Below, one piece after another: positions 1 through 64,000 of a DNA stretch of 64,000 bases. The stretch lies in IMG/VR virus record IMGVR_UViG_3300028833_000104, positions 1-64,000 of that record; one strand, given 5' to 3'. The stretch comes from a virus. Its lineage: Duplodnaviria > Caudoviricetes. The notes beneath the pieces are model-generated. The model had not been told where the DNA came from, made no database searches, and saw nothing but the letters and a program-made list of their open reading frames with translations. The number at the start of each line of letters is the position of its first letter. The first letter of the stretch is position 1. Made by a program: the position numbers and the translations under genes.

Positions 1-498
1 TCATCCACCACCGGAACCTCCTGCTCCTACCACTAATATTGCAATATTTGTAGGTATTGCTCCGTCTCTAAAATTTGTGATATTAAAATCTTTTATGGAA
101 TAAGGGGTATCACCACTATAATATTCTACCGCTAATTTATAAAATTTACCGTTATTATCTTTATATAAACCTATACGAAAATCCCCTGTTTGTGGGGCAG
201 ATACAAAGTCACGTAAATCAAAAAATTTATTAGCACTTGGAAAAGTTCCTGCTTTTATTACGGCAATTTCCCCTTGACTATCTGTATAATTCTTTAAAAC
301 TAACTTAGTTGTTCAATTATCTCTTGAATCATATACTGTTCCTCAGGCATTACTATAATCATCTGAGTTAGGTTTTTTGTAATATAAATCTGAATATCTA
401 ATAGTGGTTCCCTCATAACCTCAGGTTACAGTATTAGTATCATGATCTGCATTACAACTTGAATAATATTTTCAACCGTCATACATATATGTAGCCAT
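1..498 (-). CDS. Putative tail fibre/receptor-binding protein with Gly-rich domain (N-terminal part; runs off window)
   Basis: ATG at 498 after AGGTG; open under code 4 with 5 in-frame TGA (MATYMYDGWKYY...AILVVGAGGSGGGW); absent from the code-11 track; lies downstream of tail fibre gene. Confidence 0.6.
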
Positions 499-511
499 AA
501 AATTCACCTAC

Positions 512-2221
512 TTATTTAGATTTCTTTTCTAATTCTTCAACTCTTTTAGTTAATCTTTTAACTTCTTCAATTAATAAATAAACTATCTTATTTTCTTGAA
601 TTGATAAATAACAATCTCTATCTTCTTTAACTAATTCAGGATATAATTCATGTAAGTCCTGTGCTAAGCAACCTATCTGATTTTTAGGTCCATCTATATA
701 ATCATATCTATATATTGGTAAATCCAAAATGGAAGGACCATAGTTAAAAGTTTCTAGATTTTCTTTTAATCTTTTATCTGAAGTAGCATAGAAACTACCA
801 GCTCTTACCTCACCAGTTGCTGTTATATTAGGAACATATAATCTCTTGTCTGATACATAATAATAAAGATTAATGTTAGCGTTAGCTTTAAGGCAGTTAC
901 CACTTATATTAGAGTATCCTAACAAATAAATTGTTCCTGATTCTATTCCTTCAACAGGTACTCCATCTATAATTCCATCAACATAACCATAGGCAGTATC
1001 AGCATCATCATTATCTATTTTTACTGGATGTTTACCATAAATACCTGAATAAGGTTTGGGATTACTTTTAATTACACCATATTGAGAGCTAGTTGCTTTT
1101 TGAACGTTAGCTTTAAAATAACTTACCTGTCCGTTTGCCTCTTGCTTTATAGTAGTAACAAATTTTAAATCATCTAATGCCGCGTCAACAGTGGTACTAG
1201 GATCTTTTATATCATATGCAACTACTTGTCCAGAACTATTAATTATTAGATTTCTATCTTTACTATTATCCTTAAGTGGAGGTATGTATAAATTATTTGT
1301 AGTTAGATTATTGTTATTAATGTTATTGCTATTAATGTTATTGCTATTAAAATATTGATTAATAGGTTGATCAGTTCCAGATTCAGTGCCACCATAAATA
1401 TGTTCAGCTTTTAGAATAATTCTAGAATGTTTAGGAACAACATAATTATAAACCGGTACTGTTATGGATTCTCCTTCAACTATTATTGTTTTGTCTTTTA
1501 TTTTAGCACCTTTTGTTAATATTTTAAAATAATAATGACCATTATCTGGTGCCTCCGGATCTGGTAATTCTGTAGCTAAATTAAGACCTGTAAAGTAATA
1601 ATTGTTATTTATGACATTATCCAAATTTGAGAAGTCGACAATTGTACCATAACCATCATCATTAGTATTTCCTGGAGTTATACTACCAGCAGTTATAGTA
1701 GTTTTTAAATTTCCTAAATGTCTACTAGTAATATAATTATTATTAGTATCTAGTATAGTTGAATTCGATGTCGAATTTGTGTTTGTTGGTTCTGTAGCAT
1801 TTGATGTAGCGAATACTATTTCCGCATAAATATTATTTGGTTGATTTTGATGATTCGGAGTTATTGTATCTTCACCAATTAAACCATTAAAGGCATCATA
1901 TGAATCTAGAATTTTAAAATAATAACCTTTTATAAAAAATTCAAATGGAACAAAAGGTCTGGGATTATCATCTTTCTTAGCATATACGCTACTTCAATCA
2001 TAGTCTTCAGATATAACAAAATCTCCTTGTCCTTTATTATAACTATCATTACTATATCTAATTAATTTTGAAATTGATTTTATAGCATTTGCCTCAGTAT
2101 TTAATTTACTTTCAGGATTATATGAGATATTAGTGGTTCCATCAGAAACATCTCCTCTATAACCAGAAGGATAAACTTTTATATTTTTACTCTTAACATA
2201 ATTATCCATTATATCATTCAT
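512..2221 (-). CDS. Tail fibre protein with C-terminal intramolecular chaperone (peptidase S74-like), 569 aa
   Basis: ORFs 1994-2221 and 512-1624 are in frame, joined through TGA at 1994; C-terminal SDKRLKEN...IGCLAQD...LIEEVKRL coiled-coil chaperone motif. Confidence 0.8.
1315..1350. repeat. 15-bp tandem repeat (TATTAATGTTATTGC x2+) encoding NSNNINSNNIN in tail fibre
   Basis: Directly visible. Confidence 0.7.
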
Positions 2222-2242
2222 TATATCATTTCTCCTCTATAA

Positions 2243-2252
2243 ATAATTTAGT
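2243..2252 (-). promoter_or_regulatory. Late-type promoter motif ACTAAATTAT
   Basis: One of 11 copies upstream of structural-type genes; overlaps the stop of 2248-2991. Confidence 0.65.
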
Positions 2253-2991
2253 TATTCTTGGTGGCAGACTTGGTATTAGATAGGGATAAGGTCCATTCAA
2301 TCTTTAAACTATATTCAGCGGATAAAGCAGTAATATCCTTAGGAATTAAACTTCCTAACTTGCTTGACATCTTGGGATCGGTATTGGCAACAAAGAAATA
2401 TGCAGAAGGATTTCCATATGTATTAGGTTCATCTTCTACTGTAGTTGCGGAATTTCAGGCATTATTCTTACCATATAATCCCACTAGATTAATAGGTTGC
2501 ATTTTAAATCCCATTTTGTCATGTCACTTGTCTCCTGTGTCAAGTGCTGATATTGTTAATGCAGTGAAAGGTATTAGGAAGGTATAAGTAATATTACCAT
2601 CACCTATATTTTGTGTGCTATCTACTTTAATCTTTGGTTCAGTCATAAACATACCATAGGATGAAGATACAATATTTTTCTTTTTAGCATAAGATTTTAT
2701 TAGCTTTTTTTCATCTGTTATCTTTGAAATAGCATCATCAGCAATTTCTGGTATATCACCCTCATTGGTATCCTCAAATGGAATAGAATAAACCCCTAGA
2801 ACAATAGGTCTATATAAATCAGCTTCAGAATAATTACCTCTTAATGCTTCCATTATATGTCTAAATAAGGGTCATCTACCATTATTAGTAAATAACTTTC
2901 TACGTACTACTTTATCCCCTTTTATTACACTTACAACTATATTTCCTTCATACGAAATTTTATTAATAGATTTTTTATTATTATTTATCAT
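2248..2991 (-). CDS. Tail/baseplate-associated protein, 247 aa
   Basis: Code-4 extension of ORF 2524-2853 in both directions (3 TGA); ends ...SLKIEWTLSLS...TAA; tail module context. Confidence 0.6.
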
Positions 2992-2994
2992 AGA

Positions 2995-3822
2995 TTATTT
3001 TGCCTTCTTTCTTCCTCTGTTGTTAGATGATGTCTGTTCAGTTGTTGCCTTATTTAATGCGGCATTAATTCTTTCTTGTTCCGCCCTTTCATCATCTAAA
3101 GAAGTTTTATTTCTAGTTAATATTTTACTATCAACTGAATAAATATCTTTATTAATTGTACTATCTACCTCTCCAGTAGTGGCTTTTCCGGTATTTTCCT
3201 CTGCCATCATCTTAACATTGTAATTAACAATATCATTACCTAAAGATTCAATTTGTTTTTGCTTAATAATACTAGAAGATACATAATTTCAAGAATAATC
3301 CTTATTTACATTACTTGATAAATCTAATCCTGTATCATAAGGAGTATTAAATTCTGTTTGATTTCTTATTGTATAAGAAGTTCCAGAAGGTAAAATATAA
3401 TCAAGAACATCTCTGATTAAGGTTCAGTCCTTAACATCTGGAGGTAAAAGGATAATTAATCCATCACCATCATATCCAGTAACTATTTCAGGTTTGAAAC
3501 TTGAATTTTCAATACTTGTTATCATTTCTAGTAATAATAATATAGCCTTTTTACTTCCTTTTGCTTTCATACAGGAAATAAATATAGAACATAAGGCACT
3601 TAACTCCAAGTTATTATATTCATGTCTAGGATTAAATCCTAATGTAACACACATTAATTCAAGGATTTTTTGATTTGGAGTATTATTAGTTGTTATATCA
3701 TATATTGCTGATGTATTATTCTTAACATAATTGAATACTACATCTTTTATTCTACCAAATAATTGAAAATCTCTAGATTCATTATAATAAACTGAAGGAA
3801 CTTTCTTCTGAGTTTTTATCAT
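2995..3822 (-). CDS. Baseplate wedge/tail protein (P2 gpI-like), 275 aa
   Basis: ORFs 3424-3822 and 2995-3210 joined via 2 TGA; KAKGSKKAI and LDYILPSG motifs; follows baseplate-J-like gene. Confidence 0.6.
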
Positions 3823-3835
3823 ATATTAATACCTC

Positions 3836-6800
3836 CTATAACTTTGAGGAAGTTGCAACATCTATATCTGAAAAATCTGTATTTAATTCAGCTAAAACAA
3901 ATTTATTAACTTCATTATTCTTATCAAATAATATCATTGAATCTGACATAGAATCAACATCTAATAAAACACTATTATCAATATCAATTGTAGCATAGAA
4001 ATCTGGATATTTCTTAATAATATAATCTTTTAAGAATCTTTCACAAGCCTTAGCTTCAAATCCTAAAAGATTATAATTAACTCCTGTACGTGAAGGTGTT
4101 TCAAGTGACTTAGTATCTTCCGACTCATTTGTAAAATCTACTAGTTTTTCGCTTAATATCCATAATTCACCCATTGCACCACCTTGTGGTTCAATTTTTA
4201 AATATATCTGCTTAATTGAACTTGATGGAGCTGGTTTATTTATTTTTATTATATGTAATCCTTCGGCTATACCGGATAATTCCCAGTAAGCTGAATGACC
4301 ACTGTCATATATTTTATTAAATTCTTCCAAAATATTATAAGTTGAAAGAATGCCATTTTTATCACAAATACTAATTTTAATTGTACCAGTTTGAACTGAA
4401 AGATAGAATGTAAATAAATCATAATTATTATCAGGAATATATAAAGGTAACATTGCGTAAGAAGACTTTTCTTGTAATTCAGTTAAATTAATTCCTTTAT
4501 TAATATCAATTACCTTACCATCTTTATCATGAGGGGTTGCAGGTAATAATGAATATATTAAAACATTATCCTTATTAGAAGCAGTTATATTTATGGTATG
4601 TACTGATATAAATAATCCTCCAGATTTTTGAATATTTATATTAGATTGTAAACAATTATTAATTGAACCCATACTATTAAATTCAGCTATGGTTTTATCT
4701 GTATATATTGTTTCTACTAATTTAGAAGGATCAGTAGATAGTAATTCTTTAATTTCATCATCACTTAACTTTCTAGTTAAAGCGCCAGATTTATCAGCAT
4801 ATCAACTAGTATAAAGTTTTATTCTATGCTTATTATCCGTACTTAATTCTTGATATTTATTAGGACCTATATTAATATTTAGCATTGGTCTAACTTTTCA
4901 CTCAACAATACCTTTATAACTTGTTTCTGTATAAGTAGTTTCTCCTTGACTATAAGAAATATAATCTAAACCATACCAAGTATCAGACTTAATTACTGTC
5001 TCGGAATTAGTCATTATTATTTTATTAATGGTATCTTTATAACCTAAAGTAATAACATTCATTTGTTCTGTTTCTAGATAATTACTATCATTCCAATTCT
5101 TATAAATCCAATCGCTATTTGCAAATGCCCCAATACCATTTTGTGCAACATCATCTTTTGTAATAGATTGTTCATTATTTAAACTTCAAATTAATGCAGG
5201 AAGAGTTTCAGTTGATGTAGGATGATAAGTTAATTTTGTACCAGGTCCTAATGTTAATAAATCTGTTTTTGCGTTATTTGTATAGAAGAAATATTCACCA
5301 TCATTTAAAATGCATTCATAAATATTATTGCTATTTTTAATAAATGTTAAAGTATTATTGTTATTAGCTAACCAATAAATATAAGCAGTTTTTTTAATAG
5401 CGGCTTTATTTGATCCTTTTATATAAATTTCTTCTGATGGTTTTAAAGAGAACATACCTTCCATATAAAACGCACTAGGCCAACTACCATCATTCTTTTT
5501 TGCCCAAGAAGGATTTAAACGACTTTCCTTCTTTGTGTCACTATCCTGTAATGCAATATTTGATTCTAATATACCTGAAAATTCGGTTTCAATACATGTT
5601 GTAGCGGTTCCTGTTCAAGTTTTCTTTTTATATTTACCACCTTCATAGCAATATTTAACCCATTTTACGTTTTTTTCAGTATCGGTATAATTTACATATA
5701 ATGCCTCATCAGGTCTTAATTTAAACGGTGTATTTTCGGCAATTATTTTATCGGTACCTCTAGTATCATCTAATACAATAAAATAATTAGTATACATAGG
5801 ATAGGTTTCTTTGTTAATCAATTTAGATGATATTAATTGTAATGTTTCATTTTCACCTAAGGTAATAGTTTTTGAAGGATTATCTACTGACATTCCTGAA
5901 ACATTTAATTCCATACTAGTTGAAATATAAGTTATAGAGGTATTTACATCTAACTTAGTTGAACCTGCTGCCGGATTTGCTGAGGTATTGTAATGATTTT
6001 CTCCACCATAAATATTATCATTATTAGCATTAAGAGAATTAAATGCAACATTTATTTTATCATTATAATTAAATAATGGAACTTTACCTGCTAAAACATT
6101 TTTAGAAACATAATTAAAATATTGTTTAGTATTTTCACTTAATGTTTCGGTTTCAGACGAAGATTCTCCTTTGTATTTTAACTCTTTTTCACTACCGTCT
6201 TGTAACATATAGAAACTACTTATATCAGGGTCATCTAATAAAACCATCTTTATTCTAGAATCAGCATTTTGCATAACATTTAATAAAGATTCATAAGGAA
6301 TTTCCTCGCCATACTCTAATTCTCTGGCATTAAAATTCTTATATAATGCTTGATAAACATTATCTTTTATTTGAGCTACCTCAAATTTATTTACCTTATT
6401 ATTAGTAACTATCTTTGCTTTTAACTTGTAATAATTTTTATATAAATATAAAGGATTTTCAGTTTTCTTCTTTTCATTCTTTACATGCTTTAATTGATGA
6501 GAAATTGTTTTATAATCATCTAATCTATCCTTTAATATAAATAATATATCGTCACTTGATGTAGATAATGGTTTAAATGATTGATCATATGTTGTTTGTG
6601 TATAAGCATTTTTAATAGGATTTAATGGATATACAAATAAATCAAAATCATTTATTCTAGGAAGCATTGCCTCGCCATCTACAAAATCACCACTTGTGCC
6701 TACTCTTACTTTTGCAGTTGTTGGTGTCTCATCAGCTACATCCTTATAGATAGCTCCTAATGTTCCATATTCTGCTACTGTTTTAGCATAATTTAATTCA

Positions 6801-7921
6801 TTTCTAATATCAGAAACCTGACAATTTGATACTAATGGGGTATTATCTAATTTTTCATTTACAACCATACTATAAATTGCATTTGAATAATCCCTACAAG
6901 AAGTTAAAGTATCAAATGTACCAATAGTTCTTTTATATCCATTATATGCCTCATTAATTGTTTGAACATCACAACCATTATTTGTTGCATATAGGTTTTT
7001 GATAGTTAAATATTGAGTTGAATCTACATTTTCCTCTGCAGCATCAACTGAAGATTTTTTATAAATATTAATTGTAGAATTAACTAATTTGGTTAAGATA
7101 TTAGCTTTAATATTTCCAGAAGCACCAGATGTTCTTATATATCTAATATAAATACCTTCATCAAATAAATCTACATAATCATCTGGGAATTGAATATAAG
7201 GTAATCCTTTACGAGAATCATAACCAAATTTCCATACTCTTTGACCTTTTAATTCAGTATTTAAATTATAGGTTTTTCTCCACTCCTTAGTTATATCAGA
7301 ACTATTATAAATCCAAATACCATTTTCGGCAATTTGAGTTTCAGGTAAATAAAATCTATTATTATCGTCAATATTACTTACGTTAATAATATTATTTGAA
7401 TTTATTGCTAAATCTATTAACTCACCTTCAATTGCAGTTGCCTCTTTGGTTACATATCTATTAGTTAATTCTACAGGTTCTGTTAAAACATAACTAATAT
7501 CATTTGTATCATTTGTTACCACTGTAGTAAATTTAGGTAATGTAATATATGTAGTAGGGGCAATTTCAGATTCATCTGCTAATTGGTCTCCAGTCCACAT
7601 AAAATATAACTTAGTGGTAGCAGAATTATAATATTTAATATTATAACCCATCATTTCACAGATTTTTCTAACAGCATCTTCCTGAGTTGCTGATGTGATA
7701 AATGCTTCAAGAATATTTTTATCAATATTATAATTTAATTTATCAGTAAGGAATGCATCTAGTTTTAATAAAACTACACCTGGATCTGACTCATTAGTAT
7801 TTTCAGGATCCCAAATAGTACTTAATAATTGAACTAATTCAACTATTTCAGGATAAACCTGATAAAAATCCTTTTTAACATATCCTTCATTACTAATATT
7901 TAAATCTGAATTTGTTATCAT
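3836..7921 (-). CDS. Baseplate wedge protein (T4 gp6/P2 gpJ-like) with long C-terminal extension, 1361 aa
   Basis: Three in-frame ORFs joined via 4 TGA; N-terminal ESDPGVVLL...SATQEDAVRKICEMMGY, IQFPD, YIRTSGASGNI motifs. Confidence 0.8.
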
Positions 7922-7939
7922 AAAATACTTCCTCTCTTA

Positions 7940-8308
7940 CTATTCACCATCTTCATATAAAACAAGTGAATATGTATCTAATTTTAAATTTGCTTGATTA
8001 ATACCTCTAAATTTGCAATATAATTTACCTCTATCAAACATTACTTGAATATCTGATCTTGCTACTCTAATTTGAGGCATAAATAATGCAAGTTGTGTAT
8101 ATATTTCATCTATAATGATATCTCTCAAAATAACATTATTTTGATTGAATAAATACTTTTTTAATCTAATTCCAAAAAAAGGATCGCCAAATAATTCTCC
8201 TTTTTCTGATTTTAATAAAAGGATTGCATTTTGTTTAGTTGCATCTAAATCCTTTTTTATTCTAGTTGAATTACTATTCAACATTCTAGGAAATTCAATA
8301 CTTTTCAT
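7940..8308 (-). CDS. Baseplate wedge protein gp25/GPW family
   Basis: LLKSEKGELFGDPFFGIRLKKYLF motif; position upstream of gpJ-like gene. Confidence 0.85.
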   Translation of the reverse strand: MKSIEFPRMLNSNSTRIKKDLDATKQNAILLLKSEKGELFGDPFFGIRLKKYLFNQNNVILRDIIIDEIYTQLALFMPQIRVARSDIQVMFDRGKLYCKFRGINQANLKLDTYSLVLYEDGE

Positions 8309-8334
8309 ATAATACCTCCAATCCTCATATCATA

Positions 8335-8344
8335 TTAATTTAGT
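8335..8344 (-). promoter_or_regulatory. Late-type promoter motif ACTAAATTAA
   Basis: Intergenic, upstream of gp25-like gene. Confidence 0.65.
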
Positions 8345-8347
8345 GAA

Positions 8348-9136
8348 TTAAATTAGTTTAACTACCGTATCTGTAAAGTAATCCATTCCGGTATAATCTT
8401 CTTCATAAGTAGATTCATCATCTTCTTTTAATAAGTTTACTAACAATTTAATTTCATTATCTTCCTCACTAGTTGCTCTAACACCAACTACAACTGATTC
8501 ACAATAATCACTAGTAGTTGATTGACCGTATGGGGTATAATCATATTCAAATGAATCTGCTGAACATCTACCAGTAGCTTTTAAATAATGATATTCATCA
8601 TTATATTCTCCAGTAAAACCATTATCATATAATCACTCTCTTACTTCTGAATAATCCATAGCGGTACTTATCTGATTAATAAAATTAAATAATACATAAT
8701 CTTGAGTATCATTAGACATCATAACAATATTATGCTGATATAATTTTAAATCTAATAACTTATTAGCCTCTTTTTCTAATTTTAATTCATTAACAGTTGC
8801 ATATAAATCAGTATAATTAATATCTCCAACTTGAAAATCACTTGAAAATGTAGCTTTACCATTAACATTAATTGCATTTCCTAAAAATGCAGATTGAGAT
8901 ACATTATTATTACCTGTATATAATTTACCAACTACAACAGGATGTTCATAGTCATTATTTTCAAAATCCACATAAACAACATCATCTACATTATAACCGG
9001 TTACCATACCAGGTTGAATCATTATATTACAATCAAATACAACCTCTTGACTACCTGTGGTTTCAAATATTGGAATTCTAACTGATACTTTATTTTCTTC
9101 AAGTAATAATTGTGTTATTATACCTTTCTGAATCAT
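8348..9136 (-). CDS. Baseplate spike/gpV-like protein (OB-fold N-terminus), 262 aa
   Basis: VRIP...VDDVVYVDFENNDYEHPVVVGKLY motif; extended through TGA 8633 to TAA 8348. Confidence 0.7.
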
Positions 9137-9138
9137 AA

Positions 9139-10446
9139 TTAAACCTCCATACTATCAGGACTGTCAACTCTAGTTATATTTAATGTTGTTCTACATCCAC
9201 TACCATCAATTCTATCCACTTGCTTAGTTATAATATATAAACCTGAATCCATATATTTTTTACCAAAATATATAATATTTAAATTAATATATTCCATTAG
9301 TAATGCTGGTCTTAATAATCCTTTAAAAGTTAATGTTGCATTAATAGGATATTGTGTTGCTTTACTTCACCAAGTAACATCATTAGCCCTTGTTATATAC
9401 TGTTCATTTTTTGAGGTAATAGCTGGTGAATAAATCATTTCCATTTCACCTTTATCATTAATTCTCTCTACATATTCCTTATTATTTAATTCTTCTTGAT
9501 AATCAAAATAAATTGAATAGTTTTCATTATTTTCAATAGAAAATCCAGTTACTATTGTAGCGGTAGGATAACCAAGAGTTACCTCATATGCCTCAGGATG
9601 TTTCATATTTTTAGTAACCGCAGTTATTTTAAAATAAGGTCCACCTAAAACTCTAGTGCTAACATTATTTATAACTTCATTTTCCGCTTCATCATGAATT
9701 GTTAAAATATAAAATGTTTGAGTTTGATTTTTATTCGAATATAATGATGTTGGAACCATTAAAGATACTAGATAAGTTAAATAATCTAAAACTGAAATAT
9801 TTACCTTTTTTTGAATATATACCTCTTTATCATCTGATGCAATTAAGTTTAATTGCTCAACTCTTGCATAATCTGCCATACCATAAAATAATGATGATAA
9901 ACCTAAGTCTTTTTGTTGCAATAATCACTTAATTTCATCACTAGGTTTTTTAGTATATCCTCCAAAGGTATAAGAACCTGAATAACCTAAAATAGCTGAC
10001 GATATAGCAGAAACATTATATGTTATTTTTGCTCCAGCCAAATCGAAACTTTTACCTACTTTAGTTATTATAGCTTGTTCATTTTTATAAACATATTCAG
10101 GGGCAGCCATATCTCCATAACTAAAAATTATCTTACGTCGTTTATTTTCCCTTGAAAATACTTTTTCAAAGAAATTAGGATCATCCCCTGGTCTTATGGT
10201 ATAAATGAATACAAGTTCATATTGATTAACTTTACCATTTATCTTAGTTATATTTAATGATTGAATATAATTAGGATATTGAATATTTGCTTTCTTATAA
10301 AAACCTTGTTCTGTGGTTTCATTTAAATATTGTTTATCATATCCACCAAAACTATAATCACCTATTTGAACTCTAATATAAGGTATTTCTACCCTATATG
10401 TTGAACTTAAAAGAGATGCTGCATTTTGATTAAAATTTACAGGCAT
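9139..10446 (-). CDS. Baseplate hub (gpD/gp27-like), 435 aa
   Basis: ORFs 9925-10446 and 9367-9921 joined and extended via 2 TGA; C-terminal SGLYIITKQVDRIDGSGCRTTL motif; synteny between LysM protein and spike. Confidence 0.7.
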
Positions 10447-10775
10447 TATCTCTCATCTCCAAATTCTATACTAGCATAATTAGGAATTTTTAAAACTGGA
10501 TAATTTTCAAATAAATCATCATCTAAACAATCTTGAATATCATTAAAATAAGCAATAATTCAAAATAAGGTAGGATTATTATAAAAATCTAATGCAATAG
10601 AATCCAATGTATCTGTTTCTTTTACCTTATATAAAGTATAAGGAGCATCTTTTTTCATATTAGATCCTAGACCATAAATATATTTATTATCTAAGGTATG
10701 ATAAAAATATGGTCTATCTGATTGACGACAAATATAGTCAAATTTTCCATAACTTTTATTCTTTAAAACATCCAT
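10446..10775 (-). CDS. LysM-like baseplate protein (gpX/gp53-like), 109 aa
   Basis: YKVKETDTLDSIALDFYNNPTLF(W=TGA)IIAYFN...LKIP; stop overlaps next ATG (TAATG). Confidence 0.8.
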
Positions 10776-10788
10776 AATAATCTACCTC

Positions 10789-11448
10789 TTATTCCTCTAA
10801 ATGGAATCCTTTTTTCATTGATTGAGTTACACCTCTAAAAGAACCATTTTTAAATATTGTTGTTGAATCATAAGGGTCAACTTCACTTACTTCAAATGAA
10901 ACAGTCATATTAGCATATCTTCCATCAGGATATAATAATGGTTTTTCATAGTTTACTGAAACTCCACCATTTACAATACCTTTAATAAATATATCATTAG
11001 AAATTCTAACCGCAACTAAAGGAGGTTCAACTAACTTATTACTTAAATTATATCTTGGAACTGCTATTGCTTGTAAACAATGAACTAATCCTTCAACATA
11101 ATCTTCACCTTCACCTAATTTATAATTACTAACACCTTCATTAAATTCATCCATCATATCTCTATGAAATTTAAATGTGAATTGAACCTTTCTAGGACCT
11201 GAATTTGAATATGTATAAACTGGTGCGGATCTTGATAATGCACTAGTTTCACTAAAAGTTGAACTTAACTGATCATTAATAGTATCTGGATAAGTTGGTA
11301 ATATGAAATAAGGATCCTCAATTACATTGTTTCCTGAACTATCATAATGTCCAGAAATTTCCCCTTTTAAGTGTGAAATATAAATGTAATTATTAGGAAG
11401 AGGTCTTTTTAAACTTCCTCAATATTCATCCATTGTAATATTTGCCAT
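10789..11448 (-). CDS. Tail tube initiator-like protein, 219 aa
   Basis: Upstream extension through TGA at codon 10; LSRSAPVYTYSNSGPRKVQFTFKF and EPPLVAVRI motifs. Confidence 0.6.
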
Positions 11449-11450
11449 AG

Positions 11451-12752
11451 TTAATTACCTTCTCTTTCTTGTAAATTTACATAATTACCTATTTTAGCTT
11501 CAATGTCTTTATCTACATAACCTAATATATCAGTTTTTGTATCTAATAAGTTTTCTTCTATTGCTAACTTATATAAAACTGCTACATATTTATCATCTCA
11601 GATACCATAGTTTTTACCAATTGAAGGAATACCTGAAGATTGTTTACCTTCCTTATATCTATCTAATAATAACCATTGTAATCTTTTAATATTTTCAGAT
11701 ATATTATCCATAGGAGTAATTGCATTATCCACTAAATATTCTACTAATCTATCGGCAAATGGATAACTTATATTGGTATTCATTTGTAAAAGTTGTAGTG
11801 ATGACTTTAATAAATTATCATATTTAACTGCAGGTTTAATATCACAATCTTCAAAATCAGGATTTATATTTAAAACTGATTTATTATTTTTTCTTTTAAA
11901 TATATTAATTTCTGGCTCCTTATCTGTAATCTCATCATTAAAATAAGGATTATATCAATCATTATAATTTAAATAATTTCCTTCTAAAATTACAATACTA
12001 GAATTGTTATTTGCTGGTAATTTTATAAATAATTTTAAAGAATTCTCATATCTTTTAGCATATTTATAAACATTAGTTTTTAAATTATTATAACTTAATT
12101 TATCATATAAAATAGGTGAATTAAATACACCAGAACCTAATTTTTGGAAAGTACTTTTTAAAAGATTTTCATTATCGGTACCTTTAAATAACTTTGTATT
12201 ATATAATCCACAGAAAATTTCATATGGTAATGAACTATCAATAGCTACGGTATAAAGTTGATCTACCTTTACTGGCAGCATAACTATTTTATAATTAGGG
12301 TCATTGGAATCTTCTATATAAGTTATATATATTTTATTTTCATCTTCATCAGTTTTACCTGAGTCAAATGCTATTTCTGTATATAAATCATCAGGAAAGC
12401 TATTACTGTAACAATTATATAAAGGCATTAAATTTACCCCTTTATAATCTCTAATAAATCTTAAATATTCCCCTAAATATTCATGAGTATGGGAATCATA
12501 ATTAATTCCTGTAAATTTTAACTTTTTATAGTAATTATTAGGAATACTATTAGCTTCAAATCTAAATAACTGAACAAAATCTTTAATTTTTTCATTATAT
12601 TGACATACATAATCATCTTTTATATATAATTGACCATTAATTGCGTAGTCATTATCTTCATAGTTATAAACTTGTGGAGTAGGTAATTTATAATCGCTTA
12701 ATAAGGTTTTAATAAATCCCACTATAATATGGTCGCTTCCAAATTTTATCAT
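11451..12752 (-). CDS. Hypothetical tail-module protein, 433 aa
   Basis: ORFs 11955-12752 and 11598-11783 joined and extended via 2 TGA to TAA. Confidence 0.6.
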
Positions 12753-12762
12753 ATCTTACCTC

Positions 12763-14898
12763 CTAAATTGTTTGAGTATTCCAAGGACTTTCATCTCAGT
12801 TTTTAATTTTAACGCTAACAGATGAGTTATTATTTATTACATCATCTAATAGTGTAAGTATTTGATTATTTAAATCTCATATATTATCCATAGTTTTATG
12901 TTCATTATTATCTTCAGCTTCAACTAAGGCTTCGTTCTTTGTATCTTTAATCATTGCATTATTAGCAGCCATATAATCATCACCAGAGGTATTAGCATTA
13001 TAACTCATTGACATTAATGATGTAGTGTTTCCAAGGTTATTCATACCCATTGCACCACCACCAATAGTTACATTAGAATTACTATTTGCTGAAAATTGTT
13101 TATAGGCATTATTTAATCCATTACCAATATCTCCTAAACCAGAAAATATAGCTCCAATACCTCCTAATAAACTACCACCTAATGCGGTGGCTCTTAAAAC
13201 ATCTGCAACTGTTGCCTCTAAGTCTACACTATTACCAAATACTGATACAGTAGGTATATTAATACCACCAACGGTTTCCTCTAATAAATCACCAATAGTT
13301 AATATATTATATAGTGCTGGATTTGCAGCAATACCTTCAGCTAATGTATATTTGAAGTTAGATGTTAAATTTTCTAATTCTTGTGCTAATGACATACGAG
13401 AACCAACAGTACTTAACATATAATCTAACATACCTGATGCAGATGCAGATGAATAATTAGAATTGGTTTTAAAAATATCTTGTATTGAACCTGCTAAGTT
13501 AGTTGCCGCTTCAATATCTGAAGTTTGCAATCCAAATATATTTGCCATTTGAGATTGAACAACTTTGTTATCACTTGCAATTTCTTGTAAGTAATCAACC
13601 ATTGAACTTAATAATAGGTTTACATCAGAATCATTAATACCATCGGTTAATAGTTTAGCATAATCTAATCCTGAATTTGCGGCAGCCATTACTAATAACT
13701 TACCTGCACCTGAATCAGTTCCAGAAATATCACCAGATAATAACTGACCTAATGCTTGTGAAATACTTCCAACGGCACCTGAACTCATACCAACACTATA
13801 TAAAGCACCTAACCATTTTTGAACTTGATATTCATAACCTATTGCTTTAGATGCATCTAATAATGATGTTGCTTGATATAAGTTAGATGTAACTGTATCA
13901 CTAACACCACTTAAATACTCTGTTGTTTCAAACATCGCATTTAAATATTGATTCAAACTTGCTTCCATACCTAAACGATAAGCAGTAGAATCAGCCTGCT
14001 GAACTCTTACTAAATCTCTTAATGTGGTATCAAATGCATCAAATGTAGTTGCAATACTATCGCTAATTGCAGATAGGAAAGCTCTTTGTTCTACGTTATA
14101 TGCAACACCTTCACTAATAGCTTTATTTAAGTTTTCCATTACCTTTTCTTGTTTTACATAAGGTGATATAGCTAAATTCCTTTTAACTAAATCTGCTATA
14201 GAGGTATGTCCTTTATCTGAACCAAATAGTCTAGTATCCCAAGCAGTTTTATAACCAGCAATTGATTCTATTGTTGATTCTAATCCTTTAGTAAATTTAC
14301 TTAATCCACTAATTGCCTTATCTAAACCTTTTACTAATCCAACATTAATTGCCTTAAAAGGTCCACCATAATAATCTGACACATCTTTTAAATTTGCCTT
14401 TAAAGCCTTAAATCCATCGGATAATTCAGAAAAATTAGCAGTAAAAATACCATTAGCAATATTACCAAAGGTGGCCTTCATTGTTTTTATTTGTTCTTCA
14501 TTAAACTTTTTATTGGCCTCTAACTCATTTTTTCTTTGATCCGCTCTTAACTTATCTCTAGTTTTAGCATCTCCTTTATTTTCAGCTATCGCTGTGGAAT
14601 AGGATTGCTTAGTTGAATTTTTAGCAGTTTTAGCTTCTTGAACACCATATCTTGCCTTATTTACTGCTTCACCAACTTTTATAGCTGAGTCGGTCATTAT
14701 TCTTGAGGATTCTGCACCAATATTATAAAGTTTTTTCATATCCTCTAGAATATTTTTGTAGATATCACTAATTTTTTCTGCGTTGGCAACGCCTTTATCT
14801 CAATCTATGCTATTTCTGATTTCTGATGAATATTGTTCTCTAATAGCTTCCTTACTATCATCATATCCCATTATAGCCTCAATATTATGATTTGCCAT
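12763..14898 (-). CDS. Tail tape measure protein, 711 aa
   Basis: Ala/Gly/Ser/Leu-rich helical protein downstream of chaperone genes; extended via 3 TGA; GGAGG RBS; TAG stop. Confidence 0.75.
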
Positions 14899-14933
14899 TA
14901 AGGATACCTCCTTTGAAAATTATTTATATATAA

Positions 14934-14943
14934 ATAATTTAGT
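14934..14943 (-). promoter_or_regulatory. Late-type promoter motif ACTAAATTAT
   Basis: Intergenic, upstream of tape measure gene. Confidence 0.65.
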
Positions 14944-14954
14944 TTAAATTTAAA

Positions 14955-15185
14955 CTATCTTCTATTTTGTTTCTTATTTTCTCTTTCTTGTTTTATCTTT
15001 TCATAATACTTCTTCTTTTCCTCAATTTCTTGATTAATTAATTTCATGATTTGAATCATTTCAGAAGGAGTCATCTTATCTCTTACATCAACATAAGATG
15101 TATTACAATTCTTAGATATTAAATAACAATTTGTAATTAATTGTCTATATCTTTCTGGACCGTAAGGTTTTCCATCTTTAGTCAA
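14955..15185 (-). CDS. Tail assembly chaperone second ORF (possibly expressed by frameshift)
   Basis: Short ORF overlapping end of 15178-15945; TTG start without RBS; directly before tape measure gene. Confidence 0.55.
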   Translation of the reverse strand: MTKDGKPYGPERYRQLITNCYLISKNCNTSYVDVRDKMTPSEMIQIMKLINQEIEEKKKYYEKIKQERENKKQNRR

Positions 15186-15945
15186 TTGAGGGTCTAAAAA
15201 ATTCTGTGGTGAAGCGAAAAAATGTACTAAATTTACCTCCGCATTTATTGCACTTTAAATCTATTTTCTTATCTAAACCAAATGCGGTATTTACTTTCTC
15301 CATTTTTTGAATAATATAATTATAATCTGCTGCTGACATTCTTTTAACTAATTGTTGTAATTCAATATAAGACATTTTAGCTCCATCAACAGATTCAATC
15401 ATTGTTTCTAATGTAAATACTGGAGACATATCACCTTTAAAATCACTACCAGAATTTATTATTTGTTCATTAAATTCTTCTACCTTATCCTGTATTGTAT
15501 CTTGTAATCTACAACTTGGAATTCTTAGTTTAATCTCTCTTTTGCATACAGGTAGAGTAAATGATAACAAAGCTTTATATTCCTCCAAATTAACCGTTTT
15601 AACAGCTAATTCATCAAGGTTTGCTTTAATTGTTTGTTGAGTACCACAATGAGGGCAACCAACAATCATTTTATAATCCACTCCATAGGTAACAACTCTT
15701 AATTTATGAAGTAAATATTCATAATCAGGAACTGCTAAATCATAACAAGAAATAGGCAATTTTGTAAGTAAACAATCATCAATAATTTCACATAAAGTTT
15801 TGTTTAAAGATTTACCTTGATTTTGTCTTTTCATTTCCTCCTGAACTGTCATACTTCTTAATTTTACTTTACCATCAAATGGAATTGCATAAATTTGTCC
15901 TTTAGAAGGTAATTCATATTCTTCTGCAATTGTATAATCTGCCAT
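15178..15945 (-). CDS. Tail assembly chaperone/baseplate hub assembly protein (T4 gp26-like) with CxxC pairs
   Basis: ELPSKG...LRSMTVQEE...LRVVTYG...CPHCG...CNKCG...EFFRP; between tube and tape measure genes. Confidence 0.7.
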   Translation of the reverse strand: MADYTIAEEYELPSKGQIYAIPFDGKVKLRSMTVQEEMKRQNQGKSLNKTLCEIIDDCLLTKLPISCYDLAVPDYEYLLHKLRVVTYGVDYKMIVGCPHCGTQQTIKANLDELAVKTVNLEEYKALLSFTLPVCKREIKLRIPSCRLQDTIQDKVEEFNEQIINSGSDFKGDMSPVFTLETMIESVDGAKMSYIELQQLVKRMSAADYNYIIQKMEKVNTAFGLDKKIDLKCNKCGGKFSTFFRFTTEFFRPSID

Positions 15946-15947
15946 AA

Positions 15948-16151
15948 TTAATTTTCTTCCTTTCTTTCTTCAATATTAATTACTGAATAATTTTTATAAC
16001 GTTTAATATAATCTACCACAATCATTCTAATAACAGTACTGACACTTGCACCATAATCGGCGGACATTTCTTGTAATGTATCATAAATAGATTCTGATAA
16101 TATTACACCTACCGTTTTTTTTGGTTCTAAAATATCTTTTTTCTTATTCAT
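15948..16151 (-). CDS. Ribbon-helix-helix (CopG-like) DNA-binding protein
   Basis: TVGVILSESIYDTLQEMSADYGASVSTVIRMIVVDYI; start placed at 16151 given motif at 16174. Confidence 0.65.
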   Translation of the reverse strand: MNKKKDILEPKKTVGVILSESIYDTLQEMSADYGASVSTVIRMIVVDYIKRYKNYSVINIEERKEEN

Positions 16152-16173
16152 ACTTTTAACCATTCCTTTCATA

Positions 16174-16183
16174 ATAATTTAGT
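16174..16183 (-). promoter_or_regulatory. Late-type promoter motif ACTAAATTAT
   Basis: Intergenic copy after terminator. Confidence 0.6.
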
Positions 16184-16225
16184 TTTAATTTTATTTAATT
16201 TTATTAAATAATTTAAACAAATTAA

Positions 16226-16251
16226 AAAACCTAGAAATGAATCTAGGTTTT
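16226..16251 (-). terminator. Intrinsic terminator after tail tube gene
   Basis: AAAACCTAGA-aatgaa-TCTAGGTTTT hairpin with U-tract on - strand. Confidence 0.7.
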
Positions 16252-16275
16252 AAGAAAGGAGGTATTATATAGAAA

Positions 16276-16944
16276 CTAGGATTCTTCGTCCCATTTATCA
16301 TCATTCATATGCATTTCTGCTCTATCATATTGGAATGTACAAGTAATTTGTCTTCCTCCATTACCACCTTGAGTAACGTCGAAATCACTTTCAGAAATTG
16401 CACTAATCCAACAACCAATTAAATTCCAATATCTAACAACTTGGAAATCAGGTGTATATTCAACTAATACACAATTCTTTTTATAACCTTGTCTAGCAAC
16501 TCCATTAATTGTATAATCACCAGCTCTACCTTGAGTATCTGTCATTACATCATAAGCTAATGCTTGCCAAGCCATTAAAACTGTTTTAGTTTCTAGACCT
16601 ACGAAATCTTGAAATTCTAATGTTTTATTATCATCCCAAGTAGGTGTATCTGCGAATTTTACAACTGAGTTACCACGTTGAATAGGAATAACACCTAAAC
16701 TAAAGTGTGGAGCAAATGCTTTATTAATTGATAATTTAATAACATCTTTTGCTAATTTCTTCTTAATATCTTTTCCACCAGTAACATACTGATTAGCAGG
16801 ATTTTCACCATTATAACTGAATTCAGGATATAATAAGTCATTTAATCCTTCAATTATTAAACTGAAGAAATTACTTCTTGCAGTTTCATAATTTTGTAAA
16901 TCTGATGAAATATGATAAGTTCCTAATTTATTAGTATCTGCCAT
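16276..16944 (-). CDS. Tail tube protein (T4 gp19-like)
   Basis: YKKNCVLVEYTPD...RYWNLIGCWISAISESDFD...ITCTFQYD; follows sheath; all 5 Trp are TGG. Confidence 0.85.
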   Translation of the reverse strand: MADTNKLGTYHISSDLQNYETARSNFFSLIIEGLNDLLYPEFSYNGENPANQYVTGGKDIKKKLAKDVIKLSINKAFAPHFSLGVIPIQRGNSVVKFADTPTWDDNKTLEFQDFVGLETKTVLMAWQALAYDVMTDTQGRAGDYTINGVARQGYKKNCVLVEYTPDFQVVRYWNLIGCWISAISESDFDVTQGGNGGRQITCTFQYDRAEMHMNDDKWDEES

Positions 16945-16962
16945 CTTCTATTCATCTCCTTA

Positions 16963-18516
16963 TTAATTTTGTCCTACTTCAACTGAATCATCTAATTGAA
17001 CTGTAATATCAAAATCTTCAACTGCTTCAATTGGAGTAATTATAATTTTTGCTGCAAATAATGCTCTCTTCTTAGTTGCAACCTTAACAAACTGATAATC
17101 TCTAATACCTTGATTAGACTTCATCTTTTCTAATAATGGAGTAATCATTGATTTAAAGTTAAACCATAATTCATCTGTATTAGGATCAAATGTATATCTT
17201 CTAGCAGCTCTATAAATTGTTTTCTTTAAATCACAACATAAACTTCTAATATTTAAGAAATCTGATGCTACTAATTGAACTTCATCGCTAGAACCATTTG
17301 CTGGAACATTTAATGGATGCATTGTTCTATTACCCCAAACAACATTACCATAAGGTCTAATATTACAAATTGCATTAGTTGCAATATGTTCTACATTAAT
17401 ATTCTTTTTACCAGCATCTCTTGGTTGGAATAAATCAATATCAGCATCACCAAATTGTTCTGTTAATTTAATTGCAAATGGACCAGAACCTTTTTCAGCA
17501 CCAGAAATTGCAAACCAATCAGGTACTGTTTTTGTATTAACTGCATAACATAATAAATAATATAAATATCCAGGGAATGTTGAATTAATAAATGTATATT
17601 CTACTTCTACATAATCCTCATCACCACTCTCAGCATTATCTGGAATATATGCATAAGGTGATACAATCTTATACTTAGGCACTATAATATTAGCTCTATA
17701 GTGGGTACCATAAGAACCATAAAGCTCAACAGATTCATTTACTGACCAAGATATAGCAGGTCTAGGAATTATTGTTCCTGCAATTTCATTAAAATTATCT
17801 TGAATCCATTCATTAATACCTTGTTTTCCCTTAGAAGGTGCACTAGAAGTTTTTAAATAATTTGGTGAATAAATTAATGCATAAGAATCGCCTCTATTAC
17901 CAGCACATTCCATTGCTCTTTGATCCACATTAATAATAAATCTCTCATTAATTCCTTTTACTAGCTTACCAGTATCAGGATCTCTTTCTAATGGTTCTTC
18001 CTTATCTAAATCAATATATGGAGGTAAAATGAATTTACCATCATATTTTCCTTTATCACTATAATCCTTATATAGATTTTTTACTATTTCGCTACCTTCT
18101 AATTCTGAAATATTTGGTTTAACGACTGCATATTCTTCACCGCTATCTAAATATGTAACATCTAAATTATAGATTCCTTTATAATCAATAGGTAAACCAT
18201 AACTTAATAACATATGAGCCATTGCATAACCTTTATCCTGAATGAATACATCTTTAATAGCATCTAACTTTGTTTGAGCTGCTATTTCATCCTTATACTT
18301 TTCAGGATCATCCCACTCAATTTCAATAGTTTTAAATACCTTTTCTACTTGTTGTTCAAATGAAGCTAAAGTAGTATAAGTACCATCAACTGTAATTAGA
18401 GTATCATCTTCATCATAACCCTCTAATTTTAATGCAGGAAGTAATGCTATGTTTTCAATATAACCACGACTACCAGAACCAGTATTATCTATTTCTCTTA
18501 TATTTACTCTTGGCAT
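16963..18516 (-). CDS. Tail sheath protein
   Basis: MPRVNIREID start; VVWGNRTM, FLNIRSL, YTFDPNTDELW, IITPIEAVEDFDI sheath C-terminal motifs; all 6 Trp are TGG. Confidence 0.9.
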   Translation of the reverse strand: MPRVNIREIDNTGSGSRGYIENIALLPALKLEGYDEDDTLITVDGTYTTLASFEQQVEKVFKTIEIEWDDPEKYKDEIAAQTKLDAIKDVFIQDKGYAMAHMLLSYGLPIDYKGIYNLDVTYLDSGEEYAVVKPNISELEGSEIVKNLYKDYSDKGKYDGKFILPPYIDLDKEEPLERDPDTGKLVKGINERFIINVDQRAMECAGNRGDSYALIYSPNYLKTSSAPSKGKQGINEWIQDNFNEIAGTIIPRPAISWSVNESVELYGSYGTHYRANIIVPKYKIVSPYAYIPDNAESGDEDYVEVEYTFINSTFPGYLYYLLCYAVNTKTVPDWFAISGAEKGSGPFAIKLTEQFGDADIDLFQPRDAGKKNINVEHIATNAICNIRPYGNVVWGNRTMHPLNVPANGSSDEVQLVASDFLNIRSLCCDLKKTIYRAARRYTFDPNTDELWFNFKSMITPLLEKMKSNQGIRDYQFVKVATKKRALFAAKIIITPIEAVEDFDITVQLDDSVEVGQN

Positions 18517-18544
18517 ATTTCTATCTCCTCTTCTTTTATTATAA

Positions 18545-18601
18545 ATAATTTAGTAGTAATTTCCTACCATAAATTAATCATTATAATTCATATAATTTAG
18601 T
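18545..18601 (-). promoter_or_regulatory. Two tandem late-type motifs ACTAAATTAT (18545-18554, 18592-18601)
   Basis: Intergenic, upstream of the sheath-tube genes. Confidence 0.7.
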
Positions 18602-18624
18602 ATTTTATAATTTTAATAAAATAC

Positions 18625-19302
18625 CTAATCTTCATCATCATCTTCATCGTCATTTTCTTTAGATGTAGAATCATATTCTGTAGTAATAATCTCATCACCA
18701 GGTTGAACATCTTTTACTTCTAATTGAACACCAAGTAAATGAGCATTTGTCTTCTCAGGTACACTGAAGAAGAAAGCATCATGAACTGATAACTTAATAG
18801 TTCATCTTGTAAATTGATCTGGGAATTTCTTTTCTGGAATATCACTATTATCTGTAATATCTGATTCCAACCATAAATAAGCAACATGTTTAATATTAGT
18901 TCCATTATAAGGTATTAATACTTTCATTTTAGGATGGTTTACAATATTAAATATTGTTTCTCTTAAATAATTATCTCCATTTTCATATGTATCTGTATAT
19001 ATATCTACTTGATAACTAATATTAATAGGAATTGCATTTAATTGTAATGTTGCCATTTCAGAACCATCTAAATTAACACCGCTACAACTTAAATTTCTTC
19101 TACCTGGAATATCAATACTAATACTTGGGTCTCTTGAAATTGCAATTAAAGGTAATGTTAATGGTTTATCATTATTTTCATTAGCCTTTATTTTCCATAA
19201 TCTACTAACTTCATTTGGCTTTAAAATTTTTAATTTATCTTCATTAGGAAATCATTTTTTAAATTTTTTAATGATTGCGTCATCATACATTGAAATTGCC
19301 AT
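18625..19302 (-). CDS. Putative tail terminator/sheath stabiliser (T4 gp15-like), 225 aa
   Basis: Code-4 extension of ORF 18802-19056 (2 TGA); LPLIAISRD and IPINISYQVDIYT motifs; directly upstream of sheath. Confidence 0.55.
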
Positions 19303-19739
19303 TATAACACTCCTCATCTTGCAGTGAATAAATTAACTGCTGCTATACTATTTGCTAATTCAAAACATTCTTTAAAAAATGTGCTTCTAGTATTACCAAC
19401 AGAACCTACTGCTATAAATTTTGCTAAAGTCTCTAATTTAACATTATTATATCTAATATTATCATCTAACATAACAAATTTCTTGTCATCTGAATATCTT
19501 AGATTTTTAATGATAAATTGTATTAATTTAAATATATCAACATCGACATTAAAATATTCTAATATTCCTTGTTGTATTAATCTTAATCGTTGTTTTTTAA
19601 TTCTATAACTTCTATTATTTGCTTTCTTGTATAAATCTAATATGGATAAAGAACAATTAATTAATACTTCTAAATAATCATCTTCTCTTTCCGTATTATT
19701 TTTAACAAAATTTGGAAAGTTTATTTTTGCAACTATCAT
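19302..19739 (-). CDS. Hypothetical protein, 145 aa
   Basis: AGGAG RBS; read through TGA 19314 to a TAA overlapping the next ATG. Confidence 0.6.
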
Positions 19740-19761
19740 TAATCATTCTCCTTTCCTATAA

Positions 19762-19786
19762 ATAATTTAGTGGATAATTGTATAAT
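19762..19786. promoter_or_regulatory. Divergent promoters: ACTAAATTAT (- strand, 19762-19771) and TTGTATAAT (+ strand, 19778-19786)
   Basis: Back-to-back motifs at the tail/replication strand switch. Confidence 0.65.
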
Positions 19787-19811
19787 TAATATATTTGAAC
19801 GGAGGTTAACT

Positions 19812-20804
19812 ATGGCTGAAAAATTTTCATACTCAAAATTAGAATGCTTTGAAGGTTGCCATTATAAATATAAATTAATATATAAAGATTATCATTTTGT
19901 AGATTCTCCTGCTATTGCAACAGATTTTGGAACATTAATTCATTATATTGAAGAAACAGTAGCTAAAAAGATTAAAAATAATGAGAAATTAGATAGCAAA
20001 GAAATAATAAAACTATTATATGAAATTAACGATGATAAAGAAAAAATTTATGGAGTAAATATATTAAAGAAAAAGTATCCAGAACAATGATTCGAAAAAG
20101 ACAAATCTGATAGAAATTATGAGGAAAAAATTAGCGAATATCTAAATAATGGAATGTTTAGATTATATGACTATATAATGAGAAATCCTAATTTAGAAAT
20201 TGTAGGTATTGAACAAGAATTTAATTTAGATTTTCACGGTTATTTATTTCATGGATTTATAGATAGAGTGTTTAGAGATAAAAATACAGGTAAAATATAT
20301 ATTGAAGATATTAAGACTTGAGCTCAACCCGCAAAACAAGAAGATTTAGCTACACCTTTACAATTTGTATTTTATAGTTTAGCTGCAGAACAAATTTATG
20401 GAACTTCAGATATTGAATGTGCTTATGAATTACCTTTATGTGATTTAAAACAACCTGCTGGCACAAAAGGTTTTATTGCTAGAGGTATTAAGAAAATTGA
20501 TAAAATATTAGCTGAAATTGAGACAGGTGATTTTGAACCTAATCCTACTCCTTTATGCCATTGGTGTATTTTTAGTGAAACATTTCCAAATCAACCTGAT
20601 GAAGCAAAAAAGTTATGTCCTTATTTCAGTCATTGAACTAAATTAAATCGAAAGGATTTTAGCAAAGAAAATGAATGGATGGGTCCTGAAAATCATGATG
20701 CCATAATGGATGCTTTTGTAAATAACTATAAGCCAAAACAAATCATGTTAAAACCAACCATTGAATTAGTTGACTCTGCTAGACGATTTATAATAAGGAG
20801 ATAA
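19812..20804 (+). CDS. PD-(D/E)XK exonuclease, RecB/AddB/Cas4-like with Fe-S cysteines, 330 aa
   Basis: FSYSKLECFEGC, GTLIH, GFIDRV, IEDIKT, LQFVFY, CHWC...CP; 3 in-frame TGA; GGAGG RBS. Confidence 0.85.
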
Positions 20805-20808
20805 TTTA

Positions 20809-21267
20809 ATGAAAAAGATTGGATATTGATTTTTACAATTAACTTGAGGTAGTTTAATGACCTCTATAGGTTTATTAGTTTCATTAGTCATTTTAATTTT
20901 TATGAAAAAGAAAGCAACATTTCATAAAAATGGTTATTCTTGAATAATTGAAATTGGTGGTAATTGAGGTGGATTAGAATTAGGTGCTTGTGCTTTATGT
21001 GGAAACTATTCTAAAACTAATCATTATTGGTTTGACCATACAAGAAAACATGAATTTGGTCATACTATTCAAAATATTATTTTTGGACCATTTTACATAT
21101 TTGTTGTAGGTATTCCAAGTGCTGTTAGATATTGGTATAAAAGAATTGCTAGTAAGAAAGGTAAAAGATTTAGTAGTGACTGATATGATTCTTGATGAGG
21201 AGAAGGTACTGCAACTCGTTGAGGCACAAAAGCAATTAATAAAATAGAAAATAAAAAAACCAGTTAA
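20809..21267 (+). CDS. Small membrane-associated HEXXH (zincin-like) protein, 152 aa
   Basis: Invisible in code 11 (8 TGA); YWFLQLTWG...WGGLELG...KHEFGHTIQ...GPFYIFVVGIPS; AGGAG RBS. Confidence 0.7.
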
Positions 21268-21280
21268 TTACTGGTTTTTA
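21254..21280. terminator. Bidirectional terminator between convergent genes
   Basis: AAAAACCAGT-taatt-ACTGGTTTTT; both TAA stops lie in the hairpin. Confidence 0.75.
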
Positions 21281-21903
21281 TTTTTGTCTATATCCTTAAA
21301 TTTTTCCTCCATTAAAGACATTAGTTTTTCTTTATTTTCTTTTGATTTAGCCTCTTCATAAGAAATTCCTAATTCCTCTAGATATTCTATGAAATAAGGA
21401 CTACGACGCTTGTAAGATAAATCATGATTCATTAAAGAACCATCATCCAGGTGTTGGACTAAAAATGGATAATATCCATAATATTTTAAATTCAGCTTAT
21501 TCAACGATTCACGAAGAATTCTTTCTGCAGAATGAGTTAAAATATTTAAAGTAGCAAATGTTTCAACTATTTTATGACCCATTCCTTTTGGAAAATATGT
21601 GCACTGGTTATAGCAGAAACCTCTTAAATAACTTTCCCTTCTCCATATAAGTGGTCTATTAAAAAAATTAATAATATCCGTAGGATGCTTGCTAATTACT
21701 TCTTCTATACGTTGTTTGAAATTATTACAAAGAATACAATCATCTTCCAAAAGAACTGCATCAAAGTCATTTACATATTCTAATTGTTTTAAAAAGGCCT
21801 TACCACAATTACCTTTGGTATCAATTAGAAGTTCATATTCTATTTGAGAATACGAACTATCTAATTTTCTTTTACCTGTTGTTCTTACAAAGTATTTTAT
21901 CAT
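21268..21903 (-). CDS. Glycosyltransferase-like protein (GT-A fold, GT25-like)
   Basis: DAVLLEDDCIL and PFLVQH motifs. Confidence 0.6.
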   Translation of the reverse strand: MIKYFVRTTGKRKLDSSYSQIEYELLIDTKGNCGKAFLKQLEYVNDFDAVLLEDDCILCNNFKQRIEEVISKHPTDIINFFNRPLIWRRESYLRGFCYNQCTYFPKGMGHKIVETFATLNILTHSAERILRESLNKLNLKYYGYYPFLVQHLDDGSLMNHDLSYKRRSPYFIEYLEELGISYEEAKSKENKEKLMSLMEEKFKDIDKNKNQ

Positions 21904-21925
21904 ATGTTAATTTAAGTTTATTTAA

Positions 21926-22807
21926 TTAGCCTTCAATTTCAATTAATTTTATTTCGTATTTACGGCCTTCATAACCTACTGTTACTGTATCTCCTACCTT
22001 ATTGAAAGGATAATTTCCTGAGTCAGTGTCAAGTGAAATTGGTTCATTAGTACTTTCATTTAAAAGTACGGTTGCACGATCCTCACTAGTACCACCAAAA
22101 TAATCTACCTCTATAAGTTGGCCAGAACTGTCAATTTCTCCTAAATCATTCATCATGTAGGTACCTGAATTATCACACCAAAGATATAAGTGATTTTCCT
22201 GATAATTAAATGAAACTGATTCAAACTGTCCACTTCCTTGATAGTAATAATATTGATCAGTCTCAAGTCCTTCAACAAGGTTAAGACTAGAACTATCAAA
22301 GTAATAAAGGTTGCCATAAGAAAGATTTTCTTCTCTTAATTCGCTACCATCATAGCTATAATAAGAATAGCTTAAAGTTTGGTTAAGAACAGTTTGAATT
22401 TTAGTTTCTCCTGTTCGAGAGTCTTTCCATGTATTATAAACCTTGTTTGCCTCAAAAGTTTGTAATTCACCTGTAACACCTAAGATAGTTACATCCTTTT
22501 TAATATTTTCTGCAATAATGTTAGAATCAATACTATCATCAACTGCATTAACAGTTACCTTATTAAATCCATCTACACCTTCTTTAGGTTCAATTACTTG
22601 TTGACTTGTAGTAGGATTTACTGTAACAGGTTCAACTACAGCAGGTACATCTTCAACATTTACATTTGCATTAGCATATGATGCAACATCATATTCACCA
22701 TTTTCTGTAATTTCAATAGTACCAGTAGGAGTATCTCCTTCAAAATTAGCAGTTTTTTCAACTGTTTTCTTTGCTTTTAAATCTAATTTTACATTAATTT
22801 TTGTCAT
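21926..22807 (-). CDS. Putative virion structural/fibre protein
   Basis: GTIEITENGEYDVASYANANVNV, VTVNPTTSQQVI and IIAENIKKDVTILGVTG motifs typical of phage fibre-like proteins; late motif upstream. Confidence 0.55.
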   Translation of the reverse strand: MTKINVKLDLKAKKTVEKTANFEGDTPTGTIEITENGEYDVASYANANVNVEDVPAVVEPVTVNPTTSQQVIEPKEGVDGFNKVTVNAVDDSIDSNIIAENIKKDVTILGVTGELQTFEANKVYNTWKDSRTGETKIQTVLNQTLSYSYYSYDGSELREENLSYGNLYYFDSSSLNLVEGLETDQYYYYQGSGQFESVSFNYQENHLYLWCDNSGTYMMNDLGEIDSSGQLIEVDYFGGTSEDRATVLLNESTNEPISLDTDSGNYPFNKVGDTVTVGYEGRKYEIKLIEIEG

Positions 22808-22840
22808 TATAATATTCTCCTTTTAATTTTTTAATTCTAT

Positions 22841-22883
22841 ATAATTTAGTGTGAATATTTTGGAACAAATTAAATGTATATTT
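22841..22883. promoter_or_regulatory. Divergent promoters: ACTAAATTAT (- strand, 22841-22850) and ATGTATATTT (+ strand, about 22874)
   Basis: Same arrangement as 19762-19786. Confidence 0.6.
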
Positions 22884-22916
22884 ATGTAAATAAATAGTTT
22901 TGGAGGATTTTTGTGT

Positions 22917-23963
22917 ATGAAATATCTTTTATATACCGATGTACATTGAAGTACATATTCATCAATAATTAGAAGTATTGGTGAGAAATATTCAATAAGA
23001 TTAGAAAATTTAATTAATAGTGTTAACTGAGCTGAGAATTTAGCAATTGAAAAGGGTTGTGATGAGATTATCTGTTTAGGTGACTTTTTCGATAAACCAG
23101 ACCTAACAAGTCAACAAATCACAGCTTTAAATGAGTTAAAATGGGCTAAGATACCACATTCTTTTATTGTAGGTAATCACGATGCTTCAACTAAGGACCT
23201 ATCTTTTAATAGTGTTCATGTTTTAAAGAATGTTGGACAAATTGTATCAGGATTTAAAAAGGAAAAAATCGATACTAATACTTATTTTCTTTATATACCT
23301 TATATTCAAGATGATAGTAGATTATCTATTGCTGAATATAGAAAAATTTTAGATATTCCTGAAACTGCAAAAGTTATAGTTTTAAGTCATAATGATGTTA
23401 AAGGAATTAAATATGGTCCTATTACTACAACCATAGGTATTGATTTAGATGATATTGAAAATAACTGCTCTTTATTTTTAAATGGACATGTTCATAATGG
23501 AGATCAAATTTGTAGAAATGGATTCAATCTAGGAAATTTATCTGGTAAAGTATTTGAGGAAGATGCTTTTAGATATAAACATCAAGTTATAATTTTAGAA
23601 GTAGTTAATAATGAAATTACTATTGATTTTATTGAAAATCCTTATGCATTTAATTTCTATAAATTAGAAATTAAAACAGAGAAAGATTTATTACGATTAA
23701 ATGATATTGGTAATAATGCTATAATTTCAATAAATTATTTACCTCATATGAAGGAAAAGATTCAAGAATTTATTGATAACAATAATAAGATAGTAGAATC
23801 TAAACTAAACAGAATAGTTCAATTAGGTGAAGTTGACAGTGAAGCATTATTAGTAAAATTAAACGATATGGATTACTTGGAACAATTCAAAACTTTTAGT
23901 ATTGCACAATTAGGAAATGCAAAAGAGGTTTTAGAGGAGATAAATAGAATAATAGCCGCATAG
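22917..23963 (+). CDS. sbcD: SbcD/Mre11-like DNA repair nuclease, 348 aa
   Basis: TDVH(W=TGA), LGDFFD, VGNHD, SHND, NGHVH metallophosphoesterase motifs; adjacent to SbcC. Confidence 0.85.
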
Positions 23964-23977
23964 GAGGATAAGAAAGG

Positions 23978-24160
23978 ATGAGAAAATATTATTTAATTTA
24001 TTATATTGATGATGATGTTGCAAGAGGTTGTAATTCTACCTTTATTAGATTGAACTACGAATTAGATAAATCTAAGATTAGAAGAGTAGAAATTAAACTT
24101 CAAAAAGCTCTTAGCGTAAAAAGAGTTATTATTATCACTTATAGAAAGGTAGAAGGATAA
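23978..24160 (+). CDS. Hypothetical protein
   Basis: ORF with RBS filling gap between sbcD and sbcC. Confidence 0.55.
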   Translation: MRKYYLIYYIDDDVARGCNSTFIRLNYELDKSKIRRVEIKLQKALSVKRVIIITYRKVEG

Positions 24161-24161
24161 T

Positions 24162-26228
24162 ATGTATATTGATTTTGATAGAGTTGTAATACATAACTTT
24201 TTAAGTTATGGTCATTCTGAAATTAATTTAAAAAATAAAGATTATTGTTTAGTTAGAGGTATAAATCACAATCCATTAGATAATGCTTTAAGTAATGGTG
24301 CTGGTAAATCTAGCTGATCTTCTGCAATTTGCTGATGTTTAACTGGTGAAACTATTAATGGTCTAAAATCTAACTTGAAAAATATTTTTATTGACGAAGA
24401 TTTATGTTATGTAAGTCTTTCTTTTTCGGTTGATGAAAATAAGTTTGAAGTTACTAGATTTATAGCACCTAAATCAGATATGAGATTAACTGTAAATGGT
24501 GTTGATAAATCAGGAAAAGGTATTAGAGAGACAACTGCAATTTTAGCAACTTATTTACCTGATTTAACTAGTCAGTTATTAGGTTCAGTTATTATTTTAG
24601 GACAAGGATTACCTTGTAAATTTACAGGTAATACTCCTAGTGGTAGAAAAGAAGTTTTAGAGAAGTTATCTAAATCTGACTTTATGATTCAAGATATTAA
24701 GAATAAACTTGCAAAGGTACTAGATGAAAATAATAAACAATTACGTACTTTTGAGGATATTTTACTTGCTAAAAATTCAGAAAAATCTGTTTATGAAAAG
24801 CAAAGAGCAGATACTCAAAATTTATTATTGCAACTAGAAAAACCGCTTGATTTTAAGCGTTTAATTGCTGAGGTGGAAACTAATATAGCGAATGAAGAAA
24901 ACCTTTTAAAAACCACTATAACTACCTTAAATGAAGCGAATAGCAAGTTAGAAGGTGTAGGAACTAAGATAAATGAATTAAATACACAAAAAAATAATTC
25001 TTTATTATTAGAGAATAATAAATATCAGGATTTAAAGAATAAAAATCTAGCAAAATCTAATGAAATAAGTACGCTTTTTAATACGACAAAAAATAATTTA
25101 ACCAACTCATATAATACTGCAAAAACAGAAATAACTACCAAAACTATGAGTAAAGAATCAGAGTTAAATGCTAAGATAAGTTCCTTATCTTCAGAGATTA
25201 CAAAATTAGACAGTATTAAGGATGTTTGTCCTACTTGTGGACAAAAGTTAATTGGTGTAGTTAAACCTGATACTTCTGCAAAGAAAAATGAATTAGGAGT
25301 ATTAAGAAATGAATTATTAGAATTAACTAATTCTAAAACAAAGGCATTGAATGAAGCATTGAATATCTACAATACAGGTATTTCAAATGCACAATCTATA
25401 TACAACACTGATAATGCTGAAATTATTAAAAAGAATACTGCATTAGATACTCTATATAGAAACAATGTAAATGAAATAAATAACCAATACACTAAAGATG
25501 TTGCTGAACTTAACTTACAGTATAAGGAATTAAAAGATAAGATTCAATTATATTCACAAAATAAGCAATTAAAAGAAAGTAAAATTTTAGAATTAAATAG
25601 ACAATTATCTGAATTACAAGTTCAAGAAAAGAATCATGCTGATAAATTAGAGGCTGCTAGACTTAACTTATTATCTATAGATAATAACCTTAAAAAAATC
25701 GAAGACGAAATATTGTATAATAATAATGAGAAGGTAAAAATCGATACAAGAATTTCAATTGATAACAAATTAAACACTTTAATTAAGAGAGATTTTAGAG
25801 GATTCTTACTTTCAAACATTATTAATTTCATAAATAAAAAAGCTAAAGAATATTCAACCTACATTTTTGGTTCAGATAAATTAGATTTCGTTTTAGATGG
25901 AAATAATATAGATATTTCCTATATGAATAAATCATTTGAAAATTTATCTGGTGGCGAGAAGCAAAAAGTTGATTTAATTGTTCAATTTGCTATTAGGGAT
26001 ATGATGTCAGAATATTTACAATTCAGTTCTAACATTTTAATTTTAGATGAAATATTCGATAATCTAGATAGTAATGGTTGTAACAATGTAATTAACTTAA
26101 TTTCAAAAAAGTTAAATGATATTGAAAGCTTATTTATTATATCACATCATGCAGACGAGTTAGAAATCTCATATGATAAGGAATTAATAATTGAAAAAGA
26201 TATTAATGGTATAAGTAGGGTGATGTAA
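24162..26228 (+). CDS. sbcC: SbcC/Rad50-like ATPase, 688 aa
   Basis: HNFLSYG, Walker A NGAGKS followed by 2 TGA (SSWSSAICWCLTG), CPTCG zinc hook, LSGGEKQK signature, ILDE Walker B. Confidence 0.9.
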
Positions 26229-27119
26229 TTGAGCTGAAATGATCCAAGTTTTGAAAGACCAAAAGGTCTTAAAATTGTTGATATGTGTATTTATGTGGAT
26301 ACCAATTTCTCAAAATTTGTGCAGCGTCCAACTCAGACAGAAGAGGATAAGTTAACAAAATATATTTATTGAATAATAGATTCAATTGCAAAGAAACAGC
26401 ATTTATTTGGAAATAATTATCAATATTATGATGAATTTGCTTTATTCCTAACTTGTGAAGTTTTCTGTATAATGAGAAAAAAATTAGAACATGCTGGAGA
26501 ATTAAGTAGGGGTAAAGAAGTTGTTCCAATTAAATCTGTTTTAAATTTTGTTAAAGCGGTATTATATCCATATAAAGTTCAATTTGAGCAATCGATGTAT
26601 TCTTGTGTTATTATGCCAGATATGATTTCAAATCCGGACGAATTAACGGAAAATTTAAGAGATGAAGTTCGACAACAATATTTAAAAGATTTACAAGAAG
26701 AATTAATTGTATTTATGGAAGAGCTTCCTAATAAAATATGAGATCAATTTACTAAAATTTGTCCATATCGTAGAGATCCGGCAATGATGAAGAGAATTTA
26801 TATATCGGTTGTTTTAACTTTAATAGAAAATGTTACATTAAGAACAAAGGTAGAAGAAAAAGCTAATAGTAGATTATATAGGAATGATGTAAAGAAATTA
26901 ATTGGAATGTATTCTAAGAATAATACCAATGTAATTTTATGACATTTACCGGATCATATGGAAGATTATATTAGATTTTTAACTTATAAGGTTAAGAGAA
27001 TAATAAGTAATGTTATTTCCGATAGAAGAAGTAGATTTGATTTATCAGATGAGTCAATAGATGATGTTATAAAAACTGGATTTACTACTTATAGTCAGGA
27101 TCAAGAGGAGTTACAATAA
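26229..27119 (+). CDS. Hypothetical protein, about 296 aa (weak candidate for phage sigma-like factor)
   Basis: Open under code 4 (4 TGA) from TTG at 26229 (start uncertain) to TAA 27119; fills gap exactly. Confidence 0.55.
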
Positions 27120-27120
27120 A

Positions 27121-27528
27121 ATGGTTAATAAAAAGAAAAAAGCAGAATTACAAGCATCTTTAAATAATTTAAATAAAGAAGATACGTTTTCAATGTTATT
27201 ATTTACATTATATAAATTAAAAGATGATCCACAATATTCAGTATTAGCTGAATTATGCTATATTTTGGATAAAGATAACTTAAGTAAGTTCCTATCATAT
27301 TTTGGTGGAACTACTATAAAGATTCCAAATTTAAGAGATTTTAGATTAGTATTACAAGGAATGATTCTATTCCAACACGTATATTTAGAGAATGGTACGT
27401 TAGAAGAAGGATTAAAGGCTATGACTAACGCTAATTCAGAATTTAAGGTTGAGGAATTATTAGAAGTTTATCAAAAGTTTATAACTATTGCAGAAGATTA
27501 TGAATTTAAAAGAGAGGTAGACTTTTAA
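27121..27528 (+). CDS. Hypothetical protein (possible Mor-like DNA-binding)
   Basis: ORF with GAGGAG RBS; FLSYFGGTTIKIP motif resembles Mor-family N-terminus. Confidence 0.5.
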   Translation: MVNKKKKAELQASLNNLNKEDTFSMLLFTLYKLKDDPQYSVLAELCYILDKDNLSKFLSYFGGTTIKIPNLRDFRLVLQGMILFQHVYLENGTLEEGLKAMTNANSEFKVEELLEVYQKFITIAEDYEFKREVDF

Positions 27529-27530
27529 TT

Positions 27531-27815
27531 ATGTTTTTAGATAATTTATATGAAATAGCTCAAGATTTAAGCGTATATAAAAATTATAATAGAGAACAAA
27601 TGATGACTGCAATGGTGGATATGAAATTAAATGTTCATATTAATGAATATGTAAGAAGATTAAATGATATTAACTTTTATATATTTAGATGTAATACTAT
27701 AAGAACAATTAAGGGACAATTTAAATTTGATTTATCCAATTTAATGTCGTTAATTAAAATTAAGCAAAATAATTTAGAAAAATGTTATGGAGGTACCGAT
27801 GATGATAGATGTTAA
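27531..27815 (+). CDS. Hypothetical protein
   Basis: ORF in tightly packed operon. Confidence 0.55.
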   Translation: MFLDNLYEIAQDLSVYKNYNREQMMTAMVDMKLNVHINEYVRRLNDINFYIFRCNTIRTIKGQFKFDLSNLMSLIKIKQNNLEKCYGGTDDDRC

Positions 27816-28134
27816 TCAAGATTTATCAACTTTAACAACAATTCCTAAGAAGACTTTGGATAAATTAAATGATAAGGTAATGTATTGTATTTGTCAAACT
27901 ATTCAAGAAGATGTTTTAGATGGTAAAACTATGTCAGAATTTAATTTCTTTGACTTATTTACATTATATATTAAATATGAGACTCCAGGAGAAATTAGAT
28001 ATAAAATTATTCCAAATGAAAATTTAGAGAAAAATGTAACTAAAACAGTTAAAAAGAAACTAAATTTATTTGAAGATGTATTAAATACAACTTTAGCAAA
28101 GAAATTTGATGAACTTTATAAAAATCTTTGTTAG
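27799..28134 (+). CDS. Hypothetical protein
   Basis: GGAGG RBS before ATG ATG at 27799. Confidence 0.6.
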   Translation: MMIDVNQDLSTLTTIPKKTLDKLNDKVMYCICQTIQEDVLDGKTMSEFNFFDLFTLYIKYETPGEIRYKIIPNENLEKNVTKTVKKKLNLFEDVLNTTLAKKFDELYKNLC

Positions 28135-28145
28135 GAGGTATGTAA

Positions 28146-28703
28146 ATGGATAATTATGATATTACCAAGGTAGCTACTGAAATAACTGAAATTTTAACGC
28201 CTGAGGATTTACATAAAAATCAAAAGGATATTGTTGCAGATTTAATTAAGGCTACTAGTAAAGATGAATTTCAAAAACAAGTTGAATTATTTAATTTAAG
28301 TCAAAGTAAAACCAATGCATTAAGAATTTTAAAATTACAAGATGCTCAATCAAAGGTAGAAGACGAAATTATTAATAGATTTGATAAAAGACCTGATCAA
28401 ATGTCTAATCAAGATTTATTAGCATATTTAACTACAATTTCTGGACAAATTGAAAAATCTCAAAAAGTTGTTGATGCGGTAGAGGATAAGGCATTAGCAA
28501 GACAAATGGTGGCAACAACTTCAGAAAGTTCTGGAAATCAGTATAATATTAATTTAGGTACAGATTTAAATAGGGAAAATAAAGATAATGTTGTAGATGC
28601 AATTAAAGATATTTTAAGTTTATTGCAAAATACTACGGTTGATAATCCCGATATCAACAATCTAGAAGAACCTGAAGAAGTTGAAATAATTAATGAAAAT
28701 TAA
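28146..28703 (+). CDS. Hypothetical helical protein
   Basis: AGGAGG RBS; intact ORF. Confidence 0.6.
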   Translation: MDNYDITKVATEITEILTPEDLHKNQKDIVADLIKATSKDEFQKQVELFNLSQSKTNALRILKLQDAQSKVEDEIINRFDKRPDQMSNQDLLAYLTTISGQIEKSQKVVDAVEDKALARQMVATTSESSGNQYNINLGTDLNRENKDNVVDAIKDILSLLQNTTVDNPDINNLEEPEEVEIINEN

Positions 28704-28746
28704 ATTGTATAAATAAATTGATATTTCAAAAATAAAGGAGAAATTA

Positions 28747-29979
28747 ATGTTAACTAAAGAAGAATTTTATCAGTATGTTGACTCATTTAATGGCAATTAT
28801 GATGAGGTAACATTATTAAGCATTGGAAAGAAATTTAGAGAACTACCAGTTAAGCAAAGAAACTGAAAGGAATTAGTAGATTATTTAGGATTAGATAAGA
28901 GTGCTGATTCATTTAGAGTTTGAGTATATCGAAATCAAGCAATGCTAGAAGAGCCAGAAGATGACTCTACAATGAAATTTGTAAAGAATCAAAAAGAAGA
29001 TATTTCACAACAACCTGATGAAGTATCATTTAGAGAAGATTATAAGATTATTACTAAAAATAGAGATATTTTAAATGCCTATCGTAAAACTATTAGAGAT
29101 GAAGCTAGAATTGAAGTATTAAGAGATGCTATTAAGGAAACAGTTTCTCAATTAAATAGTTTACCTCAAATTGAACCTGATTATTTAGAATCAGTAAGAA
29201 ATCCTGAGGTTGAAGCTGTAGCTTTATTATCTGATTTACATATTGGTGTTGAATGTGAAAACTTCTATAATAAATATAATGTAGATATAGCAGCAGCAAG
29301 ATTACAGGAATGAGCTGAAACAGTTAAAGTATATTGTGCAAGACAAAAAGTTACTAGATTAAATATTTTAAACCTAGGTGATTTAATTCATGGTTTAATT
29401 CATGTTAGCGCTAGATTAGAACAACAATATGATGTAGTAGAACAAATTATGAAAGCTAGTGAATTATTATCACAAGCATTAAATACTTTATGTGAATTAC
29501 CTTGTGAAATTATTTATAGAAGTGTAACAGACAATCATTCAAGAGCAGTTGCTAATTTACATGAACATATTGAAAAGGAAAATTTCTATAGATTAATTGA
29601 TTGGTATTTACAAGAAAGATTAAAGAATACAAAAATTGAATTTGTTAATGATAATCTAGATGATTCATTAGGTGTATTTGAATTACTAAATGGTAAGAAG
29701 TTTGCATTTGCTCACGGCCATTTAGAAAATTATAATGCATCATTCCAGAATTTAGTTGGTGCAACAAGAGAATTCATTGACTATATTGCAATGGGTCATT
29801 TTCATTCAGAAAAGATGAAAACATTCCAAGGTGCTAAAGTATATGTAAATGGTTCTATTGTAGGAACTGAACAATATGCTTTAAGCAAGAGATTATTTAG
29901 TAAGCCTTGTCAAACATTATTAATATTTGATGAATTTGGAAATGAATTAAATATTAGTATTAATTTAGATGTTTATTAA
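28747..29979 (+). CDS. Calcineurin-like metallophosphoesterase (DNA pol II small-subunit-like), 410 aa
   Basis: Two ORFs joined and extended via 3 TGA; SDLHIG, LGDLIHG, DNH, AHGH, GHFH motifs. Confidence 0.8.
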
Positions 29980-29995
29980 AATAAATTAATCATTT

Positions 29996-30021
29996 AAACC
30001 TCTGTAAAAAGAGGTTTTTTT
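29996..30021 (+). terminator. Intrinsic terminator
   Basis: AAACCTCT-gtaaaa-AGAGGTTT plus T-tract. Confidence 0.75.
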
Positions 30022-30079
30022 ATTTTGTAAAAAATTGTATATTTATTATAATAAATATAACTATGAAAGGAATATTAAT

Positions 30080-30370
30080 ATGGCAAAAGCAGATGCTAAG
30101 CAATATTTTAAAGATATTGAAACCCAATATTTTGAAATTAAGGGAATATTAGAAGATATTACAGAATATTATAATAAAGGTGAAATGACCGAAGAGCAGG
30201 CAAAAGATGCTTTAGCAGATTTTGAAAGAGCTCAGTTGGTTTATGATACAGCTAGAATATTTATGGATAAATTAAATAAACCTAGCGCAAGAAGTAAAAA
30301 GAAAAAGGAAGCAGAGATAGTTGAAATTCCTGCAGAATTTGATAATTATTTAGAAGGAGATAAAAATTAA
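30080..30370 (+). CDS. Hypothetical protein
   Basis: AAGGA RBS, ATG 30080; TTGTATATT motif at 30035. Confidence 0.6.
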   Translation: MAKADAKQYFKDIETQYFEIKGILEDITEYYNKGEMTEEQAKDALADFERAQLVYDTARIFMDKLNKPSARSKKKKEAEIVEIPAEFDNYLEGDKN

Positions 30371-31089
30371 TGGGAACACTAATTAAAACAGATTTAGGAA
30401 ATTATGAAAGAATAGATGAAATTACAGGTGGTGTCACACTAAAAGAAGTTAAGGATACTATCAATACTCTTAAAACAGAATTGAGAAAGAATAAAGATTT
30501 AGCTTGCTTATGTGCTCCACAAATTGGAAAGAATCTAAGATTATTTGTAGTTAAGACTAATAATAATCAATATAAGGAATTTTTAAATCCAATGGTTGTT
30601 AGTAAGTCTAAAGGACAACATTTAAGTAGAGAAAGAAATATTAGTGTTGGTGAAAAGGATTATATTATTCCTAGATTTGATGATATTCACGTAGCTTATC
30701 AAACATATGATGGACATATTAATTCAGAATCATACAAAGGTGCTTATGGTGAAGTAGTTCAACAAATGATTGAAATGCTTGATGGTATTCAGTTAAGTGA
30801 TTATGGTTTAGAGGTTATTCCTGAATTTGATTCAGCAACCGATGATGAAAAAACACAAGTTCTTCAAATGTATGTAGAATCATTAAAGAAAAGAGCCCAT
30901 ACTTTAATGGATGAAATTAATGCCGATCCAGAGTTAAAAGCAATCAATGATACTATTGAATTTAACATCGGCTTACTTAATGGAGATATCAAACCAGTTG
31001 ATGCTGAAGGTAATGTTGTTGAATATGAATATGACGAGAAAAAAGGTATTACTGCAAAGAAAGTAAAGGAAAAGAAAGATGCTAATTAA
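30370..31089 (+). CDS. Peptide deformylase-fold protein, catalytically degenerate
   Basis: CLCAPQIG / FLNPMVV / ERNIS / IPRFDDIHVAY / QQMIEMLDG align to PDF motifs 1-3 but lack metal ligands. Confidence 0.75.
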   Translation: MGTLIKTDLGNYERIDEITGGVTLKEVKDTINTLKTELRKNKDLACLCAPQIGKNLRLFVVKTNNNQYKEFLNPMVVSKSKGQHLSRERNISVGEKDYIIPRFDDIHVAYQTYDGHINSESYKGAYGEVVQQMIEMLDGIQLSDYGLEVIPEFDSATDDEKTQVLQMYVESLKKRAHTLMDEINADPELKAINDTIEFNIGLLNGDIKPVDAEGNVVEYEYDEKKGITAKKVKEKKDAN

Positions 31090-31453
31090 TTATAATGGTT
31101 CACCAACATATATGGGTGAACTAGATATAGAGAATATTGGTGATTTTGCTATTGAGGCTAGTAATGATGATGGAATGTTTTGATATTACATTTGTAGAAC
31201 TTTATTAGGAATAACCACAATAGCAACTTCAGGTCCTAGAATACCTGATGTAGAACTATTACCAAAAGTATTTAATCAATGTAGATTTACAATGGATTTC
31301 AATGAAGATAAAATTATTAAAGATGTAACAAAATTTTTAAATGATTTTAGAAAGAAAATAACAAAGGCAGAAGTTATTCCTATTGATGATGCAGTAGAAC
31401 AGTTTGTAAATCTAAAAGATTATTTAGAAGACTATGGTGAGGAGTTGTTTTAG
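31079..31453 (+). CDS. Hypothetical protein, 124 aa
   Basis: Open under code 4 (1 TGA); fills gap left by code-11 track. Confidence 0.6.
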
Positions 31454-31456
31454 AAT

Positions 31457-31684
31457 ATGATGGATAGAAAACCAGTAAGAGACTTTTATAATAGAATTAT
31501 AGGGTGAATTGATACAGATACTGTAACTGGAGACCAAGTAGGTAGAGATTTCTATCAAAGAATAGTTGGCTATTATGATGCTAAGTTGAATGTAACAAGA
31601 GATTTTTATAAAAGGATAGTTAATCATGGAAATATGCTGGCGGCATTAATTCAGCAAGAAAATGATAAACAAGGTAAGAAGTAA
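31457..31684 (+). CDS. Small protein with three RDFYxRI(I/V) repeats, 75 aa
   Basis: RDFYNRIIG(W=TGA), RDFYQRIVGY, RDFYKRIVNH; GAGGAG RBS. Confidence 0.7.
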
Positions 31685-32160
31685 TGTTTAAGAATAAAAA
31701 ATTAAAATACTATTGTGTCAAAACATCGGATAATCCGGCAGTTATGTTGTCAGTAGTTGATACTAAAAAAGAAGCTGAAGAATATATTAATACAGTATTG
31801 TATATCAAAAATATGGAACATTTTGATAGTTGATGTTATTTTAATCAAATACCTGATTCAGAAAAACAAAATGCGTGATTAAAATATTATAATACTGTAT
31901 TAGATAAAGATGAAAAAGCAAAATATTGGTATCAGGAAATGTATTATACCAAGAGTGAAGTTGCAGCTATTGTAAGAATGTTTTGTGGCTGTAAACCATT
32001 AGGTTGCTCATATGAATTACCTGAAGAAGTAAAATATCTTGAAAGTAAAAAAGTGGTAAAAGAACTTATGACTAAGCAATTAATGGATTATATGAGCAAA
32101 GAAATGGATAGTCCTGATTTTGATGTCAAGGAAGAAAATAAAGAGGAGATAATTCAATAA
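31684..32160 (+). CDS. Hypothetical protein, 158 aa
   Basis: Code-4 upstream extension of 31939-32160 (2 TGA); TAATG overlaps at both ends. Confidence 0.6.
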
Positions 32161-32645
32161 TGGCAAGCAATAAAGGTAAAGCATTTGAAGAGGCTTTCAA
32201 AGAAAACTGAATACAATGCTACCCTGGAACTTGACTTTTTAGATTAAAAGACCAAATGAATGGTTATAAAGAGGTAAGTCAAAATCCTTGTGATTTTTTA
32301 GCATTTACCGCAGAAAATAAATTATTTATGATAGAGTGTAAATCTCATGAAGGAGCATCAATTTCATTTGACGCTATTCCACAATATGAGAGATTATTAA
32401 AGTATAAAGATAAGAAAAATGTTTATCCCGGAATACTAATTTGGTTTATTGATAAGGATAAAATATATTGAGTTCCAATTAAGGTTGCTGAAAAGATATA
32501 TAATAGTGGTGAAAAATCTATTGGAATAAGACATGTTGGAAAATATAATTTAATTGAAGTTCCTTCAGTCAAAAAAAGAGTGTATATGGAATCAGATTAT
32601 AAAATTGTATTTTCTAATATAGATGAATTAATGGAGGTAGCATAA
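32160..32645 (+). CDS. RecU-like Holliday junction resolvase, 161 aa
   Basis: NKGKAFEE, PCDF, IECKS, IPQYERL, GILIWF motifs; 3 TGA. Confidence 0.75.
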
Positions 32646-32683
32646 TTGTATAATATATGTACAGATTAAACGGAGGTAGTTAA

Positions 32684-33226
32684 ATGTCTGAATTAAGAGA
32701 AAAAATGATAGATGCAATGAATTCAGTTTATGATATATATAATGATATGAATTCCCTTGCAAAAGATATTGTTAAAGAATATACTTCACCTATTGATATT
32801 CTGGTAAAGCAAGTTAAAGAGGATATCAATAATTTAACTAATGAAGATATTAGAAGACTTGAATTAAAGTTATCTTTATTAGCATATGATTTAGGTGAGT
32901 TAAAAGATAAAACAAATATTGCCGCAGAAGTTGCTGAAATTGTTCAAGATGAAGCACAAGCTACTGCTTGGAATACAGCTGAAGGAAATAATGAACAAAG
33001 AAAGAATACTGCTTTATTATCTGTTAATAAGGAAAAGGTTGTCAGTAAACTATATAAACTAGTTGCAAGTCAAATTAAAACAAAATTAGATGAAACTCAT
33101 AGAATTGTAGATACATTAAAAAGTATCTTAATTTCTAGAGCAAGTGATAGAAAATTAACAGATAATTATGAGAATAGTGGTAATACAACAAATTATGATT
33201 CTCAAACAGGCGAAGTAACAGAATAG
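32684..33226 (+). CDS. Helical protein upstream of recA (possible UvsY-like mediator)
   Basis: GGAGG RBS; TTGTATAAT at 32646; function inferred from position only. Confidence 0.5.
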   Translation: MSELREKMIDAMNSVYDIYNDMNSLAKDIVKEYTSPIDILVKQVKEDINNLTNEDIRRLELKLSLLAYDLGELKDKTNIAAEVAEIVQDEAQATAWNTAEGNNEQRKNTALLSVNKEKVVSKLYKLVASQIKTKLDETHRIVDTLKSILISRASDRKLTDNYENSGNTTNYDSQTGEVTE

Positions 33227-33241
33227 AAAGGAAAATATTAA

Positions 33242-34528
33242 ATGGCAGAAAAAGAAAAGAATACAAAGATGACCTTTGCAGATTATGCAAAAGCATTTGC
33301 AAAGACAAGAAAAAATGATAATATTTTAAGAAAATCTAGTTTAATTCCACAATATGTTAGAGTTAGCAGTTTATGTCCAGGTATTGCATATCCAACATGG
33401 GGAGGATTACCTCATGGAGGAAGAATTATTGAAATTTCAGGTTTAAACTCTTGTGGTAAAACATCAGGAATGAGTGCAATTATTGCAGATTATTTAAGAA
33501 ATTATCCTGATAAATCTGTTTTATATGTAGATGCAGAAAATACTTATGATGTTGAATATCAATCTAAAGCTAATGGTTTTGATCCTGAAAAGCTATATAT
33601 TTACAATCCAGATGTAGGTGAATCAGGAGAAATAATTTTAGGAACTTTACTTGATATGGCTAATAATATTAGCGATTTATCATTAATTATTATTGACTCT
33701 GTTCCTGCTTTAGTTCCTTCTATTGATTATGAAAATGAATTTGAGAAGGATAATGGTATGAGAGGAACTCTTGCTAAATTCTTATATAAGTGGCAGCGTG
33801 AAATTATTCCTACCCTTAAAGCTAATGATATTGATTTAGCATTTATTAATCAAACAAGAATTAAAGGTAAGACCTTTACTGGTGCAGATATTTTAGATGA
33901 ACCTTGTGGAGATGCAATTAAATTCTATGCAAGTGTTAGAATTAGATTTGGTAGAAGAAAATTCCTAGATGCTGAAGGTGAAGAGTTAAAAAATTCAACT
34001 AAGGTAGGTCAGGAAAAGAATGCTACTACAGGTCAAGGAGCATCAGGTTATAGAATTTCATTTAGTTTCTTAAAAAATAAAACAGCACCAACTACTAGAG
34101 GTGGTGGATTTATAACATATATGTTTGATGAATCTGGTAAACAAGCTTATATGGATGTAACTGCTGATATGTTTAATATTGCTACAAAATTTGGTATTAT
34201 CAAGAGAATTAATAATGTTACATATGAAGTTTTAGATCCAGTTACTAAAGAGGTAATGAAAGATGCTGATGGTAAGGAATTAAGAGGTAAGAAAGCCGAT
34301 TTATATGACTATTTTAAAGCAAATAGAGAATTTACTGAAAATTATACACTATCATTAAATGCTCAACTTGCATCTTCAGGACAATATTCAGGTAATTTAT
34401 TGGATGCAGAAACAGCAGCTGCAATTGAAAAAGAGGATCAAGGAGTAACATTAACTCTTAAAGAGGCTGAAGAAATAAATAAAGAAGAAAGAATCAAACT
34501 AGCAGATAGAGAAGATGATGAGGAATAA
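33242..34528 (+). CDS. recA: RecA/UvsX-like recombinase
   Basis: GGLPHGGRIIEISGLNSCGKT, YVDAEN, IIIDSVPAL, FINQTR, GDAIKFYASVRI, KNKTAP. Confidence 0.92.
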   Translation: MAEKEKNTKMTFADYAKAFAKTRKNDNILRKSSLIPQYVRVSSLCPGIAYPTWGGLPHGGRIIEISGLNSCGKTSGMSAIIADYLRNYPDKSVLYVDAENTYDVEYQSKANGFDPEKLYIYNPDVGESGEIILGTLLDMANNISDLSLIIIDSVPALVPSIDYENEFEKDNGMRGTLAKFLYKWQREIIPTLKANDIDLAFINQTRIKGKTFTGADILDEPCGDAIKFYASVRIRFGRRKFLDAEGEELKNSTKVGQEKNATTGQGASGYRISFSFLKNKTAPTTRGGGFITYMFDESGKQAYMDVTADMFNIATKFGIIKRINNVTYEVLDPVTKEVMKDADGKELRGKKADLYDYFKANREFTENYTLSLNAQLASSGQYSGNLLDAETAAAIEKEDQGVTLTLKEAEEINKEERIKLADREDDEE

Positions 34529-34902
34529 TGGCAGGAAAATTTGCTAAATACGTTACTGGAAAAGAAACCGCTAAACCTACTAGATATTATTCATCAAAAC
34601 AAGAAAAATCAGTTGCAGAAGCCGTTGCTGGAAAGCAGACGGCTAATAGCGGTGCAACAATGTTTCAAAAAGGCGATGTAGTAAATGATTTATTTCTTAT
34701 TGAATGTAAGACAAAAACAAAATCTTGTGATTCAATAACAGTTCATAAAGAATGGATTGAGAAAAATAGAGATGAATCAATATTTATGAATAAGGAATAT
34801 AGTGCGGTTGCAATTAATTTCGGTCCCGATGAAGAAAATTATTATATAATTGACGAGCAATTATTTAATTTATTAAACGAATATTTAAGAAATAAGGATT
34901 AA
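34528..34902 (+). CDS. PD-(D/E)XK endonuclease/Holliday junction resolvase-like
   Basis: QEKSVA...NSGA...KGDV...LIECKT...KEWIEK. Confidence 0.75.
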   Translation: MAGKFAKYVTGKETAKPTRYYSSKQEKSVAEAVAGKQTANSGATMFQKGDVVNDLFLIECKTKTKSCDSITVHKEWIEKNRDESIFMNKEYSAVAINFGPDEENYYIIDEQLFNLLNEYLRNKD

Positions 34903-34917
34903 GTTCCTTATTTTTTT
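34891..34917 (+). terminator. Intrinsic terminator
   Basis: AATAAGGA-ttaagt-TCCTTATT plus T-tract. Confidence 0.65.
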
Positions 34918-34953
34918 ATTTTACATTGTATTTTATTATAAGAGGTGATAATT

Positions 34954-35211
34954 ATGCTCTGATACATTGAAGTAATTGGATATTTAGGAATGGGTTTAGT
35001 TATTATATCCTTCTTATTTAAAAAGATGCGATGGCTAAGACTATTTAATTTATTGGGTGGTGTTTGTTGTATGATTTATGGCTTTATGACATCAACCTAC
35101 CCTACCGCAATTCTTAATTTAATTTTAGTTTTAATTAACTTGCAATTTCCTATAATATATTTTATTAAAAAACATAAAAAAGCCGAAAATACAGGAAATA
35201 ATAATGTATAA
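34954..35211 (+). CDS. Small multi-pass membrane protein (YgjV-like)
   Basis: GAGGTG RBS; ML(W=TGA)YIEVIGY...LRLFNLLGGVCCMIYG...PTAILN. Confidence 0.65.
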
Positions 35212-35243
35212 TTAAATTGTAAAAAAGAAAGGAAGATATTTTT

Positions 35244-35432
35244 ATGAAAAGAAATGGAAGAAATTTAAGAATGCCACATGTTGAAGGAATGACTTCAGAT
35301 AAGTGGTCAACAATGACAAACTTAGAAAGATATGATTTTCTAAGAACAGTTAAATCAGATGCAAAGACATTAAGATTAGCAAAGAAGGAAGCTAAGAAAA
35401 ATCAAGTAGAAGTTGTAGAGGAAGTTAAGTAA
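35244..35432 (+). CDS. Hypothetical protein
   Basis: AAGGA RBS; ATGTATAAT at 35204. Confidence 0.55.
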   Translation: MKRNGRNLRMPHVEGMTSDKWSTMTNLERYDFLRTVKSDAKTLRLAKKEAKKNQVEVVEEVK

Positions 35433-36556
35433 TGGCAATTAAGGTAACATTATTTATATTACTTGGTTTAGCTATTCTTATATTTGCAGGTTTAACATTT
35501 TGGAGAGAATGTGAGGCAGAAGAAAATGATGCCTCTAGAATATCAGTATTTATATTTGGTGGATTATTCTTAGCAATGATAGGATGTATAGTTTTAATTC
35601 CTGGTAATATTCATCAAGTAGACACTGGTGAAGTTGCAGTAGTTAGACACATGGGAAAGGTTACATGTGCTAGAGAACCTGGTGTTTATTGGGACTGGTA
35701 CTTTACAAATGATTATGAATATTATGATACAAAGATTCAATCAACTGAAATCGTTACTAAGGCTTATACATCTGACGCACAAACAGTAGATTTAGATGTA
35801 ATTATTCAATATCAAGTGGATAAGAGTCAAGCTGAATATTTAGCAACAACCTATGGTTCAACATCAAGCGTTGAATCTAAGATGGAAGCAGTTGCATTTG
35901 ATAGAATGAAATCAGTTATTGGTCAAAATGATGCAGAATATACAGTTAGAAATCGTTCTACTATTAAAGCAAATATAGAGGAAACTATCGCAAGTGCTGT
36001 AAACTCAGGTAATTATTGTCTATTTGTTCCTTCAGTAGATTTAAGAGATTTATCTTTTAGTGATTCCTATGAGGCAGCAGCAGAAGCTAGAGCAGTAGCT
36101 AATCAAAAGTTAGAAGAAGAGAAGATTAATCAAGCAAAAGAATTAGCATTAGCTGAAAATAATCATAAAATTGAAGTTGAAAATGCAAAGGCAGCAGCTG
36201 AAGCAGCTATAGAAAAGGCAAATGCAGAAGCAGAAGTTGCAAGAATTAAGGCACAAGCTGACCAAGATGTTGCAAAGATTGAAGCAGATACAGCATTATA
36301 CGCAGGTCAAAAGCAGGCAGCTATAGCAGTTCAAAGATTAGCATCAATTAATGGTTGGACAGTTGTGACAACTACAGAAACCGATGGTACACAATATACT
36401 AAGTTATATAAGCCAGATGAAACATTAGTAACTGCAGAAGAATTACAAAAGGGTACTGAAAAGTTACTAGAAGTTTATAAGTATGAAAAGTGGGATGGTA
36501 AGTTACCTACTTATCAAATGGGTGATTCAGGAATCGTAACAGTAGTTACTCCTTAA
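35432..36556 (+). CDS. SPFH/Band 7/prohibitin family membrane protein
   Basis: Two N-terminal TM segments, VDTGEVAVV, TSDAQTVDLDVIIQY, AEA-rich coiled coil, EKWDGKLP. Confidence 0.9.
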   Translation: MAIKVTLFILLGLAILIFAGLTFWRECEAEENDASRISVFIFGGLFLAMIGCIVLIPGNIHQVDTGEVAVVRHMGKVTCAREPGVYWDWYFTNDYEYYDTKIQSTEIVTKAYTSDAQTVDLDVIIQYQVDKSQAEYLATTYGSTSSVESKMEAVAFDRMKSVIGQNDAEYTVRNRSTIKANIEETIASAVNSGNYCLFVPSVDLRDLSFSDSYEAAAEARAVANQKLEEEKINQAKELALAENNHKIEVENAKAAAEAAIEKANAEAEVARIKAQADQDVAKIEADTALYAGQKQAAIAVQRLASINGWTVVTTTETDGTQYTKLYKPDETLVTAEELQKGTEKLLEVYKYEKWDGKLPTYQMGDSGIVTVVTP

Positions 36557-36574
36557 CAAACATTAAAAAATATT

Positions 36575-36603
36575 AAAAAAGCCATATAAATTATGGCTTT
36601 TTT
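36575..36603 (+). terminator. Intrinsic terminator
   Basis: AAAAAAGCCATA-taaat-TATGGCTTTTTT. Confidence 0.8.
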
Positions 36604-36650
36604 GTTTCATTGTATTGTATAATATATAAAATATGAATGGAGGTAAAGTA

Positions 36651-37040
36651 ATGGAAAGTAATTTAATTACATTATTTAAAAACTATATAGAGATGGAAAA
36701 TAATAGAAAGAAAGTAGCAGAATTAAAAAGTGATTTACTTAAACTAAAGGCGTACATTAAAAAGAAAGTTGGACTTCAAGTTTATACCTATAATGCTTGT
36801 TGTTCCGAATGTTTATGTATAGATTTTGAACATGCTATTAATAGAAAGTATTCCTATGCAAGAATTTGTTTAATAAGTGAACAATTCAATGAAATATTCA
36901 CTGAAGAGGAAAGAAGCTTTCTTAGAGGGGTAAATCATAATTTAATTATTAGACATAATACTGAATTATATAAAGTTTTCACTGATAGAATAATTAATTT
37001 CTATGAAAAGGAGATTGAAAAGTATGCTGCAAGTAAATAA
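36651..37040 (+). CDS. Hypothetical protein
   Basis: GGAGG RBS; TTGTATAAT at 36615. Confidence 0.6.
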   Translation: MESNLITLFKNYIEMENNRKKVAELKSDLLKLKAYIKKKVGLQVYTYNACCSECLCIDFEHAINRKYSYARICLISEQFNEIFTEEERSFLRGVNHNLIIRHNTELYKVFTDRIINFYEKEIEKYAASK

Positions 37041-38475
37041 AGATGATATTGTATCTATCAGAGGTAATTTATATCAATATATTAATGATAATGAATTATG
37101 TGACCTTGTTTGTCCTACTTGTCATTCTAACTATGATTCAAGTTATTATCAAAAATATTCATTAATTCAAATAAAAAATGAACTTATACGTTCACATAAA
37201 TTAGATAAGCATATAAAATTTTATATAAAAGTATGTCCTAAAATGTCATCTATATTTGTAAATAAAGCAATAGCAGCTGGATTTGATTGTGGATTTGCCG
37301 AAATTATTGGTAAAACAACTCCTATTTATATAATGGAAAGAAATGAGCATAATGGTCGTTATATTTGTAGTTCAGTTACAGGTATGGATTTAATGCATTT
37401 ACCTAAATTTTATTTATATGAACTAACTGAAGATAATTTATTGGATTTAGATGTTAATTATATTACTTTTAATCATTTCCTAGATAATAGATATGCATTT
37501 GAAATTACCAATATTAATATTCAATGTTTACCACAATCAAATTTAGGTCCTGCTTGTTTTGTTAAACAACCTGAAAATAAAAGTGCAAATATAACCATTA
37601 GATTAAGTGGCAATACAGATTTAGATGAAAAATTAAAGGAATATTTATACAGTGATGGTAGATATAGTGCAGACGCTGAAATACATTTATCCGGAGATCC
37701 AGATTTATTAACACATTATAGATTAAATTTTTTATCTAACATTGAACATGGATTTGGATTAGATGATGAATGTTTAATATTAGAATATTTATCTGTTGAA
37801 TCTGTGGCTGATATGACTATCAATTCTAGAAGGGATTTAATTTATGGTGATTTTTGTTTACCTCATAGAGATGAAATATGTTCTATTCCACCACTTTCAA
37901 CAGCACACTTTGAAAGTGAAATTCAAAAATTAGAAATGGAACAAAAGTTAAAGGAATATGGTTTGGATAAAATTGATTTAGATAAAATAATGCAAGGTAT
38001 TGATATTAGTTATGAACCTGATCAGCAAGATTTTGTTACATTTAATAAAGCTGATATAGAATTCCAATATGAAATGTATAATAAAGAAAAAGAAGAGGAG
38101 AAAGAAGAAAAAATGATTAAGTTAACAAAAGATGGAAAGTCAAGAGAAATTACTCAAATTGTTATTAATGAGGAAGAAGGTATTGTTACCACAGTAGGTA
38201 ATAAGTTAGGTTTACCTCCAGTTATCGTTAAGAAGGATAAGGATGGTAAGGAATATAAGGAAAATGATCCAAAGGTAGTTACAATGGCTAAGACTGCTGA
38301 GGGTGATGAATTTGATAAGTATACAGGTGTGGCATTAGCATTAGCATATCAATTATTTGGTTCTAAGACTCAATTTAGAAAGTATGTTGATAATGAGGCT
38401 AAGTATATTAAGCAAATTAAGGAAAAGAAAGAAAAAGCAAAAGCAAAGAAAAAGCAAGTAAAAAAGGATAAGTAA
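37024..38475 (+). CDS. Hypothetical protein, probably a fusion with a separately initiated C-terminal domain (ATG 38113)
   Basis: AGGAG RBS; internal ATGTATAAT + GAGGAG + in-frame ATG. Confidence 0.6.
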   Translation: MLQVNKDDIVSIRGNLYQYINDNELCDLVCPTCHSNYDSSYYQKYSLIQIKNELIRSHKLDKHIKFYIKVCPKMSSIFVNKAIAAGFDCGFAEIIGKTTPIYIMERNEHNGRYICSSVTGMDLMHLPKFYLYELTEDNLLDLDVNYITFNHFLDNRYAFEITNINIQCLPQSNLGPACFVKQPENKSANITIRLSGNTDLDEKLKEYLYSDGRYSADAEIHLSGDPDLLTHYRLNFLSNIEHGFGLDDECLILEYLSVESVADMTINSRRDLIYGDFCLPHRDEICSIPPLSTAHFESEIQKLEMEQKLKEYGLDKIDLDKIMQGIDISYEPDQQDFVTFNKADIEFQYEMYNKEKEEEKEEKMIKLTKDGKSREITQIVINEEEGIVTTVGNKLGLPPVIVKKDKDGKEYKENDPKVVTMAKTAEGDEFDKYTGVALALAYQLFGSKTQFRKYVDNEAKYIKQIKEKKEKAKAKKKQVKKDK

Positions 38476-38476
38476 T

Positions 38477-39190
38477 ATGAGTAAAACATATTTTATCTCA
38501 GACTTACATTTCGGGCATAAAAATATTTTACAGTATGAACCATCAAGAATTGATGCTACTTTAGACTATATTAAAAATGTTTTACATAAAGAATGTGAAT
38601 ATACTAAGGAAGACGTTTTAAAAGATTTTGAAACAGAAACTAAATCCTTAGTATATTACATACTAGATTATCATGACGAAATGTTAATTTATAAGTGGAA
38701 TAAAAAAGTTAAGAATTCCGACACTGTTTGGTTTTTAGGTGATTTAGGACTTGGTAATAAGGATTACATTAAATGTTGTACCTTAAAGTTAAATGGTATT
38801 AAAAGAATCGTTAGAGGTAATCATGATACTTTACCTGAAGATTTCTATAAAGATTGTGGGTTTGTTGAAATAGTTCCTAGAAAAAGAGGTACAGTATTAA
38901 AAGATTTCTTTGAATTAAGACATGAACCAAGTGCTTGGATGGCTCCTAATACTATGAGATTCTTTATATTTGGACATGTTCATTCTCAACCACAATATCT
39001 AACTAAAACTGAAAATAGTAGATGCGTTTGTGTTGAAAGACAAAATTTTGAACCTATTGAAATTGAGGAATTCAATAATTATCAAGAGGAAGAAATAGAA
39101 TTAGATCCACATAAAGATATAAAAAATAATATAGCTGAAAAAGCATATATTGATTTTCTAGTAAAAGAGACAATAAAAGGAGATAATTAA
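38477..39190 (+). CDS. Calcineurin-like phosphoesterase
   Basis: SDLHFGH, LGDL, RGNHD, HEP, FGHVH. Confidence 0.85.
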   Translation: MSKTYFISDLHFGHKNILQYEPSRIDATLDYIKNVLHKECEYTKEDVLKDFETETKSLVYYILDYHDEMLIYKWNKKVKNSDTVWFLGDLGLGNKDYIKCCTLKLNGIKRIVRGNHDTLPEDFYKDCGFVEIVPRKRGTVLKDFFELRHEPSAWMAPNTMRFFIFGHVHSQPQYLTKTENSRCVCVERQNFEPIEIEEFNNYQEEEIELDPHKDIKNNIAEKAYIDFLVKETIKGDN

Positions 39191-39191
39191 T

Positions 39192-39446
39192 ATGAATTAT
39201 ACTGAAAGAGAAATAAAGGAAATTAATACTGAATATTCTTTTAACAATATTGATTTTACAAAGTTAAGTATTGAGGATATCTATTTAATTAAGGTTGAAG
39301 TTGGTAATATGAAAAAAGATGATATGATGCAACTTTGCATAAATTTAAAAGAAAAATTAACTGAATATGGAATTGAAAAAGTTCTAATTTGTCCTTGTCA
39401 TAACGGTGTTCCATCATTACAAATTTATAAATTAGAAAAGGAATAA
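39192..39446 (+). CDS. Hypothetical protein
   Basis: AGGAG RBS, operonic. Confidence 0.55.
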   Translation: MNYTEREIKEINTEYSFNNIDFTKLSIEDIYLIKVEVGNMKKDDMMQLCINLKEKLTEYGIEKVLICPCHNGVPSLQIYKLEKE

Positions 39447-39450
39447 TTAT

Positions 39451-39894
39451 ATGGAAGGTGTTTTAAAAACTCTAAAAGGGCAAATTGTAGAGGTATTGGA
39501 TAAACCAAATAGAAATGGTAGAATATATACTACAGAATGTATTGAAAATAATGTTTTAAATAATCCAATAATACAGGAAAGACTAAAATTACACAACTTA
39601 TTTGGAACTTTTACCTTACTTGGAAATGAAGATGTAACACTAACTAATACCTCTCATTGTATTACAAATTTATATATTGAGGATAATTGTTTAAAAGCAG
39701 ATATAGATATACTAGATACTCCAAATGGAAGAATGTTAAAGGAACATTTAGATAAAGGTGAAGGAATTTATCCTTATTTATCAGGAAACGGTGAATTAGA
39801 ATTAGTTGGTTATTGTATGGTTTCCAATTATATATTAGATAACATTTCAATATCAGCTCTAAGTGTTAAAGGTATAGAAGAAAAGGAGAAATAA
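39451..39894 (+). CDS. Prohead protease-like (T4 gp21 family) protein, degenerate
   Basis: DKPNRNGRIY, SHCITNL, ILDTPNGRMLK motifs; GELxHP and SSRG equivalents altered. Confidence 0.65.
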   Translation: MEGVLKTLKGQIVEVLDKPNRNGRIYTTECIENNVLNNPIIQERLKLHNLFGTFTLLGNEDVTLTNTSHCITNLYIEDNCLKADIDILDTPNGRMLKEHLDKGEGIYPYLSGNGELELVGYCMVSNYILDNISISALSVKGIEEKEK

Positions 39895-39895
39895 T

Positions 39896-40330
39896 ATGAG
39901 TACAAGATGTTTAGTTGGTTATAGAGATAAGGATACAGTTCATTATATTTACTGTCATCACGATGGCTATGTGGAGGAACCAGGTGTTGGTTATACCTTA
40001 TTTAATTATTATAAGGATTTAAATAAAATTAAGGATTTAATTTCAAGAGGCAGCACTTCTGATATTGCACCTAACGTTGAAGATTGTAACTTTTACAAGG
40101 AAAAAGGTTGGGGTGAAAAAACCGTTGATGTAGCTAATTATGGCTTTAATTGTCAAGATGATGCGGAATATATTTATCTATTCCAAAACAATGAATGGTA
40201 TGTTTTATATGCAGATTATGAAACTGATAGAAATAACATTGAAAAGGTTGAATATTTACTAAATAAACCTGAGGATGACGAGGAAGATATACCTACTTGG
40301 GATTCAATTTTAAATAAGGTATATAATTAA
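39896..40330 (+). CDS. Hypothetical phage protein (MSTR...IYCHHDGY type)
   Basis: MSTRCLVG...IYCHHDGY...EYIYLF...WYV pattern common in phage early regions. Confidence 0.65.
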   Translation: MSTRCLVGYRDKDTVHYIYCHHDGYVEEPGVGYTLFNYYKDLNKIKDLISRGSTSDIAPNVEDCNFYKEKGWGEKTVDVANYGFNCQDDAEYIYLFQNNEWYVLYADYETDRNNIEKVEYLLNKPEDDEEDIPTWDSILNKVYN

Positions 40331-40345
40331 AATATACCTTTTTTT
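40316..40345 (+). terminator. Intrinsic terminator
   Basis: AAGGTATAT-aattaaa-ATATACCTT plus T-tract. Confidence 0.7.
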
Positions 40346-40381
40346 ATTGTATAATTATTATATATTGAAAGGATTGATTAT

Positions 40382-41044
40382 ATGTTAAATGTAAAACCAT
40401 TAACTCCTCAACAAATTGAGGAAAATAAAAATTTATTTATAAGTTTAGTAAATCAAATTAACATTGATGGGGTAGATAAAGATGGATTGATTAATTATCT
40501 ATTAAATTCAGATTTCTTCTTTGCACCTGCATCTACTAAATATCATTCAAACTTTGATGGTGGATTATGCCAACATAGTTTAAATGTTTATTTTGCACTA
40601 AAGAATTTATATGAAATGTATAGACCTACTATTGGTGATATTGATGAGAATAGTTTAATTATTTGTGGTTTATTCCATGATATTTCAAAAGTTAATTTTT
40701 ATGAAAAATATACTTCAAATAAAAAAATTTATAGTGAACAAGGTTCAAAACATGATAATGGTGGAAAGTTTGATTGGGTAGCAGTAGATGCTTGGAAGGT
40801 TAGAGAGGCAAAAGATAGATTTATTGCTGGAACTCATGAGGAAAATTCAGTACTATTATTAAGTAGATTTATTCCTTTAAATAATGATGAAACTGTTGCC
40901 ATTATGAACCATCATATGCACACTGGCGATGGTGTTCAATTTATGGACCAAACCTTTATTTGTAACCAATATCCATTAGCAGTTTTATTACATACAGCTG
41001 ACTTCTTATCAACATATTGTGTAGAAGGAATTGTAAGTGAATAA
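40382..41044 (+). CDS. HD-domain phosphohydrolase
   Basis: APASTKYH...GGLCQHSLNV...LFHDISK...HHM...LHTAD. Confidence 0.88.
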   Translation: MLNVKPLTPQQIEENKNLFISLVNQINIDGVDKDGLINYLLNSDFFFAPASTKYHSNFDGGLCQHSLNVYFALKNLYEMYRPTIGDIDENSLIICGLFHDISKVNFYEKYTSNKKIYSEQGSKHDNGGKFDWVAVDAWKVREAKDRFIAGTHEENSVLLLSRFIPLNNDETVAIMNHHMHTGDGVQFMDQTFICNQYPLAVLLHTADFLSTYCVEGIVSE

Positions 41045-41393
41045 CTTAATTAAAAAACAATTGGAATCAGTACAAATTGCCGATTTAACTCATTTTAATG
41101 AAGAGGATAATACTTATTTTATACCTCAAAAGAAAACCATTAAAATCGAGAGAAATAAAGCATATCTAATATTTGTAAATGATTCCTTCTTTTATAACAA
41201 AGTATTACAGGATAATTGAAATAAAGGATTAGTTTTAAAAGATAGATATATAAAAGCAGAAGTAGATGATGTTATGGGTAAAATGATTAAAGTTACCTGT
41301 ATTGGATACGATGTTTTAAATAGAAAAGATACAAATAATTTCTGAAATGGTTGATTACCATTAGATAGTATTCAAGTATTACAAAAATTATAA
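41037..41393 (+). CDS. Hypothetical protein, 118 aa
   Basis: GTG start; extended via 3 TGA (…NNFWNGWLP…) to TAA. Confidence 0.6.
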
Positions 41394-41420
41394 TGTATAT
41401 TCATATAAGGAGATGATTTA

Positions 41421-42440
41421 ATGGAAGCGTTGGCAGTTCGTTATAGACCCCAAAAGTTTGAGGATGTCTGCTCTCAGGGCTCTATAATAACAATATTAAA
41501 GCAACAATTACAAAAGAAAGAATATACCAACTGTTATGGATTTTGTGGGCCATCAGGTTGTGGTAAAACAACTATTGCAAGAATTTTTGGTAACGCCATA
41601 AATCAAGGAAAAGGTGAAATAATTGAAATAGATGGTGCTTCTAATAACGGTGTAGATAATATTAGAAAGATTATTGAAGAAGCAAGTACTAGATGTATTG
41701 ACGGTGCTGAATATAAGATATTTATCATTGACGAATGTCATATGATTACAACAGCAGGATGAAATGCATTCTTAAAAACAATTGAGGAACCACCTAAGTA
41801 TAGTATTTTTATGTTCTGTACTACAAATCCTGAAAAGATGCCTGCAACTATTAATAATAGAATTATGAAATTTAATCTTTCTAAAATTGATACAAATTTA
41901 ATCAGAAGTAGATTAGAATATATTTGTCAACAAGAAGGTTTTACAAATTATAATGATGCTTGTGATTACATTTCAAAATTGTGTCAAGGTGGAATGAGAG
42001 ATGGTATTTCATTATTAGAAAAAGCAGCAAATTATAATACCGATTTAAGTATTGATAATGTATTAGAAGCATTAGGTGATTTTAGTTATGATTCATTCTT
42101 CAATCTAACAGGTGATTTGTTAAATCAAGATGAAGGTAATGTTTTATTAACTATTAATAATTATTTTAATCAAGGAAGAGATTTAAAATTATTTGTTGAC
42201 CAGTATTTAGATTTCACATTAGATTTAGCAAAATATTGCTTATATAATGATATTAATTATGTTAAGATACCTGCAAATCTAGCTCCTAGATGTCAAGGTT
42301 ATTCAGGTATTCCTAATATTTTAGATTGGACTAATAGATTAATTGGCAAGGTATTAGATGTTAAAAATGCTATTAGATATGATATTAATTCCAAGACAAC
42401 AATTGAAGCTATGTTTATAGCAATAAGTAGAGGTATTTAA
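41421..42440 (+). CDS. dnaX: DNA polymerase III gamma/tau-like clamp loader ATPase, 339 aa
   Basis: LAVRYRPQKFED, GPSGCGKTT, EIDGASNNGVD, IIDECHMITTAG(W=TGA)NAFLKTIEEPP, GGMRDGISLLE. Confidence 0.92.
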
Positions 42441-42442
42441 AT

Positions 42443-43297
42443 ATGAGAATGTTTGATCATGATGAAGATAATAGCTATTATTGGCTGGAAAAAGATAATG
42501 AGGAATTAAAAGCACAAATTAAAACCTGGAAATGAAGATATGAAACTCTTGAAAAAATGTTGTTAAATGTTTGTAGACATACTTATATGTTAAAGGCAAA
42601 TCAAATCAATGTTAATCAATTATTTGCTGTAGTAAATGGTTGTTTAACTAACGAAATAATTGATAGATTTACTTGGGATTATTTAATGGATGAAGAATCA
42701 AAGAAATTACAAACACATAAAAAAATTCAAGATGTTATGAAGAAGTATATTCATGATTATGATGATGTAGAAATAAAAACTGATGAAATTGATGAAAGTG
42801 GTTCCCCAGTTATTATAACAAGTCAAAAAAATATTTATGAAGGCAACTTAACTCAACAAGATATTGAAGATGCTTTTAAAGAAGAAAACTATTTAAATGA
42901 TACTGAAGTAAATAATTTAGAATTAGATGAGATTGACAAAGCGGCATCACCTGTTATAGAGAGACAAGATGATGGTAGATATAGAATTAGATATGATTTA
43001 GCATATGATAGTTTATCTCCTTTATGGCCTAATGATTCTTTATATAAAGGTAATTTACCTGATGAAGTTTTATTAAAAGGTTTAAATGAAGATTCTGAAG
43101 GTTGTTTATCATCAAGTCAAATTGAAGATGCAATTGAAAGTGGAGAGATTAATATTAATTTAAATAATTTTAATATGTCGGATTTTGGAATAAAACAAGA
43201 ATTCGGATTAAGTAAAGAAGATATTGAAAAGATAATTTATAATCAAGATGTAATGAAAATATTAAAAGATATTATAGATTTAGTTAATAATAAGTAA
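42443..43297 (+). CDS. Acidic hypothetical protein, 284 aa
   Basis: Upstream extension through 1 TGA to ATG 42443 with GAGG RBS. Confidence 0.6.
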
Positions 43298-43308
43298 GAG
43301 GTGTTTTA

Positions 43309-44103
43309 ATGGTAGGTCAAACAAAATTATTAGAAAAATTAAATAAATATAACATAGATAATTTTCCAAGATCTACTATGTTAATTGGTGAACAAGGTAT
43401 GGGTAAACATACCTTAGTTAACTATATTAAGGATAATATTTTACATTTACCTATAGTAGATATAACAGACAATTTAAATAAGGAATATATTGATTTAATT
43501 TATTTAAATCCAAATCCATTAATTTATATTATTGATTTTAATAAGATTACTGAAAAAGAATCTAATGCAATGTTAAAATTAATAGAGGAACCTATTTCTA
43601 CCTCATTTCTAATTCTATTGGTAGATAATAGAAATAATGTTTTAAATACCATTTTAAATAGATGTATTATATTTGAATTAGAGCAATATAGCATTAATGA
43701 ATTAAAAGAATTTACAAAAGGTTGTAAGAATGAAGATTTAATATTAAATATTGTAAAATCTCCAGGAAAAATTTTAAATAGTAATTTAGATAGTTATATT
43801 GACGAATTATATAACCTATGTAATACTATTGTTACAAAAATAAATAAAGCAAGTTATTTAAATACCTTATCCATTACTGATAAAATTAATTATAAAGATG
43901 AGTATAATAAATTTGACTTAACAGTATTCTTTGATTGTTTAAGTTATTGTTATTATAAAGATTTTTTAGATAATAAAAATAATAAAAGTTTACAACTTTA
44001 TTTATTAGTTTCTGAGAATAGAAAGAAATTAGTAGATAAAAGATTAAATAAGGAATTGTTTGTAAGCAACTTCCTATCTAAGTTATGGAAGGTGGCGAAA
44101 TAA
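43309..44103 (+). CDS. holB: Clamp loader delta-prime-like subunit
   Basis: MVGQ start, GEQGMGK, SNAMLKLIEEP, TILNRC. Confidence 0.7.
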   Translation: MVGQTKLLEKLNKYNIDNFPRSTMLIGEQGMGKHTLVNYIKDNILHLPIVDITDNLNKEYIDLIYLNPNPLIYIIDFNKITEKESNAMLKLIEEPISTSFLILLVDNRNNVLNTILNRCIIFELEQYSINELKEFTKGCKNEDLILNIVKSPGKILNSNLDSYIDELYNLCNTIVTKINKASYLNTLSITDKINYKDEYNKFDLTVFFDCLSYCYYKDFLDNKNNKSLQLYLLVSENRKKLVDKRLNKELFVSNFLSKLWKVAK

Positions 44104-44981
44104 TGGAATTACAGACATTAAAAACTAAAATAGAAAATAATACATTAAATGATGAAATAATTATTTTTAAATATGTAGATAATAAATTTTTATGTAATCA
44201 ATATATAGATAATATTTCAAAACTAAGAAATATGGAAAAAGTTTATATTAATTCCATTTATGAAGCAGAGGAAGATGCTTTTGGTGTTAATGATAGTTTA
44301 TATATTATTGATGTTGATGAACTAAAAGAATATCCCGATTCATCATTTAAGAATTTAATTATTATGTGTAAGAAATTACCTGATAACTTAGAGGTTGACT
44401 TTATTGATGTTGCTAAACCTGTTAATTGGCAAATTGAAGATTATGTTAAATATAGATTACAAGGCTTAGATGAAAATAGTATATTATGGTTATGTCAAAT
44501 TTGTGGATATGATATTTATAGATTAGATTCAGAATGTAAAAAGTTAGAAATATTTCCTGTAGCTTCACAGCAACAAATGTTTAAAAGATTGAAAGAGGAA
44601 AATGGATATTCAGATTTAACAGATTTAAATATATTTAATTTCACGGATTCATTAATATTACATGATATGAAAAATGTAATTAGTATGATGAAAGAAATGG
44701 AATTAATTGATATTGAACCATTAGCTGTTGTAACAATATTATTAAAGAAATTCAAACAATTATTAGCAGTTAAAACAAATAATCAAACCTATATTAAAGA
44801 ATTAAAAATGTCAGATAAGCAAGTTTGGTATTTAAAGAATAATCAGGCATCAAAATTCAGTGAAGGTAAATTAATTAACAACATTGAATTCCTAACTGGA
44901 ATTGATTATCAGATTAAAAGTGGAAATTTAGATTTAAGTAGAGATAATTTATTATCATATATAACTTGTAATGTAATATAA
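44103..44981 (+). CDS. holA: Clamp loader delta-like subunit
   Basis: CGYDIYRLDSECKKL, NIFNFTDSLI, EPLAVVTIL, IDYQIKSG match HolA C-terminal pattern. Confidence 0.7.
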   Translation: MELQTLKTKIENNTLNDEIIIFKYVDNKFLCNQYIDNISKLRNMEKVYINSIYEAEEDAFGVNDSLYIIDVDELKEYPDSSFKNLIIMCKKLPDNLEVDFIDVAKPVNWQIEDYVKYRLQGLDENSILWLCQICGYDIYRLDSECKKLEIFPVASQQQMFKRLKEENGYSDLTDLNIFNFTDSLILHDMKNVISMMKEMELIDIEPLAVVTILLKKFKQLLAVKTNNQTYIKELKMSDKQVWYLKNNQASKFSEGKLINNIEFLTGIDYQIKSGNLDLSRDNLLSYITCNVI

Positions 44982-45010
44982 AAAAAGAGGTTTAAAACCT
45001 CTTTTATTTT
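44981..45010. terminator. Bidirectional terminator at convergent junction
   Basis: AAAAGAGGTT-taa-AACCTCTTTT. Confidence 0.8.
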
Positions 45011-45067
45011 TGTACCTATTACTTTATTATGAATTAATTAAAACCTTAAAATAGAAGGAATTTTCCA

Positions 45068-46357
45068 TTAATTATAACCTAATCTATATACTCTACCACG
45101 CATAATACAATAAATGCAATCATCTTCCTCGGATGCATATAAAGCATTAGTATCAAAAGTACCGAAAGTTTCTATTTGTGATGATGGAACAGTTAATAAT
45201 AAATTAACCTCAAAGGTGTCCATATTAACTTCCTTTATTTCAAGATTATTATTTTTTATGTTAAATGTATATAATTTGTTCTTAAACATAACGCCCGGAT
45301 CCCAAGAGCTATCAATAATATCATCACTTAATTGAACATCTAATTTTGTTAATGTATCATTAACTGGATTATATTCATATACATTTCTACCTATTGTATT
45401 GAAGTTAGGAGCATCTCCTATTGCTAATAAATAGATTTTATTATTATATACTGCTGTGATATAATTTTTTGGATAGGTACTACTACCACTTCCTGGTAAA
45501 ACTGCATTACATCTTGAATAGCTATTATCTGGCACATGAATTTTATAAATAGCGTTACTCATACCACTATTCATATTATTTGCACCAAATACATATATAT
45601 CATCACCTATAACGGCAGAACTTGGAATTCACCAATAAGAATTATTAGCATTATATCCTACAAAGCTATTACCATTAACATCTAAATAACTATAACCTAA
45701 AATAAGACCAAATCAGCTACCGCCACCTAAACCACCAATTCTATAAAGTTTGTCTCCAACTGTTTGTACGCTAGAACCTGATACTAATCTTACCCAACCA
45801 TTAGTATATGTTATTGTAATATTAGTAGTGGTAACTTCACCGGTATGTAAATCGATATACTTTACTTTATCATTAGTTGTATTACTTCCTACTTTATATA
45901 ATCTATTTTTATATCAAGCAGGAGTTCAATTTGTTACAAAATCTTCTATATAATCAACCAAATCAAAAGATCAATATGGAGCTTTCTTTTCTTCCTTGTT
46001 TGGATTTGTTATAGTTAATTTAACTTTAATTTTAGCAATATTTTCTTGTCCTTCTCGAGCATAAGGAGCTAAATTAAAGGATTTATTTTTTGTTTCTAAA
46101 ACGTGATTATTAAAAGTTATTATATAAGTAACTTGAGGATTATACTCAGTTAATTCCTCTAATCCCTCAACATCCCAACTAATAACGGCTCCATTTGCCT
46201 GTAAATTTACTACCTTAGGAACTTTTAAACCTTGTGGTAAGTCTAATACATTATTAGAAAAATTTCTAGGCAATAATTTTTCTGAAGTATTAAATTGATA
46301 TCTAATTGCATCACCTAAATCCTCTAGGTAATCATGTAAATTATTTTGTTTACTCAT
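45068..46357 (-). CDS. Kelch-repeat beta-propeller protein with fibre-type N-terminus, 429 aa
   Basis: ORFs joined via 5 TGA; LEDLGDAIR N-terminus; VGDKLYRIGG, IGDDIYVFG, YNNKIYLL...YEYNP repeats. Confidence 0.75.
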
Positions 46358-46368
46358 TAACTAATCAC

Positions 46369-47634
46369 CTACTTACCAAAAGTTCAAGTTTTATGCTGAC
46401 TCATATTGAATAAATATACCTTACCCTCATATACATGACCATATTGTGGAGTAATGTTATATTCAATGTCTAATTTTTCTATTGTTAAATCTGTTGGATT
46501 AAATACAAATATGCCTCCATTTGATTCCTCAGTTTCCTTTGTGAATATATAGATACTATCTCTAAAATTAACACATATAGGATCTCTAAAAGAATAAGGC
46601 ATTTCAATACTTAATTTTTCAAGTGTTTCAGTTGTGGAATCAAATTTTCAAATTTCATTACCGGCTCCTCCTCAACTGGTTGAATTTGCACAAATTAAAT
46701 AAATATCAGTTGAATATGAACAGATACCATAATCAAACATAGATGCATAGCTTCCTGAACCATGAGGTAAAGTTGCAGCTAATCTAGTAAATGTATTAGT
46801 TTCTGTATTGTGTTTAGTTATCATATTGTAATAACCGTTATTTTGTCCACCAAATATATAAACATTATTGCCAACAGCTGCAGCCTCAACTAATCTTGCG
46901 ACTTGTAATGCTGAATTGTATTGACTTAATGATGGTATATAGTTATTTATTGATGTATCAAAAACCCTTGACCAGTTGGTATAATATCTAAGATTTTGTT
47001 CCCAACCACAATAACATCATATCCTATCTCCTACTGTAACTTGAGCACTTAATCCACCTGTAGTGTTATCTAAAAATACAACACCTAAATCCTCAATTTC
47101 TCCATCTAGAATATTTTGTCTTTTAACTGTTTTGCTAGTTGAAGATGAGTTTGTAGTATCTGAAACCGTATAAACATATTTATCAGCAAAACCATAACTA
47201 TAACTTCCATATAATGTGGTATAAGGTAGTTCTATTATTGCATCTGTTGGAATATATTCAATTTTAATTTCGCTTTCCTCTTTTCCTATAATATCATCTA
47301 AAATAGAAATTACCGCAATATTAGGCATTCCTGATGATATATAAGGAGTTAAATCCACATAATTATTTCTAGTTACAATAGTTTGGTTATTTATGTCAAT
47401 TTGATAGAATGTCGTATGACTGTATCTTTCTAACATATAATTATCAGAAACAGTCCAGCTTAAAATAAGATTACTATCAATATCCACAGAAAGAAATTCA
47501 GGTAATACAATTCCTAAATCTATATTTCTAATTTTGTTTGAAAATTCTTGAACCTTAATTAATTCTTCTGTACCAGTTTTTTGTCTTATAGAATTAGCAA
47601 TATTGGTAAAATATTCTTTTAAAATATTATCCAT
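46369..47634 (-). CDS. Kelch-repeat beta-propeller protein with fibre-type N-terminus, 421 aa
   Basis: ORFs joined via 4 TGA; FTNIANSIRQKTG N-terminus; AVGNNVYIFGG, IWKFDST, IFVFNP repeats. Confidence 0.75.
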
Positions 47635-47638
47635 AATA

Positions 47639-48019
47639 CTAAACCTCTGAGTTCAACTCATCTAGAATTAAACTATCAATATATTCCTTATTCTCGGTTT
47701 TTATTTGTGCTATCTGTTCATCTGAATAACTGCTAATATCTAAATCTATAGGTCCAACATCCTCTAATTCATTACCATACATATCAAGTAATATTAAATG
47801 AATTTGAGGTTTGTTCTCATCATATTCAACTCTAATATTATGAATAAATCATTTATCCGCTTTTGTTTGTTGTATAGTAACATCATGTGGGTTATCAGTT
47901 CTTTTTAAATGTTGTTCTACCTTTTCATTGATTAAATCATCAACATGGTTATAAGGATAGAATCCATTATTTTCTAATTCACTATTTCCGAATCCATAAT
48001 CTTTTTTATTTTTAGGCAT
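47639..48019 (-). CDS. Small protein with HxxxxxNPHxVT tail-fibre repeat, 126 aa
   Basis: Absent from code-11 track (1 TGA); HLKRTDNPHDVT; AGGAGG RBS; late motif at 48040. Confidence 0.6.
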
Positions 48020-48039
48020 TTTACATTACCTCCTATCTA

Positions 48040-48049
48040 TTAATTTAGT
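48040..48049 (-). promoter_or_regulatory. Late-type promoter motif ACTAAATTAA
   Basis: Intergenic copy. Confidence 0.6.
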
Positions 48050-48053
48050 TTTA

Positions 48054-49103
48054 TTAGAAATTATCCTTTCAGTATTCCTCAGGTAAACCTGTGAATTCAT
48101 AATTACTTTTTAATATTGTTTTTATGGTAACAACATGGGTTGAAGAATTTAGTAGTTTATTTTTATGTTTTGACTTTGGCTTGTTTTTTAACTTAGGATT
48201 ATATCCCTTTTCATACTTTGAACAATATGGAAAATTTTCATGAAACCATTTATTAAGTACCTTGTTTTTATATATATCTATACTTGAATCTGTATCGTTT
48301 ATACATATCGTATCAAAGTTATTCAAAACTCTATTAATACTTATATCCCCACTATAACTACTTAAATAACCAACCAATAAATTAGAATTTTCTTGTAGAT
48401 TTATTTTATAAAGATATAAAGAGTATAAGTAACAAGTCAAATTTTTACTTTCTCTGAATTGACTTAAACTATCTAATATATCTTTTTCATAATTATTATA
48501 ACATTCGGCTCATTTAGATTTTAAATAAGGCCTAAATTCGTGACCTAATCTTAAATAAGGAATAGAATTTTTTTTATTAAAAATCAAATCGTTGTTATTC
48601 TGACACATTTGGAAAAAATTACTTTTAGTTGTCTTTGGGTCCTGATTGCTGGATTTAACATTAAATTTAACCTTTGATTCCGTAAAAAAATCTGTTGGTT
48701 GTAAACATGATAGTGCATAAAAATCGTCATTTATATAAATAAAATGTTCCTCTAAATCCTTAATATTATGTAAAAATAACTCTATTGTACCACTGTTAAA
48801 TGTTGGTAGAAATCTTCTTGGAATAAATTGTTCATGTAATATAACTTTTATTTTTGTTTGATCTAATCAATCAGGAACTTGGGAATAAGATTGTACTATA
48901 AAAAATAAATTATTAATTCAACTTAAATTTGTATCAATAGATCTAAACAGATATCTTAAAAAATTATCCTGTCCTCGAAATCTATTTAAGGCATTACTAT
49001 CTTCTTTTTTTAGTTTACTTGGATTATACTTATTATATAATTTTATCCAATTTTCATCAGAACTATCAACATAGGGTATAACTAAATCTACTTTAAACTT
49101 CAT
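48054..49103 (-). CDS. Stealth-family hexose-1-phosphate transferase, 349 aa
   Basis: CR1 VDLVIPYVD, CR2 LRYLFRSIDTNLS(W)...VPD(W)L...HEQFIP..LPTFNS.TIE.FLHNI..L.EHFIYINDD, CR4 CIND; 4 TGA. Confidence 0.9.
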
Positions 49104-50574
49104 AATTTATATCTCACCTTTCTTTTAGATATATTTTCTTTTCATCTGTAAATTTATTTATATTAAAGAAATAATCTAGATTAATTTCTTTTTTACTTCA
49201 AACGGCATCAGTTCTTTTGAATTTTTGATTCATAAATTCATCTAATGTTTTGGTCATATAATGATTTATATATATATTTTCATTCTTATAATTTGATGCA
49301 TCTATTACAATCTCATCTGAACAACTTTTACCGGAAGGATAACATGATTTTGCTACGTCCCTTAATTTATCATAGGATGCATAATGAACAGAATTCATTT
49401 TTAATAAACGTTTACCTTTGATTATACATTTACCGGCATTACTGTATTTACCTTTATTTTTAATTATCTTGGTAAAGAAATTAAAAACAGGTATATTTAA
49501 ATCACGTTGAATTACATTATCATCACCAAATAAGTTTCATTTTATTCTTATTTGATCTACATCAATTTTATTTATTTTTTCTAATAAATAATTTATATTG
49601 TCAATACCATAAATAAATTCATCCACATCTAAAAAGGCACATCAATCATATAGTCTATTATATTTTAATATAAAATCATTATAACATTTTTGTTGTAATT
49701 GTGGTTCATGTTTTCCTTTAACTGAAATAATGGTAACAGCATATCTTAAATGTTTTTTAATATAATGTATTAAATCCTCTTTATCCAAATCATTGTTATC
49801 ATAGATAAATATTTTATCAAAACCAAGTTTTAAATGGTATTCCACTCAATTATTTATGTAAAGTTCTTCATTTTTTGCAATACAAACAGCAACATTTCCT
49901 CATTTACTAGTTTTTATATTATTTAAAAGCCTATAAACTTTATTAATAAATTGTGTATGAGGACAATCTGTATCTCAAATATTATTATCTATTATCTCAA
50001 CATATTTTAAATTATACTTTTTAACATATATATTAAATTCATTGGAATTATAATTTCATGTTTTAGCCTTATTATTAATTACCTTTGTACCCACAAAAAT
50101 TACCTTCTCTAAAACGTTGTATTTTTTTAAAACCTCTATAACTCCTTCTATAAAGTCTTTATATAAGGTTCCGTCTTTTTTATTTACAGAAAATTCATTC
50201 AAATTAAAAGTAAAATAATAATTTTTATTTTTTAGTAATTCATAATAAAAGTTATTAAATGTTTCACATCTTTTTTTAAGTTCTTGTTGATATTTAATTG
50301 TTGAGGGATCATGATGAGCAATTCAAACGGTATCACTAGGATACTTTGAGAAAAATTCATAATCTTCTGGTCAGCTCTTCTTCCTTGGTACCTTATCATA
50401 TGGTGTATTTATAATATAATCTAAGTATTTATTAGAAAATAATAAATCTAAGCACTTAGGTTTCCCAACAATAACGTTATCCACAGGTCCTTTTATTCGA
50501 TTTTTACCTAAAAATCCAATGCAGGCACAATTTCCACCAATAGACATGAATTTCAAATCTTGTAAATTAACCAT
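49093..50574 (-). CDS. Fusion of DUF1796-like papain-fold domain and GT92/GT2-like glycosyltransferase, about 493 aa
   Basis: Three in-frame ORFs joined via 10 TGA; N-term SIGGNC..GPVD..HHD..KKRCETF; C-term CIAKNE.LYINN(W)VEYHLKLGFDKIFIYDNN, (W)CAFLDVDEF, INHY.TK. Confidence 0.8.
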
Positions 50575-50609
50575 ACCTATCTTTCCTTTCAATAAATAGT
50601 ATTTATATA

Positions 50610-50619
50610 ATAATTTAGT
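50610..50619 (-). promoter_or_regulatory. Late-type promoter motif ACTAAATTAT
   Basis: Intergenic, heads the glycosylation/Kelch cassette. Confidence 0.65.
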
Positions 50620-50647
50620 GATAAAAAGAAAAGAGGTATATTCTTAT

Positions 50648-50956
50648 TTATACCCCTTCATATGGTGCTATTTCTCTAATTTTAACACTACCGTCTGTAA
50701 ATAGTATAGCTTCTATATAAGTAACTGCCTCTATTGGCATTAATCTTATTTCATATTCTACACTTTTACTTTCTCTTACAGCAGTCATATAATAGCTTTT
50801 AATTACATTATCTGTAACAAATCTATTTAATTCATCTCTAAAAATATATTTTAGATACATTCTCTTTTCATTATCTGAATTATGATAAATTCTAAAGTAT
50901 TCTTTAACTTTACTAAGTAATGTACCAAAATTTTTAGGTTCTTTACTTATTACCAA
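50648..50956 (-). CDS. Hypothetical protein
   Basis: ORF overlapping end of VWA gene; start uncertain. Confidence 0.5.
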   Translation of the reverse strand: MVISKEPKNFGTLLSKVKEYFRIYHNSDNEKRMYLKYIFRDELNRFVTDNVIKSYYMTAVRESKSVEYEIRLMPIEAVTYIEAILFTDGSVKIREIAPYEGV

Positions 50957-51831
50957 CTAACAACACCACCATTAAAAGGTGTAGCCTCTGTTAAAATTTG
51001 TGTTGTAGGTTCATTAGCGCTATTAGTAACAATTTCTGAAATAACAGCTGGTAAACTATTCATTGTTACTACCTTGTAATGATCCTCAGGTAATACCTCA
51101 GTAAATGTTTGCTTTGCTAATCTCTTATAATATTGATAGCAAGTTGACTCATCATCTACTGCTAAATGATAAATATCAAATTTTTGAGATGCTTCTTGAT
51201 ATAACTTCTTTGTATCAACATCTGCTTGTTCCTTACTACCCATATAAGCATTTAATGCACTTTTACCTAAAACTGGATTTAGAGGTTCATCACCTAATGT
51301 AATGATAATACCTTTTCTACCTCTATTCCAACAATCTAATTTACAATTATGTAAACCAGCATACCAAGCGATAGAGTAAGATTCAAATTGATTACCTCCT
51401 CCACCACCTTCAAAATATACCTTATCTAAATGTTCTGCAATTCTAATATCTGACTCAAATTGTGACATTTGAATTGGTGCATTATCATATTCAATATCAC
51501 CAATAGCCATAATACTGAATTCAACATCCTTAGTTTGTGATAAGATATCAGTCATAATCTTATTTAAAGTTTTTGCAACCTTAACAGCACCGTTACCCAT
51601 TGAACCTGTAACATCTAAACCTAAAATTACAGGAATTGTATTTGGATGCTCTGCACTATCGCAACATTCTCTAATCTTATTCTTAATATTTAAATCTTCA
51701 TTTAAACGTCTAGAAGTAAATCTTTCTTGAGCTGTAAAGCTATCTGTTACAACTCCTGACTTATCTAAAGTATAACCTCTACTAGTTGCATAGCTTGAAT
51801 AAGAACTTGTAGTCCAAGATCCGCCACCCAT
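50950..51831 (-). CDS. von Willebrand factor A (MIDAS) domain protein
   Basis: MGGGSW start; GLDVTGSMG, AIGD, QFESD, EGGGGGNQFESY, TLGDE. Confidence 0.85.
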   Translation of the reverse strand: MGGGSWTTSSYSSYATSRGYTLDKSGVVTDSFTAQERFTSRRLNEDLNIKNKIRECCDSAEHPNTIPVILGLDVTGSMGNGAVKVAKTLNKIMTDILSQTKDVEFSIMAIGDIEYDNAPIQMSQFESDIRIAEHLDKVYFEGGGGGNQFESYSIAWYAGLHNCKLDCWNRGRKGIIITLGDEPLNPVLGKSALNAYMGSKEQADVDTKKLYQEASQKFDIYHLAVDDESTCYQYYKRLAKQTFTEVLPEDHYKVVTMNSLPAVISEIVTNSANEPTTQILTEATPFNGGVVSW

Positions 51832-51834
51832 AAA

Positions 51835-52443
51835 TTATTCCTCCTTTGTTTCTACTTCTTCGTCTTCATCACCAAATAGGTTATCAAACATTCCGCCTTC
51901 ACCATCGAAGTTAAACATATCTCCAAATGGATTAGATCCACCTGACATCATCATTAACATCATTGGATTCATTCCGCCAGTATTTCCACCAAATAGGTTT
52001 CCACCATTACCAAACATTGTATTCATCATCATATACTTCATAATGGTATTCTTATCAAATGCCTTATTACCAAACATTGATACAATCTTTGAATACATAT
52101 AAGTTCCACCTAAGAATGTATGTCTTTCAGGTAGAATATTTTTAATTGATGCATCATCATAATTTAAAATCTTAATTTCTCCATCAGTTTCAGGTGCTAG
52201 TACATATGCAGGTTTACCACTAACTAAAATAATATCTCCTGCTTTAACCTTATTTGTAGGTACTACGAAGAAGAATTCTGAACCAATATCAAATACGAAA
52301 TTATCACAATTAATTAATCTTTTCTTCTTTGCATCATAATACTTATAATCATTACCAATCTTTACTGCCATTTGTCCATTTAAACCTAATCTAATAAGTC
52401 CTGGTTGAACTTTACCAAATGTAAAATTACTTAATACACTCAT
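51835..52443 (-). CDS. Hypothetical protein with Met/Gly-rich low-complexity C-terminus
   Basis: MKYMMMNTMFG...MNPMMLMMMSGG; AGGAG RBS; TTGTATAAAT at 52475-52484. Confidence 0.7.
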   Translation of the reverse strand: MSVLSNFTFGKVQPGLIRLGLNGQMAVKIGNDYKYYDAKKKRLINCDNFVFDIGSEFFFVVPTNKVKAGDIILVSGKPAYVLAPETDGEIKILNYDDASIKNILPERHTFLGGTYMYSKIVSMFGNKAFDKNTIMKYMMMNTMFGNGGNLFGGNTGGMNPMMLMMMSGGSNPFGDMFNFDGEGGMFDNLFGDEDEEVETKEE

Positions 52444-52468
52444 TTTTAATATCTCCTTTTCTTTTTTA

Positions 52469-53602
52469 CTAATTATTTATACAATTAACTTCATCATAAA
52501 ATCTAAAAATCTGAGTAAAATTTTTATTTTTTATTTTTTCTGAAGGTAATTCCTCTTCATTACAATGTGTAACTACTAGATAATTCTTTGCATATAGATT
52601 ACTATCTATAATATCTGAATCAATTCTTTCCATCATATTTTGAATAGATTCATCATCAAACTTTGCAAATCTAATACAACCTTGATATAAATTTGGTTTA
52701 TTAGTTTGATCTTCATAATCTAAATCAATATCTTCGTTTTCTAATACACCATCACCGTGTCTACTTAGATAAGTTCTAGTTATATAATATCTATGAATTT
52801 CATGCTCAGTTTTTTGAGCGTCTGCCATATATAATAACCATTCAGGAATAATTGAACCTGTTCTAGTAGGAGTACCATTTACTTTATCATACTCCTTATC
52901 TAATCCTAAACCTTGACCTTGTTCAAAAGTAATGTTATCATATTCATTATATATTTCCTTCATAGATTTAATTGCAATATTATTAAAGAAGAAATCTAAA
53001 TCTTTTAAGAAATTATTAATAATGAAATTATCTTCCTTAATTAATTTACTTTCTTCATAATCACTATTCTTAATCCATTCTAATTCCTTATAATATTCCT
53101 TTATTTTTAATAGTTCTTCAACCCATATATCTTTATTACCGTATAGGTCTGAAACCCTTTTAAAATGGAAGTTTTTATCATTGTATCTATCAATAGTCTC
53201 TTTAATACCACAACCTGTACTTCTATTACTAATACCTCTTCTAGTACCTTTACCTCTTAATTTCTCTCTTACAATATTTGCTAAACAATCAAATGGAGTT
53301 GTTAATCTACATTCATAACCAACATATAATAAAGGTTTATTTCCTAATTCTACAAATTCTTCTCTAAACTTAATAGGATTTACAATAAATTCTGAACTAG
53401 CATAAGTTGCAGCACCTTTTAGTGTTGCACTTCCAAAATGATGGAATACATGTCTTTTACCTTCATATACCACGGTATGACCTCTTTGTGGACCACCATT
53501 AGTTAATACTACAACACCTTCTTTTGGAGTTATGTAGTTTGTAAATAAACCTTTTCCTTCATCACCATAATTGGCTCCAATTACAATATTTATTTTTTTC
53601 AT
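52469..53602 (-). CDS. purA: Divergent adenylosuccinate synthetase-like protein
   Basis: IGANYGDEGKG, NGGPQRGHTV, STGCGIKET, FEQGQGLGLD, TRTYLSRHGDG. Confidence 0.8.
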   Translation of the reverse strand: MKKINIVIGANYGDEGKGLFTNYITPKEGVVVLTNGGPQRGHTVVYEGKRHVFHHFGSATLKGAATYASSEFIVNPIKFREEFVELGNKPLLYVGYECRLTTPFDCLANIVREKLRGKGTRRGISNRSTGCGIKETIDRYNDKNFHFKRVSDLYGNKDIWVEELLKIKEYYKELEWIKNSDYEESKLIKEDNFIINNFLKDLDFFFNNIAIKSMKEIYNEYDNITFEQGQGLGLDKEYDKVNGTPTRTGSIIPEWLLYMADAQKTEHEIHRYYITRTYLSRHGDGVLENEDIDLDYEDQTNKPNLYQGCIRFAKFDDESIQNMMERIDSDIIDSNLYAKNYLVVTHCNEEELPSEKIKNKNFTQIFRFYDEVNCINN

Positions 53603-53604
53603 TA

Positions 53605-54030
53605 CTACACACCCCATTTCTGTAAAACATTGTTGGCAAAATCCTCTGCCCATTTTTGATTATGAGGGTCCTCAGGCTCATAATCACATCCATAATCCTC
53701 TATATCATAAGCAGATATCCAACCATAATTAGGATCTTCATATCCACCACGTTGACGCATTTTATCATATTCCTTGTAATACTCGTATGCTCCTCTAGAT
53801 AAATATGTTTCTTTTAAAAATTTAAAAGCTTCGTCTCTATTACAAGGATAAGTATCTTTATATCTATATGGTTCTAATGTTGGTTGTACATTATCTTCAA
53901 TAACTTTACCGATATAATTAGGTCCGGAAACTAAATCTCCAACCTTAATATTTTCATTTGCTTTATAAACATATTTGGTTGATGAATAAGTATTACCCAT
54001 ATAATATTGTTCTAATCTAACTAATCTCAT
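53605..54030 (-). CDS. Hypothetical protein
   Basis: Operonic ORF. Confidence 0.6.
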   Translation of the reverse strand: MRLVRLEQYYMGNTYSSTKYVYKANENIKVGDLVSGPNYIGKVIEDNVQPTLEPYRYKDTYPCNRDEAFKFLKETYLSRGAYEYYKEYDKMRQRGGYEDPNYGWISAYDIEDYGCDYEPEDPHNQKWAEDFANNVLQKWGV

Positions 54031-54031
54031 A

Positions 54032-54271
54032 TTATAACACCTTCTTAATTACACCGTATGCTGAATTATCACCGCTATATTGCCAACGAACAATACCATC
54101 TTCATCTCTATACATGTCTTGTTTTTGGTGTTCAGGTTTTAAATAGGATTGAAATACATCCCATCTATCCTCCCAATCACAAACTGCTTTAACATCAGCA
54201 ATACAAATCTTTTCATCGGTAATTGAATCTAAATATTTTATATCTTCAAATACAATTATTACCGCTCTCAT
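54032..54271 (-). CDS. Hypothetical protein
   Basis: AGGAGG RBS. Confidence 0.6.
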   Translation of the reverse strand: MRAVIIVFEDIKYLDSITDEKICIADVKAVCDWEDRWDVFQSYLKPEHQKQDMYRDEDGIVRWQYSGDNSAYGVIKKVL

Positions 54272-54282
54272 ATTTAATCCTC

Positions 54283-55560
54283 CTACTTTTTATTTTCTAA
54301 TTCTCTACAAACCTTAGCAATTTCCTTTAACCCCTTTTCAGCGTATTGTAGGTTCTTTACCTTAAATGAAAAACCAATTCCTCTTTCCTTATTATAATCA
54401 AAACTCTTAACAACAATACCTTCATGTTGTAAATAAGTTTTCCATAATTTATCATTTTCATTTGGATGATATTGTAAACCGGTATTGATTGTTTGAGGAG
54501 TCCAAGCAACACCTTCAGCATATTTTACTAACTTATCAATAGTATCAAATTGACCCATATCATTAATTACATCTACTAATGGAACTCTTTGTAAACCTAA
54601 CTTATCAAGAATTGGTGCCATTTCATACCAGTTTCTTTCAATCCACTTACCATCAATTAATTCCTTTAATCTAAATACAAACCATTGTATTTCCTTAAAG
54701 TCATAAATATTTTCTTGAATACCTGGACCTACTTGTTCACCTTGAATCATTAATAAGTGACCAGTTTTCTTATAATATTCCTTTAACTTCTTTGCAATAT
54801 CATATCTTTTTGCTGTGTTATAGAAAAGTATACCATTACTTTCACCTTCAACTAATCTATTATTTCTAGAACATACATAGAATTCATACTTCTTTTTAGG
54901 GTCTAATGAACAAGTAAATGATTGACCTTCCATCTTAGCTGTAATAAATGCGCTAGTTCCAGGAAACTCGCTAATAAGTGCTTTACGATTTTGAATTGTA
55001 TCTTCATCAGACTTTGAAATAATATTTGTTGGAAATGAGCCTTTTGTATACTTTCTGCGTCTAGCATCCATATACATATTTCCAATCCATCTAGTTAATT
55101 TATGTTTTAAGAAGAACTTAATAATTCTAGGAACCTTTGGCATCTTTTTAGGGGACGCATCCTCTTCTGGTTCATACTTTCTAATATTTAATTTATCAGT
55201 TACATCAGTTTCAGGTTTTAAATTTTCAGGTAATCCTGCTTCTTTTAAAGTTACGCATAAACCCCAAGACTTAACTCTATCACCTTTTTCACCATTTAAA
55301 TCCTTTGCACCCATTGTCATAGGCTTAATTAAAAATCCTTTTAAGTCTTCTCTATAACAACGCTTTCTTAAAAATTCCCATTTTTGCTCTACTGGTAAAA
55401 TAGCACCTTCTTGAATAAATACCATTTTATCACCAACATTATTTTCTACTGGGACAATTGCTTCATAACCATTTTCCTTGAATGTTACTACACAAATTCT
55501 ATCCTTTTCAAACATCTTATTTTTTGTTTCAATACTTACAATACTTGCTAAATCTCTCAT
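54283..55560 (-). CDS. RNA ligase (Rnl2/DRB0094-like)
   Basis: TAKMEGQS (motif I), VCSRN, QGEQVGPGIQ, EGIVVK, SFKVKN; N-terminal OB-like domain. Confidence 0.85.
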   Translation of the reverse strand: MRDLASIVSIETKNKMFEKDRICVVTFKENGYEAIVPVENNVGDKMVFIQEGAILPVEQKWEFLRKRCYREDLKGFLIKPMTMGAKDLNGEKGDRVKSWGLCVTLKEAGLPENLKPETDVTDKLNIRKYEPEEDASPKKMPKVPRIIKFFLKHKLTRWIGNMYMDARRRKYTKGSFPTNIISKSDEDTIQNRKALISEFPGTSAFITAKMEGQSFTCSLDPKKKYEFYVCSRNNRLVEGESNGILFYNTAKRYDIAKKLKEYYKKTGHLLMIQGEQVGPGIQENIYDFKEIQWFVFRLKELIDGKWIERNWYEMAPILDKLGLQRVPLVDVINDMGQFDTIDKLVKYAEGVAWTPQTINTGLQYHPNENDKLWKTYLQHEGIVVKSFDYNKERGIGFSFKVKNLQYAEKGLKEIAKVCRELENKK

Positions 55561-55571
55561 ATTACCATCTC

Positions 55572-56123
55572 CTAAACTATTCTCATAACTTGTTTTACTT
55601 TTAATTTTGAATATGGATTTAAACCATTTTCCATATAAACATCTACAATAATATATGTCTTATCTAAAACTTTAATATAGTCATATTTATCAGCTAACAT
55701 ACTATTAGTATAAATTATTGTATCGTCCTCTTCATCACCTATACAACAATTAATTTCATAAAGGTTAAAATTTTCTGTATCAAAAACTTTTGCTTTTAAA
55801 TCAAATCTAATACGGTTTGCTACAGAATCTTCTAATTTATTAGAACTAAAATTAAGCCAAACTTGTCCGTGTTGAGGATCTTCTAATTCAGAATTAGATT
55901 TATCCTTTTCTTTCTTTTCAGGACCTGGACTTATAAATGTTATACTAGCTTCCATTAATAATATTAAAGTTGTCATTCCCCAAAATATCCAACTAAATGG
56001 AGTTATAATTGAGGTAGAATCCTCTTTTACATTAATAATGATAAAGATATAAAATGGAATCATAAATCCTAATACAATTAATGTCATTATTAAAAATGTA
56101 ATTAATTTCTTTTTCCTAGTCAT
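55572..56123 (-). CDS. Membrane protein (2 N-terminal TM helices)
   Basis: Hydrophobic segments in first 65 aa. Confidence 0.6.
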   Translation of the reverse strand: MTRKKKLITFLIMTLIVLGFMIPFYIFIIINVKEDSTSIITPFSWIFWGMTTLILLMEASITFISPGPEKKEKDKSNSELEDPQHGQVWLNFSSNKLEDSVANRIRFDLKAKVFDTENFNLYEINCCIGDEEDDTIIYTNSMLADKYDYIKVLDKTYIIVDVYMENGLNPYSKLKVKQVMRIV

Positions 56124-56187
56124 AATTTTACACCTTCCTTTTAATTTACATTTATATTATATATTAAAATATAAATAAAATCAAGAC

Positions 56188-56598
56188 CTAATTTATATAT
56201 ATCTTAGCTATATATGGATATTCAGTTAATAAATTAATATTAGCTATTCTACCGGATTCAAGATTTTTATCTTTTATAATCTTCACTTTAATATTATTAG
56301 GTTTATTATATCCAATTACTTCATATATAGTATTAAATTTTCTAAATTCAATTGTTGAAGATTCGATATATTTTGGTGTAGGAGGATTATCAAAAGTTAT
56401 ATAATCACCAATAGCAAATTCTTGACTTCTATCCTTTTCAATTTGGATAGTTTCCTCCTCTTTTTGTGGGTTAATTTCATTTATCAAATCTGCCATGAAT
56501 TCATTTATAATTGTTGCCTCATTTACCTTATCGGCTAATAAATAAGTTTTAACTTTATTATATCCTATTCTAAGAATTTGTTGAATAATATTTTCCAT
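56188..56598 (-). CDS. Hypothetical protein
   Basis: ORF with RBS. Confidence 0.55.
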   Translation of the reverse strand: MENIIQQILRIGYNKVKTYLLADKVNEATIINEFMADLINEINPQKEEETIQIEKDRSQEFAIGDYITFDNPPTPKYIESSTIEFRKFNTIYEVIGYNKPNNIKVKIIKDKNLESGRIANINLLTEYPYIAKIYIN

Positions 56599-56610
56599 AT
56601 AATTATTTTC

Positions 56611-56928
56611 CTACCTTTCATTTAATTGCCATTCTTTATAATCTTCCCATATATCATCATACATCTTAATATATTTTTCGGCATCTTCTTTTAAACAAGG
56701 TACAGCCCAAGAACTACCAAAAGGTTCAACATAAATTCCTAGATTATAAGCAACCGAATTCATACAAGCTACCATAATTTCGGATTCATCTAAATTTTCC
56801 CTACCTGGTAATTTTCTATATAATTTTTCAGTCCAATATTTATGTCTAAATAAAATACCTGTTGAATAAGCAATTTTCATTGCTAATCTATATTCTAATT
56901 TATATCCTTCATCATCAAAATCAGTCAT
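56611..56928 (-). CDS. Hypothetical protein
   Basis: GAGGTG RBS; TTGTATAAAT at 56961-56970. Confidence 0.6.
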   Translation of the reverse strand: MTDFDDEGYKLEYRLAMKIAYSTGILFRHKYWTEKLYRKLPGRENLDESEIMVACMNSVAYNLGIYVEPFGSSWAVPCLKEDAEKYIKMYDDIWEDYKEWQLNER

Positions 56929-56971
56929 CTATTTCACCTCTAATTTTTAATTTTCATATTATTTATACAAT

Positions 56972-56993
56972 AAAAAAAGAGCGATATTCGCTC
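56972..56993 (-). terminator. Intrinsic terminator after nrdG
   Basis: GAGCGA-atat-CGCTC hairpin plus 7-T tract on - strand. Confidence 0.7.
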
Positions 56994-57018
56994 AAATTTT
57001 AATATTTTTTAATATTTT

Positions 57019-57546
57019 TTAATTTTCATATAATGTTATTTCTTGATTTTGTAATGTTTTCTTTACATCAATTACTCTTTGATTTGCTGAACCTTTATAT
57101 TTTAAATTAGGATTTGCCTTATCAATTTCAAATTGACCATCAACTACAACATCAAGATTTTTAATTAATTCTAAATAATTTCTAACATCCTCATATTTTA
57201 AAATTAAATCATCAAATAAAGCATCTACTTCAAATCCTGTCCATAACCAAATATCTTTACCAGGACATTCTTTTCTAAATCTTTTTACAATTTCTAAAAC
57301 TGTATCTACATTATTTTCATGTAAAGGTTCCCCTCCTAAAATACTTAATCCTTGAATATGTTCACCTTTACATAAGTCTATTAACTTATCAAATATTTCA
57401 TCTGTAAATTCTTTTCCACCATTAAAGTCCCAAGTATCTTGATTAAAACATCCTTTACAATGAAATGAACATCCTTGAACAAATATACTTACTCTAATTC
57501 CTGGACCATTTGAAATATCTGTTTTTCTTATTTTTGCATATCTCAT
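57019..57546 (-). CDS. nrdG: Anaerobic ribonucleotide reductase activating enzyme (radical SAM)
   Basis: DISNGPGIRVSIFVQGCSFHCKGCFN, LGGEPL, DVVVDG, KGSANQRVID. Confidence 0.95.
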   Translation of the reverse strand: MRYAKIRKTDISNGPGIRVSIFVQGCSFHCKGCFNQDTWDFNGGKEFTDEIFDKLIDLCKGEHIQGLSILGGEPLHENNVDTVLEIVKRFRKECPGKDIWLWTGFEVDALFDDLILKYEDVRNYLELIKNLDVVVDGQFEIDKANPNLKYKGSANQRVIDVKKTLQNQEITLYEN

Positions 57547-57594
57547 AATTAGTACCTCCACCTTATAAATAATTATACAATAAACAGGAAAAAT

Positions 57595-57613
57595 AAAAAG
57601 GTCTTTTGACCTT
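57595..57613 (-). terminator. Intrinsic terminator
   Basis: AAGGTC-aaaa-GACCTT plus T-tract on - strand. Confidence 0.6.
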
Positions 57614-57635
57614 AATTATTTATTTTTAAATACTT

Positions 57636-58040
57636 TTAACAGTACATATCGGCTATTTCACCAGGATTAACATAAATGAATAAATAGTCGTTATCTATTA
57701 TTGAGTGTAAAAGTTGGCTATGCATTCTTACCATAAAGTTACCTGCAGGTTGTTTAATAGCATCCTTGATTTTGTTATACACACTTTCACGGTTATCCTC
57801 AGTTATTTTTATACTCTTATACTCAGCATTATTGGGGTCAGTATAACCAATATATAAATATACAGGAGGTTTATCCTCTGCAGACCACTCTATAAGCATA
57901 TCTCGTAATCAATTTAAATCAATACTTTCAAATTTGTCAGTTTTAACTTTATTTAAAATAGCAGGTTCAAAAAGACCTTCATTAATTTTTTTACTTTTAC
58001 CATTTAATTCTTTCAAGGCTTCTTTTATTGAATATGACAT
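57636..58040 (-). CDS. Hypothetical protein with own late-type promoter, inserted between nrdD and nrdG, 134 aa
   Basis: AGGAG RBS; extended upstream through 1 TGA; ACTAAATTAT at 58058-58067. Confidence 0.6.
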
Positions 58041-58057
58041 AATATCTCTCCTTATAA

Positions 58058-58067
58058 ATAATTTAGT
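58058..58067 (-). promoter_or_regulatory. Late-type promoter motif ACTAAATTAT
   Basis: Intergenic copy. Confidence 0.6.
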
Positions 58068-58074
58068 TGTATTA

Positions 58075-60285
58075 TTATAGGTCTTTATTATCTAAATGAA
58101 TAACTCTTTCTTTTATTTCATTCATTCTTCCTTGATTCATTGCATTTGTAGAAATATAACCACAAACTCTTCTAGCAATATTCATAAAATTCATATCTGT
58201 ATTTCCACAAACTGGACATTTCCAAATTAATTTACCTTTTCCATCTTCAACCATTTGGATTTCGCCAGTTGAACCACATTTTTGACAATAATCTGATTTA
58301 GTATTTAATTCGGCATACATAATATTATCATAAATGAATTTAATTACTTCAATTACTGCCTCAGGATTATTTTGAAGATTTGGAGTTTCAATATAACTAA
58401 TAGCTCCACCAGGACTTAATCTTTGGAATTCAGATTCTAATTTTAATTTATCAAAAGCATCAATTTCTTCAAATACTGGAACATGATATGAATTAGTTAC
58501 ATAATTTCTATCTCTACCATCTATTTTAACAAATACATCTTCACCAAATCTCTTTTTCAAGCATTTAGCTAATTTATATGTTGTTGATTCAATAGGTGTT
58601 CCATATACTGAATAATCAATATTTTCTTTTGCTTTCCATTTATTACAAGCATCATTTAAATGTTGCATTACTTGTAAACCAAATTCTTTTCCTTCACCAG
58701 TATGAGAATTACCTGTCATATATTTAACACATTCATATAATCCTGCATAACCTAATGAAATAGTGGAATAACCATTAAATAATAATTTATTAATTTTTTC
58801 ACCTTTTTGTAATCTAGCTAATGCACCATCTTGCCATAAAATAGGAGCCATATCTGAATATCTATCTAATAATCTTTCATGTCTACATCTTAAAGCAGTA
58901 TGACATAAATCTAATCTCTGGTCAAATATTTTCCAGAACTTTTTCATATCACCCTTACTTGATAAAGCAATATCAGGTAATGAGATAGTTACAACTCCTT
59001 GATTAAATCTACCATAGAATTTTGGTTTTCCTTCAACATAATTCTTGGCATTTGCGATATTACCAATATTCATTGTTCTATCAGGTGTTAAGAATGAACG
59101 ACATCCCATACAAGGATAACAACTTGAAGAACCATCAATATTATGTTTTAATTCCTTCATTACTTTTTCTGAAATATAATCCGGTACTAATCTTTTAGCT
59201 GTACATTCAGCCGCTAATCGTGTTAAATAAAAATATTTAGAATCATTATGAATATTATCTTCTTCTAAAACATATAATAATTTAGGGAATGCAGGAGTTA
59301 CATAAACACCTTTATTATTTTTCATACCTAAAATTCTTTGTTTTAAAAATTCTTCAATTAATAATGCTAATTCCTCTTTATATTCTTCTGTTTCACCTAA
59401 ATACATACAAACACTTAAGAAAGGTGCTTGTCCATTAGTAGTTGACATTGAATTAATTTGATAATTAAATGTTTGAACTGAAGATTCAACTTCTTGTTGT
59501 AAATCCTCTCTAGCATATTTTTCACAATCTTCCTTATTAAATCCACGTTTAGCATATTTATTTAAGTACTTGTTATAACTCTCTCTAACAAAAGGTGCTA
59601 AATGAGTTAAACTAATTGTACAACCACCATATTGAGAACTTGCAACAGCTGTAATAATTTGAGTTGCAATTGTAACTGCCTTACTTAACCAATGTGGTTT
59701 TTCAATCATTACTCCATTAATCATTGTTCCATTTTGTAACATATCTTCAAGATTAATTAAATCACAATTATGTAAGGCATTTTGTCCAAAATAATCCATA
59801 TCATGGAAATGAATTATACCTTCATCATGAGCCTTTACAACTTCTTTAGGGAGTAAAAAACGCTTTGATATATCAGTAGAGGTTATACCTGCAATATAAT
59901 CTCTTTGGGTTGTAACTATTCTATCATTTTTATTTGAATTTTCTGTTTTTCAATATTCATTAGTTCCATCGAGTAATTCCCTAATAGTTTGGTCTGTAGT
60001 ATTACTTTTTCTTACTAAATCTCTCTGGAATCTATATGTAATATAATTTTTTGCTAATTGATACTTATTTAAAGTTATTAATTGTTCCTCAATTATATTT
60101 TGTATATCTTCTACTCCCATTCTTGTTCTAGGCAAGGATTCAATATAGTTTAAGATAAAATTAACATCCTCTTCGGATGCTCTATCTTTCTTTGCAACAT
60201 CAGCATTAGCATTCTTCAAAACCTGTCTAATTTTATTAGAATCATAAGGTACTAATGTGCCATCTCTTTTAATAACTTTTTGCAT
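58075..60285 (-). CDS. nrdD: Class III (anaerobic) ribonucleoside-triphosphate reductase with ATP cone, 736 aa
   Basis: VIKRDG ATP cone; NEY(W=TGA)KTENSNKN joins the two ORFs; HNCDL, MGCRSF, GRFNQGVVT, TNSYH, RRVCGYI. Confidence 0.95.
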
Positions 60286-60384
60286 AAATTTCGTCTTCCT
60301 TTCACTTGAATTCTTTTTAGATCCAAATTGAGGATCAAATATTTTAGTGTGACTTTTTCTAAAGAAATTCAAGTCCAAATTTGA

Positions 60385-62064
60385 TTACATGTTTAAAATA
60401 TAATCTTTTAAAATATTTATTGTCTTGTCATCAGCCTTATCATCAATAATGAAATCTGCCAATGCTTCTTTTCTTTCAATAGCTTTTTGAACTACTTCAT
60501 CTACAGTATTATTACAGATTAATCTATAAATAAATACATTGTTTTTTGTACCAATTCTATGAATTCTATCCTCAACTTGTTTTGTAACCGCTGCCGTTCA
60601 TGGACAATCTAATAGAATCATATATGAGGCTTTATTTAATGTAATACCAGTTCCGGATTTAGAATGAGTTCCTAACCAAACCATATATTTATTATCCTCT
60701 TGAAATAATTTTTTATTTCTTTCAAATTGATCTGCGGATAAATCACCATCACCTCTTAATGGATGATAATCTTTTAACAATTTTTCTAATTGATAAATAG
60801 GTTCCTTAAATCTAGACATTATTACAACTTTTTCATTATGACCACAAATTTCTTCAACTAATTCTAAAGTTCTTTCAATTTTTGTTGACATAATTTCATT
60901 AGTTGTTAGTATTGAAGGACAAGAGGTAGCTTGTAATAATCTAATAGTTAATGCCAAAGTATTATTTGCATCCAAATTAATTTTATTTGCCTCTTCCTTA
61001 ACCCCATTTTTAATGGCATCATAAAATTCTTTATGTTGGTCATTCATATCTAATTTTTCAAGAATTACTGTTTTTGGAGGTAAATCCTCTAAAATATCCT
61101 TTGTTCTTCTTAATGAACAAGAATCAATTTCATTTTTAAGAATATCTATATTTTTATAACCAACAATTTGATGACCACCAAATCCACCATATTCACAATA
61201 TAAACCTTTAAAGTTAGTTAATGTAGACTTTTCAACATCAATTCATTTTAATGGAGTAAAAGCATTTAATGGACTGTTTGTTAATAAGGTACCAGTTAAT
61301 CCAATTTTTAATCTAGCTTCCTTTAATTTCATTAATCCTTGACTTTGCTGTGATTGTGAATTAGCACATTTATGACATTCATCAAATACTATTAAATCAA
61401 TCTTATTTTTTGATTTTTTAATAGCCTCTACCACTTCTTTATATCTTAAAGATTCAATGTTTAAAATATAAAAAAAAGCATCTAAAGGTTCTTTTAATTC
61501 CTTTGCTCTTTCTGCAATAGATGCAGAACTTATTTTACCTTTTTTGGAAATTTTTTCTCCAATAATTCTACAAGTTAAATTGGAATGCTTTTCAATTTCT
61601 TGCTTTCAGTTTCCTTTTAAGGTATTAATACCACAAATAATTAAACAATGTTCTAATCCTTTTTGTTCTTTTAATTCTTCTGCCAAATAAATCATTTGTA
61701 ACGACTTACCTAAACCTGGGTCGTCTAGGAGTAAGCCTCCATTGTCAAGATTTAATCCTCATTGAATACCTTCTATTTGGTGTTTAAATGGCTTTGTTTT
61801 ATATTTATCTATTAGTTTTGGATAAAATATTTCCTTATCCTTTTCATCTACTAATTTAAGAGTTATATCATCATAATAAGTTAATTCATCTAATAAATAA
61901 GCCAGAGATGTTACCGGAACCTCTCAGGTTTTAGATGGACCGTCATAAATATACTTATCACACGTTTTAATAACGTTTATTACCTCTATATTAAAGTTGA
62001 AGGTTAGGAATAATGAACTAATACCTGATAACTTTTTTGGAGTATTTTCAGTTATATTTATCAC
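60385..62064 (-). CDS. SNF2-family (SF2) helicase, 559 aa
   Basis: GTG start after GGAG; LDDPGLGKS, FDECH, LTGT, GITLNKA, DCP(W=TGA)...QVEDRIHRIG; 5 TGA. Confidence 0.88.
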
Positions 62065-62069
62065 AGGTA

Positions 62070-62345
62070 TTACTCTCCTTTACTTACGTACTCATCCTCA
62101 TCAAATACTTCTTTAATTTCACCAGTTCTAAATGTTACTGATGCAGATACTTTAAATTTGCAATCACAATAATCACATTGATATTGTTCCTCTACATCCA
62201 TATCGCTACCATTATAGGATAGAATATTATGGTCATATCCTTTTATAATATTATTTGGTTGACCAATAAAGTATTCTGGTAGGTAAATTTCCCCTGCCAT
62301 ATATTCAGCTCCACATTTAGGACACTTAATTACTTGTCTTTTCAT
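62070..62345 (-). CDS. Zinc-ribbon protein
   Basis: CPKCG and CDYC pairs. Confidence 0.65.
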   Translation of the reverse strand: MKRQVIKCPKCGAEYMAGEIYLPEYFIGQPNNIIKGYDHNILSYNGSDMDVEEQYQCDYCDCKFKVSASVTFRTGEIKEVFDEDEYVSKGE

Positions 62346-62359
62346 ATTTTATATCTCCT

Positions 62360-62965
62360 TTACCACAATTCTATTAATCCGGATTTCTTATCTTGTATCT
62401 TTCTTTGCTTTCTAATAAATTTATTATCCTTAATTTCTTTTCTTTTATGAATAATAATTTTATAGCCATCATTGAATAAGAAATCAATTATATTACCAAT
62501 TTTAAATTCCTCTGTAAATACATTTAATTTACTCTTTTCTAAATAAGAATTATCATCTTCATAAGGTTGTCTTATTGGATTTGGAAAACAGTCGAGATTA
62601 TGAATTCCAAAGGTAACTGTTTCCGCTTTTTTACTATAATTATCTAATAATAATAATCCTTTATATTCATAATTATTATACTTTTCAATTCCTCTTTTTA
62701 AATACTCATTTAATAACCAAATATCATTAGATTTAAGGAATTCCTCTTTTGAAGAATACCCTCCTTCATAGAAAATAAATGAAATTAAATAAGCTAATTT
62801 AGCTTCAAAACCTTCAATTAATTGAGGTTTATCGAAATCTCTAAATCTAATATGAATTTTACCATCTGCACAAACATATTTTGCATTATAATAATTAGTT
62901 TTAGTTTCGGGATTATATAGTATGCTACAAGTATATTTATCTTTTTTAACTATATATTTATCCAT
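62360..62965 (-). CDS. Hypothetical protein
   Basis: Operonic ORF with TAATG overlap. Confidence 0.6.
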   Translation of the reverse strand: MDKYIVKKDKYTCSILYNPETKTNYYNAKYVCADGKIHIRFRDFDKPQLIEGFEAKLAYLISFIFYEGGYSSKEEFLKSNDIWLLNEYLKRGIEKYNNYEYKGLLLLDNYSKKAETVTFGIHNLDCFPNPIRQPYEDDNSYLEKSKLNVFTEEFKIGNIIDFLFNDGYKIIIHKRKEIKDNKFIRKQRKIQDKKSGLIELW

Positions 62966-63717
62966 TAGAATACCTCATCTCCTACTTCTGTAGTTTTTCT
63001 TTGAGTTGTAGTATTATTAAATGAATATCTTGTAACTGTACTATTATTTACTGCAGTTATTTTATTTTGCTTTTCGTAACTATTAATTGCCCATTGACAA
63101 TCTATATATGAATTTGCTATTGCAATATCAATTATAGCTAATGCCTTAGGTAGGTCACCATTGCAGTAATCATCTAATTTATCCTTAAACATCTTAACTT
63201 GAATCTTTGACATTCCTTTTCCAGATTCAAATACAGATTCAACCCATTCTCTTAATTTAAATAGCACCTGAGGATTTCTACATTCAATACTTTCTTTTAA
63301 TTTTTGAATAGTATATTCTTTATTGGCTTGTTTTGTTCCCTTTGGTGTTTCTACTTTTACTTTTTTAGCAACATTATCTAATAGTTTAATATCTTCTGAT
63401 GCTAATACTGAACCAAAAATTTCAATATCGAAGAATATAACATTAGGATTAGTTTCATCAATTTTAATAATATTTACTTTTGCAAGATTAATATCACATT
63501 TTAATTGATCTTCAACTGTTAAAGAAGTTTGTTTTTGAATATAATCTCTATCTACATTAAAATAATTTTCATCATTAACAAACTTCTTTTTAGTTACAAC
63601 TTTCTTATATATTGTTAATAATTCTGAGCAATATACAGCAGTATTTAATCCTAATATTTTGATAGCATCTCTATTTACCATTATATAATTCGCTGGACTT
63701 AATAAATCTGCTAACAT
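62965..63717 (-). CDS. Replication initiator/replisome organiser-like protein (N-terminal winged helix)
   Basis: NRDAIKILGLNTAVYCSEL...YFNVDRDYIQKQTSLT pattern; AGGAGG RBS. Confidence 0.55.
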   Translation of the reverse strand: MLADLLSPANYIMVNRDAIKILGLNTAVYCSELLTIYKKVVTKKKFVNDENYFNVDRDYIQKQTSLTVEDQLKCDINLAKVNIIKIDETNPNVIFFDIEIFGSVLASEDIKLLDNVAKKVKVETPKGTKQANKEYTIQKLKESIECRNPQVLFKLREWVESVFESGKGMSKIQVKMFKDKLDDYCNGDLPKALAIIDIAIANSYIDCQWAINSYEKQNKITAVNNSTVTRYSFNNTTTQRKTTEVGDEVF

Positions 63718-63729
63718 ATATTATCCTCC

Positions 63730-63999
63730 TTAATTTTGAGCTTCTTCTGTAGGTCTAGCTTCTTTTTTAACCTCTGCAAAAATATACTTAACTCTTAAAC
63801 CTGAAATAACACCAGATTTACCATCACCACAACTTAAAGTTACTAAAGCTTCATCAGAATACTCTAATATATTCTTTAATTCTAATAAATCTGTTTTTAA
63901 TGTATATTCTCCAGATAATTCTGTTCCTGGTTGATAATGAATTAATTCAAAATTTGCATTATTTGTATCATAAATAGTTAAATTACCAGTAACATCAAA
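63730..63999 (-). CDS. Probable DNA sliding clamp (beta-like), C-terminal fragment
   Basis: Open frame to window edge ending ...DLLELKNILEYSDEALVTLSCGDGKSGVISG..KYIFAEV; clamp loader genes present elsewhere in window. Confidence 0.4.
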   Translation of the reverse strand, partial: FDVTGNLTIYDTNNANFELIHYQPGTELSGEYTLKTDLLELKNILEYSDEALVTLSCGDGKSGVISGLRVKYIFAEVKKEARPTEEAQN

Positions 64000-64000
64000 T

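Follow-up and report, generated by a model that had tools for sequence, protein, structure and literature searches.

The sheep-gut myophage described here reads TGA as tryptophan, and its genes separate into contiguous units that carry in-frame TGA and units that are free of it. This partition is confirmed, and it is conserved in a relative. We favor, at a probability of roughly 0.7, the reading that code-neutral genes stand beside suppressor-dependent genes in a recoded phage and that avoidance of TGA is the selected trait. The phage contig is partial (100.8 kb, GC 27%, approximately 57% complete, lacking the head genes and the greater part of the tRNA array), so that genome-wide statements on this phage reach 100 kb only. 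The window, the whole stretch of DNA covered by the preliminary description, is its first 64 kb. The relative used for comparison, G001, is 166.5 kb long and 93% complete. ORFs were called with TGA as sense.

Recoding and the distribution of tryptophan codons

Long ORFs in this phage emerge solely under TGA readthrough. Its TGA codons lie opposite a Trp codon of G001 in 87 of 104 alignment columns, the same share as for TGG (156 of 186). TGA and TGG interchange between the two phages 55 times, and Gly is never opposite; at three of four sites TGA lies opposite a TGG of code-11 relatives. A tRNA(UCA) is found beyond the window at contig positions 99556-99631 (ARAGORN), approximately 160 nt behind a TTGTATA-type motif. 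It scores 34.9 bits against the Rfam tRNA model (threshold 29) and, with the ARAGORN boundaries as read, has an A1-U72 pair and G73. A release-factor gene was not found in this phage contig or in G001. The recoding of TGA to Trp assumed in the preliminary description of this DNA is borne out by TGA at conserved Trp sites and by the phage's own tRNA(UCA).

Contig-wide, the Trp codons are 137 TGA and 267 TGG (TGA share 0.34, TGG 66%), and TGA is present in 59 of 133 ORFs (44%). Their distribution is very uneven. The five genes at 45068-50592 contain 25 in-frame TGA and 9 TGG, the 11 genes at 50648-57561 (small ORF 54032-54271 included) 0 and 31, and the block at 35244-41044 0 and 14, in agreement with earlier counts of about 24:9, 0:31 and 0:14 and with the 10:0 reported for the glycosyltransferase. 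The genes concerned are:

45068-46357, minus strand: Kelch-repeat protein, 5 TGA and 4 TGG
46369-47661, minus strand: Kelch-repeat protein, 5 TGA and 3 TGG
47639-48019, minus strand: small protein, no family assigned, 1 TGA and 0 TGG; weak orthologue in G001
48054-49103, minus strand: Stealth-family (CR2/CR4) protein, 4 TGA and 2 TGG
49093-50592, minus strand: GT2/GT92-like glycosyltransferase, 10 TGA and 0 TGG
50648-57561, minus strand: TGA-free block of 11 genes, 0 TGA and 31 TGG, made up of the next 11 entries
50648-50956, minus strand: gene of the TGA-free block
50950-51831, minus strand: vWA-like gene (phrog_2971)
51835-52443, minus strand: gene of the block
52469-53653, minus strand: PurZ/adenylosuccinate-synthetase-like gene
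53605-54030, minus strand: gene of the block
54032-54271, minus strand: small ORF
54283-55560, minus strand: RNA ligase
55572-56123, minus strand: gene of the block
56188-56598, minus strand: gene of the block
56611-56928, minus strand: gene of the block
57019-57561, minus strand: NrdG-type radical-SAM activase
57636-58040, minus strand: single gene, 1 TGA and 1 TGG, with ACTAAATTA ahead of it
35244-41044, plus strand: second TGA-free block (SPFH protein, phosphoesterase, HD phosphohydrolase, others), 0 TGA and 14 TGG
16276-16944, minus strand: tail tube, TGA-free
16963-18516, minus strand: tail sheath, TGA-free; tube and sheath together 0 TGA and 11 TGG

The two adjacent blocks, 45068-50592 and 50648-57561, differ in TGA and TGG at a Fisher p of 8.2e-11, and the chance of drawing 0 TGA among 31 Trp codons at the contig-wide share of 0.34 is 2.7e-6. 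Testing of TGA against TGG along the contig, in line with a check proposed in the preliminary description, gives clustering beyond both label permutations and gene-order shuffles. Between-gene heterogeneity of TGA is 208 against 108 ± 11.5 in 2000 label permutations, all of which stayed below 208. Along the contig the genes form 34 runs of TGA state; 5000 gene-order shuffles gave 55 ± 5 and none so low, and the longest run of TGG alone is 46 codons against a shuffle mean of 18 (P = 0.0004). Off-frame TGA trinucleotides are equally frequent in the TGA-free blocks and in the TGA-rich block; the depletion of TGA in the TGA-free blocks is frame-specific. The earlier argument that mutation in so AT-rich a genome should favor TGA also holds, as A-ending shares at the other A/G codon pairs are 0.65-0.96 and a native code-4 Mycoplasmatales locus of similar GC, without prfB, has 22 TGA and 0 TGG.

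The switch point and promoter classes

At 50.6 kb the change from TGA-free to TGA-rich genes falls on what is, by its motifs, a predicted transcription-unit boundary, a terminator-like hairpin (50659-50630) and then the structural-gene motif ACTAAATTA (50619-50611). The coincidence of the switch with a late-type promoter, placed earlier at 50610, is thus upheld. The elements at and around the switch are:

50611-50619, minus strand: ACTAAATTA motif at the switch point, 27 nt ahead of the glycosyltransferase ORF 49093-50592
50630-50659, minus strand: terminator-like hairpin with T-run ending the TGA-free unit
44983-45005, no strand given: bidirectional terminator-like hairpin between the plus arm (end 44981) and the converging minus-strand TGA-rich cassette (end 45068)
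48041-48049, minus strand: internal ACTAAATTA motif (structural-gene, putative late promoter), 30 nt ahead of 47639-48019
58059-58067, minus strand: ACTAAATTA motif ahead of the single gene 57636-58040
56962-56970, minus strand: host-type extended -10-like motif TTGTATAAA, 42 nt ahead of 56611-56928, preceded by a terminator at 56993-56979
57572-57580, minus strand: host-type extended -10-like motif TTGTATAAT, 19 nt ahead of the NrdG gene, preceded by a terminator at 57613-57598
36615 and 40347: TTGTATAAT motifs in the second TGA-free block
18554 and 18601: ACTAAATTA motifs ahead of tube and sheath

The terminator at 57613-57598 also sets gene 57636-58040 apart from the TGA-free block. The ACTAAATTA motif has 12 copies in the window against 4.4 expected and lies 25-45 nt ahead of structural genes; TTGTATAWW in upstream intergenic DNA occurs 21 times in sense and 0 times in antisense orientation, with 0.87 expected. 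In one study, two RNA-library contigs have their ends at 50657 and 50665, a weak hint only of termination at 50630-50659. Assembled metatranscriptome contigs span both blocks; being contigs only, they allow no ranking or timing of genes.

With promoter classes predicted from motifs, and "early" and "late" taken from promoter-like motifs and gene functions, the TGA share in this phage is 0.51 in units behind ACTAAATTA and 0.22 behind host-type motifs (p = 1e-7). The shares in G001 are 0.61 behind the structural-gene motif and 0.26 behind host-type motifs (p = 5e-15). Promoter class alone is no predictor of TGA use, since units behind host-type motifs are mixed (TGA:TGG of 3:0 for DNA ligase, 5:1 for SNF2 and 4:5 for the polymerase). 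The preliminary description had taken TGA genes as off until the code switches and TGA-free genes as early. This is too simple, as TGA occurs in many genes that lie behind host-type promoters, replication genes among them (DNA polymerase, primase, helicase, ligase, SNF2, NrdD). Sheath and tube depart from it in the other direction, with 0 TGA and 11 TGG where the remaining tail genes have 23:22 (p = 0.0016), and 0:9 against 39:6 in G001 (p = 9e-7). TGA-free late genes on one side and TGA in genes with host-type promoters on the other mean that the split is not simply early versus late. Selection on the TGA-free state is supported, but the earlier idea that TGA-free genes are those translated before suppression fails for sheath and tube, which in both phages lie behind a late motif and have no TGA.

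The sheath and tube genes argue that protein abundance counts beside timing. Abundance as the sole cause, with inefficient suppression keeping TGA out of every gene whose product is needed in many copies and with infection timing irrelevant, would accommodate these two genes amid TGA-bearing tail genes in both phages, as well as the slightly fewer ATA and more AAG codons of TGA-free genes. We consider it very unlikely nonetheless. Many of the genes in the TGA-free blocks are small accessory or enzyme genes, unlikely to encode the most abundant proteins, and TGA use tracks promoter class strongly. The RNA and tRNA genes (RNA ligases, polynucleotide kinase, CCA-adding enzyme) are all without TGA, as is the TrpRS of G001, and non-Trp codon usage is near-identical between the two gene classes (r = 0.995; GC3 0.154 versus 0.137).

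Selection and drift in two phages

Comparison with G001 shows the partition at the same place. Its orthologues from NrdG to RNA ligase have 0 TGA and 25 TGG, which answers affirmatively, for this one relative, whether orthologues keep TGG-only usage. Past them lies a ACTAAATTA motif at 90721 and then a 27:4 block whose glycosyl genes are mostly non-orthologous, so the partition is kept despite different TGA-rich cargo. Gene by gene, the two phages also share the TGA-free state (25/29 genes versus 39/48; odds ratio 27, p = 9e-9). This is a well-resolved case, with the code boundary exactly on a terminator-plus-promoter junction and retained in the relative although the cargo has been swapped.

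Comparing the two genomes also separates selection from drift. Protein identity between the phages is 0.70 for TGA-free and TGA-bearing genes alike, and A/G turnover in TGA-free versus TGA-bearing genes is similar for Lys (32% vs 31%), Glu (20% vs 23%) and Gln (16% vs 19%). Turnover of Trp codons, in contrast, is 6% in TGA-free and 30% in TGA-bearing genes. Equal divergence with such unequal Trp turnover indicates that TGA is specifically kept out of one set of genes, whereas in another it drifts neutrally. Of the two causes of avoidance offered in the preliminary description, selection or recent import, these values support the first, and the near-identical codon usage speaks against the second. 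Acquisition from code-11 phages, its stated alternative, is rejected on that usage and on the conserved TGA-free state in G001. The broader historical account, in which TGA-free genes came recently from code-11 phages or the TGA-rich cassette came from a code-4 donor, is highly improbable. It could draw on the presence of the same RNA-repair genes in standard-code relatives (L011, L012) and on the cassette, a variable cargo that shows little orthology from one phage to the other. The TGA-free genes, however, are syntenic and TGA-free in G001 at 70% mean protein identity and hence not recent arrivals; their Lys, Glu and Gln codons turn over as much as elsewhere with TGG held, and GC3 is near-equal between the classes. 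In G001, non-orthologous cargo occupies this position and is equally TGA-rich, so TGA richness follows position and unit, not gene ancestry.

The main reading of the preliminary description, which corresponds to the code-switch model of Borges et al. in its strong form, was a purpose-built translational gate, in which positive selection would place TGA in the late cassette, among other genes, so as to delay translation until the suppressor accumulates. Several observations lean its way. In both phages the boundary sits on a late motif, and at conserved Trp sites TGA is biased toward the 5' half (0.43 vs 0.58, p = 0.0016; G001 0.46 vs 0.57, p = 0.017). In addition, the first TGA occurs at a median 16% of gene length, and a small membrane protein (20809-21267) writes 8 of its 10 Trp as TGA, a feature that is conserved. 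The 5' bias is unforeseen by pure neutral drift, but it is equally expected where selection only limits the losses from failed suppression. In the TGA-rich block TGA has a share of 0.74, which is not above the A-ending shares of the other A/G pairs of these genes (0.76-0.91), the TGA/TGG turnover of 30% equals that of neutral Lys AAA/AAG (31%), and the cassette already has its own promoter after a terminator. A share within mutational expectation and a Lys-like turnover argue that avoidance, and not enrichment, is the selected trait, and give no sign of purpose-built enrichment; we regard such a gate as unlikely. A specific version, in which TGA placement is selected as a translational timer (5'-biased, heaviest in the small membrane protein and the late accessory cassette) and a Mycoplasma code is imposed mid-infection on standard-code, Mollicutes-like gut Bacilli, likewise seems to us unlikely. 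If it were true, such phages would be a possible natural route for UGA = Trp into AT-rich Bacilli lineages.

Host, proposed mechanism and known systems

The closest cellular matches to the G001 TrpRS are gut Bacilli and Acholeplasmatales MAGs (57-58% identity), with an Anaeroplasmataceae MAG at 53%. The matching loci have a GC of 24-30%, and all four searched carry prfB and write Trp as TGG. The candidate host lineage would thus have RF2, as the preliminary description supposed of a standard-code cell. The host is most likely a standard-code, RF2-bearing, low-GC member of the Bacilli, judged solely from TrpRS similarity (58%) in the relative phage, GC and habitat. A host that natively reads UGA as Trp and lacks RF2, with patchy TGA as the unfinished drift of an ex-code-11 phage toward the host code, is scarcely credible. 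The GC of 27% and the TrpRS affinities do suggest Mollicutes-like Bacilli, among which there are code-4 orders, but the nearest TrpRS-bearing MAGs searched have prfB and use TGG, and the code-4 control (22:0) is far from this phage with TGA in 44% of its ORFs. A code-4 host would not impose the retention of TGG in TGA-free genes despite saturating synonymous turnover, and phages of natively recoded hosts have approximately 90% of genes recoded (Borges et al., bioRxiv 10.1101/2021.08.26.457843). Adaptation of the phage to a natively code-4 host was tried as a candidate and rejected; nearly all Trp codons would be expected as TGA and nearly every gene would carry it, and the count is 137 TGA against 267 TGG.

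In the favored reading of selected avoidance, code-neutral genes lack in-frame TGA and use TAA or TAG as their stop, and would therefore be read alike by a code-11 and a code-4 cell; genes that carry TGA are suppressor-dependent. Upstream of the switch would lie operons behind TTGTATAAT host-type promoters (NrdG, RNA ligase, PurZ-like enzyme, others), closed by the terminator, and downstream the cassette behind ACTAAATTA (glycosyltransferase, Stealth protein, two Kelch proteins). Host RNA polymerase and ribosomes would express the code-neutral genes at once, with the phage tRNA(UCA) transcribed too. As this tRNA accumulates it would compete with RF2, and TGA-bearing genes would become productive. 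Genes expressed with plentiful suppressor and modest demand would drift neutrally between TGA and TGG to an AT-driven equilibrium, which would yield the TGA-rich blocks. TGA would be purged from genes needed before suppression and from very high-copy late proteins (sheath, tube). If avoidance is the selected feature, gating of the late cassette would be a side effect, or a fail-safe on the late promoter at most. The partition with its conservation and frame specificity, TGA as Trp, the suppressor tRNA, both oriented motifs, the terminators and the contrast in codon turnover are observed; expression timing, host identity and suppression efficiency are what we infer in this scheme.

The partition matches the known code-switch pattern, of which it is a clean new example and not a new principle. 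The study by Borges et al. that set out this pattern reportedly appeared in Nat Microbiol in 2022. Its model has phages changing genetic code during infection, and its TGA-recoded gut phages have in-frame TGA in 26-71% of genes (Borges et al., bioRxiv 10.1101/2021.08.26.457843). By published description, our phage resembles the 'gemstone' clades (Agate, Jade) as a large animal-gut phage with TGA in part of its genes (44%) and its own tRNA(UCA). It shares with the Borges phages alternatively coded modules spread across the genome, variable TGA use in replication genes and a probable standard-code host. As in Jade, a code-change gene is in standard code, the G001 TrpRS, which adjoins the suppressor tRNA. 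Unlike those phages, the two studied here yielded no release-factor gene, and the highest-copy tail proteins avoid TGA where structural genes were described as recoded.

Native code 4 (Mycoplasmatales, Entomoplasmatales) likewise has UGA read as Trp by tRNA(UCA) in an AT-rich genome, but with almost all Trp as TGA, whereas this phage keeps 66% TGG and strictly TGA-free operons. Yutin and colleagues reportedly described block-wise dual coding in crAss-like phages in 2021, and contiguous blocks with or without a reassigned stop codon are common to both cases. Ours, unlike a crAss-like podovirus, is a myovirus with sheath and tube, and alternates many times between short blocks (34 runs in 100 kb) instead of having two large ones. 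In T4, timing is purely transcriptional and the tRNA-repair module consists of polynucleotide kinase and RNA ligase 1. The phage resembles T4 in having NrdD/NrdG nucleotide-metabolism and RNA-repair genes behind host-type promoters (here motif-predicted) and a distinct short AT-rich motif ahead of virion genes; it differs in a codon-level dependence on a phage tRNA on top of transcription. Block-wise code use in crAss-like phages is treated by Mgcod (bioRxiv 10.1101/2022.06.29.495998). Gene callers need TGA as sense here; otherwise the glycosyltransferase/Kelch cassette and the replication and tail genes fragment.

Genome and the reading of TGA

Long, densely packed ORFs appear in the window (27% GC) solely when TGA is read through. 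The window is the start (64 kb) of one 100,764-bp virus contig, which CheckV places at 57% complete. Family searches describe a contractile-tailed phage (tail fibre, sheath, tube) with SbcCD, a UvsX-like recombinase and clamp-loader subunits, and further matches to NrdD/NrdG, an SNF2 helicase, an RNA ligase and a PurZ-like adenylosuccinate synthetase. Outside the window the same contig encodes DNA polymerase, primase, helicase, ligase, 7-deazaguanine genes, polynucleotide kinase, RNA ligase 1 and a CCA-adding enzyme; capsid, portal and terminase genes were not recognised in family searches of this 57%-complete contig. The PurZ-like gene (phrog_1211) is found at 52469-53653, an HD phosphohydrolase at 40382-41044 and a DpdA/QueE/GTP-cyclohydrolase (7-deazaguanine) cluster at contig 64.9-70.2 kb. 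Two kinds of base modification may be present in the phage DNA. Public runs with the stretch are metagenomes of sheep and other ruminant gut. One sheep-gut RNA library gave contigs spanning both the TGA-rich and the TGA-free blocks; the metatranscriptome contigs (X3 and X19) are assemblies only and permit no ranking or timing of genes. Among deposited phage genomes, megablast of 40-60 kb found no match.

A relative, G001 (IMG/VR contig UViG_3300021399_000106), 166,546 bp long and 93% complete, was reached via the RNA ligase that the TGA-free block encodes. It has 27% GC, is syntenic with our contig in reversed orientation, and is TGA-recoded (coding density 0.92 in code 4 vs 0.78 in code 11). 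Codon alignment of 94 reciprocal-best gene pairs between the two phages indicates that TGA is tryptophan. Our TGA stands opposite a G001 Trp codon in 87/104 columns, an equal share to that of TGG (156/186); TGA and TGG interchange 55 times, and the non-Trp partners are chiefly Phe and Tyr, never Gly. Against the more distant standard-code relatives L011 and L012, 3/4 aligned TGA codons face TGG.

A tRNA with anticodon UCA at contig 99556-99631, labeled SeC by ARAGORN, scores above the Rfam tRNA threshold and has its CCA end encoded within the gene. As we read the ARAGORN boundaries, it has an A1-U72 pair and G73, both Trp-type identity features. The G001 suppressor tRNA (38184-38259) differs in acceptor stem and discriminator, with A73 there and G73 in our contig. 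G001 has 31 tRNAs, Sup(UCA) and Trp(CCA) among them, plus a tmRNA, a set wanting in our partial contig. Its tryptophanyl-tRNA synthetase (TrpRS; E=6e-91 to solved TrpRS structures) adjoins the suppressor tRNA and is TGA-free. The right end of our contig breaks off inside a tRNA array, so the genome is incomplete; a tRNA-His and then a truncated third tRNA occupy contig 100606-100764. As the 31 tRNAs and tmRNA of G001 sit at the matching place, the missing part of our genome probably holds such a set as well. A release-factor gene was not found in our contig (57% complete) nor in the relatives, G001 included.

Partition of TGA and TGG and the 50.6-kb boundary

The partition of in-frame TGA and TGG is confirmed, lies far beyond chance and is conserved. 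The cassette at 45068-50592 has 25 TGA and 9 TGG codons (glycosyltransferase 10:0, given as TGA:TGG), the block at 50648-57561 has 0:31 and that at 35244-41044 has 0:14, matching the Trp codon counts of the preliminary description; the two blocks compared differ with a Fisher p=8e-11. Heterogeneity among genes is 208, vs 108 +/- 11.5 in permuted data. Along the contig there are 34 runs of TGA state vs 55 +/- 5 with shuffled gene order, and the longest stretch of TGG-only is 46 codons (mean 18, P=0.0004). Off-frame TGA trinucleotides are equally common in the TGA-free blocks, which restricts the depletion to the reading frame. That mutation favors TGA, as had been supposed, is borne out by A-ending codons, whose shares at Lys, Glu, Gln, Leu(TTR) and Arg(AGR) run from 0.65 to 0.96, and by a Mycoplasmatales locus with native code 4 (29% GC), which has 22 TGA and 0 TGG. 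The idea that TGA codons are vestigial stops near gene ends was dropped, as there is no enrichment (6 TGA in the last 7 codons vs 3.8 expected, P=0.18; G001 similar). Stop codons in 50950-57561 are TAG in 6/10 genes; this richness is not kept in the G001 counterpart (1/7 by our own count) and is probably chance.

Features at the boundary and in its surroundings in the window
44983-45005: bidirectional terminator, closing the TGA-rich cassette
48049 and 58067: further copies of the ACTAAATTA motif
50619-50611, minus strand: ACTAAATTA motif, 27 nt before the glycosyltransferase ORF
50659-50630, minus strand: terminator-like hairpin and T-run; the last TGA-free gene ends within the hairpin, at 50648
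56970-56962: TTGTATA-type motif before 56611-56928, directly after a terminator
57580-57572: TTGTATA-type motif before the NrdG gene, directly after a terminator

The ACTAAATTA motif, a putative late promoter, has 12 copies in the window vs 4.4 expected and stands 25-45 nt ahead of tail fibre, baseplate, sheath and other structural genes. TTGTATA(A/T)(A/T), which resembles an extended -10 box and is a putative host-type promoter, occurs 21 times in sense and 0 times in antisense in upstream intergenic DNA (0.87 expected from composition). One copy lies ~160 nt upstream of our suppressor tRNA; ~140 nt of unassigned sequence separates the promoter-like motif from the tRNA. As read from these features, the code boundary at 50.6 kb is a transcription-unit junction, and the coincidence of the switch with a putative late-type promoter at 50610 holds: the ACTAAATTA motif at 50619-50611 follows the terminator at 50659-50630. 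Genes were assigned to the nearest upstream motif on their own strand, a crude rule that left 11 of our genes and 20 of G001 unassigned; on this basis ACTAAATTA units have a TGA share of 0.51 (55:53) and TTGTATA units one of 0.22 (56:202; p=1e-7). Two contigs from a sheep-gut RNA library end at the predicted terminator (50657 and 50665), where DNA contigs continue through; because one study supplied both, they hint only weakly at the 3' end of a transcript.

Conservation and selection

In G001, the orthologues from NrdG to the RNA ligase count 0:25, and after them stands a ACTAAATTA motif at 90721, followed by a block of 27:4, whose genes are mostly non-orthologous to our cassette, and then by a 2013-aa gene (13:3). 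The swapped cargo of G001 is as TGA-rich as our cassette, which argues that TGA richness tracks the unit and not gene ancestry. The motif classes again differ in TGA share (0.61 for ACTAAATTA vs 0.26 for TTGTATA, p=5e-15). The pattern is also kept gene by gene: of our TGA-free genes 25/29 are TGA-free in G001, and of our TGA-bearing genes 39/48 bear TGA there (odds ratio 27, p=9e-9). The candidate major capsid protein of G001 (25398-26450; weak Gp23 match plus Atlas leads) is uninformative on TGA use because it has a single Trp codon; its 701-aa neighbor gave no identification. Pattern scans of viral contigs with sheath and glycosyltransferase found no relatives, which says little because Trp-containing patterns cannot match TGA-coded relatives. 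The PurZ-like homologues in contigs L003-L008 were too distant for comparison and differ in GC. Two of these contigs, L003 and L008, may be TAG-recoded phages (coding density 0.95 with TAG as sense vs 0.87).

Recent acquisition of the TGA-free genes from code-11 phages, the alternative offered in the preliminary description, is rejected. Their non-Trp codon usage is that of the TGA-bearing genes (r=0.995; GC3 0.154 vs 0.137), and they are old and syntenic with G001. The selection proposed there stands. Protein identity to G001 is 0.70 in both gene classes, and A/G turnover at conserved residues is alike in TGA-free and TGA-bearing genes (Lys 32% vs 31%, Glu 20% vs 23%, Gln 16% vs 19%), while the codon of a conserved Trp changed at 4/71 sites in the former vs 51/172 in the latter. 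It is thus TGG that the TGA-free genes specifically retain, and the feature under selection is TGA avoidance. Outside these genes, to judge from the same alignments, the two codons act as neutral synonyms. No TGA excess that would demand positive selection is seen in the cassette, where the TGA share of 0.74 (G001 0.87) reaches, without exceeding, the A-ending share that the other codon pairs of these genes show (0.76-0.91). Where Trp is conserved in TGA-bearing genes, TGA is placed more 5' than TGG (0.43 vs 0.58, p=0.0016; in G001 0.46 vs 0.57, p=0.017), a bias beyond simple drift that is predicted alike by an expression gate and by cost-minimisation under leaky suppression.

Timing, copy number and known recoded phages

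The preliminary description held that TGA-free genes are those translated before suppression is established; this interpretation is partly supported. As a rule about early genes alone it is too simple: sheath and tube lie behind ACTAAATTA motifs and are TGA-free in both phages, with 0:11 vs 23:22 in the remaining tail genes (p=0.0016) and, in G001, 0:9 vs 39:6 (p=9e-7). Conversely, TTGTATA-type motifs precede the TGA-containing DNA polymerase (4:5), ligase (3:0), SNF2 (5:1) and NrdD (1:5), and likewise primase, helicase, loader and SSB, also with TGA. Timing and copy number jointly fit the TGA pattern better than timing alone. All genes acting on tRNA or RNA are TGA-free (two RNA ligases, polynucleotide kinase, CCA-adding enzyme, G001 TrpRS), which fits as well.

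The TrpRS affinities of G001 offer a lead toward a standard-code host. Its nearest cellular relatives are gut 'Bacilli' and Acholeplasmatales MAGs (57-58% identity, one from goat rumen), followed by an Anaeroplasmataceae MAG (53%), with TrpRS loci of 24-30% GC; all 4/4 of these MAGs searched have prfB above the curated cut-off and use TGG for Trp. A Mycoplasmatales MAG (47% TrpRS identity) is without prfB and uses TGA. Over the contig, TGA-free genes are lower in Ile ATA (0.25 vs 0.34, p=1.6e-5) and higher in Lys AAG (0.35 vs 0.28); per-gene AAG share correlates weakly with TGA share (rho -0.17, p=0.13). Candidate-host codon usage gives no explanation of this difference: in a small sample of candidate-host loci, ATA/Ile is 0.30-0.36, not below the phage, and the notion that TGA-free genes are nearer host codon usage finds no support.

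Borges et al. (bioRxiv 10.1101/2021.08.26.457843) described gut phages, TGA- and TAG-recoded in 26-71% of their genes, whose hosts use the standard code. They reported modules in alternative code dispersed across the genome, replication genes that vary in alternative-code use and, in Jade phages, a 'code change module' in standard code that comprises suppressor tRNA, TrpRS and RF1. The code-switch model of the preliminary description is already in that work, and Mgcod (10.1101/2022.06.29.495998) was built for phages with block-wise use of codes. This phage is a clean further example, with modest added value in three respects: a code boundary exactly on a transcription-unit boundary, a turnover contrast that points to avoidance and not enrichment, and TGA-free tail proteins of high copy number.

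A membrane protein of 152 aa (20809-21267, plus strand) carries an HEFGH motif, has no family match and uses TGA at 8/10 Trp (G001 orthologue 6:3). It might be lysis-related, and lysis is the gene class with the heaviest recoding reported by Borges et al. (bioRxiv 10.1101/2021.08.26.457843). A 236-aa protein at contig 70555-71265 (minus strand), likewise without a family match, has 12 Trp, 8 of them as TGA (G001 9:3), among mostly TGA-poor neighbors.

Follow-up and report, generated by a model that had tools for sequence, protein, structure and literature searches.

A Stealth-enzyme and fibre-gene cassette in a gut myophage, with a possible role in virion (phospho)glycosylation

In some mycobacteriophages (Che8, Corndog and Myrna), phage glycosyltransferases attach O-glycans to the virion's capsid and tail-tube proteins at their C-termini, according to the accounts in two papers citing that work (Freeman et al. 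2023 Cell Host Microbe, cited in PMC12619734 and PMC12691614). The cassette described here, from a large gut myophage that reads TGA as tryptophan, is similar in that it encodes its own soluble glycosyltransferases, which are predicted to be co-expressed with structural genes and to work on particle proteins in the cytoplasm; in addition, in relatives of its Stealth gene the enzymes immediately follow the capsid gene, some of those capsids having Ser-rich tails. It differs in its enzyme families (Stealth, a GT92-like GT-A enzyme and a DUF1796-like domain), in the phosphodiester-linked sugar expected instead of a plain O-glycan, in the position of its genes beside Kelch fibre genes and outside the structural block, and in showing no acceptor tag in the 57%-complete record; its glycosylation role is a predicted one.

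Stealth enzymes include the capsule polymerases CsaB and CsxA of N. meningitidis, CpsY of M. tuberculosis and human GNPTAB, the last of which acts on protein-borne glycans and so provides a precedent. The phage enzyme aligns with the family over its full length and keeps the invariant residues, but is phage-encoded, lacks a membrane anchor, ends in a clade-specific C-terminal tail and is paired with a glycosyltransferase. The chlorovirus PBCV-1 capsid and mimivirus fibrils are also glycosylated by virus-encoded machinery. Those giant viruses likewise apply cytoplasmic machinery of their own to surface proteins, and the fold of one cassette domain finds matches among giant-virus proteins; their hosts are eukaryotic, however, their virions are unrelated, and our data give no support to a role of the fold-matched proteins in glycosylation. 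Finally, Gram-positive phages possess β-propeller receptor-binding proteins, such as phi11 Gp45 with its platform domain. Like these, the two Kelch proteins of the cassette combine a short conserved N-terminal segment with an exchangeable propeller and occur as paralogous copies (P0004 and P0005), but their place in the virion is a predicted one.

Genes of the cassette

The window is the whole 64,000-nt stretch analysed; the available record of the source phage is 100.8 kb, or 57% of the genome, without head genes. Translated with code 4, positions 45068-50592 (minus strand) encode five soluble proteins in tiled ORFs, with 10, 4, 1, 5 and 5 in-frame TGA codons in P0001 to P0005 (25 in all); the P0001 gene has ten TGA and no TGG codons. 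Code 11 splits the same region into 10 minus-strand fragments of 61-205 aa, which bears out an earlier note on this DNA that had described five co-oriented genes broken or hidden in that code. P0001 likely starts at ATG 50574, with the RBS AGGAAAG upstream, and P0004 likely starts at M10 (47634). Transmembrane segments and signal peptides were absent from all five proteins (maximum KD19 1.37), and the stretch between the cassette's two terminators has no gene for an exporter, flippase or membrane anchor.

49897..50574, minus strand: P0001 N-terminal domain (aa 7-232), α/β, with invariant Cys, GPxDN and HN in the family alignment
49120..49893, minus strand: P0001 C-terminal GT-A domain (aa 234-491), GT2_4/GT92-like, DVDEF motif
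48054..49103, minus strand: P0002, Stealth-family hexose-1-phosphate transferase (Pfam, invariant columns, profile matches)
48057..48095, minus strand: P0002 tail beyond CR4, FTGLPEEYWKDNF, clade-specific and common to co-encoded enzymes in relatives
47639..48019, minus strand: P0003, 126 aa, single tail-fibre repeat HLKRTDNPHDVTIQQ (phrog_8147, E 0.0019)
46369..47634, minus strand: P0004, N-terminal helix, β-sandwich, S/T-rich linker SDTTNSSSTSKT and Kelch-type propeller
45068..46357, minus strand: P0005, P0004 paralogue of the same architecture (25% identity, E 2e-24, full length)

Residues 234-406 of P0001 matched Glyco_tranf_2_4 (PF13704, 55.3 bits) and Glyco_transf_92 (PF01697, 40.8 bits), both above the Pfam cut-off, while the DUF1796 HMM (PF08795) had no match at E≤1 to P0001 or to relatives of its N-terminal domain. 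The earlier description of P0001 as a DUF1796-GT92-like fusion is therefore upheld in its GT92-like half; the DUF1796 half is not recovered by HMM, although the fold is similar. When BFVD was searched with the AF2 model made for the N-domain family (pLDDT 89), eight of the ten best matches were giant-virus proteins called 'papain-like cysteine peptidase' (lowest E 1.4e-4), which we take to be the Pfam name for DUF1796, and one further match was a 615-aa giant-virus 'glycosyltransferase'. Matches in the PDB were weak (Z≤7.7) and enriched in SGNH esterases. The domain is modelled as DUF1796-like by fold only.

P0002 starts within the end of P0001, the overlap being 11 nt. It matched Stealth_CR2 above the cut-off (98.4 bits, E 3.3e-28) and CR4 and CR1 below it, and retains 23 of 23 invariant columns of the Stealth family alignment, in agreement with the Stealth phosphotransferase call made earlier. 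Its Stealth profile aligned at full length with CpsY (8j2n, E 7e-44), the best PDB match, and with the GNPTAB catalytic domain (7s6n, E 1.5e-42). Judged by these residues and profiles, P0002 and the P0001 GT domain are real enzymes and look catalytically intact.

The fibre-repeat protein reported in the same note is P0003, which contains DNPHDVT, an instance of the DNPHxVT motif. An all-library phmmer search found this motif also in proteins of 426-1794 aa with 3-11 copies each; phrog_8147, 'tail fiber', was matched by 21 of the 24 motif proteins scanned, a set that includes 21 of the 426-1794-aa proteins. The P0003 search returned 27 matches, five of them full-length homologues, some extended at the C-terminus, and P0003 is a probable fibre base or adaptor. 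The claim of two Kelch propellers also stands: P0004 matched Kelch_6 above the cut-off (41.9 bits), and P0005, whose own Pfam Kelch matches are all sub-threshold, is assigned through full-length paralogy. PF24681 was matched by P0005 in a six-frame search, and its secondary structure was read from a low-confidence AF2 model (pLDDT 49.8). Solved phage receptor-binding proteins gave no sequence match or reliable fold match to the Kelch proteins at this model quality (pLDDT 49.8). A relative has a recombinant protein, P0126, in which the P0004 N-terminus is linked to all of P0005.

Promoter motif and terminators

50630..50659, minus strand: terminator-like hairpin with T-run (11-pair stem, T-rich tail)
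50611..50619, minus strand: ACTAAATTA copy 1, 36 nt upstream of ATG 50574
48041..48049, minus strand: ACTAAATTA copy 2, putative internal promoter; P0003 starts 21 nt further downstream
44983..45005, strand not assigned: bidirectional hairpin terminator separating the cassette from convergent clamp-loader genes

The upstream hairpin terminates a TGA-free operon directly before the cassette's promoter motif, and the ATACCTCTTTTCTTTT junction before the motif is common to the source phage and its 166-kb relative G001. Beyond the downstream hairpin lie genes for clamp-loader subunits, convergent with the cassette. ACTAAATTA occurs 12 times in the window against 4.4 ± 2.1 expected, a count that 0 of 100 shuffles reached, and it is also found ahead of the sheath gene, in two copies, and of the baseplate-wedge and tail-fibre genes; the orthologous genes of G001 are preceded by it too, as are the G001 cassette and its P0003 homologue. 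These positions suggest that ACTAAATTA is a putative late-type promoter element. The earlier note had already linked the motif to tail genes, a link that these data confirm; it had placed both copies correctly except for numbering one base off (50610 and 48040), and the terminator it put at 44981 is the downstream hairpin. With no terminator found between the Stealth gene and P0003, transcription from the first motif should extend over all five genes.

Stealth loci and a related cassette in other phages

Stealth genes are common among uncultured phages, with 161 loci in IMG/VR. Of the 80 loci that a Stealth query retrieved for a neighbourhood survey, 43 have Stealth co-oriented with and at most 5 kb from MCP, portal, terminase or tail (tape-measure-like) genes. 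These 43 span at least five unrelated phage groups; since the IMG/VR groups represent few independent lineages, 43 of 80 is not a count of 43 independent events. Often Stealth is immediately downstream of the capsid gene: one group has the order MCP (phrog_10), a gap of ~90 nt, then Stealth and a GT92-like gene, and other orders are TerL-Stealth-GT-portal and MCP (phrog_138)-...-Stealth-...-adaptor Ad2. A poly-Ser C-terminus was present at 9 of the 13 loci of the MCP (phrog_29) group. These comparisons speak for phage Stealth enzymes having a role directed at the virion, as far as gene neighbourhoods can suggest one.

Phage Stealth proteins are paired or fused with GT92-like, GT8-like or GT2 domains. 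A GT92-like domain is fused N-terminally to Stealth in six proteins (P0006, P0014, P0017, P0020, P0021 and P0048), and the P0001 N-domain is fused to Stealth in two (P0013 and P0015) and adjoins it as a standalone protein at loci L001 and L002. The P0001-type GT-A domain adjoins Stealth in ~19 of the 80 loci, mostly directly after it, and DUF1796-like, GT92-like and Stealth modules are adjacent in ~25 IMG/VR loci. These fusions and adjacencies establish a Rosetta-stone link among the three enzyme modules.

The G001 cassette was located through P0003 homology, apart from the 80 Stealth-query loci. At this syntenic site the flanks are 75-92% identical and the cassette content is different, and the site is hypervariable. 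The first part of the G001 cassette encodes a CTP-transferase, an Asn-synthase-like protein, Stealth (33% identity) and a GT-A enzyme; after the motif come a P0003-like protein (52% identity), a Kelch protein, a BspA-type LRR giant and a GT2 enzyme, and all of these genes are TGA-rich. The CTP-transferase is a TagD-like cytidylyltransferase, a kind that also fits teichoic-acid-type host polymers. Sugar enzymes and P0003-like/Kelch proteins are thus paired again in G001 by the same logic despite gene replacement. G001 has a second Stealth gene, which immediately follows the tail-fibre orthologue and belongs to a motif-driven operon that also encodes fibre-like proteins. The enzyme-fibre pairing rests on these two related phages, because 0 of the 80 Stealth-query loci has a Kelch or P0003 homologue.

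Candidate targets of the enzymes

Since a cassette under a putative late promoter pairs sugar enzymes with fibre-like proteins, the phage probably coats parts of its own particle, and virion (phospho)glycosylation is the best reading of the cassette, with about an even chance of being correct. P0001 and P0002 would form a cytoplasmic pair building a phosphoglycan, in which the GT-A glycosyltransferase would add a sugar from a nucleotide sugar, Stealth would transfer hexose-1-phosphate from a UDP-sugar with release of UMP to leave a phosphodiester-linked sugar, and the DUF1796-like domain would probably position or modify the glycan. To our knowledge the acceptor of all characterised Stealth enzymes is a sugar hydroxyl, and the first protein-linked sugar must consequently come from the GT or another enzyme. 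P0003 to P0005 would be a fibre or adhesin set, a conserved base with the tail-fibre motif bearing two exchangeable Kelch-propeller binding heads. The enzymes most likely decorate particle proteins prior to lysis, the co-transcribed fibre proteins being the first candidate acceptors and the capsid, whose gene is absent from the record, the second. None of the proteins in the 100.8-kb record ends in a poly-Ser or similar acceptor tag. The earlier note had arrived at the same reading; its enzymes, terminator-bounded unit and tail-gene motif hold, and what we infer is late expression, the chemistry of the sugar and a virion target. If true, the phage carries a phosphate-linked sugar coat made by an enzyme type undescribed in phages: as that note had supposed, no paper in the literature searched describes Stealth in phages, and tblastn found no homologue in GenBank phages.

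Alternatively, the soluble enzymes might act on cytoplasmic precursors of a host wall polymer such as teichoic acid or capsule and so change the glycan recognised by the Kelch fibres, with the effect that the receptor is masked, progeny do not re-adsorb to debris or superinfecting phages are kept out. TarP of S. aureus, a prophage-encoded soluble wall-teichoic-acid glycosyltransferase, is a precedent for such remodelling, which would account for the joint variation of sugar enzymes and binding-head genes within one cassette. Bacterial Stealth enzymes, CpsY included, make capsule or exopolysaccharide, and the TagD-type and amidotransferase-like enzymes of G001 are typical of wall-polymer pathways. 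We nevertheless regard remodelling of the host envelope as unlikely: the motif shared with tail genes suggests a late onset, which would leave little time for wall rebuilding, Stealth genes of other phages are beside capsid, portal and terminase genes and not in lysogeny or early regions, and the cassette offers no means of export or anchoring.

Quite unlikely is that enzyme pair and fibre trio are independent accessory units, chance neighbours in a recombination hot spot, the enzymes acting on capsid alone, free polymer or, least likely, DNA (we know of no Stealth enzyme that acts on DNA). The two motif copies do define two sub-units, replacement between conserved flanks resembles a hypervariable region, the surroundings are replication and nucleotide-metabolism genes outside the structural block, and the pairing is missing from the Stealth-query loci. 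Against this, the units have no intervening terminator, G001 repeats the enzyme-then-fibre order with an extra GT2 closing its cassette after the fibre genes, and its second Stealth is again within a fibre-type operon.

The Stealth tail is shared with other enzymes. In G001, FTGLPDEWWKE(N/D)(Y/F) ends both Stealth and its adjacent GT-A, the form FTGLP(D/E)E(W/Y)WK... being common to this relative and the source phage, and at L001 and L002 a Stealth fusion and the adjacent GT-A-like enzyme both terminate in (Y/F)LYF. Either tail is found in 18 of the closest Stealth homologues; 54 more distant ones stop at CR4. Eukaryotic Kelch proteins bind short peptide motifs, and the one lineage-specific tail ending co-encoded enzymes of different families could suggest that Kelch (in relatives LRR) proteins are scaffolds bringing the enzymes to their substrate, a highly doubtful proposal given that L001 and L002 have tails yet no Kelch gene in the available stretch, and that P0003, the first gene of the Kelch sub-operon, bears a tail-fibre repeat.

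Anatomy of the cassette and its putative promoter motif

The window is phage-like, with a G+C content of about 27%, and makes sense only with TGA read as Trp; its genome record comprises 100,764 bases and is 57% complete (CheckV). As the earlier note had claimed, the cassette genes are broken in code 11, in which 45068-50592 on the minus strand falls into 10 fragments, and code 4 yields five tiled minus-strand ORFs with 25 in-frame TGAs. The left neighbours are convergent clamp-loader genes, and to the right lies a TGA-free operon of 11 genes, whose products include an RNA ligase as well as vWA and PurA-like proteins. Beyond it follow NrdD (1 TGA) and a helicase (5 TGA). The codon split is sharp (window 45068-57561), with 25 TGA against 9 TGG in the cassette and 0 TGA against 31 TGG in the adjacent upstream operon. 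The first gene, P0001, has 10 TGA and 0 TGG, and the corresponding cassette of G001, a related phage, is likewise TGA-rich.

Features of the cassette and its borders
50630-50659, terminator-like hairpin that ends the operon upstream of the cassette
50611-50619, ACTAAATTA copy 1, after the terminator-like hairpin
50574, minus strand, likely ATG start of P0001 (N-terminal domain of ~225 aa, then a GT-A domain at aa 234-491)
48057-48095, minus strand, C-terminal tail of P0002, the lineage-specific peptide FTGLPEEYWKDNF
48041-48049, ACTAAATTA copy 2, before P0003
44983-45005, bidirectional hairpin that closes the cassette

No terminator was found between the P0002 and P0003 genes, sigma-70-like sites were not enriched within the cassette, and all five cassette proteins lack a transmembrane segment or signal peptide. 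The proposal that the cassette and the tail genes have a promoter motif in common held up, because ACTAAATTA is over-represented in the window (12 copies against 4.4 expected, with 12 reached in 0 of 100 shuffles) and lies upstream of the sheath (two copies), baseplate-wedge and tail-fibre genes. Across the 100.8-kb record, 12 copies stand 3-77 nt upstream of 11 same-strand genes. From the sequence we infer that ACTAAATTA may mark late expression.

The motif also precedes two genes of unknown function beyond the tail block, at 57636-58040 (motif at 58059) and 76382-77227 (motif at 77274), and is therefore not confined to recognisable structural genes; the second of these copies is conserved in G001 (68005). 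A PDB sequence search with two motif-driven G001 proteins (410 and 701 aa) identified no head protein.

The enzyme modules and their linkage across phages

The assignment of P0002 to the Stealth family, made in the earlier note, was borne out by a CR2 (PF11380) score of 98.4 bits against a cut-off of 39.4, and the enzyme is complete. HMM scores for CR1 and CR4 were under cut-off (15.4 and 25.1 bits) and the CR3 HMM gave no match; P0002 keeps all 23 invariant columns of the 19-member family alignment. These include the NDD motif of CR2 (N125-D126-D127), D6, V12 and W19 in CR1, H188 and R217 in the CR3 region, and D270, F287 and E298 in CR4, and with CR1-CR4 in order the predicted catalytic domain is full-length. 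Positions 7-306 of the family profile align with Mycobacterium tuberculosis CpsY (8j2n, E 7e-44), and the profile matches the GNPTAB catalytic domain over its full length (E 1.5e-42). Enzymes of this family move hexose-1-phosphate from a UDP-sugar and release UMP.

The GT92-like call for P0001 was likewise sound, with 40.8 bits for PF01697 (GT92; cut-off 23) and 55.3 bits for PF13704 (Glyco_tranf_2_4; cut-off 27.5), and the sequence LDVDEF provides a DxD-type metal site in the GT-A domain. The description of its N-terminal domain as DUF1796 survived in part: it is plausible at the level of the predicted fold, through matches by name in BFVD, but failed the HMM test. The domain has no Pfam match, and the DUF1796 HMM (PF08795) matched neither P0001 at E<=0.1 nor five relatives of the domain at E<=1; a six-frame search of the genome record and four related records also gave no match at E<=1, with control genomes equally without one. 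The family was modelled from an alignment of standalone relatives (pLDDT 89), in which one Cys, a GPxDN motif and an HN motif are invariant. Eight of the ten best BFVD matches to the model were giant-virus proteins named 'papain-like cysteine peptidase' (E 1.4e-4 to 1.2e-2, TM 0.40-0.58), which we take to be Pfam's name for DUF1796, and one more was a 615-aa giant-virus 'glycosyltransferase'. Against the PDB, VIA-align gave Z<=7.7, with SGNH and carbohydrate esterases enriched and mixed with flavodoxin-like folds, and Foldseek returned nothing below E 1e-3. Neither the N-domain profile nor a standalone GT92-like relative matched any PDB sequence.

The three predicted enzyme modules (N-domain, GT92-like and Stealth) belong together. 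Among the Stealth homologues listed, 27 of 120 are fusions of 528-611 aa, six of which have the P0001 GT92-like domain ahead of Stealth, in the order of the window genes, and two a DUF1796-like domain in the same position; others carry GT8-like or GT2 domains. Queried alone, P0002 had no close relative in IMG/VR. Of 161 IMG/VR loci encoding Stealth relatives, 80 were kept for analysis: the GT92-like domain adjoins Stealth in about 19 of these, mostly directly after it, and the N-domain lies directly before Stealth in five and after it in one.

Fibre-like and Kelch proteins in the window and in G001

P0003 (126 aa) contains a single copy of HxxRTDNPHxVTxxQ and matches phrog_8147 ('tail fiber', proteins with HxxxxDNPHxVTxxQ repeats) at E 0.0019. 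An all-library phmmer search with P0003 recovered five full-length homologues and proteins of 426-1794 aa bearing 3-11 copies of the motif. When 21 of the large repeat proteins and three long P0003 homologues were scanned, 21 of the 24 matched phrog_8147 and 18 matched a virion structural family. The P0003 family is found at one IMG/VR locus, in G001, and was not found in JGI metagenomes.

Both proteins downstream had been described as Kelch propellers. For P0004 this proved correct (Kelch_6, 41.9 bits against a cut-off of 25.3; PF24681 over aa 208-409); for P0005 the Kelch HMMs stayed under cut-off, but the protein is a paralogue of P0004 over its full length (25% identity, E 2e-24) and is predicted to be all-beta, the AF2 model (pLDDT 49.8) being too poor for a structure search. 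In each, an N-terminal helix and a beta-sandwich precede the Kelch-type propeller, and P0004 contains the internal linker SDTTNSSSTSKT. P0126, a 599-aa protein on a 236-kb contig of a close relative, joins the first 180 residues of a P0004 homologue to a complete P0005 homologue (84% identical), so that one propeller is lost relative to window 45068-47634. The junction falls where P0004 (VKRQNILDGEIEDLG) resembles the P0005 N-terminus, which points to recombination between repeated N-terminal modules. P0126 had no close relative in IMG/VR, the N-terminal part of P0005 as a query matched only itself, and a local HMM of that module found no more carriers among the sequences gathered in this analysis.

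G001 is a 166.5-kb code-4 phage (93% complete). Synteny with the window covers its tail module and the genes that flank the cassette, with identities of 92% for NrdD, 81% for the RNA ligase and 84% for the clamp loader. Within these flanks, the same terminator-plus-motif junction as in the window leads into a cassette of about 14.7 kb.

Order of the G001 cassette
CTP-transferase (PF01467, E 1.9e-20)
Asn-synthase-like protein (PF00733, E 5.5e-17)
Stealth, 33% identical to P0002
GT-A-like protein, 269 aa
Second ACTAAATTA
P0003-like protein (52% identity), extended at its C-terminus
Two proteins of unknown function
Kelch protein (PF24681, 88.6 bits)
BspA-type LRR protein, 2,013 aa
GT2

Sugar enzymes have therefore stayed paired with a P0003-like protein and binding-repeat proteins through replacement of the genes themselves. 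A second Stealth gene of G001 immediately follows the tail-fibre orthologue, within another operon driven by the motif, together with genes for a fibre-like 549-aa protein, a 226-aa protein ending in GSSSEPEPPVNVAR and a homologue of window gene 21268-21903.

Four genes between the g_53605 gene and the cassette (window 50648-53653; a 102-aa protein, vWA, a 202-aa protein and PurA-like) are missing from the G001 site (90140-90773), so variation at this junction extends to either side of the conserved terminator-promoter sequence.

Phage Stealth genes in morphogenesis modules and proposed particle glycosylation

The strongest new evidence came from the position of phage Stealth genes in morphogenesis modules. 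A labelled morphogenesis gene, always co-oriented, lies within 5 kb of Stealth in 43 of the 80 loci, a count of annotated loci, since neighbour annotation covered part of the 80. By that annotation, such Stealth genes are carried by five unrelated phage groups.

Gene order around Stealth in the five groups
Group A: protease, MCP (phrog_138), ..., Stealth, ..., adaptor Ad2
Group B: MCP (phrog_29), with Stealth 2-2.7 kb downstream
Group C: TerL, portal, MCP (phrog_10), ~90 nt, Stealth, GT92-like
Group D: TerL, Stealth, GT, portal
Group E: tape-measure-like protein of 3,300 aa, followed by a Stealth fusion and a GT

The phrog_29 capsid proteins of group B have a poly-Ser end (e.g. ...SSSSSSSE) in 9 of 13 Stealth-bearing loci (L027, L034, L035, L036, L040, L059, L060, L064 and L069, each with the capsid gene 2-2.7 kb upstream of Stealth); the remaining four carry Stealth without such a tail. 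These ends match the known C-terminal glycosylation of mycobacteriophage capsid and tail-tube proteins (PMC12619734).

In several phages, the immediate neighbours of Stealth and capsid genes include BspA-type LRR proteins (phrog_35892/18805; LRR_5), at L010 8651-9973, L002 6627-8470, L005 11058-12653, L011 7461-8837, L022 11191-16792 and L081 14080-20121. These proteins are candidates for particle-decorating adhesins or glycosylation substrates. In L001, a code-4 phage of 29% G+C, an HNH/homing-endonuclease gene (7115-8422) is inserted between the major head protein and the DUF1796-like and Stealth genes.

In the best reading, to which we would give an even chance, P0001 and P0002 would act together in the cytoplasm to put a phosphodiester-linked glycan on proteins of the phage particle, with the co-transcribed fibre proteins as the first candidate targets. 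The system may represent a Stealth-based variant of known virion glycosylation. In mycobacteriophages, GT genes lie within the structural operon or are co-expressed with it, and other Stealth-bearing phages resemble this type in having Stealth and GT genes clearly inside structural modules; the window cassette has its promoter motif in common with tail genes but sits among replication genes, and this position counts against particle glycosylation. Also counted against it are the enzyme-fibre pairing, which rests on two related phages, and the lack of the Ser/Thr-rich C-terminal tails of the mycobacteriophage capsid and tail-tube proteins from every ORF of the 100.8-kb record, which covers 57% of the genome and does not contain the capsid gene. 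The tail proteins of the window phage end in ...DDKWDEES (tube) and ...SVEVGQN (sheath).

Set beside the head- and tail-module positions of Stealth genes in other phages, it seems unlikely that the enzymes remodel a wall polymer of the host in a way matched to the receptor-binding heads. Chance neighbourhood at a hypervariable site appears somewhat less probable again. Co-encoded enzymes of different families share a lineage-specific C-terminal peptide, either FTGLP(D/E)E(W/Y)WK(D/E)(N/D)(F/Y), in the window phage and G001 (L081 9040-9082 and 9873-9915), or ...(Y/F)LYF, at enzyme gene ends in L001 and L002; one or the other is present in 18 of the closest Stealth homologues, and 54 more distant ones stop at CR4. 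This common tail may be a docking signal; that the Kelch proteins are scaffolds binding it we consider quite improbable. DNA glycosylation was set aside, because we know of no Stealth enzyme that acts on DNA and the genes lie in head and tail modules of other phages.

Particle glycosylation could also take a more specific form, which we hold doubtful: a swappable cassette, each version of which would bring its own binding heads (Kelch/LRR) and the enzymes to coat those heads, or the particle, with a teichoic-acid-like glycan in phosphodiester linkage. The C-terminal docking peptide (FTGLPxExWK... or ...YLYF) would recruit the enzymes. If true, phage particles would have a new chemistry, phosphoglycosylation, and modifying enzymes would be directed to virion parts by a new route.

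Stealth genes are common in uncultured rumen and gut phages (161 IMG/VR loci). Among GenBank phages, window 40000-60000 had no megablast match and P0002 and P0004 had no tblastn match, and a literature search found no paper linking Stealth enzymes to phages. To our knowledge, actinobacteriophages are the only phages for which experiments have shown virion glycosylation; in them it blunts recognition by antibodies. If Stealth enzymes place sugar-phosphates on gut and rumen phage particles, particle glycosylation would be widespread, as judged from the 161 loci, would have a second, chemically distinct form, and could influence host range, immune recognition and the way particles adhere to mucus or host surfaces. 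As a small experimental system, the cassette supplies two enzymes and three candidate substrates for co-expression without phage culture, and the common C-terminal tails suggest a testable recruitment mechanism.

A further ACTAAATTA copy (22842-22850) precedes a two-gene minus-strand unit (window 21268-22850) encoding a 293-aa protein of unknown function and a 211-aa protein with a weak match to phrog_854 'glucosyltransferase' (E 2.4e-5). Homologues of the latter adjoin Stealth in G001/L004, and do so twice in L007, a code-4 phage of 230 kb that carries a GT2/GT2/methyltransferase/Stealth island; the unit may be a further part of the phage's glycan system.
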